From assembly GCA_964035545.1 (NCBI GenBank), contig OZ037768.1:9084741-9148740 (forward strand): a DNA stretch of 64,000 nt, in the 5' to 3' direction. Below the pieces are notes generated by a model. The model saw nothing but the letters and a program-made list of their open reading frames with translations, ran no database searches and had not been told where the DNA came from. Position numbers and translations under genes: made by a program. Below, in pieces: positions 1 to 64,000 of this stretch (the first letter of the stretch is position 1; each line of letters begins with the position of its first letter). The stretch comes from Bugula neritina. Lineage: Eukaryota; Animalia; Bryozoa.

Positions 1-3000
1 TCTCAATGATAAGAGCTTAGCTTTAAGTCCATCTGACTTACATTTCATAACGTCTGTTCTTCTACCGTATCCACTAAGTTTTCTGGCTGTCTCTGCATCA
101 ACCTCAGCGTGTTTACCAAGTAAGTGATTCCTTAAACCTTTTCTCCTAATAATTGAAAAGAAACTCAATTCTTTAACAAAAAAAAGAATTACTATAAGTA
201 TATACAATCGAAATTTTTTTTAAAGTCATCATTGAATATGCCGCACAGCTTACAATAAACTATTATTGAAAGCTATATATACATAATACGCGTCCAAGTC
301 ATGGGTTCAAACCCCACAAAGGCCATTGGTGATGTTAGGAAGAGCATCCAGTGATAATTGCTCCTGTGCCTCATATGAATAAGTCCTAAGCCGGATTTAA
401 TAAAGAACTCTTTCCATCAGGGGTTTCTCACAGGGATGGTGACTATAAACTTGCATGAGTGAGTTATATACATAGTAATAATATATATACACAACAGAAC
501 AGTTGGTGTTTTAACGTATGGAAATGCAGAGACACCCTTACCCAGCAACATACTGCTGACAGAGAGGACACTGCAAGCTCTCGTGTCTGCTTCTGTGATC
601 AGCCAGAGCCGCCTTATTCTTGGACACAAAGTCGCATTGTTCACATTTGAACAGCCTGTCTTCATGGTGCGCATTCACATGCAACTTTAAGCTGTTTTTT
701 GAGTGTGTCTTATGGTTGCAGTACTTACAGGCAAACGGCCTTTCATCTGTGCACATAAAAACACATAAACTATATTATTGTATTTAGAAAAAGATCATAT
801 TACTAATCATATGCCCAATTCCACAAGATCTTCAGATTTTGAAATGTAGTGTTTGAGTATAACCTTCATGCGTCTTTGCATGATCTTCACAGATCTTCAA
901 TGTCTTGAACAGCAGACCACATTCATAGCATTCGTGACTTCCTAATTCTTTCCTGAAACAATATCATCGAACAAAACAATAAAATTTAAATCCAGTCATG
1001 TAGTATCAGTTTGAACATTGGTTAGTGTATTAACACATGAATTCTAAACCCAAATAGTACTCGGGCTATGACTTGTCTAAATTCCAAACAAGTGCAGCAA
1101 CTTGACTAAACCTTTTAATCAAGTATATTCGATGACTTGTGCAAGTTGATGGAGTCAAGTTTTCTGTAGAATGAAATGAATCACTTCCAAATAAATATAA
1201 ATAGTAACTTATAGCAAAGTACAAAAAGACAAGTTATTTAGGCCACTAACAATAAAAAAAATCAAAATCTGAAAACATTTGGGCATAAATGCAACTCAAA
1301 TATCAGATTATACAATTACTTACAATACTATATTTGCATTACCCATTTAGCTACAAAAGAATTTACATGTATTGACATTACCTAAATTTAGCAAATAGTT
1401 CTTGAGTCATGGGTTTATAACCCAGTCTGGTGAAAATGTCAAGGTTACTACTGGCTTCAAGGGGTTGGTCAGCAGATATGGATACGCTTGAGCTCTCTAG
1501 GATAACTTGCCTCTCTTTTGGTAAATACAGACTTTTCTGTAACCATACAATTGATGACTTTATGTTATAATAGTGACCAAGAGAATACAATAAGTCTATA
1601 TATGTGTTTTGAATCAGTTATGTAACTCTATGATTCAAATAATATATGTTATCTATAACAAGTATAACTTATTCAGTTCAAAGCATAGCTCATAGCTTCT
1701 AAATTTCATCTTTTTCAATTGGTATATTTTGTATTATATTAGCATGTATTAGCACTTCCTTGAATTGAAATATAAGATAATTTCACCAATGACAAGAAAT
1801 AGTAAGGCAACATAATTTAAGTGAATCGGAAGTGTTTCATAGCTGCTCATTAAATCTAACCCTTCAAACTTTAGCACAACCATATATCTCAACATATGAA
1901 AAACTGTGGATTATTTAAAACAGTTATATTTTTCTTGGGTTTAATATTAAATATTCAAGAAAAGTATTCAACTAGGTAAAAAATTTGAGAAAAAAAGTCG
2001 TTCTAAAACTACGTGACACGCTTTTTAAATTAAAAAATAAATGTTTAAAGATGAAATTTTCAACACTTTTTGAAAATAGAGCAGCTTTGAAACACATATG
2101 CGAAAATAACTGGCAAGTACTCTACCTCGATACACTCTAGTGTGATGGTGTCATAAGGAGTCTTGCTAGAGTGAGCATCGTTTAAATGAGAAACCAATGC
2201 TAATGTGGAGAGCGCCTTGTGATCACATTCGAAGCAGCTATACACGTATTGATGCTAAAACACAGTTCACGTATCTCAAAGTCAAACTACTTGTTATGCA
2301 CTAGTCACTTTATTTATAGTATGAGCCCAAGTTACATTGTAACATACATTTCAACATGAATTATGTTCCATGGCCAATTTCTTAAACACATTAAAAATCA
2401 AAACGAAACTCTAATAAACAGAAATAATCAATTAGTAGATCTAGGATAACCTTTACCTTGATGTAGTGGATGTCAAGGTGAACCTCTTTGCTAGTCTCGT
2501 ACTGACAGAGTTCACAACTGAAGATGGTGTGCTCTATTTTATAATTGTGAACATTCAGATGTCTGTCCCGATCACTCAGCTTCTTGAACTTCCTGTCGCA
2601 TATATGACACTCAAACAACATGGCTGCTCCTGGACCTATTAAACATACAGCAATACCATGATAAAAAGAAGACAATTCAATTGCTACTCTGTCAACAGTT
2701 ATGACTTTGAACACCGTCAGCGAGCAGTTTTGTTTTTTAATCTAAATTCTAATCAGAAGAAATTGTACAGTAGTGTCTTTTGATACAAATTTACAGTAAG
2801 CAAAATAATTATGTTTTAGCACACAATTAAGGGGTGTATGAGAAATAATGTTACTTTGTATAGATTAGCAAGTTTACCTTCTTTAGCTTGAACAAACTTC
2901 TGATAATAAGCCTTCCCTTCATCAGTTTTAGAATGGTAATTCCTGACATGATTTATCAGAGATTTCACAGTGCTATAATGCTTTTTACAGAGGGCACACT

Positions 3001-5250
3001 TGTGCACGATACCGCTGTGAGTAGACACATGCTCTAAGAGGTGAGACTTGTTCACGCTTTGGAAATCACAAGTCTTGCAACGATACATCTGACCAGTGTG
3101 TTTTCTCATATGAGAATATATATTACCTAAAGAACATAGCCAAGTGATGTATATATAACACCAAGTTTGCATCATCAAGGGCAGAATAAAAAAGGTATGA
3201 AAACATTTCTTTAGATTTATTTGAGCACAATCAAACATTACCTTTAGAATTCGATCTAAAGTCACACTCAGGACATTTGAAGGGTTTCTTGTCAATATGA
3301 GTCAGACAGTGATATCGAATATGTGAGAGAGACTTGAATACTTTCTCACACTCATTACAAGAGTAGAGGGTGATGTCAGAAGAACTCCTGGGTGCTATCG
3401 GTGCATGACTGTTCATTGTCTAAACATTTAAATACAGCAACATGACTGTTCATTATCTATACATTTATATACAGCAACATTTTAAACACAGGTAACAATG
3501 CCTAATATTTTTTCATTCAACTAGATAAAACTGACACACAACACAGCTACAAATCCAAATTTATTGACAAAGAATTTTTCCTCATGAAAATTATTATGTA
3601 TGGCAATAATTGGCACATTGTAACTATTATATGCTGACACATAAACACTATTTTAAAATTTACTATTAACTTCCAGCTTTTACTGTTGCTATCAGAATAA
3701 ACTCTACGATTCAAAGTGTTTGTCAAACCAATCGATCAATCGAGAGCAAGCTACCTGTTCTATGAGATGAATTTTGTACATGTCATGGGTGTGGCTCAGA
3801 TCAACCACTGTAATTTCTTTCTTTTCAAACTCCTGGCGCGCCTCCTCATTAGGGAACACGGGAATATCTGGAATATCATCCAATGTCTTGGGTATGGGGT
3901 AATTGGCTACAGTACGTTTCTGAGACAGGGATGCCAATTTCTAAAGTAATAGAAACAAAAAACTCACTTTATTTTCAGTCAATACAATATGTGGGTCCAA
4001 GTAACTAATGTAAGCAATAGTAAACTACAATAGTTGCCTTATGCTAGTCGTTTAGCCAGTTTATAACAATATATAGCCAGTTAATCTATTAGTTGTAGTA
4101 TACTATGACATAATAATTGTTATAATGATATAAAGTATAAAATAATATGAAATCAAAACATAACATGTAGTACCTTCTTAGCATCAGAACCTACAAGATA
4201 TCTCCGCTTGTTTGATTTACTTTCTAAACCATCAATAAATATGCTATCAACGTCTTCTTGCTTTTCTTCATTAGTTTTTCTAGGACCTAAATGCTGCAAA
4301 AAGTAAAAACTAAACCACATAATTGATTATAAAATTGAAAAGAATAAGATCCACAAAACAGATTGAAAATTACATTTTCTAGACTTGTAGATTATACCTT
4401 CTTTCTGCTGTTTTTTGTATTAAACTCCGGTATATCCTCTAGCTGTACATAAATATCTCTTTGATTGATACATTTGTGAGATTTAAAATGTCTGTGTTTT
4501 GAAAATTTCATTTGGCAGATTTCACAATAAAGAGACTCGTCAACTCCTAAACACATGGATAATTAATTCGAAAGTAAGCCCGATATTAGCTGAATATATT
4601 TTTGCACTAACAAGTCTGTAGCAGAGCAAATATAATGCAAGTTTCTTCTTAAGATATGCATCAAGTCTCTAATGCGAGCCAACGTAGCTTAACAACACTT
4701 TTTTTTAAATTGTGCTGAAATAAACGGAATTGAATCAAAGCTCAAATTTAAAGCATCAAGTGTAACATAATTTCATTAGAATAAAATTATACTAAACTTT
4801 AATACTTACTAATTGGTGGAGTTGTATCAGATGTGCATTTTAAGTCTGGAATGACACTCTTATTTTTGTTGTCTACTTTCTTTTTTATGACCTTGATGTG
4901 TTGTGAAGATGCTGAAAAGTTTGTAAATTATATTTACTATTTAAAGCTTGTTATTTTGGACACCGATAATTTTGCAGATTCTATAATTTTGCAATTAAAA
5001 TAGTGAAAATGTCATAGTAAAGTTACTACATGGTAGATACAATGTATTAGGACAAACCTGTGTCTTCAACTACCTTAGCTTCAGTAACTGTAAGTACAGT
5101 GACACTTTCATTCTTGGGTGTCGCTCCATGTGACACTGGAACACTACAATCTGCTGACCGTTTGTGTTCCAGGAAATTTACCAAGTCATGAAATGTAGCT
5201 GAGCAAACACCACAGATAAAGGTATCTGATGATGGCGGATGCGTTTCCAT
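1..5250 (-). CDS. ZFAT: ZFAT-like multi-C2H2 zinc-finger protein, multi-exon, 3' end beyond the window start
   Basis: ATG at 5250 (METHPP...CGVC..H). Approximate coding exons with GT/AG ends: 5250-5058, 4912-4808, 4547-4398, 4286-4173, 3941-3755, 3419-3242, 3126-2855, 2636-2457, 2255-2124, 953-809, 747-541 and 147-1. The finger order CEKVFK..HIDKKPFKCPEC..GNIYSHMRKHTG..CKKHYSTVKSLINHVR and CHICDRKFK..DRDRHL..FSCELC matches the vertebrate ZFAT array as I recall it. Confidence 0.8.
288..420 (+). mobile_element. tRNA-derived SINE remnant (intronic)
   Basis: B-box-like GGTTCAAACC at about 305, followed by a core GGTGATGTTAGGAAGAGCATCCAGTGATAATTGCTC. A similar core recurs on the minus strand near 30950-30985. 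Confidence 0.45.
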
Positions 5251-5606
5251 TAATAACTTAAATTCCTATTCTATTCTAGAAGAAACAACAATACATGTAG
5301 TTGTATTTTTACTATACTTCAACAAAAATACATTACATGAGATTACATTCTCATTTTGATTCAGTTCTACTATAATAATAATTATAAGTATGACTATTAG
5401 TATTAGTATTACTGTTAGTATTAGTATTACTAATCACTATTACTATTAGTAAAAGTTAACTATTAGTAATCACTCGGTGAAACTAAATGTAATTACTAAT
5501 TACTTAATCTTATAGTTATACTAATTACTAATTAGTCCAATTATAAGTAAAACTAAATCAAAATATAATCAGTCTCACTAATACTAATTAATACTAATAG
5601 TAATAG

Positions 5607-5958
5607 TGTAGTGAGTAGTGCAAGTACAAATACAGGAATCGCCCTCTCCCTACTCTTGGAATACTTAGACTCTTATGTAGCAACCAATTAGCAGCTCCGG
5701 AAGATATGCTTCCGATTCACGTGACACTTCCCGGGTTATTAACATTATATCACGTTGTTGTAAGCGGAGGCTTGTAGTAGTAACATGTGTTAGTAGTTGA
5801 CTCTTGTATAGGATAATTTGATGTGATGTTTGTTTTATGCTTTATTGTGGATAATAAATATAATTACTCGACAGCTACCCTAGTAATTGATAGCAGAATA
5901 ACCAGCTAACTATACGCAAGTAAATAACTCACGCTCAGTAATTGCACAAATTACTACA
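5607..5958 (+). repeat. 5' LTR
   Basis: Starts TGTAGT, ends ACTACA (6-bp terminal inverted repeat). Identical by eye to 10518-10869. Contains CCAAT (~5684), CACGTG (~5718) and AATAAA (5853-5858). Confidence 0.97.
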
Positions 5959-5959
5959 G

Positions 5960-5977
5960 TGGTGGCAGCGGTGGGAT
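5960..5977 (+). promoter_or_regulatory. Primer-binding site, tRNA-Leu (AAG/UAG type)
   Basis: TGGTGGCAGCGGTGGGAT lies 1 nt after the LTR. It is the reverse complement of ATCCCACCGCTGCCA-CCA, the 3' end of metazoan tRNA-Leu(AAG/UAG). Confidence 0.9.
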
Positions 5978-5993
5978 CTTGCGTATAGCAGTC

Positions 5994-6944
5994 ATGGCAG
6001 AAGACGGCACGGAGCTACCCATTCCACTGAATGAAGGTGAGAGAGATAATGTTGATATACCTGTGGAACCAGTGGTGTTAGATGAAGAAGTGAGAATTCT
6101 TAGAGAGTATGGTGAAGACAGATACCGGATGAAGGCGCCCACCTTCGCAGGCAAAGAAGCAGTGGAGCAGTTTATCCAAATATTCCAAGATGTGATGGAG
6201 ATTTCAGAGTGGCCGCCAAGGGTGGCGCTGCTCAAACTCAGGATGGCGCTGACGGGCAAAGCTAAGCCGTACGGAGCGGGACCTGACATAGACGGAATCT
6301 TTGCTTCCCTGCGGGCCCGTTTTGGCATCTCTCCCATAGATGCGCGGGCCTGTCTACAGAGGATGCGGCGTGATCCTCACACGTCACTAGAAGAGCACGC
6401 TGCCACGGTGTACCCACTAGCGCAGATTGCATTCCGCGATCTGCCTCCGGTACACCGTGAGAGGTATACTTATGATGCCTTCGTGCAGTCCATCAACGAC
6501 TTGGGGCTCCACCATCAACTCCAAGCGAGGGGAGTCACCACAGTCGAAGATGCACTTGCGGTGGGAGAAGCCTACCTCTTGGCGACTCATAAGCACCGCA
6601 ACCGCGTGGCCTCCCGCCAGGTGACCACGGAGCACTCTACTGCTCACGCCGAATTAGACGCGGAACCCTCCGCGGTGGCTAATGTGAACCAGATGTCACT
6701 AGCGTCAAAAATCTCACAGATGACTGACATGCTAGATAAACTGGTCACCACATTAGCTTCCCCAAGCCAGGTAGATACTGCCCGTGAGCCTAGCGGGCCG
6801 CAGGTACAATCACCAGGCATGGGGCACCACTTCTGCTGGGAATGCGGAAGGCCAGGACATTTCCAGAGAGACTGCCCTCAGCTCCCACAAGGGTTAAACT
6901 ACCACGGCCCGCAGATGTTCCCACCTCCTGCGGGCCGTCTGTGA
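5994..6944 (+). CDS. gag: Gag-like protein with CCHC zinc knuckle
   Basis: ATG at 5994. Capsid-like segment (APTFAGKEAVEQFIQIF...LRARFG) and a CX2CX4HX4C knuckle CWECGRPGHFQRDC. Confidence 0.9.
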   Translation: MAEDGTELPIPLNEGERDNVDIPVEPVVLDEEVRILREYGEDRYRMKAPTFAGKEAVEQFIQIFQDVMEISEWPPRVALLKLRMALTGKAKPYGAGPDIDGIFASLRARFGISPIDARACLQRMRRDPHTSLEEHAATVYPLAQIAFRDLPPVHRERYTYDAFVQSINDLGLHHQLQARGVTTVEDALAVGEAYLLATHKHRNRVASRQVTTEHSTAHAELDAEPSAVANVNQMSLASKISQMTDMLDKLVTTLASPSQVDTAREPSGPQVQSPGMGHHFCWECGRPGHFQRDCPQLPQGLNYHGPQMFPPPAGRL

Positions 6945-7135
6945 ATCACCCAGGGAGGCCCGCCCGTCTGTCGCCCCGCTGGGCGCCGCGCGGAGATGCT
7001 GTGAAGTGGCGACCCCCGCGGCAAGTAGGCTCCAGCCACTCGCCACCTGGGTCCTCTACGCCACTCCGGCACCAACACGGAACCGGCAGACGGTTGACCA
7101 CAGAGCCTGCGAGGGAAACGGTACAGGCGCCGTAA

Positions 7136-9151
7136 GGTGTACCGCCCCAACCTCGGCAGCTGGTCAATAGTCGCCGCCAACCGTGGACCCCTCGACCCAC
7201 AGCGAGGGAGGTGCAACCACGGCACACACAATTGCAGCCACACGGAAGTAGCTACTTCCTACCAGGAAAGCTAGCCGGCAAGCCTGCCAACTTCCTCCTG
7301 GACTCAGGCTGCACCACCAACCTCCTTAGCCGTCAGTTCTTTGACACCCTCAGCGCTAAGGTCAAGGACAGGTTGGCACCGTATGAGGGGGATCATGGCA
7401 CCCTGGCAGACGGGTCATGCATTCCCTTCTACGGCATTATTGAGCTAACTGGTTACGTCCGTAACCAGGCCATCCAAGAGACGTTTATCGTCGGGCAGCT
7501 CAACGAGGATGCTATCCTCGGGATGCCATTCTTACAACGACACGGTTGTCGCATCGATTTCAGTAAATCTGCGATGATCATGGGCGACAAGGAGCTCGCT
7601 TGTGTCGATAAGTTTGGTCGTCCTCTAGCGGGAGCAGTGCAGGTAGTACGGAGCTGTACTATACCAGGCCACTCCCGGGCTACCGTCCGCTGCAAGGTAG
7701 ACGGTGGCCAAACCTTTAAGTTGGGAGTTGTCGAAAGTACGCACTCGAGAGTCCAACTTGCCCATAGCTTTAGCCGGCTTACGGGACAAGGAGAGATCTC
7801 AGTGCAGTGTGTCAACCCCTTCTCAGAGACAGTAGACCTACCACCCAGATCCATGCTGGGTCGCTTCCATCCTGTCCAGGAGGAAGCCATTGGGCCGTCG
7901 TCGGGAGCTACGACGGAAGGTCCTCAGCGGAGCCCGTCTCGAGGGCGGAGGACCGTCCCAACCCACGCCTCCCCTCCTCCAGGGACGCGTGGCTGCACAG
8001 GCAACGGGAAGCGCCAGGCTATGGCTAGGTTGCCACATGGGTACAGTGAGGCGTTCAGCCACACAGACCACGGAGCCCGCCTAAATAGAGCAGGCTGCCG
8101 TGAGGTACCACGGGCGGCGAGGACCGCCCCTGCTCAGCTACTCCAACAGAGGGCTGACACGCCCCCGGAGGCTGCCCAGAGCCTCCGCGCCAAACCTGTA
8201 TGGGCTGGTAACGTTAGGGAGCTGCCGAAGCTCCAGGAATGCCTTCCTGGGGTGGTAGCCGACGTGTACCGAGCGAAACAGGAAGGGCGACGACCCAGTA
8301 GTACACAACGGCGACAGGGATGCGCCGAGTTACGGCTGTACTGTCAACGTTGGAGCTCTCTGCGGGTCGGGCCAGATGGTCTGCTAACCATGACCTTGGC
8401 CGCCAACAGCAGACAGCCAGCCAGGAAGAGGGTTGTCTGCCCAGTTGCCATCCGCCGGAAGTTGATACAAGACACCCACGAGGAGACTCACGGAGGAGTC
8501 CAAGGGGTGGTCACCAAGCTACAACTCCGGTGGTACTGGCCTAACATGGAACGGGATATCCGACGCAGAGTGAGACGGTGCAAAGTCTGCCAGACCAACA
8601 AGCATAGCCGTCTCCCTGGTGAAGCGGGGCGGCAGACGCATTGTGCGAGAAGGTCTCGGCAGGCGGAGACTGTCAACCTGGCCGGAAACACCTCCATGAC
8701 ACGTCAGGAAGACTTGGCGAGGCGAGAAAGGCTACTTCCGTCCTTGAAAGTGCGCCCACCGCCCCCAACGTCAAGCCTGCCATCATCACCACTTCCGGAA
8801 CCAGAAACAGGTCCGGAAGTGCAAAAACCCCCCGTGGGAGGGGCTCCGCAAGGAGATACCAACATAGGACCAGGACCACACACTAGGCAACTTCCAGCGT
8901 GTCTCAGAGACTGTGTACGTGACCGCGGTATAAGCGGCAGTAACGAAAGTCTAGAGAGGCCTCGCATGGGAAAACAGGCAAAGAGCCGTGGGAGTTGTGA
9001 TCACCACGAAAATCTCAACTTTTGCCTCGGCGGAATCTCACACGAGATTCATCCGCTGGAAGTAAAAAGCCCTAGTCACGTTTCACAACCACGCTGTCCG
9101 GTCTTTTCCTATGTTGATGCAGTCGAGAGTAGACGTGCCAGTAAACAGTAA
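7136..9151 (+). CDS. Internally deleted pol: aspartic protease + linker + integrase HHCC domain, with no RT, RNase H or complete integrase core
   Basis: FLLDSGCTTNLL and ILGMPFL (retropepsin motifs), then H-x3-H...YWPNMERDIRRRVRRCKVC (integrase zinc-binding domain). The frame is open from 7136 and is -1 relative to gag. Confidence 0.85.
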   Translation, partial: GVPPQPRQLVNSRRQPWTPRPTAREVQPRHTQLQPHGSSYFLPGKLAGKPANFLLDSGCTTNLLSRQFFDTLSAKVKDRLAPYEGDHGTLADGSCIPFYGIIELTGYVRNQAIQETFIVGQLNEDAILGMPFLQRHGCRIDFSKSAMIMGDKELACVDKFGRPLAGAVQVVRSCTIPGHSRATVRCKVDGGQTFKLGVVESTHSRVQLAHSFSRLTGQGEISVQCVNPFSETVDLPPRSMLGRFHPVQEEAIGPSSGATTEGPQRSPSRGRRTVPTHASPPPGTRGCTGNGKRQAMARLPHGYSEAFSHTDHGARLNRAGCREVPRAARTAPAQLLQQRADTPPEAAQSLRAKPVWAGNVRELPKLQECLPGVVADVYRAKQEGRRPSSTQRRQGCAELRLYCQRWSSLRVGPDGLLTMTLAANSRQPARKRVVCPVAIRRKLIQDTHEETHGGVQGVVTKLQLRWYWPNMERDIRRRVRRCKVCQTNKHSRLPGEAGRQTHCARRSRQAETVNLAGNTSMTRQEDLARRERLLPSLKVRPPPPTSSLPSSPLPEPETGPEVQKPPVGGAPQGDTNIGPGPHTRQLPACLRDCVRDRGISGSNESLERPRMGKQAKSRGSCDHHENLNFCLGGISHEIHPLEVKSPSHVSQPRCPVFSYVDAVESRRASKQ

Positions 9152-9460
9152 TCATCTACCACTCTCATTCCAAAATGTCTTACTATTCTGGATCGAAGGG
9201 TGAGTTAATTATGTTTTTGGTACGATAACTAGACTGCATCAGTCAGCTTAGCTACACTAGCTAGCTGGAGATTCGATAATGATAAACAGTGGTGGGAATA
9301 CACGTCGACTTTGATTTTAAATAATCTGCCATAGCGAGTGTGTTCTCCATCAACTATTCATTAGCCTGAATCTCACGAGTGTAACTGAACAGAGTACCGG
9401 TCAGGCTGTACACGCCGACGGTGCCTCAGTGTATAATCTTTAACACTGCTACTCTTTCAG

Positions 9461-10227
9461 ATCACACTCGAGTGACCACCTCCCGGTCACGGGACCAGCC
9501 AACCTCTCTGTCTATGGAAGAAGAGCCTGTAATGGAGAATGGCATACCCGTAGTGCTCCGCCGACGACACCGTTGGGTGTCACCCACGACAGAGAGGAGA
9601 ATTGAAGAAGCCTGGGGACCCAGTGGACCACACCGAACCTGCCAGGTCTGCTTTGAGGAGTGCCCGTCACACCGCTCCCTGCGTTTACATGTAGACGCCC
9701 ATTTCCTACTCCACTTCTATCCCTGCGGGTTCCACGACGTCTACCCGTATCCCGTGACAGTACATAAGCTAAGCTGCTTCGCCGGAGAGAACCACACTGT
9801 TGATGAAGACAGTTTCCCCCTATACCTGGATGCCATGAAGCCAGTCATCAGAAAGGCTATCACCCTGGCCGCGCTAGCGTCAGGGTTTCACGTACTGCTA
9901 CTATCCGCCCGCCATAAGTCCCCTATGGTTCAGGGCCCACCTCCTACCCCCGTCAACCCTAGCAACACCCCAGAAGTAGAAGGAACAACAATATCCCCTC
10001 TAACGGAGACCACTACTACCCCACCAAGACCTAGCCAGCTGGCTAATGTAGAAGAGCGGCTTGTAAGACTACAAGCCGAGTTCACACAACTTGCCCCTGA
10101 CCTGCTGGATACGACGACAGGTCTATACCAGTTGAAGGACTCAGTGGGGCGACTGAAGAGGCGGCTACGTGCCCGACAGGCTCGACACAGAGCACGGTCG
10201 CTACAAGAATCAGAGTCCAACCAATGA
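9461..10227 (+). CDS. Extra ORF3 of the LTR element: C2H2 zinc finger + coiled coil, function unknown
   Basis: Frame open from 9421 to 10227 with first ATG at 9514. CQVC-x12-H-x3-H finger, Pro/Thr linker, heptad-rich basic C-terminus. Splice acceptor CTCTTTCAG ends at 9460. Confidence 0.75.
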
Positions 10228-10506
10228 GAATGCCTGGGGTAGGCACCTTCGTTGAGCGATACTCGTTTGGAATGTGACGAGCGCTCCGACATTGGCCCGC
10301 AAACTGGTAAGCACCCTCTCTCTTAATAGCTGACTAGATGTGTGTGATCGATCACCCTGTTGTCTTCTAATGTAAACGTTGTCGTGCTCAACTATTTCTT
10401 TTCTTACTCTTTGTGGGTTTACTTATGTATGTTTTTCTTTTTGGATTATTGTATGGTTTTTCATTATGTTTTTTTATTGTGTTATCAGAAAGTAGGGCTT
10501 TCTGCT

Positions 10507-10517
10507 GGGGGGGACGG
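10507..10517 (+). promoter_or_regulatory. Polypurine tract
   Basis: GGGGGGGACGG immediately before the 3' LTR. Confidence 0.8.
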
Positions 10518-10869
10518 TGTAGTGAGTAGTGCAAGTACAAATACAGGAATCGCCCTCTCCCTACTCTTGGAATACTTAGACTCTTATGTAGCAACCAATT
10601 AGCAGCTCCGGAAGATATGCTTCCGATTCACGTGACACTTCCCGGGTTATTAACATTATATCACGTTGTTGTAAGCGGAGGCTTGTAGTAGTAACATGTG
10701 TTAGTAGTTGACTCTTGTATAGGATAATTTGATGTGATGTTTGTTTTATGCTTTATTGTGGATAATAAATATAATTACTCGACAGCTACCCTAGTAATTG
10801 ATAGCAGAATAACCAGCTAACTATACGCAAGTAAATAACTCACGCTCAGTAATTGCACAAATTACTACA
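10518..10869 (+). repeat. 3' LTR
   Basis: 352 bp, identical by eye to the 5' LTR, followed by TSD ATAG. Confidence 0.97.
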
Positions 10870-11159
10870 ATAGTCATAGTGATAGTGTAACTGTAATACT
10901 AATACTAATAGTGCAATAGTAACACTTACACTATGACTATGAGTATGACTAAGTCTAATCATAATCATAATGCCAATCGCCCAATGGTAATACTTATACT
11001 AATAGACAATAGTAATACAGATTAGTGATGACTCAGACTGATACTGATCGTGATAGTCATAGTGATTAGATTTAGACTTGCCCCCCAAAATAGTTAGTGG
11101 TAATATTAATATATCGCATATTAATCTGCTAGGGTCATAAATTTTCAGCTTCGGATATT

Positions 11160-11540
11160 AGCCGCCTGCTCAGCTACAAGTGCAAAATAGAAATCTTACG
11201 AAATAGCTCATTGATCAACATCAATAGCTCTGCGTTCGAGACTGATTCAATACAAACTGTATCCTAAAGAACATGGCCACTGAAAAGTCACGTGACTGTA
11301 ATAAGTTGGCTTGTCCAATGCAAAAATACAATAATTAACCTTAGATCCGATTAGTTTCAATTTGCTGTCAAATTTGAAATAGCAAATAGACTAAGAACAA
11401 AGGCTAATAACAAGACGTGGTTTCGTTTTCAAAATGTAAGATAATGATCAGGATGATGAAGACTTGCTAAAATATCCAATTAATTATGTACATGTTATGT
11501 AAATGTTATCTAATAACTATGAGAATTATTCTTAAGGTTA
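11160..11540. promoter_or_regulatory. Probable bidirectional promoter between the ZFAT-like and CSGalNAcT genes
   Basis: Lies between head-to-head genes whose ATG exons are each preceded by a splice acceptor. Contains the 12-bp palindrome AGTCACGTGACT (11286-11297), CCAAT near 11315 and a minus-strand donor GTAAGA at 11199. Confidence 0.5.
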
Positions 11541-12230
11541 ATTTTCCTGATGTTTTTTCGCTTGGCAATGATCATAAATCATAATACAACTTGGAATACT
11601 AGTACTAGTAGTAGTACTACTACTACTACAGTACTAGGTCTAGTAGAGTAGTACTAGTGTACTACTACTAGTACTAGTACTACTAGTACTAGTAGTAGTA
11701 GTAGTAGTAGTAGTAGTACTGGTACTGGTAGTACTATTACTAGTTCAGTAGTTGTACCAGTACTTCAACTTGGTATTGGTATTGTAATGCTTACAAGTTA
11801 CAGTTATACTAATACTTATGATACTACTTTAGACTGAGAGTGAGCACTACTAGTAGTACTAGGTCTAGTAGTAGTCTAGTACAATAGTAGTAACATTTTA
11901 GTAATTGTGTGTGTTGTTTATATCTAGAACTTGAATTTAACTTTAAGTTTTACTTCAAGTTTAAAATCAATCTCTCTTCGAAAAAATAATATTTATGATT
12001 ATAATGTAAGCAATGAGATACTAGTTACAACTTACATTAAGTTTGATCTGATCTAATAAATACTAATGATTCCATAATATTTCCACTAATTACTTGCCTT
12101 TTTATTTTAGCAAATATTTCAACATTGTTTTGTAAATAAGCAAATGCCATTCCTTTTGTTTAGTTGTTTTGATTTTTTTAGAATATTCGAATTAAAAGAA
12201 AGAACTGCAAAAAGGTGATGTTTGAAAATC

Positions 12231-15200
12231 ATGTTTAGGTGCAGCAGACGTCAGACACTAATGCTAGCTTCTGTGATATTGCTACTATTTCTAATTTGTA
12301 TTTTCAAACTTTCATTTACACTGGAATCTTTGGCGATAAAGCCATCTAGCTCTCATTCTCAAGATCTTCTGTCACACTCAGACTGCCAATCGAAAATTAA
12401 CACTATAATCAATAAGCATGCTCACGAAATTATCATGCTCCAAGATCAAATTCGTGAGTTACAATTAGCATTGTTAAATAAGAAACTTCGCCATCATATA
12501 AGTGCAAATTCATCTAGGATTGGTGAATCTTGTCTGAAGCAAATAAAATTCACAGATAAGCTAATGAAAACTGATGCGATTGAAGGGCAGAGCTATATTT
12601 CAGAGCGCCATGTTCCGATTTTTACCAGATTTGATATGTGGCACCAGTATCAAGTCAGCAGTACTCAAAATGTGGACGTACGAGATAAATTGAATGGCTT
12701 GCAAAGAGTAAGTGGTGTCATTGTCAATTTGTATTTATTACTAAAAACAAAGGCTATTTAATATTTTCATTGAATAGTGCAAAGAAGACTTGAGGTTTTT
12801 GTGCGACCTAATATGTGTCTGAGCTTTTCCCTGGCAGTTTTCTGCTGCTTTGAATGCACAGCAATCTCCAATTTTCCGCCCCCATGTACTATTTGTCTGC
12901 TCTGCTTAAAGCAATGAACTGCTTATGTCAAAACAATTTTTCAGTCGTATATCTAGCTACCTATTTTTTTCATTTTAGATATGTATTGATGAAGTAATCG
13001 ATGAAGCTGTAACTTTTATTAATTCAACAAAATGGCGACGAGATCATTTTGCTGAAGGAATATATCACACCATGCCAACATTAGGCACTCATTATGAACT
13101 AAACTTTTTAAATGATAGCAATCATAGAGAGAGAGTTACCTTGTTTCGGCCGGAGATGCCTGTTATACCTTTAAAAAGTCATCTAGTGGACTTCAGTGAA
13201 AAATTCAACATAATTATGCCACTTTCTGGAAGGATTGACACGTTTGTTCTATTTTTAACTCATTTTGAAGATATATTAATGAAGATGAAAAATAGAATCT
13301 TTTTTACTATAGTGTACTTTGGAAAATCTATGCAAGATTTGCTGAATGTTTTTCAACCATTTATTGCTAAACATCGATTTCGATCTCATCATGTACAGCT
13401 TGTCGCAGACAGAAACTTTTCTAGAGCTTATGCATTGGACCTGGGAATAAAATCTTGGAAAGGAAAGCAAGATCCCATAGTATTTCTATGTGATGTAGAT
13501 ATAATATTTAGCCAAGAATTTGTAGACCGTTGCATGACATATCCACAGAAAAAGTCAAGAGTGTACTACCCTATTGTATTCAGCTTATATAATCCCAAGG
13601 TGAGTTGCCACTCTAGATAGCAGTTATATTCTCTATAGTATTTTTCATGAGTTTCTTTTTATGTGCTGGTTGCAGAAATAGTGACTGTTTTTGAGAGCAC
13701 TTCCAGATTTTGTACATGTAGTGGCTTATTCATGCTTATAACCTGTAGGTTGATCCAGCAATGTTTTGAATCTCATGTTGAACATTTTTATTAAAACTAT
13801 GGGAATAAATTGCTCAGAGACTTGGGCATAGTCATTGGCTAAAAACAGTCATATTTACCATTAAAAGGCTACAGTTTTTCAGCTGGCACTAGATATTTTG
13901 CTCTCTAGGTTAACAACTGGAGATGGGCTTAAAAAGTCATCTACTATCTGCCATTCAAACCTTGGCATAGTTTTTTAGTAGAGGAATTTGGAAAAAGCTT
14001 CTGTATATGACTAATTGGTCAAATAAATGTACATTGACAGTCGTACTGACATTGATTATTGGTTATATACAATAATAAATGAACATTAATTTCAGGTTAT
14101 AGAAACTTACTTTAATCAGAAGCTTACAAAGCTGAGTGACAAATTAAAAGTAAGTTCAGACTATGGACTATGGAGATCTTTTGGCTTTGGGATGGCTTGT
14201 ATTTACAGGTATTTGTTACACTTAGTAAGTAAAAACATCTCATTTTTGCTAAACAGCTGTTAACAAATCTTCTAATAAAACTTGTAATGGGAGTTGTCGG
14301 TTGCTGCTATCAAATTTCCTAGCACTGTGACTTCATGGTTAACATTAGAGCTGCTTGCCATTCTTTTCTGTAGTACCCAGGTGAAAATTACAGGTCTCGA
14401 AGCTATCTACTGCTACTGGATAGCTCTCAATATATAGTTTCTGAGAATGTAGTAAATGGAAAATTTTAATAGTGCCATCCAAAGAAGTGTTTCCGTAACT
14501 AATTTTGAAAAAAAAATTATTCATCCCGAAAAGTATAAAAATAGGAAAGCAAATAGAAAAATACATGGCATATCATCAGTTTCTCTTGTTTATGGCAATC
14601 TTTAGAAATATCAGCAATTTTTCTCTTTGGCTGCAATTTTATCTTTAAAAGATAACTTTAATAGTCTAAGGAGACGCTACAATTTTATCAACCATGCCTA
14701 CAACTCTTGCTTTTGAACTTTGCAGCGCTATTGGCATTTGGCTGATTGAGTACTTTTTTCTGATGTCAATTGAAAAAAAAAATATTTAATAAAAATTCAT
14801 ACTCAATATTTGACTAAGCTGTTAATTATTAGTTTATATCAATTAAAGCTGGTTTGCCAACCTATGTACGTCTAGGGCCACACTGTTGGAATTTCTTATG
14901 GCTGTATAAATTTATACCAATTTCATCAATCTGCCTGGGTACAGGTTTAATTTTCCTGGGATATATTCAATTGAAAATCAAATCAAGATTTTACTAATTA
15001 AATTTTTTTATTTAAAATAACTCCAATACAAGCTAGGCATAAAGTTGAATACATGACAAGACTTTTATATTGCAAATTGATGTTTATTTTTGGATATACT
15101 GTCTATTAATTTGTGCTAAATTGCTTGCTCAGCTGTTATGTATAATGCTGTAATACTATGGTAATGAAAATGTTATGTAGATCAGACTACTTGAACATTG

Positions 15201-15475
15201 GAGGATTCGACACTGGCATTAAAGAGTGGGGAGAAGAAGATGTTTTGTTGTACAAAAAATTTGCTCAATCCAAGATAACTGTGATAAGGGCACCAGACCC
15301 CAACATATTTCACCTCTGGCACCACAAACACTGTGATCAATCTCTGTCCGACCAACATTACAAATCTTGTATCAAGTCCAAGACTTATAATGAAGGCTCA
15401 CACATGCAACTTGGATATCTCGTACTGAAAGAGGACTTCAATCAAGATCGACCCTACAAGCATCGGCTTCAGTAA
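12231..15475 (+). CDS. CSGALNACT: Chondroitin sulfate N-acetylgalactosaminyltransferase (CHGN family)
   Basis: Exons 12231-12707, 12979-13599, 14096-14208 and 15181-15475 join in frame. N-terminal TM anchor and coiled coil, IIMPLSGR, FLCDVD (DxD), VYYPIVFSLYNP, GLWRSFGFGMACIYRSD, IGGFD..WGEED, HLWHHKHC. Confidence 0.92.
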
Positions 15476-16572
15476 CTTCAATCTTCCCATATTTTACCAT
15501 GTTTATATCTTTTAAGCTGTTTTTATAAAATGTTGAATCACTACAATTTACTTGATAATCTCTCTTTTCTCCCCAATTTTTACTTATAACATAATTATTT
15601 GAAATTGTTATTATAATTTTTATTTGCTGTTTTCTTTTCAACACTATTGTGCTCATGCTTTTGGCATCCACTTTATCACATTCCATTTTCCCCAGTGCCA
15701 ATACTTTATTAGAATGAGTGATATCGCAGTTGCTAAATATTAGTAACAACTATTGAACACTAATACCAAATATTGAGAAAAGTATTCAATCAGGTTAATA
15801 TTTTATGCTCGTTTTTTCTAACATTCAGAACATCTTTTTGGTGATATTACGATTACCTTTTGTTTCATTTGACATCCTAGTATTGAAAGACAATAAGTGA
15901 TATCTAGTCAAATAACGAATTGAAATAAAAACTGTATTCAAAGGAACATACAAAATTAAACTTTCAAGCCTTTTATTGACAAAATTTAAATGCAAACATA
16001 AAGAAATGAAATACTGTCTGTAAGATAAATTGCAACTTATTCATAAAAAACAAAAATGAGGTAAATGAGGTATATGAGGTATATACTGTATATTGAACAG
16101 ATGAGTAGATAGGCTCAGTTTTATAGTAGAATGATGCTTTTTATTCTAGCTGCCTTTATCATTAAATTTCTATAACAGACTACAGCTGCTAAAAGACAAA
16201 AAAAGATTATAATGAAGACATGCAGATAAACTATGCAAAGGCAATTAACTAGTAATTAATAGATTATAAGGCATTCTTTATTTTTAATTTTTCAAGTTCA
16301 GTGCTTGCTAAATGTTGAAAATAGACAATTTGTTACATCAAACTTGGGCAATCTTAGCAATTTCACACATTCAGCCCAGTTACCAGTGTTGAATAATAAT
16401 AAAAGAAATTGATTGTCTATTGTCTCTTATCAGTTGACACAAATATAAGTTCAACCATTGAACCGTTTTATTCAAATGGTAATCATTTTCATTTATCATG
16501 AATAATAGAAAACAGTATTTAATAATCTAACGCAACGTCTAATGTTTAGCAATTTTGTGACGCAATAGTTAC

Positions 16573-17960
16573 CTACGATGATTTTTCACAAACGCATCGC
16601 TGATCAACAGGAATTCGATCCATGACAGATTTTGAATGCAAACCACAACCTGTAAAGAGTAAATACATAATTACAGCAACACTGAGAATTGCAAGTATTG
16701 TTGTGATTTTGCGGGTTTAATGAAATAGACAAGTAGTCTGCATGCCAATACTTGTAATTGTTAAATAAAAGTCTTTGTAAAATGTTGATTCTAATAGTCT
16801 TTATTGATGTGTCCTCTGCGAGCTCCAGTGTTAGACTGATTTGATACAAAAATGCTCGCCCTTATATACTGCCAGAAAAGTGCCTGCCACGTGGAGGTCC
16901 GAAATCGGCCGAATTCGGAGTTCCGCCGTCCGAAATCGGAAGGGTTCCGTCCGAAAATCGGACAGACACCATCCGAAATCGTGCCTTGGTTCCGAATTCG
17001 GCCGAATTCGGCTCACATACTTATTTATTTAACATACAAAGAAAAAGTGGCGGGAAACATAACTCCAAAAACTATTACAGTAACTTGAAACCAAACAATA
17101 AAAATAGGAAGGCAATTCACAATTATTACGCTATTCACTACGCTAAGAGCTTAGCTATAATTACAATATTTGAGGCATTAGAAAGCTACGCAAGGAGCTT
17201 AGCTATAACTACAACATTTAACAGTATTTACAAAGTTACGCCAAGTCCATTATAATAGTGACGCAACATAATTACTAGAGCGTTAAAATCCATTACAGTA
17301 TTAGCATGTCTTGTGAAAAGTAGCTTGAGTTATTATGTCAGCTATATTCATCAGCACTAGTCAAATTTCATTTATGCAGTCTAGTGTAAAGATATGAAAA
17401 AATTACAAAGTAAATAATACAGTCAGAAAAATTATTTTTAAAACAATAATTGAAGTATAAATAATTGGATGAAATAAATTCTAATTATGCCAAATCAAAC
17501 AGCCCATAAATGATAGCTGACTAAAAACTGTGCTTGTAGCAGACACCTTTGATAAATTAAAGGTAAGGATAGAGTGGTAAATATGATCAATTTGAAAACA
17601 CTGAATTATGGCATTCAAGAAACTGCATTTTTAGCTTAAGCATTGAATTCATAATGTAAACCATGACAACAAAATAATGGCCACACCACAAAAAACACTA
17701 TTAGATTTAAAAAAAAGTTAACATGCATTCGAAACATTGGTAAATATAAACAGTTACAACCCACCCCTTTGTTTGAAACCATAACTCTACCAGTCAACAT
17801 AAATGATGAGGTTTGAATAATTATAGAATATACAAGTATTTACCTGCCCACCTATCATAAAATATACAAGTATTTACCTGCCAACCCATCATAGAATATA
17901 CGAGTATTTACCTGCCCATGTTCGTTTTCCACAACTCTTGCATTTTGTTTCATAACACAT
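16573..17960 (-). CDS. 41-aa cysteine-rich microprotein MCYETKCKSCGKRTWAGCGLHSKSVMDRIPVDQRCVCEKSS
   Basis: Exon 17960-17912 (49 nt, donor GCAG|GTAAAT) and exon 16649-16573 (77 nt, acceptor CTCTTTACAG) join in phase 1 to give 126 nt ending in TAG. An upstream acceptor at 18025 implies a 5' UTR exon. Confidence 0.85.
16897..17013. repeat. Cluster of CCGAA(A/T)TCGG palindromic motifs, probable DNA-transposon subterminal remnant
   Basis: About seven copies of CCGAAATCGG/CCGAATTCGG or close variants in 117 bp, forming a GC-rich island in an AT-rich intron. Confidence 0.55.
17823..17917. repeat. 34-bp tandem repeat x3 spanning a splice donor
   Basis: ATAGAATATACAAGTATTTACCTGCC units with period 34. 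Confidence 0.85.
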
Positions 17961-19039
17961 TGTTTATTCTGTAGGTGACTCCAGCACCAGGTTTTCTTAC
18001 AGCTTATTTGACTTGACTGGTAACCTAAGCAGGGCAACAAAATAACCACAATAATCCACATTTTTTAAATATAAATAATAAATTCTAATTGGTAAATAAA
18101 GATTTTCTACCAGAGAATACCATCAACATATTGTGATTTTCAACATTGGTCATAAATGTGCCCATTATAAAGAAAATCTTGTCAATTTTAGCGTAATTGG
18201 AAACTAAAACCGAATATTTCTCAGTAAAAAGGGTTTACCTTAGTGTCTAGTTGGTTAAGACTTTGTGAATATCAAACTACAAAAATTGTTTCTATGGTAT
18301 TCATAAAGAAAAACTTCTACAAAGACAAAAACAGTCAACTATTGCACTATAGAATAAAAGTAAATTGCAGTGCAAATTCTTTTCGTTATTACGGGACAGT
18401 ACCACATACACCGATGATTATCAAAGTTCTATAATCATGTGGGCTGTAGATGAATAAATATGTCTCAGTAGCAATGTCAAGTCAAAATATTTGAGACATA
18501 TTAATCAAAGCTCAAGTCAAAAGCTTGTTTAGTGTAATACTAAGTATTTGTAATTTAGTAAGTATTAGTCGTACTAATAGTGATACTAAGAGTCATAGTG
18601 ATACTGATAGTCTTTGAAGTTACTTTATCTGTCATATAATGATTATTACTGAAATAACTAATACTAATAGCATTACTCTTAGTAGGCTATAGGTATAACT
18701 TATAGTTTTAGGCATTACTATTAGTATAATTTTAATAAAAATAGTTACTAATTACTATCTTTATTAGTATTGCTATTAGACTTACTCTTAGTAGTTAGTA
18801 GAAAGCTAGAAGTACTAGTACTATGCCTATGGCTACACTGCCTAGTTCTGCTATAACTATTAGTATGACATTAACTATAGTATAACTATAAGTATAACTA
18901 TATAAGTGTAAGTATTACTAATACTAACTATAATACTATAAGTATTTGAAACCATTTTTTTATTTTTATTATAAACATAACTGCCATACTGAGTTCTAGT
19001 TATACTTATAACCATAATGATATACTCACATTCATACAA

Positions 19040-22000
19040 GATTTGAGGGTGAGCTCATATGAGATTTGAGGATGAGCAATCGAAATGGGAGTTCGTTAAA
19101 AGGTTCAACAATCAAATACTGAGAGAACAAGGTATTTACTGCAGACTTGATGAAAGCAAAGAAATCCGAAATCAACAATTCCAGCTGAGAAAGGAAGTTA
19201 ACAGGCTTAGAGAGGAAAATACATCTATAGCATATCGAGTGAGAGACATGCATATACAAGAAAAGCAAGCCTCGGGGGAATGGAAAATAATGAAACAAGT
19301 CCAGCAAAAGAGAGTGACGGAATGCTGAAAGTATTCCTCGCCAACACTAGATCTGTTAAAGGTAAAACCACTGAACTGCAATTTCTCACCACAGATTCTG
19401 ACATAATTTGTCTCACTGAAACACACCTAGATGACACAATACCTAATAGCAATATTCTACCAATCAAGAACAAAACAGTATTTCGTCGTGATCGCAACAT
19501 TTGTGGGGGAGGAGTTATGGTGGCTGTATGCGACCGTTTAAATCCCAAACTAGTAGATCTTAGTGAGTATAGGGAAGAGGTGGTAGCAGTGAAAATTCAA
19601 CCACGAATGGTCATCTGCTGTTACTACAGACCTTATGTACATCTCTCCAACACAGATGTTATAAATGATATTTTGGATTACCTACAAAGAGAGTATCAAA
19701 GGCACACTATTTTGTTTGTTGGAGATATGAACTTTCCAGGGATTGACTGGGATACAAAAGCAGTAAAGCCCTTGACCCCATACAAAAAGATTCATCAGAA
19801 TTTTCTTAATGTACTAAATAGCCATAAAATGACTCAAGTGGTAAAAGGATCAACACACCTTCTTGGTAACACGCTGGACTTAATATGCACCAACCAGCCT
19901 AACGTTATATGTGACACTGAGATCATAAGCCCAGGTCTTAGTGATCATTCATTGATCATTACTCATGTCCAAAGTGCAACCACCGCTACCCTGAGAAAAC
20001 CACAAACTTTCCGGCTGTACAAGAAAGCCAATCAAGAAGCATTTCAGGAAGATATGCAAAAAACATCAGAGGCATTAGCAGTTTTGGAGGACCCAGAGGA
20101 AATGTGGAATCTCTTCGTGGAAAACTTACAAAGAAGTATTGGTCAGCACGTCCCAATCAAGCAGCTGAAATCACCCCACCCCTCTGTCCCAGAGTGGTTC
20201 AATAAAAAAGCTATGAAAATCAAAGAAAGAGTAAGGAAGGCACATAGGCGATCCAAAGTCAGCTCAAATAGCTTTGATCGTGAACAGTACAAAAAACTGA
20301 GAAGAGACGGGAAGAAAGAGCTGGAAGTAATACGAAAAACCTTTTACACAAACAGAATATATCGTCCACTAAAAAGAGGGAACTCAAAGCCTTTCTTCAA
20401 ACTGCTTAAAGCAGACAAAAACAAAAGACCAGAGCTATTGGTACTGAAGGACGATCAAAATATAGTGACGGAAGATCCTGTCCAATGCGCTGAGTTGTTA
20501 AACACTTTTTTCCAGAGTCAGTTCCAGCTGGGCTTTATGGCAGAAGACTTCTCAAAGATCGAAACCGATGCCCAAGATTCTATTGATGTTACACCAGAAG
20601 GGGTTGCCAAACTTATCCAAAATTTGCCAAATGGAAAATCGCCAGGACCTGATGGAATTCGAAAGCCTGACATGCTCAGAGACTTGGAGGGTACTGCTAG
20701 ATGTCTTGCTCTGATCTACAAAAGTTCCTTAGACACAGGTAAACTGCCAAAACAGTGGAAACTTGCAAATGTCACACCAATACATAAAGGCGGGGGCAGT
20801 GAATCTCCAAACAACTTTAGGCCCGTATCCCTGACAAGTATTCCCTGTAAAATGATGGAGCACATCGTGCTTCATCACCTCAATGAAAAGCTTGACAGTG
20901 TGCTTCACCATCGACAGCATGGTTTTAGAAAAGGACTGTCCTGCCAAACTCAACTGTGTGTTACCTACCATGACCTAGTAAAAGCAGCCGATGAAGGACA
21001 TACTACCCATGCAGTAGTTATGGATTTCAAAAAGGCTTTTGACAAGGTACCTCACCTTATGTTGCTCCAAAAATTACAAGAGATACCGGGTATAAATGGA
21101 TACCTCCTTAACTGGATACTCGATTTTCTTTCCGACCGACAGCAGTCTGTTGTACTTAGAGGGGCAAGCTCTCAAAAGTGCCGAGTAACCTCAGGAGTGC
21201 CGCAGGGATCTGTGCTAGGCCCAATCCTGTTTTTGTGCTATATAAATGATCTTCCGGATTTGTTGTCATGTAAAGTCAGCCTCTATGCTGATGACACTCT
21301 ACTTTACCAAACTGTGAACACCACTAAGGATGCAGAACTATTCCAAACTAATATTAACGCTGTATATGAGTGGTCTCTAAAATGGAAAATGCCCTTCAAT
21401 GAACAGAAATGCCAAGCAATTAATTTTGGTAAGGTAACCCCTATATCACACTACAAACTCGGTACCACATGCCTTGCGTGGGTACAAAGCACTAAATACC
21501 TTGGGGTAACCATCCAGTCAAACCTAAAGTTTGATCAACACATAAATAACAAGTGTACCAAGTCCCGGAAAATTCTTGGCGGCATCAAGCATTTGATGTA
21601 TGATGCCCCAAAAGATGCTAAGCTATTGGCTTATACAAGTCTATGTAGGCCTATACTCGATTATGCGGATGTGGTTTGGGATCCTGCGGCTAGGGGTAAA
21701 GTGCATGATATAGAGCTGGTCCAGAACAGTGCGATACGATTTATAAGCAATATGAAGGGACGTGCTGACAGTGTTTCTGAGGCGAGGGATGAGTTAGGAC
21801 TCCGGTCGCTGAAAGACAGACGAAAAAATCATCGACTGTGTTTGCTGACCCGAATTCTTCAAAATGAGGATCAACACCAGTCTCTATCCAGAGCCTATGA
21901 CGAAATAATTGAAGGCAGGGAACTTGTAACTGTAACCACTCGAGCAGCTGCCAGAGGAGAGCTTATCTCTATATCATCTAGGAAAAACTTATTCCACACT

Positions 22001-22180
22001 AGTTTTCTACCACGAACAATTCGTGAAATGCGCGGAGAATATAATAACTAATTACAAAACAGCAAATGCTGTAACTAGTGCTAACCCTGGTCCAATGTAA
22101 GTTTTCACTAGAGGCTTCCCTATAGACTTTCCAGTTGCTGCGGAAGTCCTACCTCAACTGAGGTAATAAACTGAGGTAAT
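19040..22180 (+). mobile_element. 5'-truncated LINE (CR1/L2 group)
   Basis: ORF1 C-terminal remnant (19059-19328), intact ORF2, a short 3' UTR with hairpins and a tandem tail AACTGAGGTAAT x2 instead of poly(A). Confidence 0.88.
19322..22051 (+). CDS. LINE ORF2: AP endonuclease + reverse transcriptase
   Basis: ANTRS, CLTETHL, GDMNFP, TLDL and SDH (APE motifs); KSPGPDGI, NFRPVSLTS, QHGFR, DFKKAFDKV, GVPQGSVLGP, LYADD and KYLGV (RT motifs). No stops. The frame is open from 19280. Confidence 0.95.
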   Translation: MLKVFLANTRSVKGKTTELQFLTTDSDIICLTETHLDDTIPNSNILPIKNKTVFRRDRNICGGGVMVAVCDRLNPKLVDLSEYREEVVAVKIQPRMVICCYYRPYVHLSNTDVINDILDYLQREYQRHTILFVGDMNFPGIDWDTKAVKPLTPYKKIHQNFLNVLNSHKMTQVVKGSTHLLGNTLDLICTNQPNVICDTEIISPGLSDHSLIITHVQSATTATLRKPQTFRLYKKANQEAFQEDMQKTSEALAVLEDPEEMWNLFVENLQRSIGQHVPIKQLKSPHPSVPEWFNKKAMKIKERVRKAHRRSKVSSNSFDREQYKKLRRDGKKELEVIRKTFYTNRIYRPLKRGNSKPFFKLLKADKNKRPELLVLKDDQNIVTEDPVQCAELLNTFFQSQFQLGFMAEDFSKIETDAQDSIDVTPEGVAKLIQNLPNGKSPGPDGIRKPDMLRDLEGTARCLALIYKSSLDTGKLPKQWKLANVTPIHKGGGSESPNNFRPVSLTSIPCKMMEHIVLHHLNEKLDSVLHHRQHGFRKGLSCQTQLCVTYHDLVKAADEGHTTHAVVMDFKKAFDKVPHLMLLQKLQEIPGINGYLLNWILDFLSDRQQSVVLRGASSQKCRVTSGVPQGSVLGPILFLCYINDLPDLLSCKVSLYADDTLLYQTVNTTKDAELFQTNINAVYEWSLKWKMPFNEQKCQAINFGKVTPISHYKLGTTCLAWVQSTKYLGVTIQSNLKFDQHINNKCTKSRKILGGIKHLMYDAPKDAKLLAYTSLCRPILDYADVVWDPAARGKVHDIELVQNSAIRFISNMKGRADSVSEARDELGLRSLKDRRKNHRLCLLTRILQNEDQHQSLSRAYDEIIEGRELVTVTTRAAARGELISISSRKNLFHTSFLPRTIREMRGEYNN

Positions 22181-22479
22181 ACTGATAAATCATAACATTA
22201 ATCACTTCACCAGTTTAACTCTATCAGTTTATGATAATTGTAATCATGGTAATCATATTTAAATAATGAAATATCAAATATTAATATCACATTTTAGTTC
22301 AAACAAACTCATTCAATCAATCAATCATTCAGATTCCAAATCAATGCTAAGCTCAATCCTAATCATAATGATAATCACTTTACGTATTATATTGCTAATC
22401 ATAATCTGATAATAGTAATCATAATGGCAATCTGTATCACTCAAAGTCAAATTCAACGTCAAATTCAATCACAATGGTT

Positions 22480-22815
22480 ATGCCGTCATCAATATGATAA
22501 TCATAATAGTAATTTACTTATACGGTTATGCCTATACTTATACTTATAGTAATACTTATAGTTATACTAATACTAATAGTAATAGTAATACTAATACTAT
22601 TAGTATTACTATTACTATTAGTAATAGTAATAGTAATACTAATACTAATACAGTAATAGTTATAGTAATACTAAGAGAAAGTCTAATAGTAATAGTAATA
22701 CTAATACTAATACTCAAATACTGAAATACTAATAGTAATACTAATACTAATAGTAATAGTAATACTAATACAAGTAATACTAATAGTAATACAGTAATAG
22801 TAATACTAATAGTCA
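22480..22815. repeat. Low-complexity (TAATAC/TAATAG)n hexamer-type tract
   Basis: Directly visible degenerate ACTAAT/AGTAAT arrays. Similar tracts occur at ~5380-5606, 10870-11070, 11598-11890, 18530-18945 and 23700-23880. Confidence 0.85.
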
Positions 22816-24155
22816 ATTAATTCATTGCAGCTTGTTTACATAATTATAAACATTTATAGCAGTACTACTATCACTATCGCCATCATTACGACTCTGCGAG
22901 TATTGAATCATGAATGAATGTAAAAATCACATTGCGATTGTCATTGTGTTGAATCACTAGGAAGCAGGTTTACGGGTGGAGGAAAAGATAGCTCCCGCTT
23001 ATATTTTAGTTCTGAAAACACAGTGTTGTGTGAAATCAACGATTATATTAAATCTGCAAACGGCAGACTATGGGCTGATCCGCCCAGCGTGAACTTTCGC
23101 TTTCACCAGGCTGGTAAATCCTCTATAAATCTAGATAATTACAATCACAATGATTTTAAATATGATTATATTAATTTATCATTTTTCAATAAGGTGTAAA
23201 AGAAAGCCAGTGTAAAAAAAATTGTTACTAGTTTTTAACTTAGGTTTAATTGATATGTTTGTAATAAATGCTATTTTTCAACAATATTTTCACCTTTTCG
23301 TTCTCATTCTCATTCTGATGAAACTCAAACCCAAACTGAATAAATATCATTATGATTATGAGTATGATTATCAATATCAATTTCAATATAATTTTTAATG
23401 TAATTATAAAATAAAAATTTAATAATAGTAATATAGGATTAATATGATAATGGTATAACACTTGACATACTTACTTGACTTACTTGAAGATGCAATCACG
23501 TTAGACTACTAAATTAGTCATTTAGTGTAAGCGACGTGCCTCGTTTGGTGAACAGAATTATTAACTGTAGTTAATACTTTTATCACATAGGTGCAGTTCT
23601 GTTTTAGGACTTTGGTGTCAGTACAGAGCCTTATTTATAATAACTAAATAAGCCATAAGGCATAAGGATTATTATCATTATGAAATTATATTCAACTCAC
23701 ATTGATATTTCTATAAGCATAGCCATAGCCCATAGTATTAGTACGGGCCATAGGGTTAAGCTGTAGGCTATTGTGTTATTTTATTTTATAATAGTTACTC
23801 AAACTGTAATACTCATACTGATACCGATACTGATTCTGTAATTGAGTATTGAGTTTCACTTTGACTCTGACTCAAAGTGAAAGTTAAGCTAATTGTATCT
23901 TTTTGATTCTATAACAATAATTGTAATAATAATTTATATATTTTTGTCCTTTGATTCAATGATTTGGCTCTGCTTCATACTTTAAGTTTGTATCAGGGTT
24001 GTAGTTATTCATACATGTAATAAATAATAATATGGTCATAATTATCTTACTGTCACAGGATAAATCTTATGCATATCTATATTGATATTGCTAAATTATA
24101 TATATGTGTGAGTGTGTGTGTCTGCATGCGTGCGTACGTGCGTGTGTGCTCGCGA

Positions 24156-24160
<5 letters not shown>

Positions 24161-24248
<88 letters not shown>
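24161..24248. repeat. (TA)n microsatellite
   Basis: About 44 TA units preceded by GT/GCGT repeats. Confidence 0.97.
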
Positions 24249-24252
<4 letters not shown>

Positions 24253-24292
24253 ATAATATTTTCAGGCCGTCAGAACACAATTGGCTTATAGA

Positions 24293-27200
24293 ATGGATCC
24301 TTTGTTTACTGCTGTTGTCACTGGTGCTAACAGGTATAGATGCAGCCTATCAAAGTTTCTTATATTTTAGCATCAGTGCTGGTTGTCCTTTTTACATCTA
24401 TATATTTTGCACAATTATAAGTTTGTAGAACTACTATAAATATTGGAAATAGGTTTTGATTTTGCTAGATTTTACATACTTTTATGCTTTATGTTTTAAG
24501 TGGTGTGGGCCTTGCATTATGTGAGCGTCTACTGACACAGTACCCCAAGTTGAAGCTTTGCATGGTCTGCAGAAACAAACAGAAAGGAGAAAGTGCAAAA
24601 AATGCGCTTCTAATTGTTCATCCAGGTAATTTACAATTACACTAAGTCTTAATTTCTCCCACATTTGGTAGACAGAAATGACTTTGGTTGGTTACAACTC
24701 TTGTAAAAACTCAATATCGAGTTTTCTCTCAGACACACTTTGTCGTAACGTCGACTATAACGGCAAATGTCAGCCATTTTTAAATATGTCCGAGCTGACA
24801 GTATGACGTTACGGTATGTCAGGATCAAACACTGCTTGATTCATAAAATTTATGTCTGGCTCCTATTGGACAGGGAGACGTTTGCGTCAACTCATTGGAT
24901 GTAAATGTCTAATAAGATGTCATAGATCTTACCCAATAGCGGACTTTGAGCAGTTCGGCCCAGGCCTTTTTAAAAATGGTCAAAATTTGACATTGCAGTC
25001 GACGTTACGGCAATGTGTGAATCCGCCCATAGAGTTTTTCTCTTATTTTATGTATATGTTGCAATGTAGTTTTGTTTTTTCCAATTAGTATTTATTTACT
25101 AGTTTTTAGAGTATGCACTTTTTCAGATGCAGCTATCAGTTTAGTTATTGGCGATGTTAGCAGCATTGTTTCTGTCAAGCAGTTCACTCAAGAAATTAAG
25201 CAACAGTAAGTAATTCTCGCAAAAGTTTAGGTTGATTGCAGAAATGGCTTCTCTCTGGCAATAATTGGTCTTTTGCTATCAGTCTATTTTAATCATGTCT
25301 TACAAATGAGGAATGAAAACTAATTTTATTTTTTATTATCAGATTTTAGCTGTGTTTTTGAACGTCTTAGTAATTTATGTCTACTCAAGAGCAGAAATCA
25401 TTTCTGGAGCTTATATTTATATATAATATAACTATAATTTATATATTTATAAATGTACTTGTACATTATTATTAACAGAAAATTTAACATGCCTGTCTTA
25501 TGAACTCAAATTTCTCACTGTTGCTTTCTTATGGCTAATTTTAGGTTTAGTCACATCAATTTTCTGTTTTTAAATGCTGGAATCATGGCTAACCCAAAAG
25601 TGAAGTTTGAAACTGTAATATCAACATTATTTCAACCAAGGTTTGTCTATTTAAGCTTGTTATGTGTCCAATGTTTTTTTCCCAGTTATCTTATTATTGC
25701 TGTGATGTCATACGTGGTTATTTTCTGGTAGGTTGTATACATATAAGGAAGACAAAGTTTCATTTATGTTCAGTAGCTTTTAGAGTAGTTTCTAGAGTAG
25801 TATGAAGTAGTTCATTCAGTCAGGTCATCTATCTTGAAATAAACAGGCTCAAGAACACGGCAGTAACAGGCTCGAAATAGATAATCAGTCAATCAATATA
25901 ATTGTTTGTTTAATACTGAATCAGTATTTGTTACTGAACTTGCATCATTTAAAAATATATAAAATAGACCATGTTATTTAAAAAATCATACATGCATGCA
26001 TATTTCAATAATCATTAATTAACTAATATTTGAAATAATTATGTATAATATTAAGAATAATGAAGATAGATAACTGAGGCCTACAATATGTGTTCTTCTG
26101 AGATCACCCCAACAACTATGCGCTACGTACCTTGTTCTTATTTTTAATAAGAAACAAATTATAAAATAAGCATCAATGTCTTCCTAGCAATTCAACTTAG
26201 TTGCTTTTCAAAACCCATTATTAATTGTGCAAAAAGTGGTCAAATTCTTCAAATACACTTATTAGGGGCTCTAGTGCAGCTAAAGTCAGCCTAGAAACAA
26301 ACTTGAGGAGTTGCTTCCTCATAGTATGATATTTGAATCTATGAACAATTATTTTAAGTATTAGCAGTTAGTAAACAACATATTTTGTAGCAAATTAGTG
26401 CATAGATTTAGCACGGGGGCAGATTTGTTGGAAATAGCTGATGATACTACTAAAGAAGGATTTAAGATGACATTTGCTACCAACGTCTTCGGCCATTTCT
26501 GTATGGTGAGTCAGAGCTTCCGTAGTTGTTCTTCTGGAACTTTTTTACTTTTCATACCTTTTGTGTCAGTACACATTGATTACCTGCTTATACTACATCA
26601 AAACAAGTTGATCTTGAGAGCACATGTATTTATTGATTGTCTTGAAAATGTAACTTTCATTCTATGGGAAATATGATATGCAAGCAGGGTAATCAGGTGA
26701 AACAGCTTAATAAATATGTACAAATACAACAAACAGTATAATAAATATATCCAATAACTTAGTGTAATAGAATGTGTGTAAGTATAAATATAATAAATGG
26801 ATAAAATGGAGCAGATGTAGTATGTTAGACTTTGGTTGGAGTTAAGCCTGTGTAATCGTACTTAAAAAAATAAAAGTATAAAATAATAATATATGCACAA
26901 TTTATGGCTAATTGACAACACTCTTAGGGGTAAAACTTATGAGTACTTCTTGGAAATATAGCATAACAAAAATATAATGCTCTCCGCATTCAATAAAATA
27001 TAGTATGTATATAATATTATATGTATGTTGAAGCATAGTGGCTGAAAATCTTAGATACAACATTTTTACTTTATATTTGGTATTTGCACAAAAGTTACCA
27101 TCAGTCATATTTCTGTATCAGTTTTAGTTTCCTGTGTTTAGGTAGGATTTGGGTTTTTCTGATGCCATATAAATGTCATTTCTTTTTACTAAATTAATGT

Positions 27201-30200
27201 AGCTGGTCTAAACTTCTCTCCCTCCTGCTGAGATGGCATTTTAATTACTCTGTTATATTGCTGAGAGAAAGCTATAATAATACATTAGTTGCAGTCTATC
27301 TGGGGCATGGGAACGTTACCGCTGAGCGGTGTATCTTCTGTCATCTCACTCACTTGACTTGTTAAAGTCCCCTTCCTGCTAAAACCCTGTTTGTCTTTCA
27401 ATGAGCTACCACTTACTCCACTGTACACGGTTGTGTTGGTGCTGTTAGTGGAATACTGTCTATAAGTGAAACGGAATGGTATGCTGCTGTTCGACGAGCG
27501 GTTTCGTAGCGCTTCTTCAAATCCGTTCATTTTGTTTGAAAACGTACGCCGTTTGAAACGGAGTAGGGACTTCAGGCTTTCTTGGATTTCTCTCATTCGC
27601 AAGGCGTATATTATGGGGTCGCATACGGCATTTAAAATAACCAGAGCATAAAGATACCACATAAGCTTGCTGTGTGTTTTGACTATTCGGAAGTCAGTGG
27701 AGTAATGAACACGCAGAATTGTGTAAGCGTCCATTATGCAACTTGGCAACCATAAAACTGTGAACAATCCAAGTATAATGAAAGAAGTTATCAATCCCCG
27801 AATATGTCGTTGCGCTTTTCGTTGGGAGACGGTAGCATACTCCTGTTTCTGATATGTGCGTAGTATACACATGATGCTGCCATACATTGCTGTCATCACC
27901 ACCAGACATGTCAGTACTATGCAGAACATTAGGTGGTCTGCCTCATACACTGTACAAAAGACCTGCAACAAAAGTGTCAAAACTAACAGCTCCATACTAA
28001 TTCTAAAAAATTCATGAAATTTTAACTGTACAATTTCTTGATTTGCTTTCAATGATGCAGTACAATATAATATAAATTATGCTACAGGAAAAGTTGTGCT
28101 AATTATAACTCAATTCCTACTCATGTCACTACTAATATTGTGTAGTTTCCTGATTAATTATGGATTGTTTCCTTTAATTCTTTACAACTTGGATTTGTTC
28201 TACTCATAAAATCATTGCATTTATTCATCAATATACTTTTTCTATTCATCAATCATAAATTGGTAATAATTACCAATACTTCATTTTTATAAAGTAAATT
28301 AATTTTTAAACTCCAAGTGACAGAGCAATATTCTATAAAGTCTGAACATTATTTTATGATTACTAGTTTCAAAATTATATGTTTGTTTTGGACATACCTT
28401 TTTTTGTGTTAGCTTATAAAACATTCATATTTATATTCTTTATTTATCTAATGCCTTGCTGTCAATATTTGGGTTACGCAAACTAACATAGGTAGACTTT
28501 ATGTGGTGAATGGTTTCTACTTTTCATTTCCTGAAGATGTGTACTTACTCGAGTGCAATAACTTGCTCCTGTTGTGTGGTCCATGCAATGACTATGCAAT
28601 GGTGATGGCATCCAAAAATCAGAAAACCCAAATATTACAGCTAGAATCCAAAATGTCACCAGTATGGCTTGAACTCTGCTCTTAGACATATACAGATTAT
28701 GCGTCAGAGGCTTTGCTATGGCACAGTAATGATCTACGGCCAGGCTCAGTAGGTTGAAAAGCGTAGCATTATGGCCAGAGAGAGTGATCGCCTGCGTAAT
28801 AAACAGCAACTGTACAGGATTTATCTGCATTCATTAGCTCAAATAAACTTTCAATTTTTACCATGGTGTTTTTAAGTATTAATAAATATAATAGAAAATA
28901 ACATGCCACCAGTGAATGTTAAACCCATGCTATCTTCTATATTTTACAATAGCATAACCCTCAAATTAGGTAGTATGTAGGTTCCTAGACTAACTAACAG
29001 TGGTTCAATAATCATTTTATAAAGTAGCTGTTGTGCTGTAGGTTACTAAATATAATAAAATCATCGATAAACTATTACATATTGACTGGAAATAATTTTC
29101 CTAAATGGGTCAAGTTCTTCAAATTTACTTAAAAGATAATTATATTATACCTATACTACTAGCAACCCATACTAGTATTGACTAGCTACAAATTTTATTT
29201 TGCTAAATATCTCTTATGCTGTGCATGTCATTTAAACATGCTCACATTTAGTTGTAAGGTTTAGGTCACAGGGAAATTGAAAGCATATAAAAATCCCAAA
29301 ATCTATTTCTTTTGAGTGGCAGAGCTCATACAATTTAAGTTTCATGTGTTCAACACTTGTTTGCCAAGATGATTTTCTAAATCTTCTACAGCTAGGTAGG
29401 AATATTTTTTGAAGACATTTTCAAATTTAATAGTGGCAGCTTTGAAGTGAATTTGAAAACTTAGTATAATTGAACATTTTGTAGTTTTCAGTATTGAACA
29501 GCATCAGTTATGTAGCTTACCATCACAACTTTGTAGAGGCATGTGGCTGCATACTTTTTCTCTTCAGCTACTAAATGCATGTTGAAGGAGTGATCTATAA
29601 CGGATCTCATAAATATACCAACAGAAGAAAGCAGGTCTGCACAGCACAAACTTAACATCATCATTTGATTGGCTGAGAGTCGGCGTCTTATATAGCAAAT
29701 GGCGGTCAGTGTCAGTCCGTTTGTCACGAATGCCAATACACTCAACACAAATATCAAAATATGTCTGCCATCCATTCTAAATCCATATTCCCTAAAAAGA
29801 ACATGAAACATTACTAAAGAAATCATTTTTGTTTGTAAAATATTTTCTTGCCAAGAAAAACTTGTTTAGCCTTCATAATATTCAAATGAGTGGGTTTAAA
29901 TCTTTAGTGTTGAAATAACAAAATAATGTGATGAATTTCATTTAGCATGTGCACATTGACAGGTCTTATATAATTATAATTGTTTTTATGTTAAATGTAT
30001 CGAAAGTTATCTATCTTCAAGCTAATCTTTTTCTTAAAAAGTCAACCCAGTACAAACAAAAGTGTTCTTTTTAGTTTTTATTTTCTTGCAAGCTTTTATG
30101 AAATTTCATGCATTCCACACTATTAATGGGTTTTTTGCAATCAGACATTGCTCTATCATTTCACAGTTGGTATTCAAATAATGTAAACTTCAGCATGCCC

Positions 30201-33200
30201 ACCCTGTTCTATCAAGTATCTCCTGTAGCCGTGAATCTGATAAGTTCAGCTCTTCTCTACTTGCATTTGACATTTCATACTCTCTCATTCGCTTCTCCAG
30301 TTCTTCCTCATCAAACTCAAACATCTTGCTTGCTCCCAGTCAAGTTTCTTCAGTAGGTTCAACTGGTCCGATGAAAAACTTGTATTCATCTGCCGTATGG
30401 AAATATTTTTGAAGAGTTTTCAGTAAAACTTGTGTAGCAACTTCTTGCTCTTTATAGAAGAAAATGTCATTTGAGAAAAGCACACTAGAAGGTCTAACTT
30501 AATTATGATGCATAATATTATTGATGGAAAGTCAGTTAACATTATCCTGATACTAACTCAAGCTGACTTACTTTTGTATGTAGCCAATCAGGTGTCTCCT
30601 ATATTCTATACAAATCAGATTACCCTTTGCATCCTTCTCAACCAACTGCATTCTATTCTAGTCAATGCTCTCAGATCTGTACCATAACAAACATTTAACA
30701 GTACGGTATATTTATAAACATGCAATGCAACTGTATTATATATTCTTTTCGAACAGAGATATTGTTATAGCATACATAATTATAAAACACATTATATCAA
30801 CATAACACGCTATAGTACATAACAGTGTCAATGCAGCATCACCAACCCTTCTGTTTCTAACATAGAGTCCATGTCTGTTTAAAATCCCTAGTAATGAGGA
30901 TTTAAGGGGCTGAGGCCTCCGTTGAAGGTTTCTACCTGTAACAGAAGAGCTATTATCACCTCATGCCTTTCCTGATATCACCAGGGGCTGTGCTAAGTCT
31001 CGAATTTATCACCTAGCACTTGCTGGCTCATCGCTCTAACCATGGCTTCCCCCTATCTGTTTTAATGTAATAATTGATTATTAAATAATAGTCTATTGTT
31101 CCCCAACTGCAGTTATATTGCTACTTCTCATACTTGTTGGAGGCTTGCTGTAATTTTTTCAGTATACAAACTTTCAAACGGTTTGCATTTCTTTGATACT
31201 AGGAGTTCACAATTCGCTGACATTTCATAGTGTTTTGATTGTTGCTGGAATAGCTAATCGTACATTAGGTGAGAGCCATGAAATATGGGGCATGTTTTAT
31301 GTTGAGGCTCTTAATGATAATGTTGCAGTCTAAGCTATGCTTCAAGAGAATACATGTTTTTATTGACCAACAATAATGATAGCATAGTTTCATTGCACGA
31401 GCATCATTATATTTCTACTAGGCATTATGTTATTACTAGTATATTATTACTACTTTATGTATATTATTGTTGCTTTGCGTATGCAAGCATACTTTTCTGA
31501 TTTAAAACTGCAAAATAACCAAATGATAGATGCAGATGGAGGACTTTAAATGCAATACCATTACAGTTTCTCATTATTTTGTCAGCCAATCTCTTCTGCT
31601 CAAAATACTGTCTAGGTCTGGTGGCTAAACCAAGTACTTAGCATCTGCATTATTTATAATAACTTGAACTTTTGCATATTCTACTGTTATTCATTATGGG
31701 ACAAATAATATACAGTCAGCATCTGTGACACTACATAGGTTTGGTGAACCAAATTCATCCCTATCCCACCATATGCTAAAATGTCTACATGTAGAAATCC
31801 AACTGTGATTGAAAATTGCCACTAGTCAGGTATAATGTATTGAATTTATAATAATTTGCTCTTTTATTGAGCACAGGCTATTTGATTAGGAAATGATATT
31901 ATTGAAAATCTTTAAACCACTCTGGTTACACAGTACAATGTAAATCTTATAAATCAGTCCACTTCTATGAATTATGAGCCAGTGTGTGTATAATATTTGT
32001 GTTTTGTTGCACAGTGTAAGCTAGCTTTATTCTGTTCTTATCACCTCCCAGGCAACTATTTATTGTAAGTCATTCCAGACTTACAGTTTAGACACCAACT
32101 GATTCTTGCTGTACAGACATAGTATTGCTATTTACGGACATAGTATTGTTATGCCGTCACATTTTTATATTATTTACAAGATTTGTCTATGTATGTAACA
32201 TGATTTATGCAAACTTAGAAAGATTGTATGCATGGCGCTCATTCATATCATAATTTTAGGACCACATAATTTTTTCATTTACAATATGGCTGCATCATAC
32301 TAGTTTTCGACAACTGACCATGTGTGAATATTTTTTTCAACTTTTGAAAGCTTCGTTTTTGATTGAAGGTATAAGTTGAGTGATATTGCATAACATCTCA
32401 TTTTAATTAAACTACAATTCCAGAATTTTTGCATGTAATTTTGTAATACAAGTAATATTCAAAAATTCGAATAGTTTTTAGACTAAATATTGCTTGTAGT
32501 TTTGTAATTTGTGTTAAGTGAGCCTATCACTTTTGCTTTCTCTCAGCATAATGAAAATTTCAAGTTATAAAAGCATTTAGTTCAATAACATACTCTATAT
32601 ATTATATAGGAAAAGTCTATAGGTATATCTCATGCTACATCATCAGATATAGTCATAACACTTTGTACCACCTGTTGGTGTATTGCAGGTAAAGGAGTTG
32701 GATGATGTATTAGGGGGAGAAGAACCTTCTAGAATAGTATGGACTTCATCAAGGACGTCGAGCAGAGAAGTTTTTTCTGTAGCAGATATTCAGCACACTT
32801 CAGGGTATTATTTCATCACTACAATGTTACTAGCATTGATATTCTGCTGTAAACTCTTTATGCTGATCATCATAGCAAATTTTATAACAGGTGTTAGTAA
32901 TTTCGCAGGTTGTGTTCTTGTCCACATTTTATTTTGATAAACACAAAAGGACTGTTATAGGATGTTTAGTATGGTTATATACAGTTTATATCTTTTCAAT
33001 ATCATAAACATGGCTGTTATTTTCTGATATCTAAAGATATGATTTACACAGACTTTATACCATCATACAATCAATTATCATTTCATAATTTTTAGAATGA
33101 CATTTTTTTAAATTTTGAGATGAATTATAACCATGAGAAGTGACAGTTCCGTTAAGTAAAAGCTCTGTGTCTTGCTGTTTTATTGCTAATAATAATGTTT

Positions 33201-36200
33201 GTGATGTTGTAGGCGAGATCCATATGCATCTTCCAAATATTTGATAGATTCTCTATCAGTGGTTATGAATGATAAGCTAAGAGCTAAGGTATGCATAGTA
33301 ACTATTGCGCAGTGTATTATACATTAGTTAATTATTATCATTTAATGGTAGAGTGTTTCTTAATGGAAAATATTATATTTTATCAGAATATAACGACCAA
33401 CACAACCTGTCCTGGGCTAACTCAATCTGGCATATCTCTAGGAATTCTTCCATGGTGGTTTTGGTACCTAATATTGCCAATTATTAAACTGGTAAAGTAT
33501 TGATACTTTATAGCTGATGTTACTATAATATATGGTCCACAATGTTACAAGATCGCAGAACTAATTGACTGCAGTAAACAAACTCAAGTCTACTCCAAGT
33601 CATGCAATGATTTTGTCAATAATAAACAAAAAAGTTCATTAATTCAAGATTGTTCATGTATGACTAGAAGTATCAAAATTAAACATTGTTATTTTAATAT
33701 TTTAAGTTTTGCAGTTAATTGAAATGAAAATCAAGCGAGAAAAGCGTTTCCTGATCAATAGTGGAGAAGTATTTTGTGACAGCAATTAGGGTATTGAGTG
33801 TAGCATTATTTACATAAATGCTTTATATAAATAATAGTTACTTAATGAACACAGCTTGCTTTACTGGTCATGTGTGTTTTTGCCTGGTTTTAAATCCTTT
33901 TGCATTTAAAGAAGAAATAAAGTTGACTTAAGCATTCACAGGTTCAATAAATTAGCAAACTTGAGTCAGTTTTTATGTCAAAGATTTTGCAATGGTCTAG
34001 TAAGCGAATGCTATATAATTTACACTATGGTTTGGTTTTTAGTGCAACGTACTATATTTCATTAGAAAAAATATTAAATCTTTACTTATCACCTAGGTGT
34101 GTAGCAAATGCATGCAGTTGTATGTACATATGTGACATGTCTTTGTAATATCTATTACTATGTTTTAGTTGAGACTATTTGTTCCTTCATTCACATGGGA
34201 GCCATACAATGGTGCTGAAGCTCTGGTTCGTTATAAAATTTTCTGTATAAACTCTGTAAATAATTATTATTATAAGTTGACAATTAAAGTTATGGTTTAT
34301 CATTCATTGCAGCATTTAACAGGACTTTTCTGCAGCTGTAGCGCTTTGTTAAATTATTATGTAATTATATATATATTTGACACAAGGGTGTAATAAGAAA
34401 TATAGACTGTTCTAGGTGTTAGGCTCTAAGACAGCAGTTAAATTATTGATTTGAAATATTGACTCTACTTTTCTTACAAAAATTAATATAAGCGTTAAAA
34501 GTGTTATCACTTTATAATAAAGGTAGGGGTTGTATCCACTTGTAGCATCTATCTCATCATACCTTATATTTATATATTAATATCATTATCTGTGTGTATA
34601 TTAGGTTTATATATGAATAGCAGTATTCATGTTGAAATTATTTGTCGACTGAGCCACTACAGCTGCAGCTGAAAGTGTGGACTTGCAGACGTTCTCCGCC
34701 ACTTCCTGCAAAGTGCTCTTATCATATTATTATGTCAGCTGGTGTATAAATAAATTCAATATGCTGCTTCTCACCCAAAACTCTGTAGATTACGTGGCTT
34801 ATCTCATTCTACACTTTAGATATGGCTGACAACACAGAAACCCTCAGCTTTAGATCCTCTGTGTAAATATTATTCTATGTGCACAGTGTTGGGTAGAGCT
34901 TACACTTCCACTGCTAAGGTATATTTTAAGACTCAGTATTTATCTTGAAAAATGAGAAAATGTATTTTGAAAAATAAATTCTAACAAAGATAATCTGAAA
35001 AAAATATATTCAAAACTGTTTTAATTATTTTTATCCTGCTCAGTTGCTATTTGAGTAATTTCAGCAAGTTTATATCAAACTTTCTCTAGAAGTTGAGGAT
35101 GTGAATTTTTTGTGCTTTTGAATTTTTCAAACAATTGGATTGCTTTAGCTGTTCCCCAGAATATGACATCAGACTATTCTATTCTATTATGTTGAAAAGT
35201 TATATAGATTATTTATTTGCATCGTTCTTTTATGACACACCAAATTAATGGTTTAAATATTGCAACTTTAAAGTTTTCTGCTGTTGATGATGTTATCAGT
35301 TCACCATGTAAAACTAATTTCACAATATTAAAAATGATGATTTTTCACACGACTATGCTTGGCTCCATCTGTATGTGTGAGAAACTGTGTAGCTGGAAGG
35401 CCTGGTTTTTGTTCTCATGAGTTAAACATGGCATAACATAAGTCATCAGAATTCAGCATCTGCTGCTATCATCTCCACATGTTAATACTCAACAAGGCAT
35501 TACAACTGTCTTTATCGAAATACTTAATAGCCTAAACTATGGGTTATAATTATTCACCAGATGTTTATTTAATTCTGCATGACTTTTTATGAAGTCAACC
35601 ATAGTTTTGGTTTTGTGTTTAAGGTGGTCATGATGTCTACTTATTTGTTTTAATAATATTATTATAACCTTTCGAAAGAGTGCACAACTTGCAATAGTAT
35701 GCATACTATTGCAAGTTGTGCACTCTTTCGAATGCTTACAAAAGTATGTGCTAATATTTTGAAAAAACTTTCAAGTAGCATATTTAAAAAAAATATGTTT
35801 TCCCAAATTTGTATTTGCTACACATTGTTGCTGGCAAGTTTAGTAGCTTGAACTCCAGTAATTAGGGGATCTCATGTTTAACTTTGCTGTTGTATGCAAT
35901 CAAATTTTATATTGCGCTGCAAGTAACTGTGCTTCAACAGCTACAAGTTGCTTAAATATTTTAAATAAAAGTTTAGATACATGTGCATACTGAATACCCA
36001 CTTTCATATTTTACTGGGAGGAAATATATGATAATTTATAATTTCATGCAAAACCAGCTCTTTCTAACGCAATGCTATATGTTGATTTGTGTTTATTTTA
36101 CTGTTTATTTATTTCAGTGGAAAGTTAGCCACGTTCTTATCTAAAACTGGAAATTTCTTTTTTACTTGCCGTTTTAAATTCTACTAAAACCTGGTAAAAG

Positions 36201-36393
36201 AGTTGTAGAATGCTGAAAACATTCAATTTTTGTTGTTTTTTCTGTTCTCTAGATGTTCTCTACAAAGCTAGTATCATTAATATATAACTGTTGTATAATT
36301 TAGATTGATGTGGACATGGTGGAAGCAGAAAATTGTTACCAGCAACTAGAAGAATTGCTAAGAAATTTCAAACCAGTTCCTGATGTTAGCTAG
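24293..36393 (+). CDS. HSD17B7: 3-keto-steroid reductase / 17-beta-hydroxysteroid dehydrogenase 7 (SDR family)
   Basis: Exons 24293-24333, 24501-24625, 25127-25205, 25545-25640, 26391-26505, 32689-32804, 33213-33288, 33387-33491, 34169-34225, 34820-34918 and 36304-36393. Motifs [48 protein letters not shown] (YxxxK), CPG and PYNGAEAL. Confidence 0.93.
24704..25039. mobile_element. MITE-like element with long imperfect terminal inverted repeats
   Basis: Left CACACTTTGTCGTAACGTCGACTATAACGGCAAATGTCAGCCATTTTTAAA versus the reverse complement of the right end CACACATTGCCGTAACGTCGACTGCAATGTCAAATTTTGACCATTTTTAAA. Outer ends AAAAACTC...GAGTTTTT. Confidence 0.75.
27285..30324 (-). CDS. Class A (rhodopsin-like) orphan GPCR nested in an HSD17B7 intron
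   Basis: Exons 30324-30203, 29791-29521, 28791-28549 and 27962-27285 join in frame. TM1 TNG, TM2 [10 protein letters not shown]3 [10 protein letters not shown]4 W, TM6 LWLP, TM7 NAVCDPIIY. Confidence 0.9.
30900..31050 (-). mobile_element. tRNA-derived SINE remnant
   Basis: The minus strand reads TGGTTAGAGCG (A-box-like) ... AATTCGAGA (B-box-like) ... GGTGATATCAGGAAAGGCAT..GTGATAATAGCTC, similar to 328-364. Confidence 0.45.
35671..35732. repeat. Perfect 62-bp palindrome without spacer
   Basis: TTCGAAAGAGTGCACAACTTGCAATAGTATG|CATACTATTGCAAGTTGTGCACTCTTTCGAA. Confidence 0.95.
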
Positions 36394-37080
36394 GCAGGCT
36401 CTTAGCCAGATGTTTGATAGTTTGGAGATTTCAAAAACTTTTGTTAGTGATAAAGTGATAGTGATAAATAGGAAATCTTATATATAAACCTTTTTTGCAT
36501 GTATATGATAGAATCACTGTATTGTGTTAAGTTATCAAGCTTACTACTTTAAATCTAGGGACATGGTGTTATAAAATTTTCACATATGTTTTCAGTGTTT
36601 CTACAACTTTTCTTGGCCTTGTCTTTCATGTACAAATATTGTTGCAGTTGTGTTACAGTTTCTCTACTGGATTTTTTATATATAATACAGCATGTTAATA
36701 TATGATCATAGCATGTCATGTTATATGGTTAACATTATCACAAGTAGTTCAAGCAACAGTTTATAGATTACTGTTTAAATCTATACTGACTTGAAGTCAT
36801 GTTGGCTCCAGTATTCTTCAACTCCTGTTGCCTTGCTATATTTATTCACTTTGCTTGCTTTACTAATTTATCTTGACATTGCCTGTTTCAAATTTTGTAA
36901 CAAATTATTGAAAGTCAGATAGTCAAAATCTGGATTCCTTTAATTTTTGAAATTTTTAGAGTGATTTCAAGCTTGCTATATGTCTTAATTATATATTATT
37001 AGATTTTTAATTGAAATTATAGAAAATAAATTGAATACTAAACAATTTAGTGGCTTGGTGTTTATTTTTATTATTACATT

Positions 37081-38102
37081 ATTGGTTGTATCACAGCTTT
37101 TAGCTGGTGTAACCTACCATCAGCTTAGTTCTACTAGGCTGTGATGGATCGAACTTTCCTCAAGATGTGAGCTGATCCTAGTAAGGCTGTCTGCCGAATC
37201 AGTGTGTATATTTTGTTTTCAGCTACTCCAAGTAGTGCCATCCAGTCTACAGTCTTGTGTGAAGCTCCAAGAGCTCCAATTACAATGGGGATGACTTTTG
37301 TTGATGTTTTCCAAAGGCGGGTTAACTCTAGTGCTAAATCCTGATATTTTCCTATCTTCTCTCATTCTTTTTCTTTTACTCTGTAGTCACCAGGAACTGC
37401 GATATCAGTGATCGTTGTTTCGGCATTACGCTTGTCAACTACTACTATATCAGGCTTCCTAGCTTCGATGACTGTCGGTGTGTATGTTAAAGTCCCACAA
37501 GATTTTTACATTGTCATTCTCCAGTACTGATTCTGCTCGGTGGTCGTACCAATTTTTGCTTCTCTGAAATCCATGAAGTTCACACAACTTCCAGTGAATT
37601 ATCGACGCCACATGGTCGTGTCTTTTTTTATATTCTTGTGCTAACTTCTCACATTCACTCAGTATATGCATCACAGTTTCATCCTTTGCATTACACATCT
37701 GACACTTCTTGCTACCTTGTTCTTTCATTATAACTACTTTATAATTTCTAGTAGGGAGTACTTGATCTTGCACAGCTAACAACAGTCCTTCTGTTTCCTT
37801 TTTCAGCCAACCAGATTTCAACCAGTTCCAGGAGTACGTTTTCATGTCCTCCACCTTTTTGGTGTACTGACCATGTAGAGCCTTTTCTTTCTACCGAGTA
37901 ATCGTTCTTGAGTTTTACCGCTGTTTTGTCCTTTGGGAAGGTATTCAGTGTGGTGTCTCCATCAGTGCATGTCCTCTTTATGTAACCTGACATGATGCAT
38001 TCTTCAATCCTTGCACATTCTCCAATTGACGCCATTCCTCTGCCGCCTTCCCTTCTGCTAACATACAGCCTGTCTACATCTGCTCTTGGATAGAGTGCAC
38101 GA
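37081..38102 (-). mobile_element. Decayed 5'-truncated R4/Dong-type non-LTR retrotransposon (RLE clade)
   Basis: WLK...ETEGLLLAVQDQVLPTRNY, CCHC finger CQMC..ETVMHILSEC, YKKRHDHVA, ILWDFNIHTD, then after a frameshift RKPDIVVVDK..DIAVP..KYQDL. Contains frameshifts and stops. Confidence 0.85.
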
Positions 38103-39965
38103 TTTATTATTATTGTTGTTATTAATTATTAAATTATATGTATTTTAGCTGGTAAATGCATGTAGTTGTTTACTAAATGCTGGAAACTTTCTATCTAGCT
38201 TTGCTTTGCAAGTGTTACCTTTTATGTACAATTCGAAAATTAATTTAAACTGCCGGAACAAACTCAAGACTATAACTTACAGAATTCTTTGTCCTTGACT
38301 CATTTTTCTTTACTTTATTTGACATACAAAGGTTAAACCAGTTCTAATTTTAATTGCATGCAGTCAATATAAAACAATACTGCATATTATAATAGTTGCT
38401 CTTTTGTTTTTTAACATGGTTAGCCAATAAAAGTTAATAATAAAGCTTTTCTTGTATTTTACTGTTTGCTAGGCTTGTACCAATGCATAAATTAAACAAT
38501 GTATTTATCAAACTAATCAGTCATGCTTTGCCCACACGTCAAATGTGAAGTTTGATTAGGTTTTAAAATGTGTAACCTTCTAGCAAACAAATTAATTACG
38601 GAAACTTTTTTATAACCAACTGATGATAAAGGATTGCTTAAAGATGAGCTTTGGGCACACTTATTATTCTTATCTTATCATGTTAATTCCTGCCACACGT
38701 GTGGCACTATGTATTCATTTTATACACGCTATCTGCATAAGGAGGCCATAGCAAGATAAAAAGATTTGCTTACTGTCTATTTTCAAATAAATTGGTAGCA
38801 TTATACCTGATGATGCAGTGATAAAGTTAATATTGAAATGTAGCCATATGTCATATATAATATGCTGTAGCAGATGATATACGTACATCCATGTTGGAAA
38901 GGTGCACAAATATAGGTGAGGCAAGGAGCCGCAGAAATGTTCAAATCATGTATAAAATAAAATAAGGAACTATCAAAAGAGTGCATTAACATTTCTATAG
39001 CTGCTGTTTTGATCTGTTTAAAACTTTCTTACCGTGTACACAGCGTAACATAAAATGAAGTAAGATTCTATTTCTGCCAGATTCAATTTTAAACTGCAGC
39101 TCATCTTCAATAAATAGATTAGCTGCTCATGGCAGGTTTTTGTGTGATACTTTTGTATACAAGTCTTAAAAATTATAGCATTAAAAATACAGTTTATAAA
39201 ATATTTATTTTTAAAACAAATTGAAACCGGATGGCAACGCATTAAAAATAATCATGCCACTTAGCCTTATCTGCTCAGCTTATTTACTTGTAGGGTTGAG
39301 TAGAGTTCCATTATCATAATCAAAACACACACTGGTTGCAACATATATCTTCTAGCTGTATGCTACAAACTATATTATACAAATTATTGTAGCAAAACTT
39401 TATAAATTATCTCCTAATATCTCAATTAATTTTATCAAACGCTTGCTTCAAACAAATCCTGCCAGTCACTAATAAATAACTTAATTGTACCCTGTACGTT
39501 TTGCTTTTAGTCATAAATGCATGATTAACTTGTAATTTAGAAAGTTAATAATTTCCAATTATAGCGAGCCTTGATATATATCAAAAGTTGATACTTTATA
39601 GCTATAAAAAAGTATTGATACATATATTAATGTATAGCCAATCAACATAACAAATTTGGGCAAAAACCTAAGTAAACACTCCTTGAGTAATTTTGCTATA
39701 ATAGCTCACAGTGAATATTCATATTGCTGATGTGTAAACTACGTTTCTGGCTAAATATGTTAATGTAGTAAATGGAAGCATTGTCATTAATATTTTAAAT
39801 AAATTTACAATTTGCAATCAAAATATTTTTTGACTGTTGAAGTATTGAAGAACTTAATAATAGGCAATAGCTCAATAAACTAAACTGATATTAGCATGAT
39901 TTTGATGGTTATGCTCAAGCAATGATAAACTGCCTAAAATATGAAATGAACTATGTGCTAGATTG

Positions 39966-40306
39966 CAGGGGTGTCCCACCTTTTCAGACCAGAATATTCC
40001 GGTGGCAAGGGTCACACTGTAAACTTTAGTTTGAGCTAAGTGGGGGGGGGGAGGGGGCACAGCATCAGTGTTTTTCAAATTACTTTATTCCAAAATTTTA
40101 TGAATCGTTACACAATTAAGTCCCAATTTAGTTATTGCAGGCTGCATGTTTTGCAGCATGTGTAGAAATAAGACATTTAAAAGGTGGTTTTTCACTTTAC
40201 GTCATGTATACTGTGAAGGCTAATTTTAGCTTTCTGCCTTCGAGGGCCACATAAATGTAGGCTAGGAGCCAGATCTGGCCCTGGGGCTGCCTGTTGGACA
40301 GCCCTG
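39966..40306. mobile_element. hAT-type MITE
   Basis: Ends CAGGGGTGTCC...GGACAGCCCTG, internal GGGCCAC and GGAGCCAGATCTGGCCC motifs, and flanks TGCTAGA(TT)G / TGCTAGAG consistent with an 8-bp TSD. Confidence 0.65.
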
Positions 40307-41348
40307 TGCTAGAGTTTCCACTAAATTTACTAGTAAATTGTCATTTTGGCTGAGATTAATAAGTATTTAATCTTGCGATATGGTCGCATAGAATGCTTTT
40401 TAAGATTCTAGTAGATCATGTAATTATGTTGGCAAGGCAATAACACTACTGAGTGATTTTTTGGGCTAAACATATTTTCATAGTCTTCACAAAACAGCCT
40501 ATGGAGAGTAGAGTTAATTATTGTAAGTGTAGATATTCAGCATAAACTCTTTGACCTGACTGAGCACATAAAAAGAGAAACCAGGATAAAAGAGCATGCC
40601 TTTGGCGGTTAATTTAAACAATTCCTGCCATAACAAAGAAGCAGCCTATTCTCTGATTAATTTATTGATTTGCTTGTCTAAACAAATGTTTATTAGTAAC
40701 ATAACAGTAACCAAGACAATAAATAGTAAATACAGTTCTTCTAGATCACAAGGTGTGTGAAAATTGCAACAACAAAGCTTCTTTCATAAAGGAATATCTT
40801 GTTATCCCATTCAACTTAACAGAGGTTGCATCAATAATAGCTATAATTAGCACCATTATCTTTAGAAATTCAAAATTTTCGATGAATGACTTTGGCAAAA
40901 TATGTAAACAAAAACATTAAATTATTCTCACTAAGCTTTCTTCTTTTTGTTTTGGGTGTTGTTTTCTTTTTCTACCAAAGAGTAACAATTAGCTTGTTTA
41001 TATTAGTGAAAGATACGGTAGTCTACTGGTTTGGCCGGATTATTGTAGCTCAAATTGTAGTTTTAGCAAATTTACAAGGAAAATAAATTTTGAATATCTA
41101 AATGAAGTTTGAAAAATAAATACTTTAAAATTTCACCTTGTGCCTAAGACTTGGCCTTTATAAGAAAATTATGGAAAGCCGTGTTTAAAATAAAAAAATG
41201 CTTACCAAAGGCCAAATTAGGAAAAAGGATTCAATATATGATGTGTGGCCCATGAAGTTAAACTTCTAAATATACATGTAAATATCTTTTACAATTAGAT
41301 ATAATATATTATTTAATTTTGTTGAGGGAGAGGAGATGATTTGAGAGT

Positions 41349-43199
41349 TTAGTAAAAAGTGTCAACTGGCTGGTCAGGGTAGGACGTGGAGTCGGCATTG
41401 CTGAGAAATGTCATGTCTTCTACTGAGGGTAGTTGAGGGATCCACAGCCTTGTAGTAATTCTGTTAGAATTGCGGTTTTTTCTTGTAACATCTTTGCTCC
41501 GCCTACACCATGACAAGGCATGTTGCTGCAGGTTTTCTGTAAGATCATATCAAATTGTATAAAATATACAAAGCAAGCTAGAAGTTTAAAACTATAACAT
41601 ATTTTTGCTGTTTTATTTATTGCTTATGCCATCATGGATTATTATGCCCAGGATGAAAAATGTATTTGAATTCTCTCAGCTTACATACTCTGTTATAAAT
41701 TAATGCTTTTATGCTGTCTATAAGGCTGTGAAATTAATTTTAAAGTTTATTAACAATCAAACTAAAATAAGTGACTGTTACTAAATATTTAGTGATCTCT
41801 AGCTGGGTAAAGCATACTGCTAGTATTACGTGTGTTTTTGGCTTACCTCGTTTGCATTTTAGTACAACTTTTTTTGGTGCTTCACTGTGTTTCTTCTTCC
41901 TATAATATAGAGTGTCTTCATATTGTTGTAGAGTTTCAGTCATGTTACCAATGTACATAATGGCATATTTAAGCGTATCAACTTTAGACAGCTTGCTCCT
42001 CTCACTTATAGGGAGGGGTATGTATTGTCTCAAGTCATCAAATGCATCATTAATTGACTTCATTCGCTTTCTCTCTCTTTGGTTGGCTGCTGTTCGGTGT
42101 GGCTTTTTCTTGCCATCTGATGTGATTGCTCCAGAGGGATCAAACTCTTCATACAGTGAAGTAGAGTAGTTTAGGCCTAATTCTTCGCTCCAAACAGGTG
42201 AGCCCTCCTCAACTGGTGAGCTGGCTGTATCTGAATCCCCTTCGGAGTAGTTGATGTATCGGTACTGGGGCCTCAGTCTATAATCTGAAGCACCTTGCGT
42301 TGCCTCATCTATATAAACAATAATTACAATTTGTAGTCCCTAAAATAATTAACTTTTTAAATAGTTTCAATTATTTGAAAAGAATTGTAATATTATAATA
42401 TTTTCTGCTTAGTAATGACTGTGTAGACAGTAAATTTTCTTTCACGTTCAGCTGCAGTTCTTATGCCTAAAGCCTGTTTTAATAAATATTGTGAAATTTA
42501 TATCAATTCTTTAATGTGTACGCAATGTAGTAATATAATAAACGATTTGTATTATCTATATATTAAATTTACAATATTCAAATGTATATAAGTATTTATT
42601 TTCATTTGTTAACACTTAAAATTAGCTAAAATAAACAAAGCTGTTACAGCTATAGTTTCATAAAATAGTCGAACAAAAGGAAGAAAATCAGTGAATGCTA
42701 AACAAAGCAAAGTGAACTTATATATATCAAATATATTTTTTGGTGAAAACTATATACTTTTTAATTTTCCATGCTAACCTATAGAATGTAATGCCCCACA
42801 GTTTTACCCTAAAATTTGAAAGGAAAAGAATTTTCCTGCAACAATTTAAAATAATAATATGGGTTTTAAAAACCTATATGTGATAAGCTCATTTTAAGTT
42901 TATCGAATTGCATATACTTTCACATAATTTCATTAAAAATCTAGAAAATATATTATAAGCCCCATGCATACCTCAGATAAAAGCATCATAATATTTAGCA
43001 ATATATGATCTAACCATGAAATCTTATACTAAAGAGGTGAGCATCATATAATATTACTAGCACCAGACTATTGTTCCATGATCACTTCTATTAATAATCT
43101 CAACTTACCTTGAACCCAGCAGTTTAGAAATTCTAGCTCTGCATCCCAACTTTGAGGATATGAACTGTGAAACGCGAAGTTGTTCACTTCCATCTGCAT
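41349..43199 (-). CDS. PTF1A: Ptf1a/Fer1-like bHLH transcription factor
   Basis: Exons 43199-43109, 42308-41847 and 41536-41349 join in frame. RTAANQRERKRMKSINDAFDDLR...LSKVDTLKYAIMYI, then PKKVVL, HALSW and LWIP, corresponding to the Ptf1a HSLSW and VWTP motifs. Confidence 0.85.
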
Positions 43200-45238
43200 G
43201 ATTTAAGGAGAATGGTGTAAATGATGCAACACTACCTCACGGCTGCTGTTACTATGACTTGAAAGCATCATTTATGTATAACTAAATTTAGCCACGCGAC
43301 ACTTTTAATGTAAACATGGCTACTCCAATGAAGAGTATACATCTTTTGTTATCATTTTTGGTAAAGGGCACACTTTTCCATTGTTATCATCCATTAGCAA
43401 ATAAAGCATTCATGCCACATGTGCTTGCTAACATATATTGAAAATTATTTAGTCAACCTGCATTAGCTAAATTTTTTTTAAATTTTTTTTAACTTTCTAC
43501 AAAGTTTCTTTCAATACATTATGCTAGTACTTGTTGACAAAATATATTTATTGTGGCTTCCATCCAGTTTCAAGGATTGCGTAGGCGGGACACTCAAAGG
43601 TGATAGATGATTCTTTATGATATAACCCTGGTCACTAGAGACCATAACAGTAATTAGTCTTTTCACCAAAGTCAATATTTAGCCATTAGCCATATCACTG
43701 GACATAGATTATCCTAACCTAAGCTTTACTATATCTATAAATTTAATGATAATGCTATTATAATACATTGTGTATGTCACCAGTGTAGACTTATTGCAAT
43801 ACTTATAGCAATTGGTAGCAATATCTCAAAGTGTTAGCTTGTTATAATGTTAAAAGGTCACTAAATTTGTAAAATTACTTTTCAGTTGTTAATGCAATGT
43901 GTGCATGTGGACTTGGTTAGCCATCAAAGCTTTCACCCTCACTAAATGAACTCAAGTATGCATGAGTGTTTAGAGATTCTTGTTATGCTGCATATGTGTT
44001 ACCAACATTTGCAAAATATTATAAAAGCTGCATTAAAAAGACCTGTTACTTTTAACTTTTAAAAAGCATGTTCATTTTTTTTATATAACATCAGAAACAG
44101 ATCATATTGCTATCAGTACTGGCCATGCTAGCAGTGCCAGTTTTACAATGAGCACCATTACTAGTAGTGTAGTACTGGTGCCATTACGTGTGGTCCAGCA
44201 TTGCATAGTGCTAGAATACCGTTCTATTGCTGGTGTTAAATATTTAATATAGAGTGTTTGAATCAATATTCAGTTAGTGTAATAACCTCCGAGCGATTCA
44301 CCCTATAACGTCTTACTAATAAACTATATATTATCCTTAAGAATTGTGAGTTATTGACCAGGGCTAATAATTGCTATGTCTGATTTCTGTTTGAATTTCC
44401 TATATTATCTTTGGATTCTATCAATTTATTTTTATGTATCTTGTAACATATTGAGAATCTAATTTGTGAACTTATATATAGATGTCAAGCAACTCTCGAA
44501 ATAGCAATTTGCATAAGACCAATAGAAATAATTTGCTATAGATTTTTGTATTGATTTTACAACGCACTTGATTAGTATACAAGCAATGTATTTATGTTAC
44601 TTGTATCATTGGAGCCATTTGACTGTGACTGAAGACGATAAGCACACTGAAAATGGGCTCTCATATTTCAGCACCACAAGTTGGTAAATTCTTTTGCAGT
44701 TCTGATGAGATGGAGGACTGGGTCCCATCATCTGAGTGCTTAAGACATCGGCAAACTACGAGGTGAGCCTTCTTTCTGGTCCTAAGTGCAACAGAGTACG
44801 AAAGCATATATTTGCTAGTATAGAAAGTTTCCATGTTCTTAATAGTAATGCTTGTTTATTAATCTCATTCTATAAAGCTACAGTTATGCATAATTCAGGT
44901 GCAGATCAGCAGTAGTTTTTGCTATTGATAGGAGCCAAAATATCTGAAATCAAACTTTTAATCCAGATACACAAAAACATCAAATTTAGTTTAATATAAG
45001 CGGCCCTTATGTGAAAATACAACAAACATCCCTGTTATTTTGATATATATTTATATATGTTTGTAATGATGAGGCTATGAGAGCAAATTATAGACCTATG
45101 AGAGCATTTTGTGAGCATATGAGGAAGAATAATGACTAGATACTTCATTATGAGCATATGAGATACAATAATGAGTGAATTGTTGATCATTTGGCACTCC
45201 ATAAATTTCAGCTACAGACATCTTGCATGTGAAATATC

Positions 45239-45300
45239 TGTTATGGTGGGTTTGATAACATGGAGGTGCACTTCTATATGTTATCAAACTCACCATAACA
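45239..45300. repeat. Imperfect 62-bp palindrome/hairpin
   Basis: TGTTATGGTGGGTTTGATAACAT ... ATGTTATCAAACTCACCATAACA (22/23 complementary), centred on GTGCAC. Confidence 0.85.
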
Positions 45301-45768
45301 TAGCACAGCTGCTAACATATTTATAGCCATCTCAATGAAGGTGTTCAAAGTTTAGGTGCATGTTGGAAACCAAATTGCTTTTCATCCGTCACATTCATAA
45401 ATGTCATTCATGGTTCCAAAACTAGTTTCTTCATTCTTCAATTTTCTCTGCTATTAAATAAAGATGTAGAAGTCACCCAATAGATTAGCATCAGTAGCTT
45501 TGGTAAAGTCTGGAGAACATTTGCCATATGTGTACTCCTTTACTATCAGTCCTGTGCTGTGTTAGTGAAAAGGCCAACATTCTGCCCAAGGTTTTGAATA
45601 TTATACTTTATCACAAGAATTAAAATATGAAATACAAATCACTTTTTTTTACAAAACTAAAATTTGCAATTAAAAACCTTTATTTATGTAACTAAAACTT
45701 TGCCTGTTTCCAATTAATTTATTATATTTCTTTCTTTTTGTAATGGTTGCTCTTATTATGTCGCTATA

Positions 45769-47094
45769 ATGATGTTTAACAGGTTAGATGACACTTGTAT
45801 GGTGAAGTTTACAGCCAACAATACTTTCAATATCAATTACCAACCAACGTTTCAAACACTGTTTCATGACTACGAAACAATGCTATATGACAGCTTCGCT
45901 TATGATTGTCAAGGAAGACAACTACCACTTGGACTTTACGCTTTACTCTCTAAGAGTTGTAACACCCTGAAGTCACTCAGTCTTTCACACCTTCCAGAAG
46001 GCTGCAGGATATGTATATATGACTTATTCCGTAAGTTTGATTTCAAGCAGTATAGTGTTCTAGAGGAATTAGAGCTCAGTAGAAAATACACGGATGAATG
46101 TTACATTCAACTGGCTAGCACAGTTAGCTTGCCTGTCAATGTCAAAATGCTCACTTTATACGGCATTGGATTAGCGTCAGTCCCACAAGCCCTTACAACA
46201 TTTCACACTCTAACTCATCTTAACATAGGAAACAATGTGATCACTAGTATTGACAACCTGACAAGTGGGAATATTCAACAAAGTCTAACCGTTCTGGATG
46301 TTTCAAACAATTCTCTGGCATTTATTCCTCAAACAATAGGGCAGCTCACATCCTTGATAGTGCTCGATCTTAGCCACAACTGCATCAAGAACTCATTACC
46401 AGAAAGTTTGGCTACCATAAGTCATCTATCAGAACTTTCTCTTGCTTGGAATAGAATAGATGGGGTGTCTGTCGGCTCGCTGATGTCATTACAACAACTC
46501 CATTCTATCGACCTCTCATATAACAAACTGAAAACTATTTCACAACAGCTATTTTTCCATCCTAGTTTAAAATTCCTTAATTTGTCTGGAAATTTAGGCT
46601 TAGAAATATTGACTGATTCACCAGAGTCTCAACTAGCTGAAGATGCAGATCAATCAGCTTCCCTCGAATCTTCTTTACGAGAACTTGATGTTTCCTCTAT
46701 TGCCATGTCTCTGCTGCCATCTTTTTTTCAGAAGCTCCACCATCTTTGTATACTGAGATGCAATGATAACTCTTTAACAAATATTGATGTAATATTTGAT
46801 CTGCGGCAATTAGAAACAGCAAGCTTTGCTTATAACAACATTACAGAATATTCACAAATATATTCTAAAATATGTGAGTCACCAGAAAGTAAGTTGAAAT
46901 CCTTAGATCTCTCATATAATAACACTGGAGAGATCAAAAATGTACACGATGACGAAGTGTTCTATATCAAGGACACTTTAGTGTTACAGCACTGCAAGAA
47001 AGGCGTTCACTGTCAACCCAAACTTTTACTTGGAAGCCTCGAACGTACAGCTGCTCGACCTAAGAGATCCCATTGGCTATGCTGTAGACATTAA
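45769..47094 (+). CDS. Leucine-rich repeat protein (large terminal exon, upstream exons unresolved)
   Basis: About 11 LxxLxLxxNxL repeats (LTHLNIGNNVI, LTVLDVSNNSL, LIVLDLSHNCI, LHSIDLSYNKL). Acceptor TTTAACAG near 45782. Confidence 0.85.
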   Translation: MMFNRLDDTCMVKFTANNTFNINYQPTFQTLFHDYETMLYDSFAYDCQGRQLPLGLYALLSKSCNTLKSLSLSHLPEGCRICIYDLFRKFDFKQYSVLEELELSRKYTDECYIQLASTVSLPVNVKMLTLYGIGLASVPQALTTFHTLTHLNIGNNVITSIDNLTSGNIQQSLTVLDVSNNSLAFIPQTIGQLTSLIVLDLSHNCIKNSLPESLATISHLSELSLAWNRIDGVSVGSLMSLQQLHSIDLSYNKLKTISQQLFFHPSLKFLNLSGNLGLEILTDSPESQLAEDADQSASLESSLRELDVSSIAMSLLPSFFQKLHHLCILRCNDNSLTNIDVIFDLRQLETASFAYNNITEYSQIYSKICESPESKLKSLDLSYNNTGEIKNVHDDEVFYIKDTLVLQHCKKGVHCQPKLLLGSLERTAARPKRSHWLCCRH

Positions 47095-48427
47095 ATATCC
47101 AATCTTAGAAACTGTTTGAATTTATCCACTCTTGAATATAATATAATGTATTATTTTTGGTTATGTTTTTTACGTTTGACCTGTCTGTCTGTTAGGCACA
47201 AATAAAATCTAAATTGAAATAATCAAAATTTACATTTTTTGGTACCTTTATTCAGCGAAACCATGCACTACTGACTACTATATTAATAGTTATCAAAACC
47301 TAGCTTTCATCAGAGCATTCATTCATAAATAAAGCTTATGATTACCATGGTAAAAGTATGGTAGACAACTCCATAAAGGATTAAAGTTAGTGTTACATAT
47401 CATTATCCAGTGTTTAAAATTCAGACTTTGATTTCAAACTACATCTGTGCGTGACTTTTTCCTTATAAATATTTTTTGTTTTTATGGTCAAGTTTGCAAT
47501 GGGATACTTAATAAAGCAGGTTTTTGATTTCTAAGCAACACTATATCATATAGTGTTGCTATTTAAGTACAGCATATTAAGTGCAATATTAATTCCAAAA
47601 ACGTAAGGAAAACAGAAAAATATTTTTAAATTTCTCATCTTTTGCTATTTGAAGATAATTTACCAATCAGTTTGCTGACTTTAAGTTTGTTTTTAGATTA
47701 AAGCAATTAAAGCATTGTGTAACACAGTCTATGCAAAACATAATATATACTTATCAAATGTGTGTTACATACATGTATAGATTAAATTAGATGTATACAA
47801 GTTGATTATGATAGTGAAAAATAAACCAACAGTTTTGTGTTGAACACTTTATTGTTAAAGAAGTTTGAGCCAATATAGTTAGTTTTAAGCTGACCAAAAT
47901 GTACACGTAATAAAATATAGTATATAAATCTCTTGCCTGCACAAACCAACAAAGTATTGAAACGTTAAACTATTAAATTTAAAGTACTTGTTCTTAGCAA
48001 AACATTTAATAACAGATCAATTACTTAAATAATTATTTGACTAGAAAATATTATGGTTTATCAAATGCAATAAGTTATTTTGTAGAAATTGCAACACATT
48101 AATTTACAATAAATATTGTAAAACAGTATATATATAATATATATAATATAGCTATATAATACAGCAGGTAAATCATTATAACTATGATTTATATTGCCAT
48201 AAGTCGGTTATTTCATATAGTAAACTCTTTTGAAGTTTAATGTCTTTGGCAACAGTTATAAATTTTCAAAGATAAATGAATTGGATTCTAAAAAATCAAC
48301 TGCTAAAATATTCACCAAATATTAAACTACTTAAATGGCACAAACCACTAGATATACAGGCATGCTACGAAACATTTCTATCCAATTTGAAGTCAAAGTG
48401 TTCATGTCTCGTCACATTCAAACCACA

Positions 48428-51400
48428 CTATGAAGCAAAATTTATTTCAATACACGGTATCAAGTTAACAGCCAATAGGACACTAATTGTTACAAAAGTT
48501 AAATACAGAATTATGTAGGTTATTCCCAGTGGCTTATTGAGTCTCCATTTGAAGATAGCAATTGTGCCAATGACAACTAGCAGCATACAGAATAGAAGAA
48601 TAATAGAGCACAACAGTCCAGCTGCATCCACTTTCACAAACGGAGCTGGTATGTTTATTAGACAGCCAATAAACCAGGGCAGCGGTAATCTGTAACAGCA
48701 AAATAGTCGAGTCAGCTAGGCTATCATGACTACAGTAAGTGAATTTACAACCAACAAGCATGGTAGATTGTCTACACTTGTCTTCTGTGCAATTAGCTTT
48801 AAATATTATAAGGTTTGTTTTCAAAAAGCAATAAAATTCTTCTTTGCTTTACTCTACAGTGATTAATAAGTTAATGTTGCTGGTACAAATATAATAAAAT
48901 ATTATATTTCCTTTGCATGGACAGCTGTGCAATAGGAAGTTGCCTAACCTTTGCATACCAATTACTAACCCTAAGCAATAAACATTAAAATTAATACTCA
49001 ATACATTTGCAATGTCTGTAATTAAAGTCCTTAGATAAACAAGTAACATAATTTAAATACAATTTAGCAACCAATGAAATAATATTAGTTTCATATCACG
49101 TGGTACAGTAGAGTGGGAATAGTCTTACCCTACTGTGATGTCAAAAATGTTGCTTCCGATTGAGCTGGAGATTGCCATGTCTCCAAATCCCTTCCTGGCT
49201 ACGATTACAGAGGTAAGCAAGTCAGGAACACTTGTACCTGCGGCCAGCACAGTCAGACCGATAATCTACAAATGAATTAGATTTATATGCATTCTTGACA
49301 CAATAGATGTATGTACTCTTATATACTCTTATAGTGCATGTGTAGCCTACTATATCTCTGAATATATGTTTATAAACCTGCAAAACATACCTCAACTGGA
49401 ATCCCGATAGCCACGCACAACACAGATGCCCACCAAACCATCATAACGGCAAAAAATGCAATCCATAAAATGCTGCCTATGAAAGTCAAGGGATAGAATT
49501 TTCTCCTCTCCTAAAACATGAGTGTTTAATCAATAGATTGCATTAGTTACTTAAATAAACAAGTGCCTATCAATTACCTTACACATAATTATAAACCCAT
49601 TAGTACTAGGTTCTCAATGATGTCTATCCTAGGAAGTAATAGCAATTATATCTGGGCTTGCTCTTCCTTCCATTAACGGGAGACAGTGTCCGACTTCACC
49701 AGGTGAAGGCTGAAGTACGGCAGAGAAATCTTAAGTTTTCCCTATTTTAATTAATTAAAGATTCTGGGCGAAGTCTAGTGTGGTTCACATGTCAATAGTT
49801 GATGAACAGTAAACTACAGCGGAATGGGTGTGACACATCACAGATTTCCTTTAATTACTATAATTTTCATTAACTTACTATAAATAACACAAATAAGTTA
49901 TTAGAATGTTGCAATAGGCAACCTGCATTAGAAGTCATCTACAGGTACTGAGTTTGTCCGCATGCATCAGCATAATATTAATTAGACTGCGTAATGTAAT
50001 TTCAAAAGGAAATCAGCTGATCATCAGCGCTGATGATGAAATAGCTCTCCATGACTTAATTAAACGTTATCAATACGAAAAGTCAATTATGGAAAATCAT
50101 TATGACTTCCTGAATAATAATCATTACCAGAAATTATAATACTGGTTATGAAACTTTTAATCCGTTTTCAACCATTCTTTTAAAATAAAAGCAATTACAG
50201 AAACACTAAACTAAAAATTAAATTTTGACTTTCTGGATTATACACGGTAACCTTCTAATTTAGGTATCTAAAAAAGTGCTTCAATATTCACTAAACATGC
50301 TCGTATAATAAAAACTTACTAACTCTAATGTTAGGATATTTATCATATTTATATAGTCAAGTAATGTAACTCAACAAGGCAGGTGGAGTAATGACTACAC
50401 ATACAGGTTTACGAGTGTCCGGCAGAGTGAAGTAGAGCGGGAATATGATAGGAGCCAACATAATGTACGAGAATCTCTTTCGATGGGTTTTTGGCCAACT
50501 GATGTCTAGAGGAGCGTTCTCGTCCTCCTCTTCCTCTCCATCACCGCCGGCAGCCGAGCCTCTTGACAAACCTCCCTAAAGCAAACATTGATTTATTTGA
50601 AAAATCTTTCACTCTCTGAGGTTATCATTTGTCAGCTACATAATGGAGGCTGATGATTGAATACAAGTCTACATACAATAACACTTTTGTGCATGCAGGT
50701 TGTCGTGAACTGACTATTCTAAAAGTTTCCATCAGAATATAGTATACTAATTTGTAGTTGGTGGATAAACCCACTAGTTTCTGCATTATCAACAAGAGCA
50801 GTTATTATAGTTTACTAATTTTTGTTATAGAGATATTGGTTATATCAAGCAAGCCAAACTGTCAGCAGGCAGCATGAAAGTGGCAGCATTATAGATTGAC
50901 ATAACATTTGGTGGTTTCACATTTGGGCCAAATATGCTGATTGTATTGCCCAGTTCCTTCTGTTTTTCAAGTTAGTCTGGATTGTCTAAGTAATCATATT
51001 TTACTGGTATTGCTAAACCTTACAAGGGTTTACAACTAGTTGCATGCTATTGTTTTAGACATTATTATCAATTATGTTTTCTGTCATTTAAAGTGAAGAT
51101 AAAATTTTACTTTTTCCATCAACATAGAACATGAGCATAAGAAATGCTTTAATTTCTTACTATTGTGCAATCATAAACCTATAGGAATGATAACCTGTAA
51201 AATGTAATCATGAAGTTGTTATACTTTAATGATGTTTTAGTATTATAGTTATTGTTTTTATCTCTATTAAGTTACAGAGTTGAGCATAGATCTATACAAA
51301 CTCCAGTCACTAAAAACCAATTAGTTGCTTAATTTACAATCCTGATAGAATAATGCATTCAGGAGTCATACATGTACATCCTATGTACAACTACTGTATT

Positions 51401-54400
51401 TTCTTGAACTGTACTGCCTCAAGGTCAACCAAAGTGTGACAGCAGTATTTCTTTTCTAGTTATTGATTGAGAAGTTGACAGTCTGGTAAACTATTATACA
51501 CATGTCTCTGCTATACAAATAATCAGTTGGTAACTAGGCACACAGTGCAGTATTGTCCAAACCCATAGAGATTTCAAGATGAAGTAAAATCAGACATATA
51601 ATTTTTCAATCAAAATATCATCAGTAGGCTGATTGTAGAGTTTTAGGTTTAAGACAGGTAAATGAAAAAGTCTCTAGGCTGTAAAAACTCAGTCTAGTCT
51701 AATAAAATGTCATTAAAATACATCGACTTTTACAAATATTGTGAAGTCTTACACCGGTACACCTCAGTCAACTTGTAGTCTGTAGTAAATACTATTTCCT
51801 ACTCACTGCAACTAGACTACGTGTCAAGGTCAAATTATCAACATATGCTCATAGGTCACTTATTTATACATATTAAGTAGGAGGCTCATTGTGCTTATTT
51901 ATTAATCACAGTTACTTTATATTAACAGAGAGTGCATGATTCTTCTCATGTTTGAGAGTTTATCATTCTCCAAAGCAACATAAATATTACCAGTATAGTG
52001 CAGTATTGGAGAAATTTTTATAGCCTAAGTTCTTTAACTTTTTAATGAACATGGGTTAAGAGAACACAACTTCTTTTACCATATTTCTAATCTAGAACAC
52101 AGGCTATTCTCAATTTCTCCATTACTACTTCAAACATCATGATTTGACAGTTCATATTTTAAACTAGTTTTGTAACAATTGTAACAAGGGATGGCAAATT
52201 TATTTTTTAATGTTAACCATAACTATTAAAATTTATTCTAATGTTAAATAATAGTTTTAAAGTGTGAAAGAGTCCTTACTTCTGGTGAGTTGGTAGTTGT
52301 TCTCACTGTTACATCAAAGCCATTAGTCGCAGCAATAGTCTCCATCTTAGCAGATTTTGCTGGCGAATGCTAAATAACAAAAAATTATAGTTGGTAAACT
52401 TTTTAAAAGTAAAATTTCAATCTAATATAATGAGGTAAAAGATTTCATAGTAAAGTGCTCCTTCCGTATCTCACTAAGCTGCAATCCCGAAACCTCAATT
52501 CGTGACGTAGTAGAATACCAGATTTAGCTCATGGATTCGGTAAATTCAATCATTTTGTCCCTATGCACACATACATAGGCAAAAAAACGGAGGTCCAAGC
52601 CCTTCTCATGACCTATAGAATTTTGTGAGAACTAAAACAGTGAGATATGGAGGAAGCACTGTAATAAAAGTATGTTTGCAGCTGGTAATGCAGGTATTTG
52701 GTACTTGGTAAATCTAACTTACGTTGTTGGCTGCTGCGTCACCCTCAACAGATTCAACTGCTGTCAGTGAACTCCGATTGCTGTTAGAAGAGCCAATGGC
52801 ACTGTGAACTCTGGAGCCACCATTAGGTTGACCAGCGCCATCATCTGCAATCAAACATTTGCTTATTACATAATAATGTACCTGCAGATACTATACATAA
52901 GGAGAGAGAGCTTTTTCCTCTTCAAGTTGGACTGTACACTGTATGGATATCAATTATGTTACTAAACTATATAGGCAAAGATATAGACATGAGGATTTGA
53001 TGGAGTTTAGTGCTGGGAACTAGTGAGCCATATGATCTACATTTTGACCAAGGAAAGACTACATTCTGATGTAAACATGCCTTTGTGAGTCAGTGCAAGA
53101 AACTACTTGTATGCATGATGAGATGCCTGCAGGTTGTCATTTCATGAGGAGCCAAGATGTACTGAAATCCTATACAGGTGAAGCAAGTGAGGTAGGTGCG
53201 ATATATGAGGTAAGTGAGGCAGATGAGGTAGGAGAGGCAGGTGAGATAAGTGAGACAGGTGAGATCGGTGAGGTAGGTGAGATATACGAGGTAAATGAGG
53301 CAGGTGAGATAGGTGAAGCAGGTGAGACAGATGAGGTAGGTGAGGCAGATGAGATAGGTGAGATAGATGAGATAAGTGAGATAGGTGAGATAGGTGAGGT
53401 AGGTGAGGTAGATGAGGTAGGTGAGGCAGGTGAGATAGGTGAGGTAGGTGAGGCAGGTGAGATAGGTGAGGTAGGTGAGACAGATGAGGTAGGTGAAGCA
53501 GGTGAGGTAGGTACTAGATGCAGACGAGATGTACTAAAGGAGGCTAGTCTACCATCAATGAATCCTCAATGACTCATCATATTGAAAAGATGGATCATGA
53601 ACATCCCTTCGGTCAACTACTCTAACCACAGTTATGCAAGTAGGGAACCCATCAATGTAGGTCAAGAGAAACTCAATGAACCTTGAGATAAACATGATAT
53701 CAGATGATAAGATGTATAATAACCAGAGCTGTGTGGAGGGTTTGAATGAACTAAAAAATGAATGAATAATCGTCCTATAAACAGACTGATACAATCATAA
53801 TACAGATGAGTGTTTGTCTCGTTTGAATCATCTAAATTACTAGTACAATGCATTTGCTTTGCCATATGTACACCTCTAGCAAATATAATATCCTATTTCT
53901 ACTTGTCATTTGCTTTGTTCTGTTTAGTCTAATGCAAGAACATTGCTTACAGTTGAAAAGATCAGCATTGTCAACAAGGCCAACTGTACTGCGGCTAGTC
54001 AAGGTGCACAAGCCATGTGGTAGTACGTTGGTAGTAAACTATTATACTTTTTATGTGAGCGAGCAGATTATTTTTAGCCATTTTTACTTTGTTATCTTTT
54101 CAGTTTAAGGCTATGATAGTTGCATGGATATGCCAGTTTGACATGAAAGCCTTTTTGCACATATTGTGTTGTAATGCAGTAGGTATAGTTAGAATAACAG
54201 CAGCAGCAGCAGCAGCAGCAGCAGCTAGTGTGTGTACTTATTTGGATCAAAGTTAGATTCACAATTAAAATATGCATTATGATGCAGAAAGGTTTTGCAA
54301 TACTTGCCATAAGGTTAAGATATACGTAATAATATGCTATTGAAAATCAATTCCTCTGTATCAAACACTAACTGCCAATATCTTAGCAGAAAATAATTAA

Positions 54401-57400
54401 TACACTCATAAGCTCTCTCTCTTATATATATCTTCGTTCATTAGCCATAATAATTCATAGAAAGAATAGTAATAATCCATTAATCAATATTCAGGTAATT
54501 ATTTTAAAACATTCTATAATGTAGAGGCTATAGTCAACAGTTCAGTGAATCTCTTAACAAGGTCAAACGAAGGGCAACTCCATTAATCTCACAAATTGAA
54601 ACCTGAGAATAAAGTAAACATTTTATACCTGGCTTATTGCCATTTTGATCTACAGGAGTTGTGTTGGTTTCTATAGACTCTTTCTTCTGAGTTGCCAAAG
54701 TTCTCAACCTAGTTGCTTGATCTTCAATGTTACCTAAAATACAATTTTAAACATAACTTTTCTCACAAAAAACATTTGAACGCAATCTTCATGACTGATG
54801 GTCAAACCTATGAAAAACTAGATATTTTAATTATAATTTTTTAAAAATAGTTGTGCATGTGTCCAAAATTTTCAACAACATAATAGTTATATCATCATGC
54901 AATATCACTAATATGTATAATAACTACATGTAATTAAAATAATAGATCTAGCCTATGAGTAATGAATAAATGAGTCTGAGATGTATTAGTACAGGTGTAC
55001 TAAATAATTTGATAGACCTACTATAAAAAATATGGCAAATAAAAATGTGCTAAAGAGAGTTAGAGAGAAAGCAAACCTGTGGCCAAAGGGTCAATGGTGT
55101 GGATCATCAGTTGCAGCAGACCAGCTCTGAATCTCATCGAACTAGCAGGCCTCGACTTCGACTGCAATTTGAAACAAAATTATAAAGTTTGAGGTTTTTA
55201 GCACACATCATGGATCACATCTATAGAGGATATAGTTTGAATACTGTTAGTAGAGCGGTTTTCAGCAGTAGCAATTAGTTTATAGTAAAAATAAGTCAGC
55301 ATTTCAGCACATTTTAAATATACTATCATATTCATTATTCACTGACAGAAAGTAACAACTTGAAATTTCTATTACTGCAGTTATGCTACAAATACATTTC
55401 TTCTGTTATATGTTGTTTGCTGTACAAAGACTAGAACACTTGTATTTTCTAATGTCAAATAGTAATTAAGCTGCAGTGCATTTTATTAATTAATTTTGAG
55501 CGGAACTAATAACAAAACTGTGACCTAGAAAGTGAAGTATTTGAACAAAGGTCTGCTAATTGTGTATTACTGTGTTTGTTAGAGTTTTGATGACTCCACT
55601 AGTATAATTGCATGAGGAAAACACAGACTGATAACTGAAATGGCAACTCCTTTTGTATTAAGTCGGTGATGAACAAGTAGCCCCCAGGGACTTGTTTATG
55701 CAGTGCTGTATAAATAAAGTGTGATTTAATTGCTTAAAATCTCTACATAGTGTAGAAGCTGTGGTAGTGATAAATAAAATATTAACAGCGAAGTCAGCAT
55801 GAGAAAGAAGTTGAAGTAGAATTAAGCTGTATTCTCCCCAAGACATTTACCTATTAAGTTCAAACGGTATAACATTTGCAAGCAATATTGTGAACTTTCC
55901 TAATTATAGAATTCCGCCAGCTGACTACAACTGAGCATCCGAAAGCGCCCTTATTTGATCTTTGCTGCCGAGGGAAGTGAAGCTGCACTATATCCTCATA
56001 TCAAAGAGCAACCTTTGTTTTTAGTAAAAATAAGCTCGTTATCAGGTTTAATTTTTAGTTTACACAGACAAATAGACAAAGAACTACTACATAGTACTTT
56101 CATCCTAATCGTGAGGAAGTGATGTGGGAGCAGAAATAGCGCTGCGTTTAAAACAAATCTATATGATATGAGAATCAGTATGAAGCATCTACATTCTAAA
56201 CAGTGATATTATAATAAATGCATGTTATAAAGTAACTTGGTGTTACACATAAATATCTGAGTAGGGAAACTATCAACCACCACCACCAAAGGATAGGTAA
56301 AAGGCTATAGAAGCAATGCTGGTAGCGCCATAACCCACAAGCCAATGTTTTTAGCTTTATTTTAAAACTGGTATTACATACCCTAACCTATAGTAGTTAG
56401 TTTAGTCATGGAATCTAATTGTATAACCAGACAATTCTAGTAAGTAGTTAGTTATTTTAGTCACCCACACCACACATTGCCAAAAGTGTGAAAAAAGTGT
56501 TCAACGTATATGAAAATTAGGCTGACAGAAAATGCAGCTTACACTGGATTCAAGAAAGTTTACTGACCAGTTGGCATAATTTGACTGATTTTCCAAACAG
56601 AATATTAGCTTGATAATTATTGAATATCAGAAGTTCGTATTTAAATTAAAAGTATTTTCTATTATTTATTTTGAACACTTTCTTGAATCAGTGTAAATAC
56701 TTGTAAGATCAGATTTACTGAACCCGTAGGTGCGGCATAGTCTACAAAATACAAAATGTACGACAACTCATGATAAGCAATAAAACTACATTTTCAATAC
56801 ATCAATGAGATTAAAATCACATTAAAACAATTTCATTCAAACAGATGAGCGGTGCCCCATAGTGCCATTTCTTTACATATATAATTTTAAGTTACATTCA
56901 TGTAGTTTTGCCAGGGTATTCTTTCTATCTTAATTCAATACATTTAGAACCTCTGCTAAATTAAATAACTAATTGAAAATCACACCAAGTGTGATTTTCA
57001 ATTACAGTTAGTATAAAATATAAAAACATGGAAAGCGAACTGATAATATGGAACGTTAAGCATCTATACACAGTTTGCCACGGTAAATTTTTACACATCA
57101 TAATTTACAATTGACAAGTTAAAAAACTATTTGTGGCATAATTTAAACAAGAAATTTCTAGTTACTAATGCAACTGGAAATATGAAGAGTTTAAATTCAG
57201 TGAAACGTGACTGGGTGTCCTCACCTGATCATACAGAGTAACGTTCAATCTCTCTCCACCATTCTTTACAAACATTAAACTAACATTACTGCTTACAGGA
57301 ACAAGGTCCACGTTGGAGATTCGAGTTGCAGAAGTTCGGCAGATAGCACCCTTCACTTTTTTCTCGATTTTTCCGTTGAAAATCATGAAAATGACATACA

Positions 57401-58118
57401 GTGCATAGCAGACCAACAGAGCAATGGCTTCATAGTAGTAAATCTTCCAATCCAGGTAGCTGATGATGAGCACTACTAAACTAATACTGTAAAATATACT
57501 GTCTCGGAAAAGAGGCCACCATGTGAGGTGAAGCAACTCCCTGGCAGCCAGGGCGCAAGCTCCAATAACAAACAGGATGTTGAAGACTGCTGAGCCAATG
57601 ATAGTACTGATACCAACGCTGTTTTCACTGAGAAATAGGCCTGCCACACTGGTGAACAACTCTGGTGCACTTCCACCAGCCGCCATGAAAGTAGCTCCAG
57701 CAACATCCTCTGTCAAATCCAGCTTCTCCGTGATCACTTCAAGGGCAGGAACAAAAAATTCATCGCATACAATAGCTAAAGCTATGAACATGTAAATCAT
57801 GCCGGCTGTATGCAACACCACCGCTCCCTGCCGCCATTGCTTTAGTGTAAATAAATCTTTAGGGTAATTTCCTATATCTGGCAATGTGGTGGAATCAGTA
57901 ATAGTAGTGGCCGAGCCATTCTTTGAAGTTGATCGTTTAGAGATGTGATGGGATGAAAGGCTGACTTCACCTTCATACAATGCATAATTTACAACTAAAG
58001 AGATACTGCCCAGACATATTGCTATCACTAAGGCTATGACGTAATAAGGTCTGGCTTTCCTTCGGTTATACTGTCTTAATTTATATACTTTCCAATTCTT
58101 TTCTTTTAAGATTGCCAT
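48428..58118 (-). CDS. SLC24A2: K+-dependent Na+/Ca2+ exchanger (SLC24, NCKX1/2-Nckx30C type)
   Basis: Exons 58118-57297, 55161-55077, 54733-54629, 52844-52723, 52369-52280, 50575-50405, 49510-49391, 49265-49129 and 48689-48428. Alpha-1 repeat [36 protein letters not shown] and alpha-2 repeat [13 protein letters not shown]...[16 protein letters not shown]. The exact paralog assignment is uncertain. Confidence 0.9.
52453..52661. mobile_element. Tc1/mariner-type MITE
   Basis: TA|AAGTGCTCCTTCCGTATCTCACT ... AGTGAGATATGGAGGAAGCACTG|TA: about 23-bp imperfect TIRs with a TA TSD. Confidence 0.7.
53176..53512. repeat. 9-bp minisatellite (AGGTGAGRY)n in an SLC24 intron
   Basis: About 37 degenerate units such as AGGTGAGGC, AGGTGAGAT and AGATGAGGT. 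Confidence 0.92.
54198..54224. repeat. (CAG)9 microsatellite
   Basis: Directly visible, intronic. Confidence 0.9.
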
Positions 58119-61100
58119 TGTAAATCAGATATCTACAAAATAAACAAAATTTGTCAACTGTTACAGATCAAATGCCCAATAGCATATGAGAATAAACTAA
58201 ATATGGTTTATATACATATGTATAACCACTAGCTACAATTGATAACTCCATTTTCCTGTATTAAAATAGCAGAGATATAAAAAGAAACAAAAATAAATCA
58301 GAATTATAGGCTAATCTTCACTCCATATAGCTGTATATTAAAAATACACTTGATAGACATTTTTTAGGAGTCACTTAAAAATTGAATAAACACATGATAA
58401 TTTATTAAATTATAAGAACAATAAACAAAAATAGTTACATTAAACGACATAAATAACTAATTATTACGCAAGCAATGCTCACCCACGATTTTTCTACCTA
58501 TTATAGTTTACAACACATACATGCATGTAGCTTATTAAGCAGAGGTTGAGCTCATACTAATTAATCAGAGCAGTCACCAAGAGAGTTGAGAGAGCTGGGT
58601 AGTTGAGTACCTACTGAGTTATACAGCATGTTACACAAGGCTATGTCAATACTCAATACATTTAATATTGATTATGATTGCAGAAATGTGAGCCTACTAC
58701 TATAAATGGACAATTAATATCAACAGTTAGTTTGGAATCTTGACTTTAAAACAATGAATATAATATAGAGCAGATGATATGCAATATAATGAGCGGCTAA
58801 TCACAATATTGCTGGGAAAATCTCTTAAAATGTGGTTTTCTCATCTCAAATATATTCATTTTTTAAATTTGAGTTTCACTTTTTGTGATAACTCTGCTTT
58901 CTAACTTTGCAATGTCTACAGCCACTGAATGAATTACTAGCACGTCCATTGGTATCCAGATATGGTTTAGTATATTGCTAATTATACAGAATATTTTTTC
59001 ATATTTTCTATGCACTTTTTCTATCAAAATAAACCTAAGTCACCAGCAAACACAGCATCTCCTTTTGGCTAAAAATGATCTTTAAATTAGATAATAAATA
59101 GCTTATTTTAGCATAGATAAGCAATGATATTATTAAGGTGATGGGTTGTGTGTGGGATTTAGTTATGTACAGACTACAGTATGTATCTATTGCTTTGTAA
59201 ATACAGTGAAAGCCAACATAATTCAATTATTTAAATTATTCTAACAATTATTGCTTTGGGGATGAGCCTCTCAGTAATTACTTGGCAAAATCAAACACAA
59301 AAGTATTTTGGTATGCAATTAGTTGCATGATGTTGCTGCTATTGCTTTACTTACTGAGTTACTTACGTAATATGCTCTTATAATCCAATTCAATTGTACA
59401 AAACACGTAGCTAGCCCTTATAACCCGATGACACTTTTGTCATTAGCGAGACTTGAGCTAGATTTTATATAATGATATATCCAATAGCTGATGAGGAAGA
59501 CTTATAAGGGCTCAATAGCAAGCAGTACATACCTTTGACCAAAATGAAAGTATACTATTGGTTTTTATTGACCTAAACTAATTATACTGTCCATGACAAG
59601 TATAAAATATCATTGGACAAAACTTGTACAAACGTAGGTTAGAATTATGACTTCTCTAATGGCAACATAGTAGCAGGTGTTGGCCTATAAACTTAGTTGA
59701 AAGTAAACTCAATATAGCCGCAGGTAGTAATTTCTTTAAGTATAATGGCTTTCATTAGCTGCCATTGTGGTCATTCCCATTAGCAGCATGGTTGAATTTA
59801 TATAAGAAAGAATATTAATTGTTTGTCAAAATCAATAATAAAATCAGCTATTTCTAAAAAAAATGGTTGACAAGTTGATATTGATTTTCATTAGTCTGCA
59901 ACAAGACTTTGTATCTCAACTACCTTGCTAATTGAACTTGGTGCTTACGTTTGGAGAAAACATCAGCTTGAGTTTTCATTATCAAGGTAGTTCAAAATAG
60001 CGAACTTCTAGGAAAAATAAAGGACATGGCTAATTATAGTATGCAGTAAAGAGCAAAAATTTCTGTTGCGTCACCAACATGTGAGTTTAAGTAAGTTTTC
60101 AAGTCTAGAATGACTACTACAGATACCTATTCATTTTCACATTTTGATGACAGAATCTGAATGGCGAAATATGTATGAGACCCTAATATAAGCATACAAT
60201 GAGAGTTAAATGCAGATGTCTACCACGGTCTCTTAGCAACAGACAAATCATAACCCTCTCTGTGTCATCATGTTTTCAACTTTTACCTCTGTGTTACGTT
60301 TTTTCATCTTATTTATGACAGTCATCAATCTATTTGAAGCCAAATCAAAGCTTTAAATATAACTAATCATCCCATCTCATGCCAGTTTTGATCAAATTGT
60401 TGAAATGCTGAATCAAGATAAAAGTGTTCACAATACCTTTTGTTTCGAGATGTTACAATATTGATACTTCTACACACAAAACTTTAGCATGGAATAGGTT
60501 AGAAATGTTATTTCCTTAGTTAAACAAGCCAATGAAATGCAATTAAATTTTTTACTAAGAGGAGTTACTGTAAGCTGTCTTAGAGTTCATAATGACAATT
60601 TTACATCATAACAAATCTAGAAAAGGAAGTACCCCATTAACTATTGACATAGTAAATTCAGGGAACTAATCATCACCAAGATAATAAAATTTGGTCACAA
60701 CTGAAAGTTCACATAGAAAACTAACAGCTCATAAAGTTTTGTGTGTATGAGTAGTGCTACACTTCAGCTTACATATCTTACAACAACTGCATTTGTTTTG
60801 GAGAGCAGCTGAATGGAGGTGCCCCCAGATTATAGCTAGCTGTAACCAGATGACTAACTGTAATAGACACTCCCTAAATAGACTATTATCACGTAGTAAA
60901 ATGGTCCCGTCTGCTGTGGTCAGCTGATCTCTTCTTAATTTGTATTCCTAACACTTTAAGTTCCGCTAAATTTTCTTCATAGAATTTATTTTAATAGCTG
61001 ATTTTAAAATTTTAAGAACACAAGTTTATGTAAATAAATTTTCCATTTTCTAAAGCTTTTTATTTATCTACACTCCTTGAATGACCAACGCTGATACAGA

Positions 61101-64000
61101 AACTATATACAATTCAGCCCTCTCTAGTGCAGTACTGCTAACTTGCAAAACAGTAGCACTTTAATGCTTACTAAATCCAGCCTCTCGTGACATTTGAAAC
61201 AAACTCACAGCTTTATAGAGTAGTAGAGTCCAGCAAATTTCTCACGTACACATATGTATAAATAGACAGAGCCCTTGAAAATCCAGACTATAAATACTGC
61301 TAAGCATCATAAATTTCATTGAATGTCCATTTGTAGCATTTATTTGGCACAATCAATTGAAAGCTTACATTTTTTATTATCAAATATATAAAAGACATGT
61401 AAAATGTAGGACAACACTATTTAGTACCAGTGCAGCCCTACTTGCAATGCAGCTGCTCAATAGGCCAAGATGCTTCTACTATCATAGCCAGTCTTAGGCC
61501 CCAAGAAATTTCTCCCTGTAAATATATTTTTTGGAACTAATGGTTTGCTTAAATAAACTAAAGCTTTGCCTACTCTATTCCCAAATGAAATCATTTGTAT
61601 GATATATTAATGATGAAACCAATATAATATCTCTTAGGCATAATCAGAGTAAACATGCTCACTATCACTAGTTAATTATAATAAATACCTCCTCTGAAGT
61701 ATGGGGGGTTTTGCTGACGTATTATATTATATAATAATTAAAGATATGGAGTAACTCATTTATAGCTCAGAATTTGTTCAGTTAAAACCACATGAAACAT
61801 TCTCAGCTACGCTGTATAGCTACAAAACACTTTATATTACACAAACTATACTTGAAGAGTTTTAGATGGAGCTCTCTAAATAGAGTACTGTACTGTATCT
61901 GCGTTAGTACACATCTATAGTATAATATAATGTATATAATATAGAGAGCAAACGAGAATAAATGTTTACTGCATATTCTACTAGCAATACTAAAACCCAG
62001 AGTTCAAGGTCTAGTTGCTATATGGCAGTGAACTCAACTGCTGTATTCCATGAATTATTCACATCTAATTAGCAAAGATAAAAGCAAAGTAAAGTTGCAC
62101 TAGCAAACTCAGCTAAGCTGTACAGTACCAGCTTATTAATGAAAAATCCAACAGAATACTTCCCGAATGATTGCCCTAAAGGTGGTTTAATCCTAAATGC
62201 TAATCAACTCGTAAACTTGCAAGTATATAATATTAAGGGTTTTCAAATTTGAACAGTAGCAAAATACTCCTTTTAGTTTCCTTTTAGCTTGGTGAAAGTT
62301 GCATTGAAAATGTAAATGAAGGAGGTGACTATAATTAGTTACTGATATTTATTTCTGACTGAGACATTCACTTTTGTATTCAGTTCTGCTAATAGTTACA
62401 CGTCCAGGTCAGCAGCACATTGCTGCCTGATCTCTGTGCCTTAACTGCAGCAGTGAAAGTCAGTTATATCTTAGCTAGTATAACTATTACCATTAGTCCT
62501 GTGAATTTGCTATATGAGAAAGTTAGCCATCAATTCAAATATCCAGAATATCCAATAATGGTAGAGCCTATTACTAAATCATTGAGTGTTACAATAAGAC
62601 AGCCGAGATAATACCATTCAAAGCTGCTAATGTAATAAGCATGTAACCAGATCGAGACTGAAGCCCACCCCCTAATGGGACACCCACACCGATACAGTAC
62701 GTAGCAGTAAGCTGTCGTAGTATTACTATTATATCCTGCAGATTATATATCTCAAACATGGCAAAACATGTCTGTAAGTCAGTAACTGAGAAATCCCGAG
62801 ACGAGATTTCAAGGTTACTCACTAATAACTAACTACTGCATCCACTTTATATGCACCCTAGTTTAATTTGTTATTACTACAATGGATTAGTACATAATAA
62901 AAACAGACGTGGCTTATACTCCAGGTTAGTTGGCCAGCTCATCTATTGCTACTTAGCTTTAACCAGGAGTAGATACCAATAGGGAGTGTTATGTAACAAT
63001 AGCAATTGGCTTGAATAACAAATAGACAGTCTGCTGTAAATACTAATAGCAAATATGGTTTGAAAGAAAAATCAAAATTTACTTTTGTCTGATCAAGAAT
63101 AAACTAAAGTAACCCACGGCTACTGCTATCTACTAAATAACTATCTTTCAAACTTAGTACTTACTAAAACTCGAGCTAGAAACTACTAGTCGAACCTGGA
63201 AGATGAACCCATGAGCTGTTAATCCACCAAGCACAAAGATATTTTTCTGCAAACACTTAGACAAGAACTACTAAGAAGTGCGAATAGCGGTAGTCTACTG
63301 TTTATAATATGCATAATTCAACTCACGCGATAATTGCGAACTTATTCATGTAGCCTATATTCGTACTCTGCACTAGTAGCTCAGCAAAGGAGGCGAGCGT
63401 CACTTACAAAATATTAAGTGTAACCTGCTGTATTTGATAACTAACCTAAACAAGCTACGCGCGCTGATTGGCTAGAGCAGCACGTATAGTCTTATACGAT
63501 TACCACTTCGGATAGGGTGCATTTATCGTATTAACCCGACCTTTGTTAGTACAATAGATTGCGCCTAGGTTGTTGAATGCAAAAAGGTCGCTCCACACAT
63601 ACTGCGAATAAATTATTAAGGGTGGAATTCTAAGCTTCTATTACAAAATGTTTAGGCAGAGGTGAAATTCAATTTCACTCAAAACTAAATAGCGCATTGT
63701 AAATTACAAATGTAGATTGATAATTATTAAACTATAAATTATAAATTATATTAATAAAGTTCATTTGCTTCAGATCAATAAAATTCCCAAAGCCTAGATC
63801 TTTAATACAGTATAATAGTTACAAACATGGCAATTATGATATTTTTTCAAAGTAGCCTCTTAGCAGTAAGTTTTGACCACAATAGCTAAACCTGATTAAC
63901 AGTTCGAATAGTCATCGACTAAGTTCTCTAATGATGTGGGTTGTCATGTTTTCATAAAGGAACTATCTTTGCAATCATATTTTTAAGCTCGCAATATTTT

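Follow-up and report, generated by a model that had tools for sequence, protein, structure and literature searches.

How did an LTR retroelement that lacks a reverse transcriptase (RT), an RNase H and an integrase core come to sit in an animal genome with its ends intact, and what has kept the rest of it coding? The question is raised by a Ty3/gypsy-type element of 5263 bp at positions 5607–10869 of a 64,000-nt stretch of Bugula neritina DNA (the window; Table 1). We consider it highly probable that the copy integrated very recently and belongs to a non-autonomous Ty3/gypsy lineage that is itself old and has diversified. The assignment of the host to animals in the initial annotation was borne out by animal genes in the window; host sequence had 31–35% GC with genes and repeats of invertebrate type, on which a human origin was rejected, its exons being compared singly, by reference, and without a joined gene model.

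Table 1 Features of the element in window coordinates.
Feature	Position	Strand	Evidence or remark
Left target-site duplication (ATAG)	5603..5606	+	same 4 nt again at 10870-10873
5' LTR, 352 bp, TG...CA, 37.5% GC	5607..5958	+	AATAAA at 5853-5858
Primer-binding site (PBS), 18 nt	5960..5977	+	1 base past 5' LTR
gag, 316 aa from first ATG	5994..6944	+	ORF open from 5979; Pfam zf-CCHC E = 8e-6
CCHC zinc knuckle of Gag	~6834-6881	+	Pfam zf-CCHC
Candidate -1 ribosomal frameshift signal	6893..6938	+	heptamer, spacer, stem
In-frame TAA in pol frame, upstream of protease	7133..7135	+	breaks Gag-Pol in window copy
ORF2 (shortened Pol); 646 codons without a stop through both deletions	7211..9151	+	
Retropepsin-type protease, LLDSG active site, ILGMPFL motif	7262..7540	+	Pfam Asp_protease_2/gag-asp_proteas
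RT stub (decayed N-terminal lead-in of RT)	7988..8131	+	aligns to L004 6703-6843
Junction 1	8123..8140	+	RT + RNase H, ~1.36 kb, replaced by ~16 nt
RNase H-integrase connection and HHCC zinc domain of integrase N-terminus	8141..8641	+	Integrase_H2C2 E = 6.9e-15
Integrase-core stub, ends at junction 2 (about 8701)	8642..8701	+	aligns to ...AVDLVGPMPLT of rve-bearing P0056
ORF2 tail, homologous to C-terminal tail of relatives' integrase ORF	8702..9151	+	
ORF3, accessory protein; first ATG 9514	9421..10227	+	
ORF3 C2H2 + C2HC zinc-finger domain	~9640-9777	+	weak C2H2 matches
ORF3 long C-terminal helix	~10039-10218	+	AlphaFold model
Conserved block with polypurine tract (PPT) at its end (core 10507-10517)	10483..10517	+	
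3' LTR	10518..10869	+	LTR comparison
Right target-site duplication (ATAG)	10870..10873	+	

The termini are those of Metaviridae, with direct TG...CA LTRs, a short flanking target-site duplication (TSD; the 4-bp ATAG), a PBS beside the 5' LTR and a PPT beside the 3' LTR. The PBS reads TGGTGGCAGCGGTGGGAT, and its putative partner is presumably a tRNA-Leu, going by eukaryotic tRNA-Leu 3' ends. No tRNA genes were found by tRNA scans in the window or the fetched loci, and the whole window had no Rfam matches. A purine run with the end GGGGGGGACGG adjoins the 3' LTR. The domains expected of the family were present in part: a Gag CCHC knuckle, protease (PR) and integrase (IN) HHCC domain followed in order, while RT, RNase H (RH) and the integrase core were absent. 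Collinear relatives have the order PR-RT-RH-IN, which places the element among Metaviridae as a deleted derivative and not as an autonomous member.

The loss of RT, RNase H and integrase core, first read from the DNA alone, held in two kinds of search. Pfam found only Asp_protease_2/gag-asp_proteas and Integrase_H2C2 (8441-8608) in ORF2 and had no RVT_1, RT_RNaseH or rve match in any of the element's ORFs, and tblastn queries cut from the RT, RNase H and rve regions of relatives had no match in any element frame. The protease motifs were unchanged in nearly all RT-less relatives that covered them, as were the H-x3-H and C-x2-C ligands in almost all. The stretch MARLPHGYSEAF..., previously taken for a relic of the RT start, was confirmed by alignment to RT-bearing relatives as a decayed N-terminal RT lead-in, and RT-bearing proteins align to it up to ORF2 residue 307. 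Junction 1 follows, where the missing span corresponds to about 6835/6843 to 8198/8200 of the RT-bearing relative L004. The pre-integrase (pre-IN) and HHCC segment beyond it was likewise upheld by alignment and by its Integrase_H2C2 match. The short ETVNLAG motif, proposed as an integrase-core stub, does align to VDLVGP with Asn at the first catalytic Asp position; this stub varied freely among relatives. At junction 2 the missing L004 span is about 8755 to about 9640. The tail after it had been called unrelated, which was incorrect: it shares about 47–48% amino acid identity with L004 9634/9640-9849, past the integrase SH3-like domain and in the frame of the SH3_Tf2-1 gene. The predicted structure of ORF2, from an 18-row alignment, had a mean pLDDT of 32 and was unusable.

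Two JGI samples and one ENA sample supplied the contigs that carry relatives; L004/L005 are one locus in two samples, and likewise L007/L008. One relative came from a marine biofilm metagenome. The closest, L001, belongs to an independent assembly, is 98% identical over 3670 nt with no indel, and shares both junctions, which makes this a family, as the initial annotation had supposed, and not a uniquely decayed copy. At least 20 distinct RT-less relatives, counted in short-read metagenome assemblies that collapse repeats, formed one well-supported clade nested among RT-bearing elements (17 rows in the tree, support 100/99, no RT-bearing row inside). Deletion junctions are thus common to more than one copy (L001 and the RT-less clade), as expected of a trans-mobilised family. 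There were 114 Gag homologues, nearly all in the same two JGI samples, and Gag patterns, which are present in L001, had 0 matches in a metagenome collection without those samples.

L004 and L011 are collinear with the element apart from two clean gaps. Against L004, these are two in-frame deletions of ~1.36 kb (RT-RNase H) and ~0.9-1.0 kb (integrase core). Junction 1 is crossed without RT by L002, L003, L006, L007/L008, L010, L012 and many proteins, and the sequence retained there shrinks from L010 through a long form, which keeps ~90-100 nt more, to the window copy and L001, whose junctions are the same. On its left side the integrase deletion starts at one and the same position (L004 8754/8755) in L010, L002, L006 and L007, whereas its right ends vary, at 9319 (L010), ~9644 (L006) and 9684-9686 (L002, L007). 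Because relatives have smaller deletions at both sites and a common integrase left breakpoint, the deletions appear to have grown in steps.

Selection differed along the element. Gag (omega 0.22-0.32), protease (0.11-0.26; 0.21-0.26 for PR with the post-PR region), the pre-integrase and HHCC segment (0.33-0.46) and ORF3 (0.09-0.18) are under purifying selection, at omega 0.1-0.46 overall, with bootstrap intervals all below 1 for Gag (at 0.22-0.31), PR with post-PR, pre-IN with HHCC, and ORF3 (at 0.13-0.18), though omega between genomic copies blends selection on active lineages with neutral post-insertion decay. The RT stub (0.65-0.77, confidence intervals including 1) and the integrase stub and tail (residues 478-646; 0.58-0.71, confidence intervals reaching about 1) are near neutral. 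Selection is therefore not on the whole shortened protein: the suggestion that the open frame reflects selection on it stood for the protease and the pre-IN/HHCC segment but failed for the two stubs and the tail. Divergence between subfamilies (dS) was about 0.3-0.8 over gag and ORF2 segments. Had the deletion been spread by recombination, or had it arisen repeatedly, part of this constraint could be a legacy of autonomous ancestors.

That last possibility is the core of the alternative that survives best, which we nevertheless regard as unlikely: each RT-less subfamily would derive from its own autonomous master by deletion at deletion-prone sites, or by template switching between co-packaged RNAs, and the selection signal would be largely ancestral. 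It draws on the different junctions of L010, the long form and the short form, on the existence of further deletion derivatives (P0042 and P0152), and on a gag segment (6108-6278) at which the window copy and L001 differ by 10% compared with 2% elsewhere, suggesting recombination among subfamilies. Separate origins fit poorly, however, with an RT-less clade that holds no RT-bearing row, with an integrase left breakpoint shared by L010 and the long forms and deletions that look nested and not scattered, and with an RT stub that is decayed in every RT-less copy and well kept in RT-bearing ones.

The claim that the two LTRs match base for base was exact, 352 of 352 positions being the same (5607-5958 vs 10518-10869), and this identity suggests that the family is active at present. 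It is also the sole direct evidence of age; on another account the insertion is old, gene conversion has evened out its LTRs, and the element is not recently mobile. We give that account a slimmer chance than recurrent deletion, since Gag, ORF3 and ORF2 with its 646 codons each have an open frame, the two TSD copies match perfectly, CpG observed/expected is 0.76 in the element vs 0.49 in the host, and an independent assembly holds a sister copy at 98% identity. Still less probable are deletions unique to this locus, whether through decay of one copy or through a collapsed or chimeric assembly; the window does hold one copy only, but this reading is already refuted by the same ungapped junctions in the independent assembly, related junctions occur in contigs of all three samples, and both deletions are in frame. 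Least credible of all is domestication, in which gag and protease would have become a host gene set and the element would have ceased to be a transposon: although Gag, protease and ORF3 are under purifying selection, the LTRs, TSD, PBS and PPT are intact, many diverged copies lie at different loci with different flanks, and the window copy has a stop codon within Gag-Pol.

The preferred reading, a recent copy of an old RT-less lineage, leaves the question of what this copy could make. The only Pfam domain in ORF1 was zf-CCHC. The gag and pol frames overlap at 6794-6944, and within the overlap a candidate -1 frameshift heptamer, GTTAAAC (6893-6899), stands 4 nt ahead of a GC-rich stem of 11 bp, in which 6904-6914 pair with 6928-6938; in context the hairpin energy is -40.9 kcal/mol (z = -2.4). 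L001, L002, L003, L004/L005, L006, L010, L011 and L012 all retain the heptamer. L001, L002, L003, L006, L010 and L011 also retain the hairpin, which in L011 shows a two-sided C-G to U-A change. Of the hairpin, L012 shows the first arm, and L004 has lost it. In L001 the frame is open for 752 codons from the slip site. The pol frame of the window copy had been described as open, and it is so across both deletions (7211-9151), but a TAA interrupts it upstream. Lying between the frameshift site and the protease, this codon leaves the window copy unable to make Gag-protease in the normal way, contrary to the proposal that the element builds its own particle from Gag and protease. Read from its ORFs, this copy is a passenger, predicted to make at most Gag and ORF3.

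ORF3 has 75 homologues in which its Cys and His residues are invariant or nearly so. It had no Pfam match, and its AlphaFold model (mean pLDDT 81.5) had no match in PDB or BFVD at E <= 0.001, with weak C2H2-array likeness only. We considered an Env-like product, which the model argues against, since it shows a compact zinc-finger domain and a long helix with no signal peptide or membrane-anchor pattern. ORF3 had been counted as extra cargo, a view we abandon: the full-length L004 and a distant gypsy family, L009, also carry it, in each case after integrase, and on this placement it is an ancestral accessory gene and not captured cargo.

A helper in trans, also part of the initial reading, fared unevenly. 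The relatives L004/L005 and L011 carry RVT_1, RT_RNaseH, rve and SH3_Tf2-1, and their Gag, protease, pre-IN/HHCC, integrase tail and ORF3 are collinear with and homologous to those of the element. The element and these autonomous relatives also have the PBS type, PPT block, LTR termini and frameshift signal (by its heptamer) in common. L001, L002 and L007 have the same PBS; L004, of the autonomous type, has the first 10 nt of it and a nearly identical PPT block. Relatives with matching cis signals therefore exist, but they differ from the element in having RT, RNase H, rve and SH3_Tf2-1, the nearest RT-bearing ones are about 72-77% identical to it in nucleotides, and they are degenerate or fragmentary: L004 is frameshifted and its two LTRs agree at only 91%, and none of the others, all of them fragments, exceeds 735 aa. 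An RT search gave only fragments at 77-85% identity in the same samples and intact Pol ORFs, of 1150-1280 aa, in a distant clade, and a Gag search gave nothing closer than 76% apart from L001. Neither an intact helper nor a closely related one turned up among the relatives retrieved by the Gag and RT searches.

The history that best fits these data would begin with an autonomous element carrying gag, PR-RT-RH-IN and ORF3, from which RT with RNase H and the integrase catalytic core would have been lost by in-frame deletions, apparently stepwise. Genomic RNA would be driven by the LTR and Gag translated from it, and a -1 frameshift at GUUAAAC with its hairpin would fuse Gag to the protease, spacer, integrase zinc domain and tail; ORF3 would give an accessory protein with zinc fingers and a coiled coil. 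Reverse transcription, with a tRNA as primer at the PBS and the plus strand primed at the PPT, would depend on RT supplied in trans, and integration with its 4-bp duplication on integrase supplied in trans, the putative donors being autonomous relatives able to recognise these PBS, PPT and LTR ends. More tentatively, and with the balance somewhat against all of it being correct, the RT-less lineage may be a long-lived parasite of autonomous gypsy elements that radiated as its remaining proteins were needed in cis, with its protease and integrase zinc domain entering helper particles or intasomes and with ORF3 a new accessory factor of an invertebrate gypsy clade.

As a rule, a non-autonomous LTR element lacks coding sequence (LARD, TRIM, ETn), encodes gag alone (TR-GAG) or is a young deletion form (IAP 1-delta-1). 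The window element resembles plant TR-GAG elements, to which it had been likened, in being non-autonomous with its own gag, LTRs, PBS and PPT and with Pol functions assumed to be borrowed. TR-GAG elements encode gag only, however, and the likeness breaks down on this point: the window element adds a conserved protease and integrase N-terminal zinc domain (Integrase_H2C2), an integrase tail and a conserved ORF3. It also measures 5.3 kb and has an animal host. LARD, TRIM, ETn, VL30 and mosquito non-coding LTR elements are trans-mobilised and share nothing with their helpers but cis signals (PMC6466679; PMC3286476). Whereas those elements have no internal coding capacity, the window element has three ORFs, mostly under purifying selection (omega 0.1-0.46 over most of the length).

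A precedent among animals is mouse IAP 1-delta-1, an earlier example of an in-frame-deleted, trans-mobilised LTR element whose fusion protein was reported to aid retrotransposition in cis (PMC6466679). Both are animal LTR elements with a large in-frame internal deletion and a novel fused Gag/Pol-derived ORF; IAP 1-delta-1 is non-autonomous, is mobilised by proteins of full-length relatives and is inserting now in its deleted form, and we propose the same here. The two differ in that IAP is a class II endogenous retrovirus in which a 1.9-kb deletion takes part of gag and pol, while the window element is Ty3/gypsy with a whole gag and two separate deletions (RT-RH and integrase core). Unlike IAP, its deleted lineage is old and diversified (dS about 0.3-0.8), and its helper was not found.

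To our knowledge, the transposons of Bryozoa are almost unstudied. Here a lineage without RT and integrase core lasted long enough to diversify into subfamilies, keeping its coding parts while the stubs decayed, and it offers a natural dissection of which retroelement functions are needed in cis and which can be borrowed. If the reading as a long-lived parasite is true, the integrase HHCC domain would be separable from catalysis in vivo. ORF3, in turn, points to an uncharacterised accessory protein family in invertebrate gypsy elements.

The element is a GC-rich block inside the AT-rich window, bounded by a pair of direct repeats and containing three ORFs (see table). Pfam found no RVT_1, RNase H or rve domain in ORF2, and the RT, RNase H and rve sequences of relatives, used as tblastn queries against every frame of the element, returned zero matches. 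The initial annotation had described identical LTRs, a target-site duplication, a PBS, a PPT and no RT, RNase H or integrase core, and the LTR comparison, Pfam content and tblastn searches show this description to be correct. As the two LTRs showed 0 differences over 352 aligned positions, their divergence was at most ~0.85% (95% upper bound); at an assumed rate of 5e-9 per site per year, the window copy would be roughly < ~1 million years old. No second copy was found within the 64-kb window. The coding interior (5979–10227) had 55–58% GC, a GC3 of 0.55–0.58 and a CpG observed/expected ratio of 0.76, compared with 31–35%, 0.35 and 0.49 in host DNA, and the LTRs had 37.5% GC.

Features of the element and other annotated features of the window (window positions)
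Feature	Position	Description
LTRs	5607–5958 and 10518–10869	352/352 positions identical; TG start, CA end
Target-site duplication	both outer ends of LTRs	ATAG
PBS, 18 nt	5960–5977	1 base past 5' LTR
PPT	adjoining 3' LTR	purine run, G-rich
ORF1	5979–6944, first ATG 5994	Gag with CCHC knuckle
ORF2	7211–9151	retropepsin domain and Integrase_H2C2 (Pfam)
ORF3	9421–10227	no Pfam match
Deletion 1	8123–8140	L004 ~6835/6843 to 8198/8200 (~1.36 kb, RT and RNase H), ~16 nt instead
Deletion 2	~8701	L004 ~8755 to ~9640 absent
Rhodopsin-type GPCR	in window	
Chondroitin GalNAc-transferase	in window	
Na/Ca-K exchanger exon	in window	
LRR and C2H2 genes	in window	
Non-LTR retrotransposon	19280–22051 (+)	uninterrupted 923-aa ORF, Exo_endo_phos endonuclease and RVT_1

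Coding regions neighbouring the element were found at 2816–3295 (-), 5047–5250 (-) and 12222–13620 (+). On one side, at 357 bp, a C2H2 zinc-finger gene has its putative first coding exon, which gives a weak, sub-threshold match to a BCL11A-like CCHC finger. On the other, at ~1.35 kb, is a chondroitin N-acetylgalactosaminyltransferase-type gene on the opposite strand from the C2H2 gene. The element is upstream of both and so sits between divergent genes, in an intergenic or promoter region. Imperfect (TAG/TAC)n-like trinucleotide arrays flank the insertion at 5368–5435 (left, ~170 bp off) and 11570–11742 (right, ~700 bp off), and the target ATAG is embedded in TAATAG-like sequence. The genes in the window identify the host as an animal, and 31–35% GC together with repeats of invertebrate type rules out human DNA. 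The non-LTR retrotransposon may be a LINE-like element that is active. At 37459–37854 (-), a zf-RVT domain marks the remnant of one more retroelement. The ORF at 53093–53572 (+) consists of short acidic, Gly/Glu-rich repeats (EVGEAGEIG-like) and probably reflects translation of a tandem repeat.

Searched at the protein level, ORF2 had 66 relatives, almost all of them in two JGI samples; one relative came from a marine biofilm metagenome (PMC6355793). A full-length locus found in two samples (L004/L005) contained RVT_1, RT_RNaseH, rve and SH3_Tf2-1 domains, with its own LTRs only 91% identical, and L011 was a further locus of autonomous type. The window element was collinear with L004, interrupted by two gaps, the second of which starts in the integrase core, just past the VDLVGP motif that bears the first catalytic Asp, and continues to where the SH3-like domain ends. 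The stretch previously read as a relic of the RT start aligned to the conserved RT lead-in of RT-bearing proteins, and the proposed integrase-core stub, ETVNLAG, likewise aligned to AVDLVGP in an rve-bearing protein. The ORF2 tail had been considered unrelated, but residues 496–568 matched L004 9634–9849 in the frame of the L004 integrase C-terminal gene, and the remainder past residue 568 matched L004 further downstream. The element derives by deletion from a Ty3/gypsy lineage.

L001 comes from an independent assembly and was 98.0% identical to window 5606–9275 with zero gaps, so both deletion junctions are common to the two copies. L002, L003, L006, L007/L008 (one locus in two samples), L012 and many proteins spanning junction 1, the RT-RNase H scar, were RT-less as well, bearing out the earlier suggestion of a family rather than a lone decayed copy. 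These relatives, the long form, had 77–83% nucleotide identity to the window element and retained ~90–100 nt (26–30 codons) extra at junction 1. L010, also RT-less, retained yet more there and had a smaller integrase deletion, with the left breakpoint at L004 8754/8755 as in the long form and the right end at 9319. A maximum-likelihood tree built from the protease region placed 17 RT-less rows in one clade (support 100/99) nested among RT-bearing rows; the row next outside was P0017, RT-less by its locus (L010), followed by P0016 from the autonomous-type L011. The simplest reading is a single origin of the RT-less lineage followed by stepwise shrinking, with the window copy and L001 as the short form, the sub-lineage that has shrunk furthest.

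Several contigs carried other rearrangements. Positions 1–183 of L001 match, inverted and at 98% identity, the 3' end of a further copy (its PPT region and the first 25 nt of its LTR). This fragment is separated by ~32 nt from the L001 copy's own 5' LTR and represents either a nested/rearranged insertion or an assembly join. In L010, positions 1–1372 come from a more distant element, of which they hold an RNase H-integrase segment (68% identity to L004 7743–9118), and abut truncated gag, a chimeric or nested arrangement. Proteins P0042 and P0152, from JGI contigs, are other deletion derivatives of this family: in P0042 the tail seems to follow the protease region directly, HHCC being absent, and P0152 joins gag to RT_RNaseH. 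The window copy and L001 differ at 73 positions, 17 of them inside 171 nt of the N-terminal part of gag (6108–6278; 10% vs ~2% elsewhere), which suggests a recombinant or mosaic gag.

Between 6794 and 6944 both the gag frame and the pol frame are open, pol being in the -1 frame. The heptamer GTTAAAC (6893–6899) was retained in L001, L002, L003, L006, L010 and L012 and in the autonomous-type L004/L005 and L011; GUUAAAC is a working slippery site in an arterivirus. An 11-bp GC-rich hairpin begins 4 nt past the heptamer and was retained in L001, L002, L003, L006, L010 and L011, the last with a two-sided C-G to U-A change, while only the first arm was visible in L012 and the hairpin was lost in L004. 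From the slip site, the L001 pol frame is open for 752 codons and that of the window copy for 80 codons, ending at a TAA (7133–7135). Because this stop precedes the protease and there is no in-frame ATG near the ORF2 start, the window copy cannot make Gag-protease by the normal route, and the claim that the element makes its own particle (Gag + protease) is not supported for this copy.

Omega values (Nei-Gojobori, window copy vs four RT-less relatives, codon bootstraps), which are upper bounds on constraint because every genomic copy decays neutrally after insertion, had 95% intervals below 1 for Gag (0.22–0.31), protease plus the next 120 residues (0.21–0.26), pre-integrase plus HHCC (0.33–0.46) and ORF3 (0.13–0.18), the most constrained ORF of the element. 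The interval was not below 1 for the RT stub (0.65–0.77) and reached ~1 for the integrase stub plus tail (0.58–0.71; upper bounds 0.93–1.07). In the protease, the window copy differs from L001 by 9 synonymous and 0 non-synonymous changes. Almost all RT-less relatives retained the DSG active site and the four HHCC zinc ligands, whereas the integrase stub varied freely. From these segment omegas and residue patterns, the open frame across junction 1 appears to be needed to reach a selected domain, with the stubs and tail themselves apparently unselected. Selection on the shortened protein, as previously proposed, thus holds for the protease and pre-integrase/HHCC but not for the RT stub, integrase stub or tail.

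ORF3 is not extra cargo: the full-length L004 has it downstream of its integrase (50–52% aa identity to the window ORF3), and so does L009, a distant gypsy family in the same sample, as a 355-aa homologue with 31% identity at 6601–7668. Given the L009 homologue, ORF3 is, by sequence, an accessory gene of a wider clade; it was also found in the RT-less loci L002, L003 and L007. Alignment with distant homologues showed C77, H90, H94, C100, C102, H115 and C119 to be invariant or nearly so, a pattern consistent with two fingers, first C2H2 and then C2HC-like. Pfam/PDB profile matches were to C2H2 fingers only, plus weak coiled-coil matches. The AlphaFold model had a confident compact domain (40–170), then a Pro/Thr-rich linker that is disordered and a C-terminal helix of 60 residues; fold searches with this model gave no significant match. 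Our best guess is that ORF3 is a nucleic-acid-binding, oligomerising accessory factor.

The window element and its autonomous relatives had the same PBS type, a ~35-nt near-identical block ending in the PPT and similar LTR termini. RT-bearing relatives in the same samples had 72–77% nucleotide identity to the window element and were degenerate or fragmentary. A search with the RT region found only fragments of <=666 aa (77–85% identity) in those samples, and the intact Pol ORFs it returned (1150–1280 aa) were only 55–69% identical and fell in the distant outgroup clade of the tree. A Gag search found no match closer than 76% aside from L001. We therefore infer trans-complementation by a putative helper from the anatomy of the element.

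In the mouse IAP 1-delta-1 system, a Pol deleted in frame is mobilised in trans and the deleted form is the active inserter (PMC6466679). The element works alike, with trans mobilisation here read from anatomy, and is not an IAP 1-delta-1 member. The likeness drawn to plant TR-GAG elements holds in that the element keeps its own Gag, but it fails their gag-only definition and is not a member; it also fails the non-coding definition of LARD and TRIM. Three things are unusual: how old and diversified the RT-less lineage is, that selection has kept a protease and an integrase zinc domain in the absence of any catalytic core, and that ORF3 is conserved.
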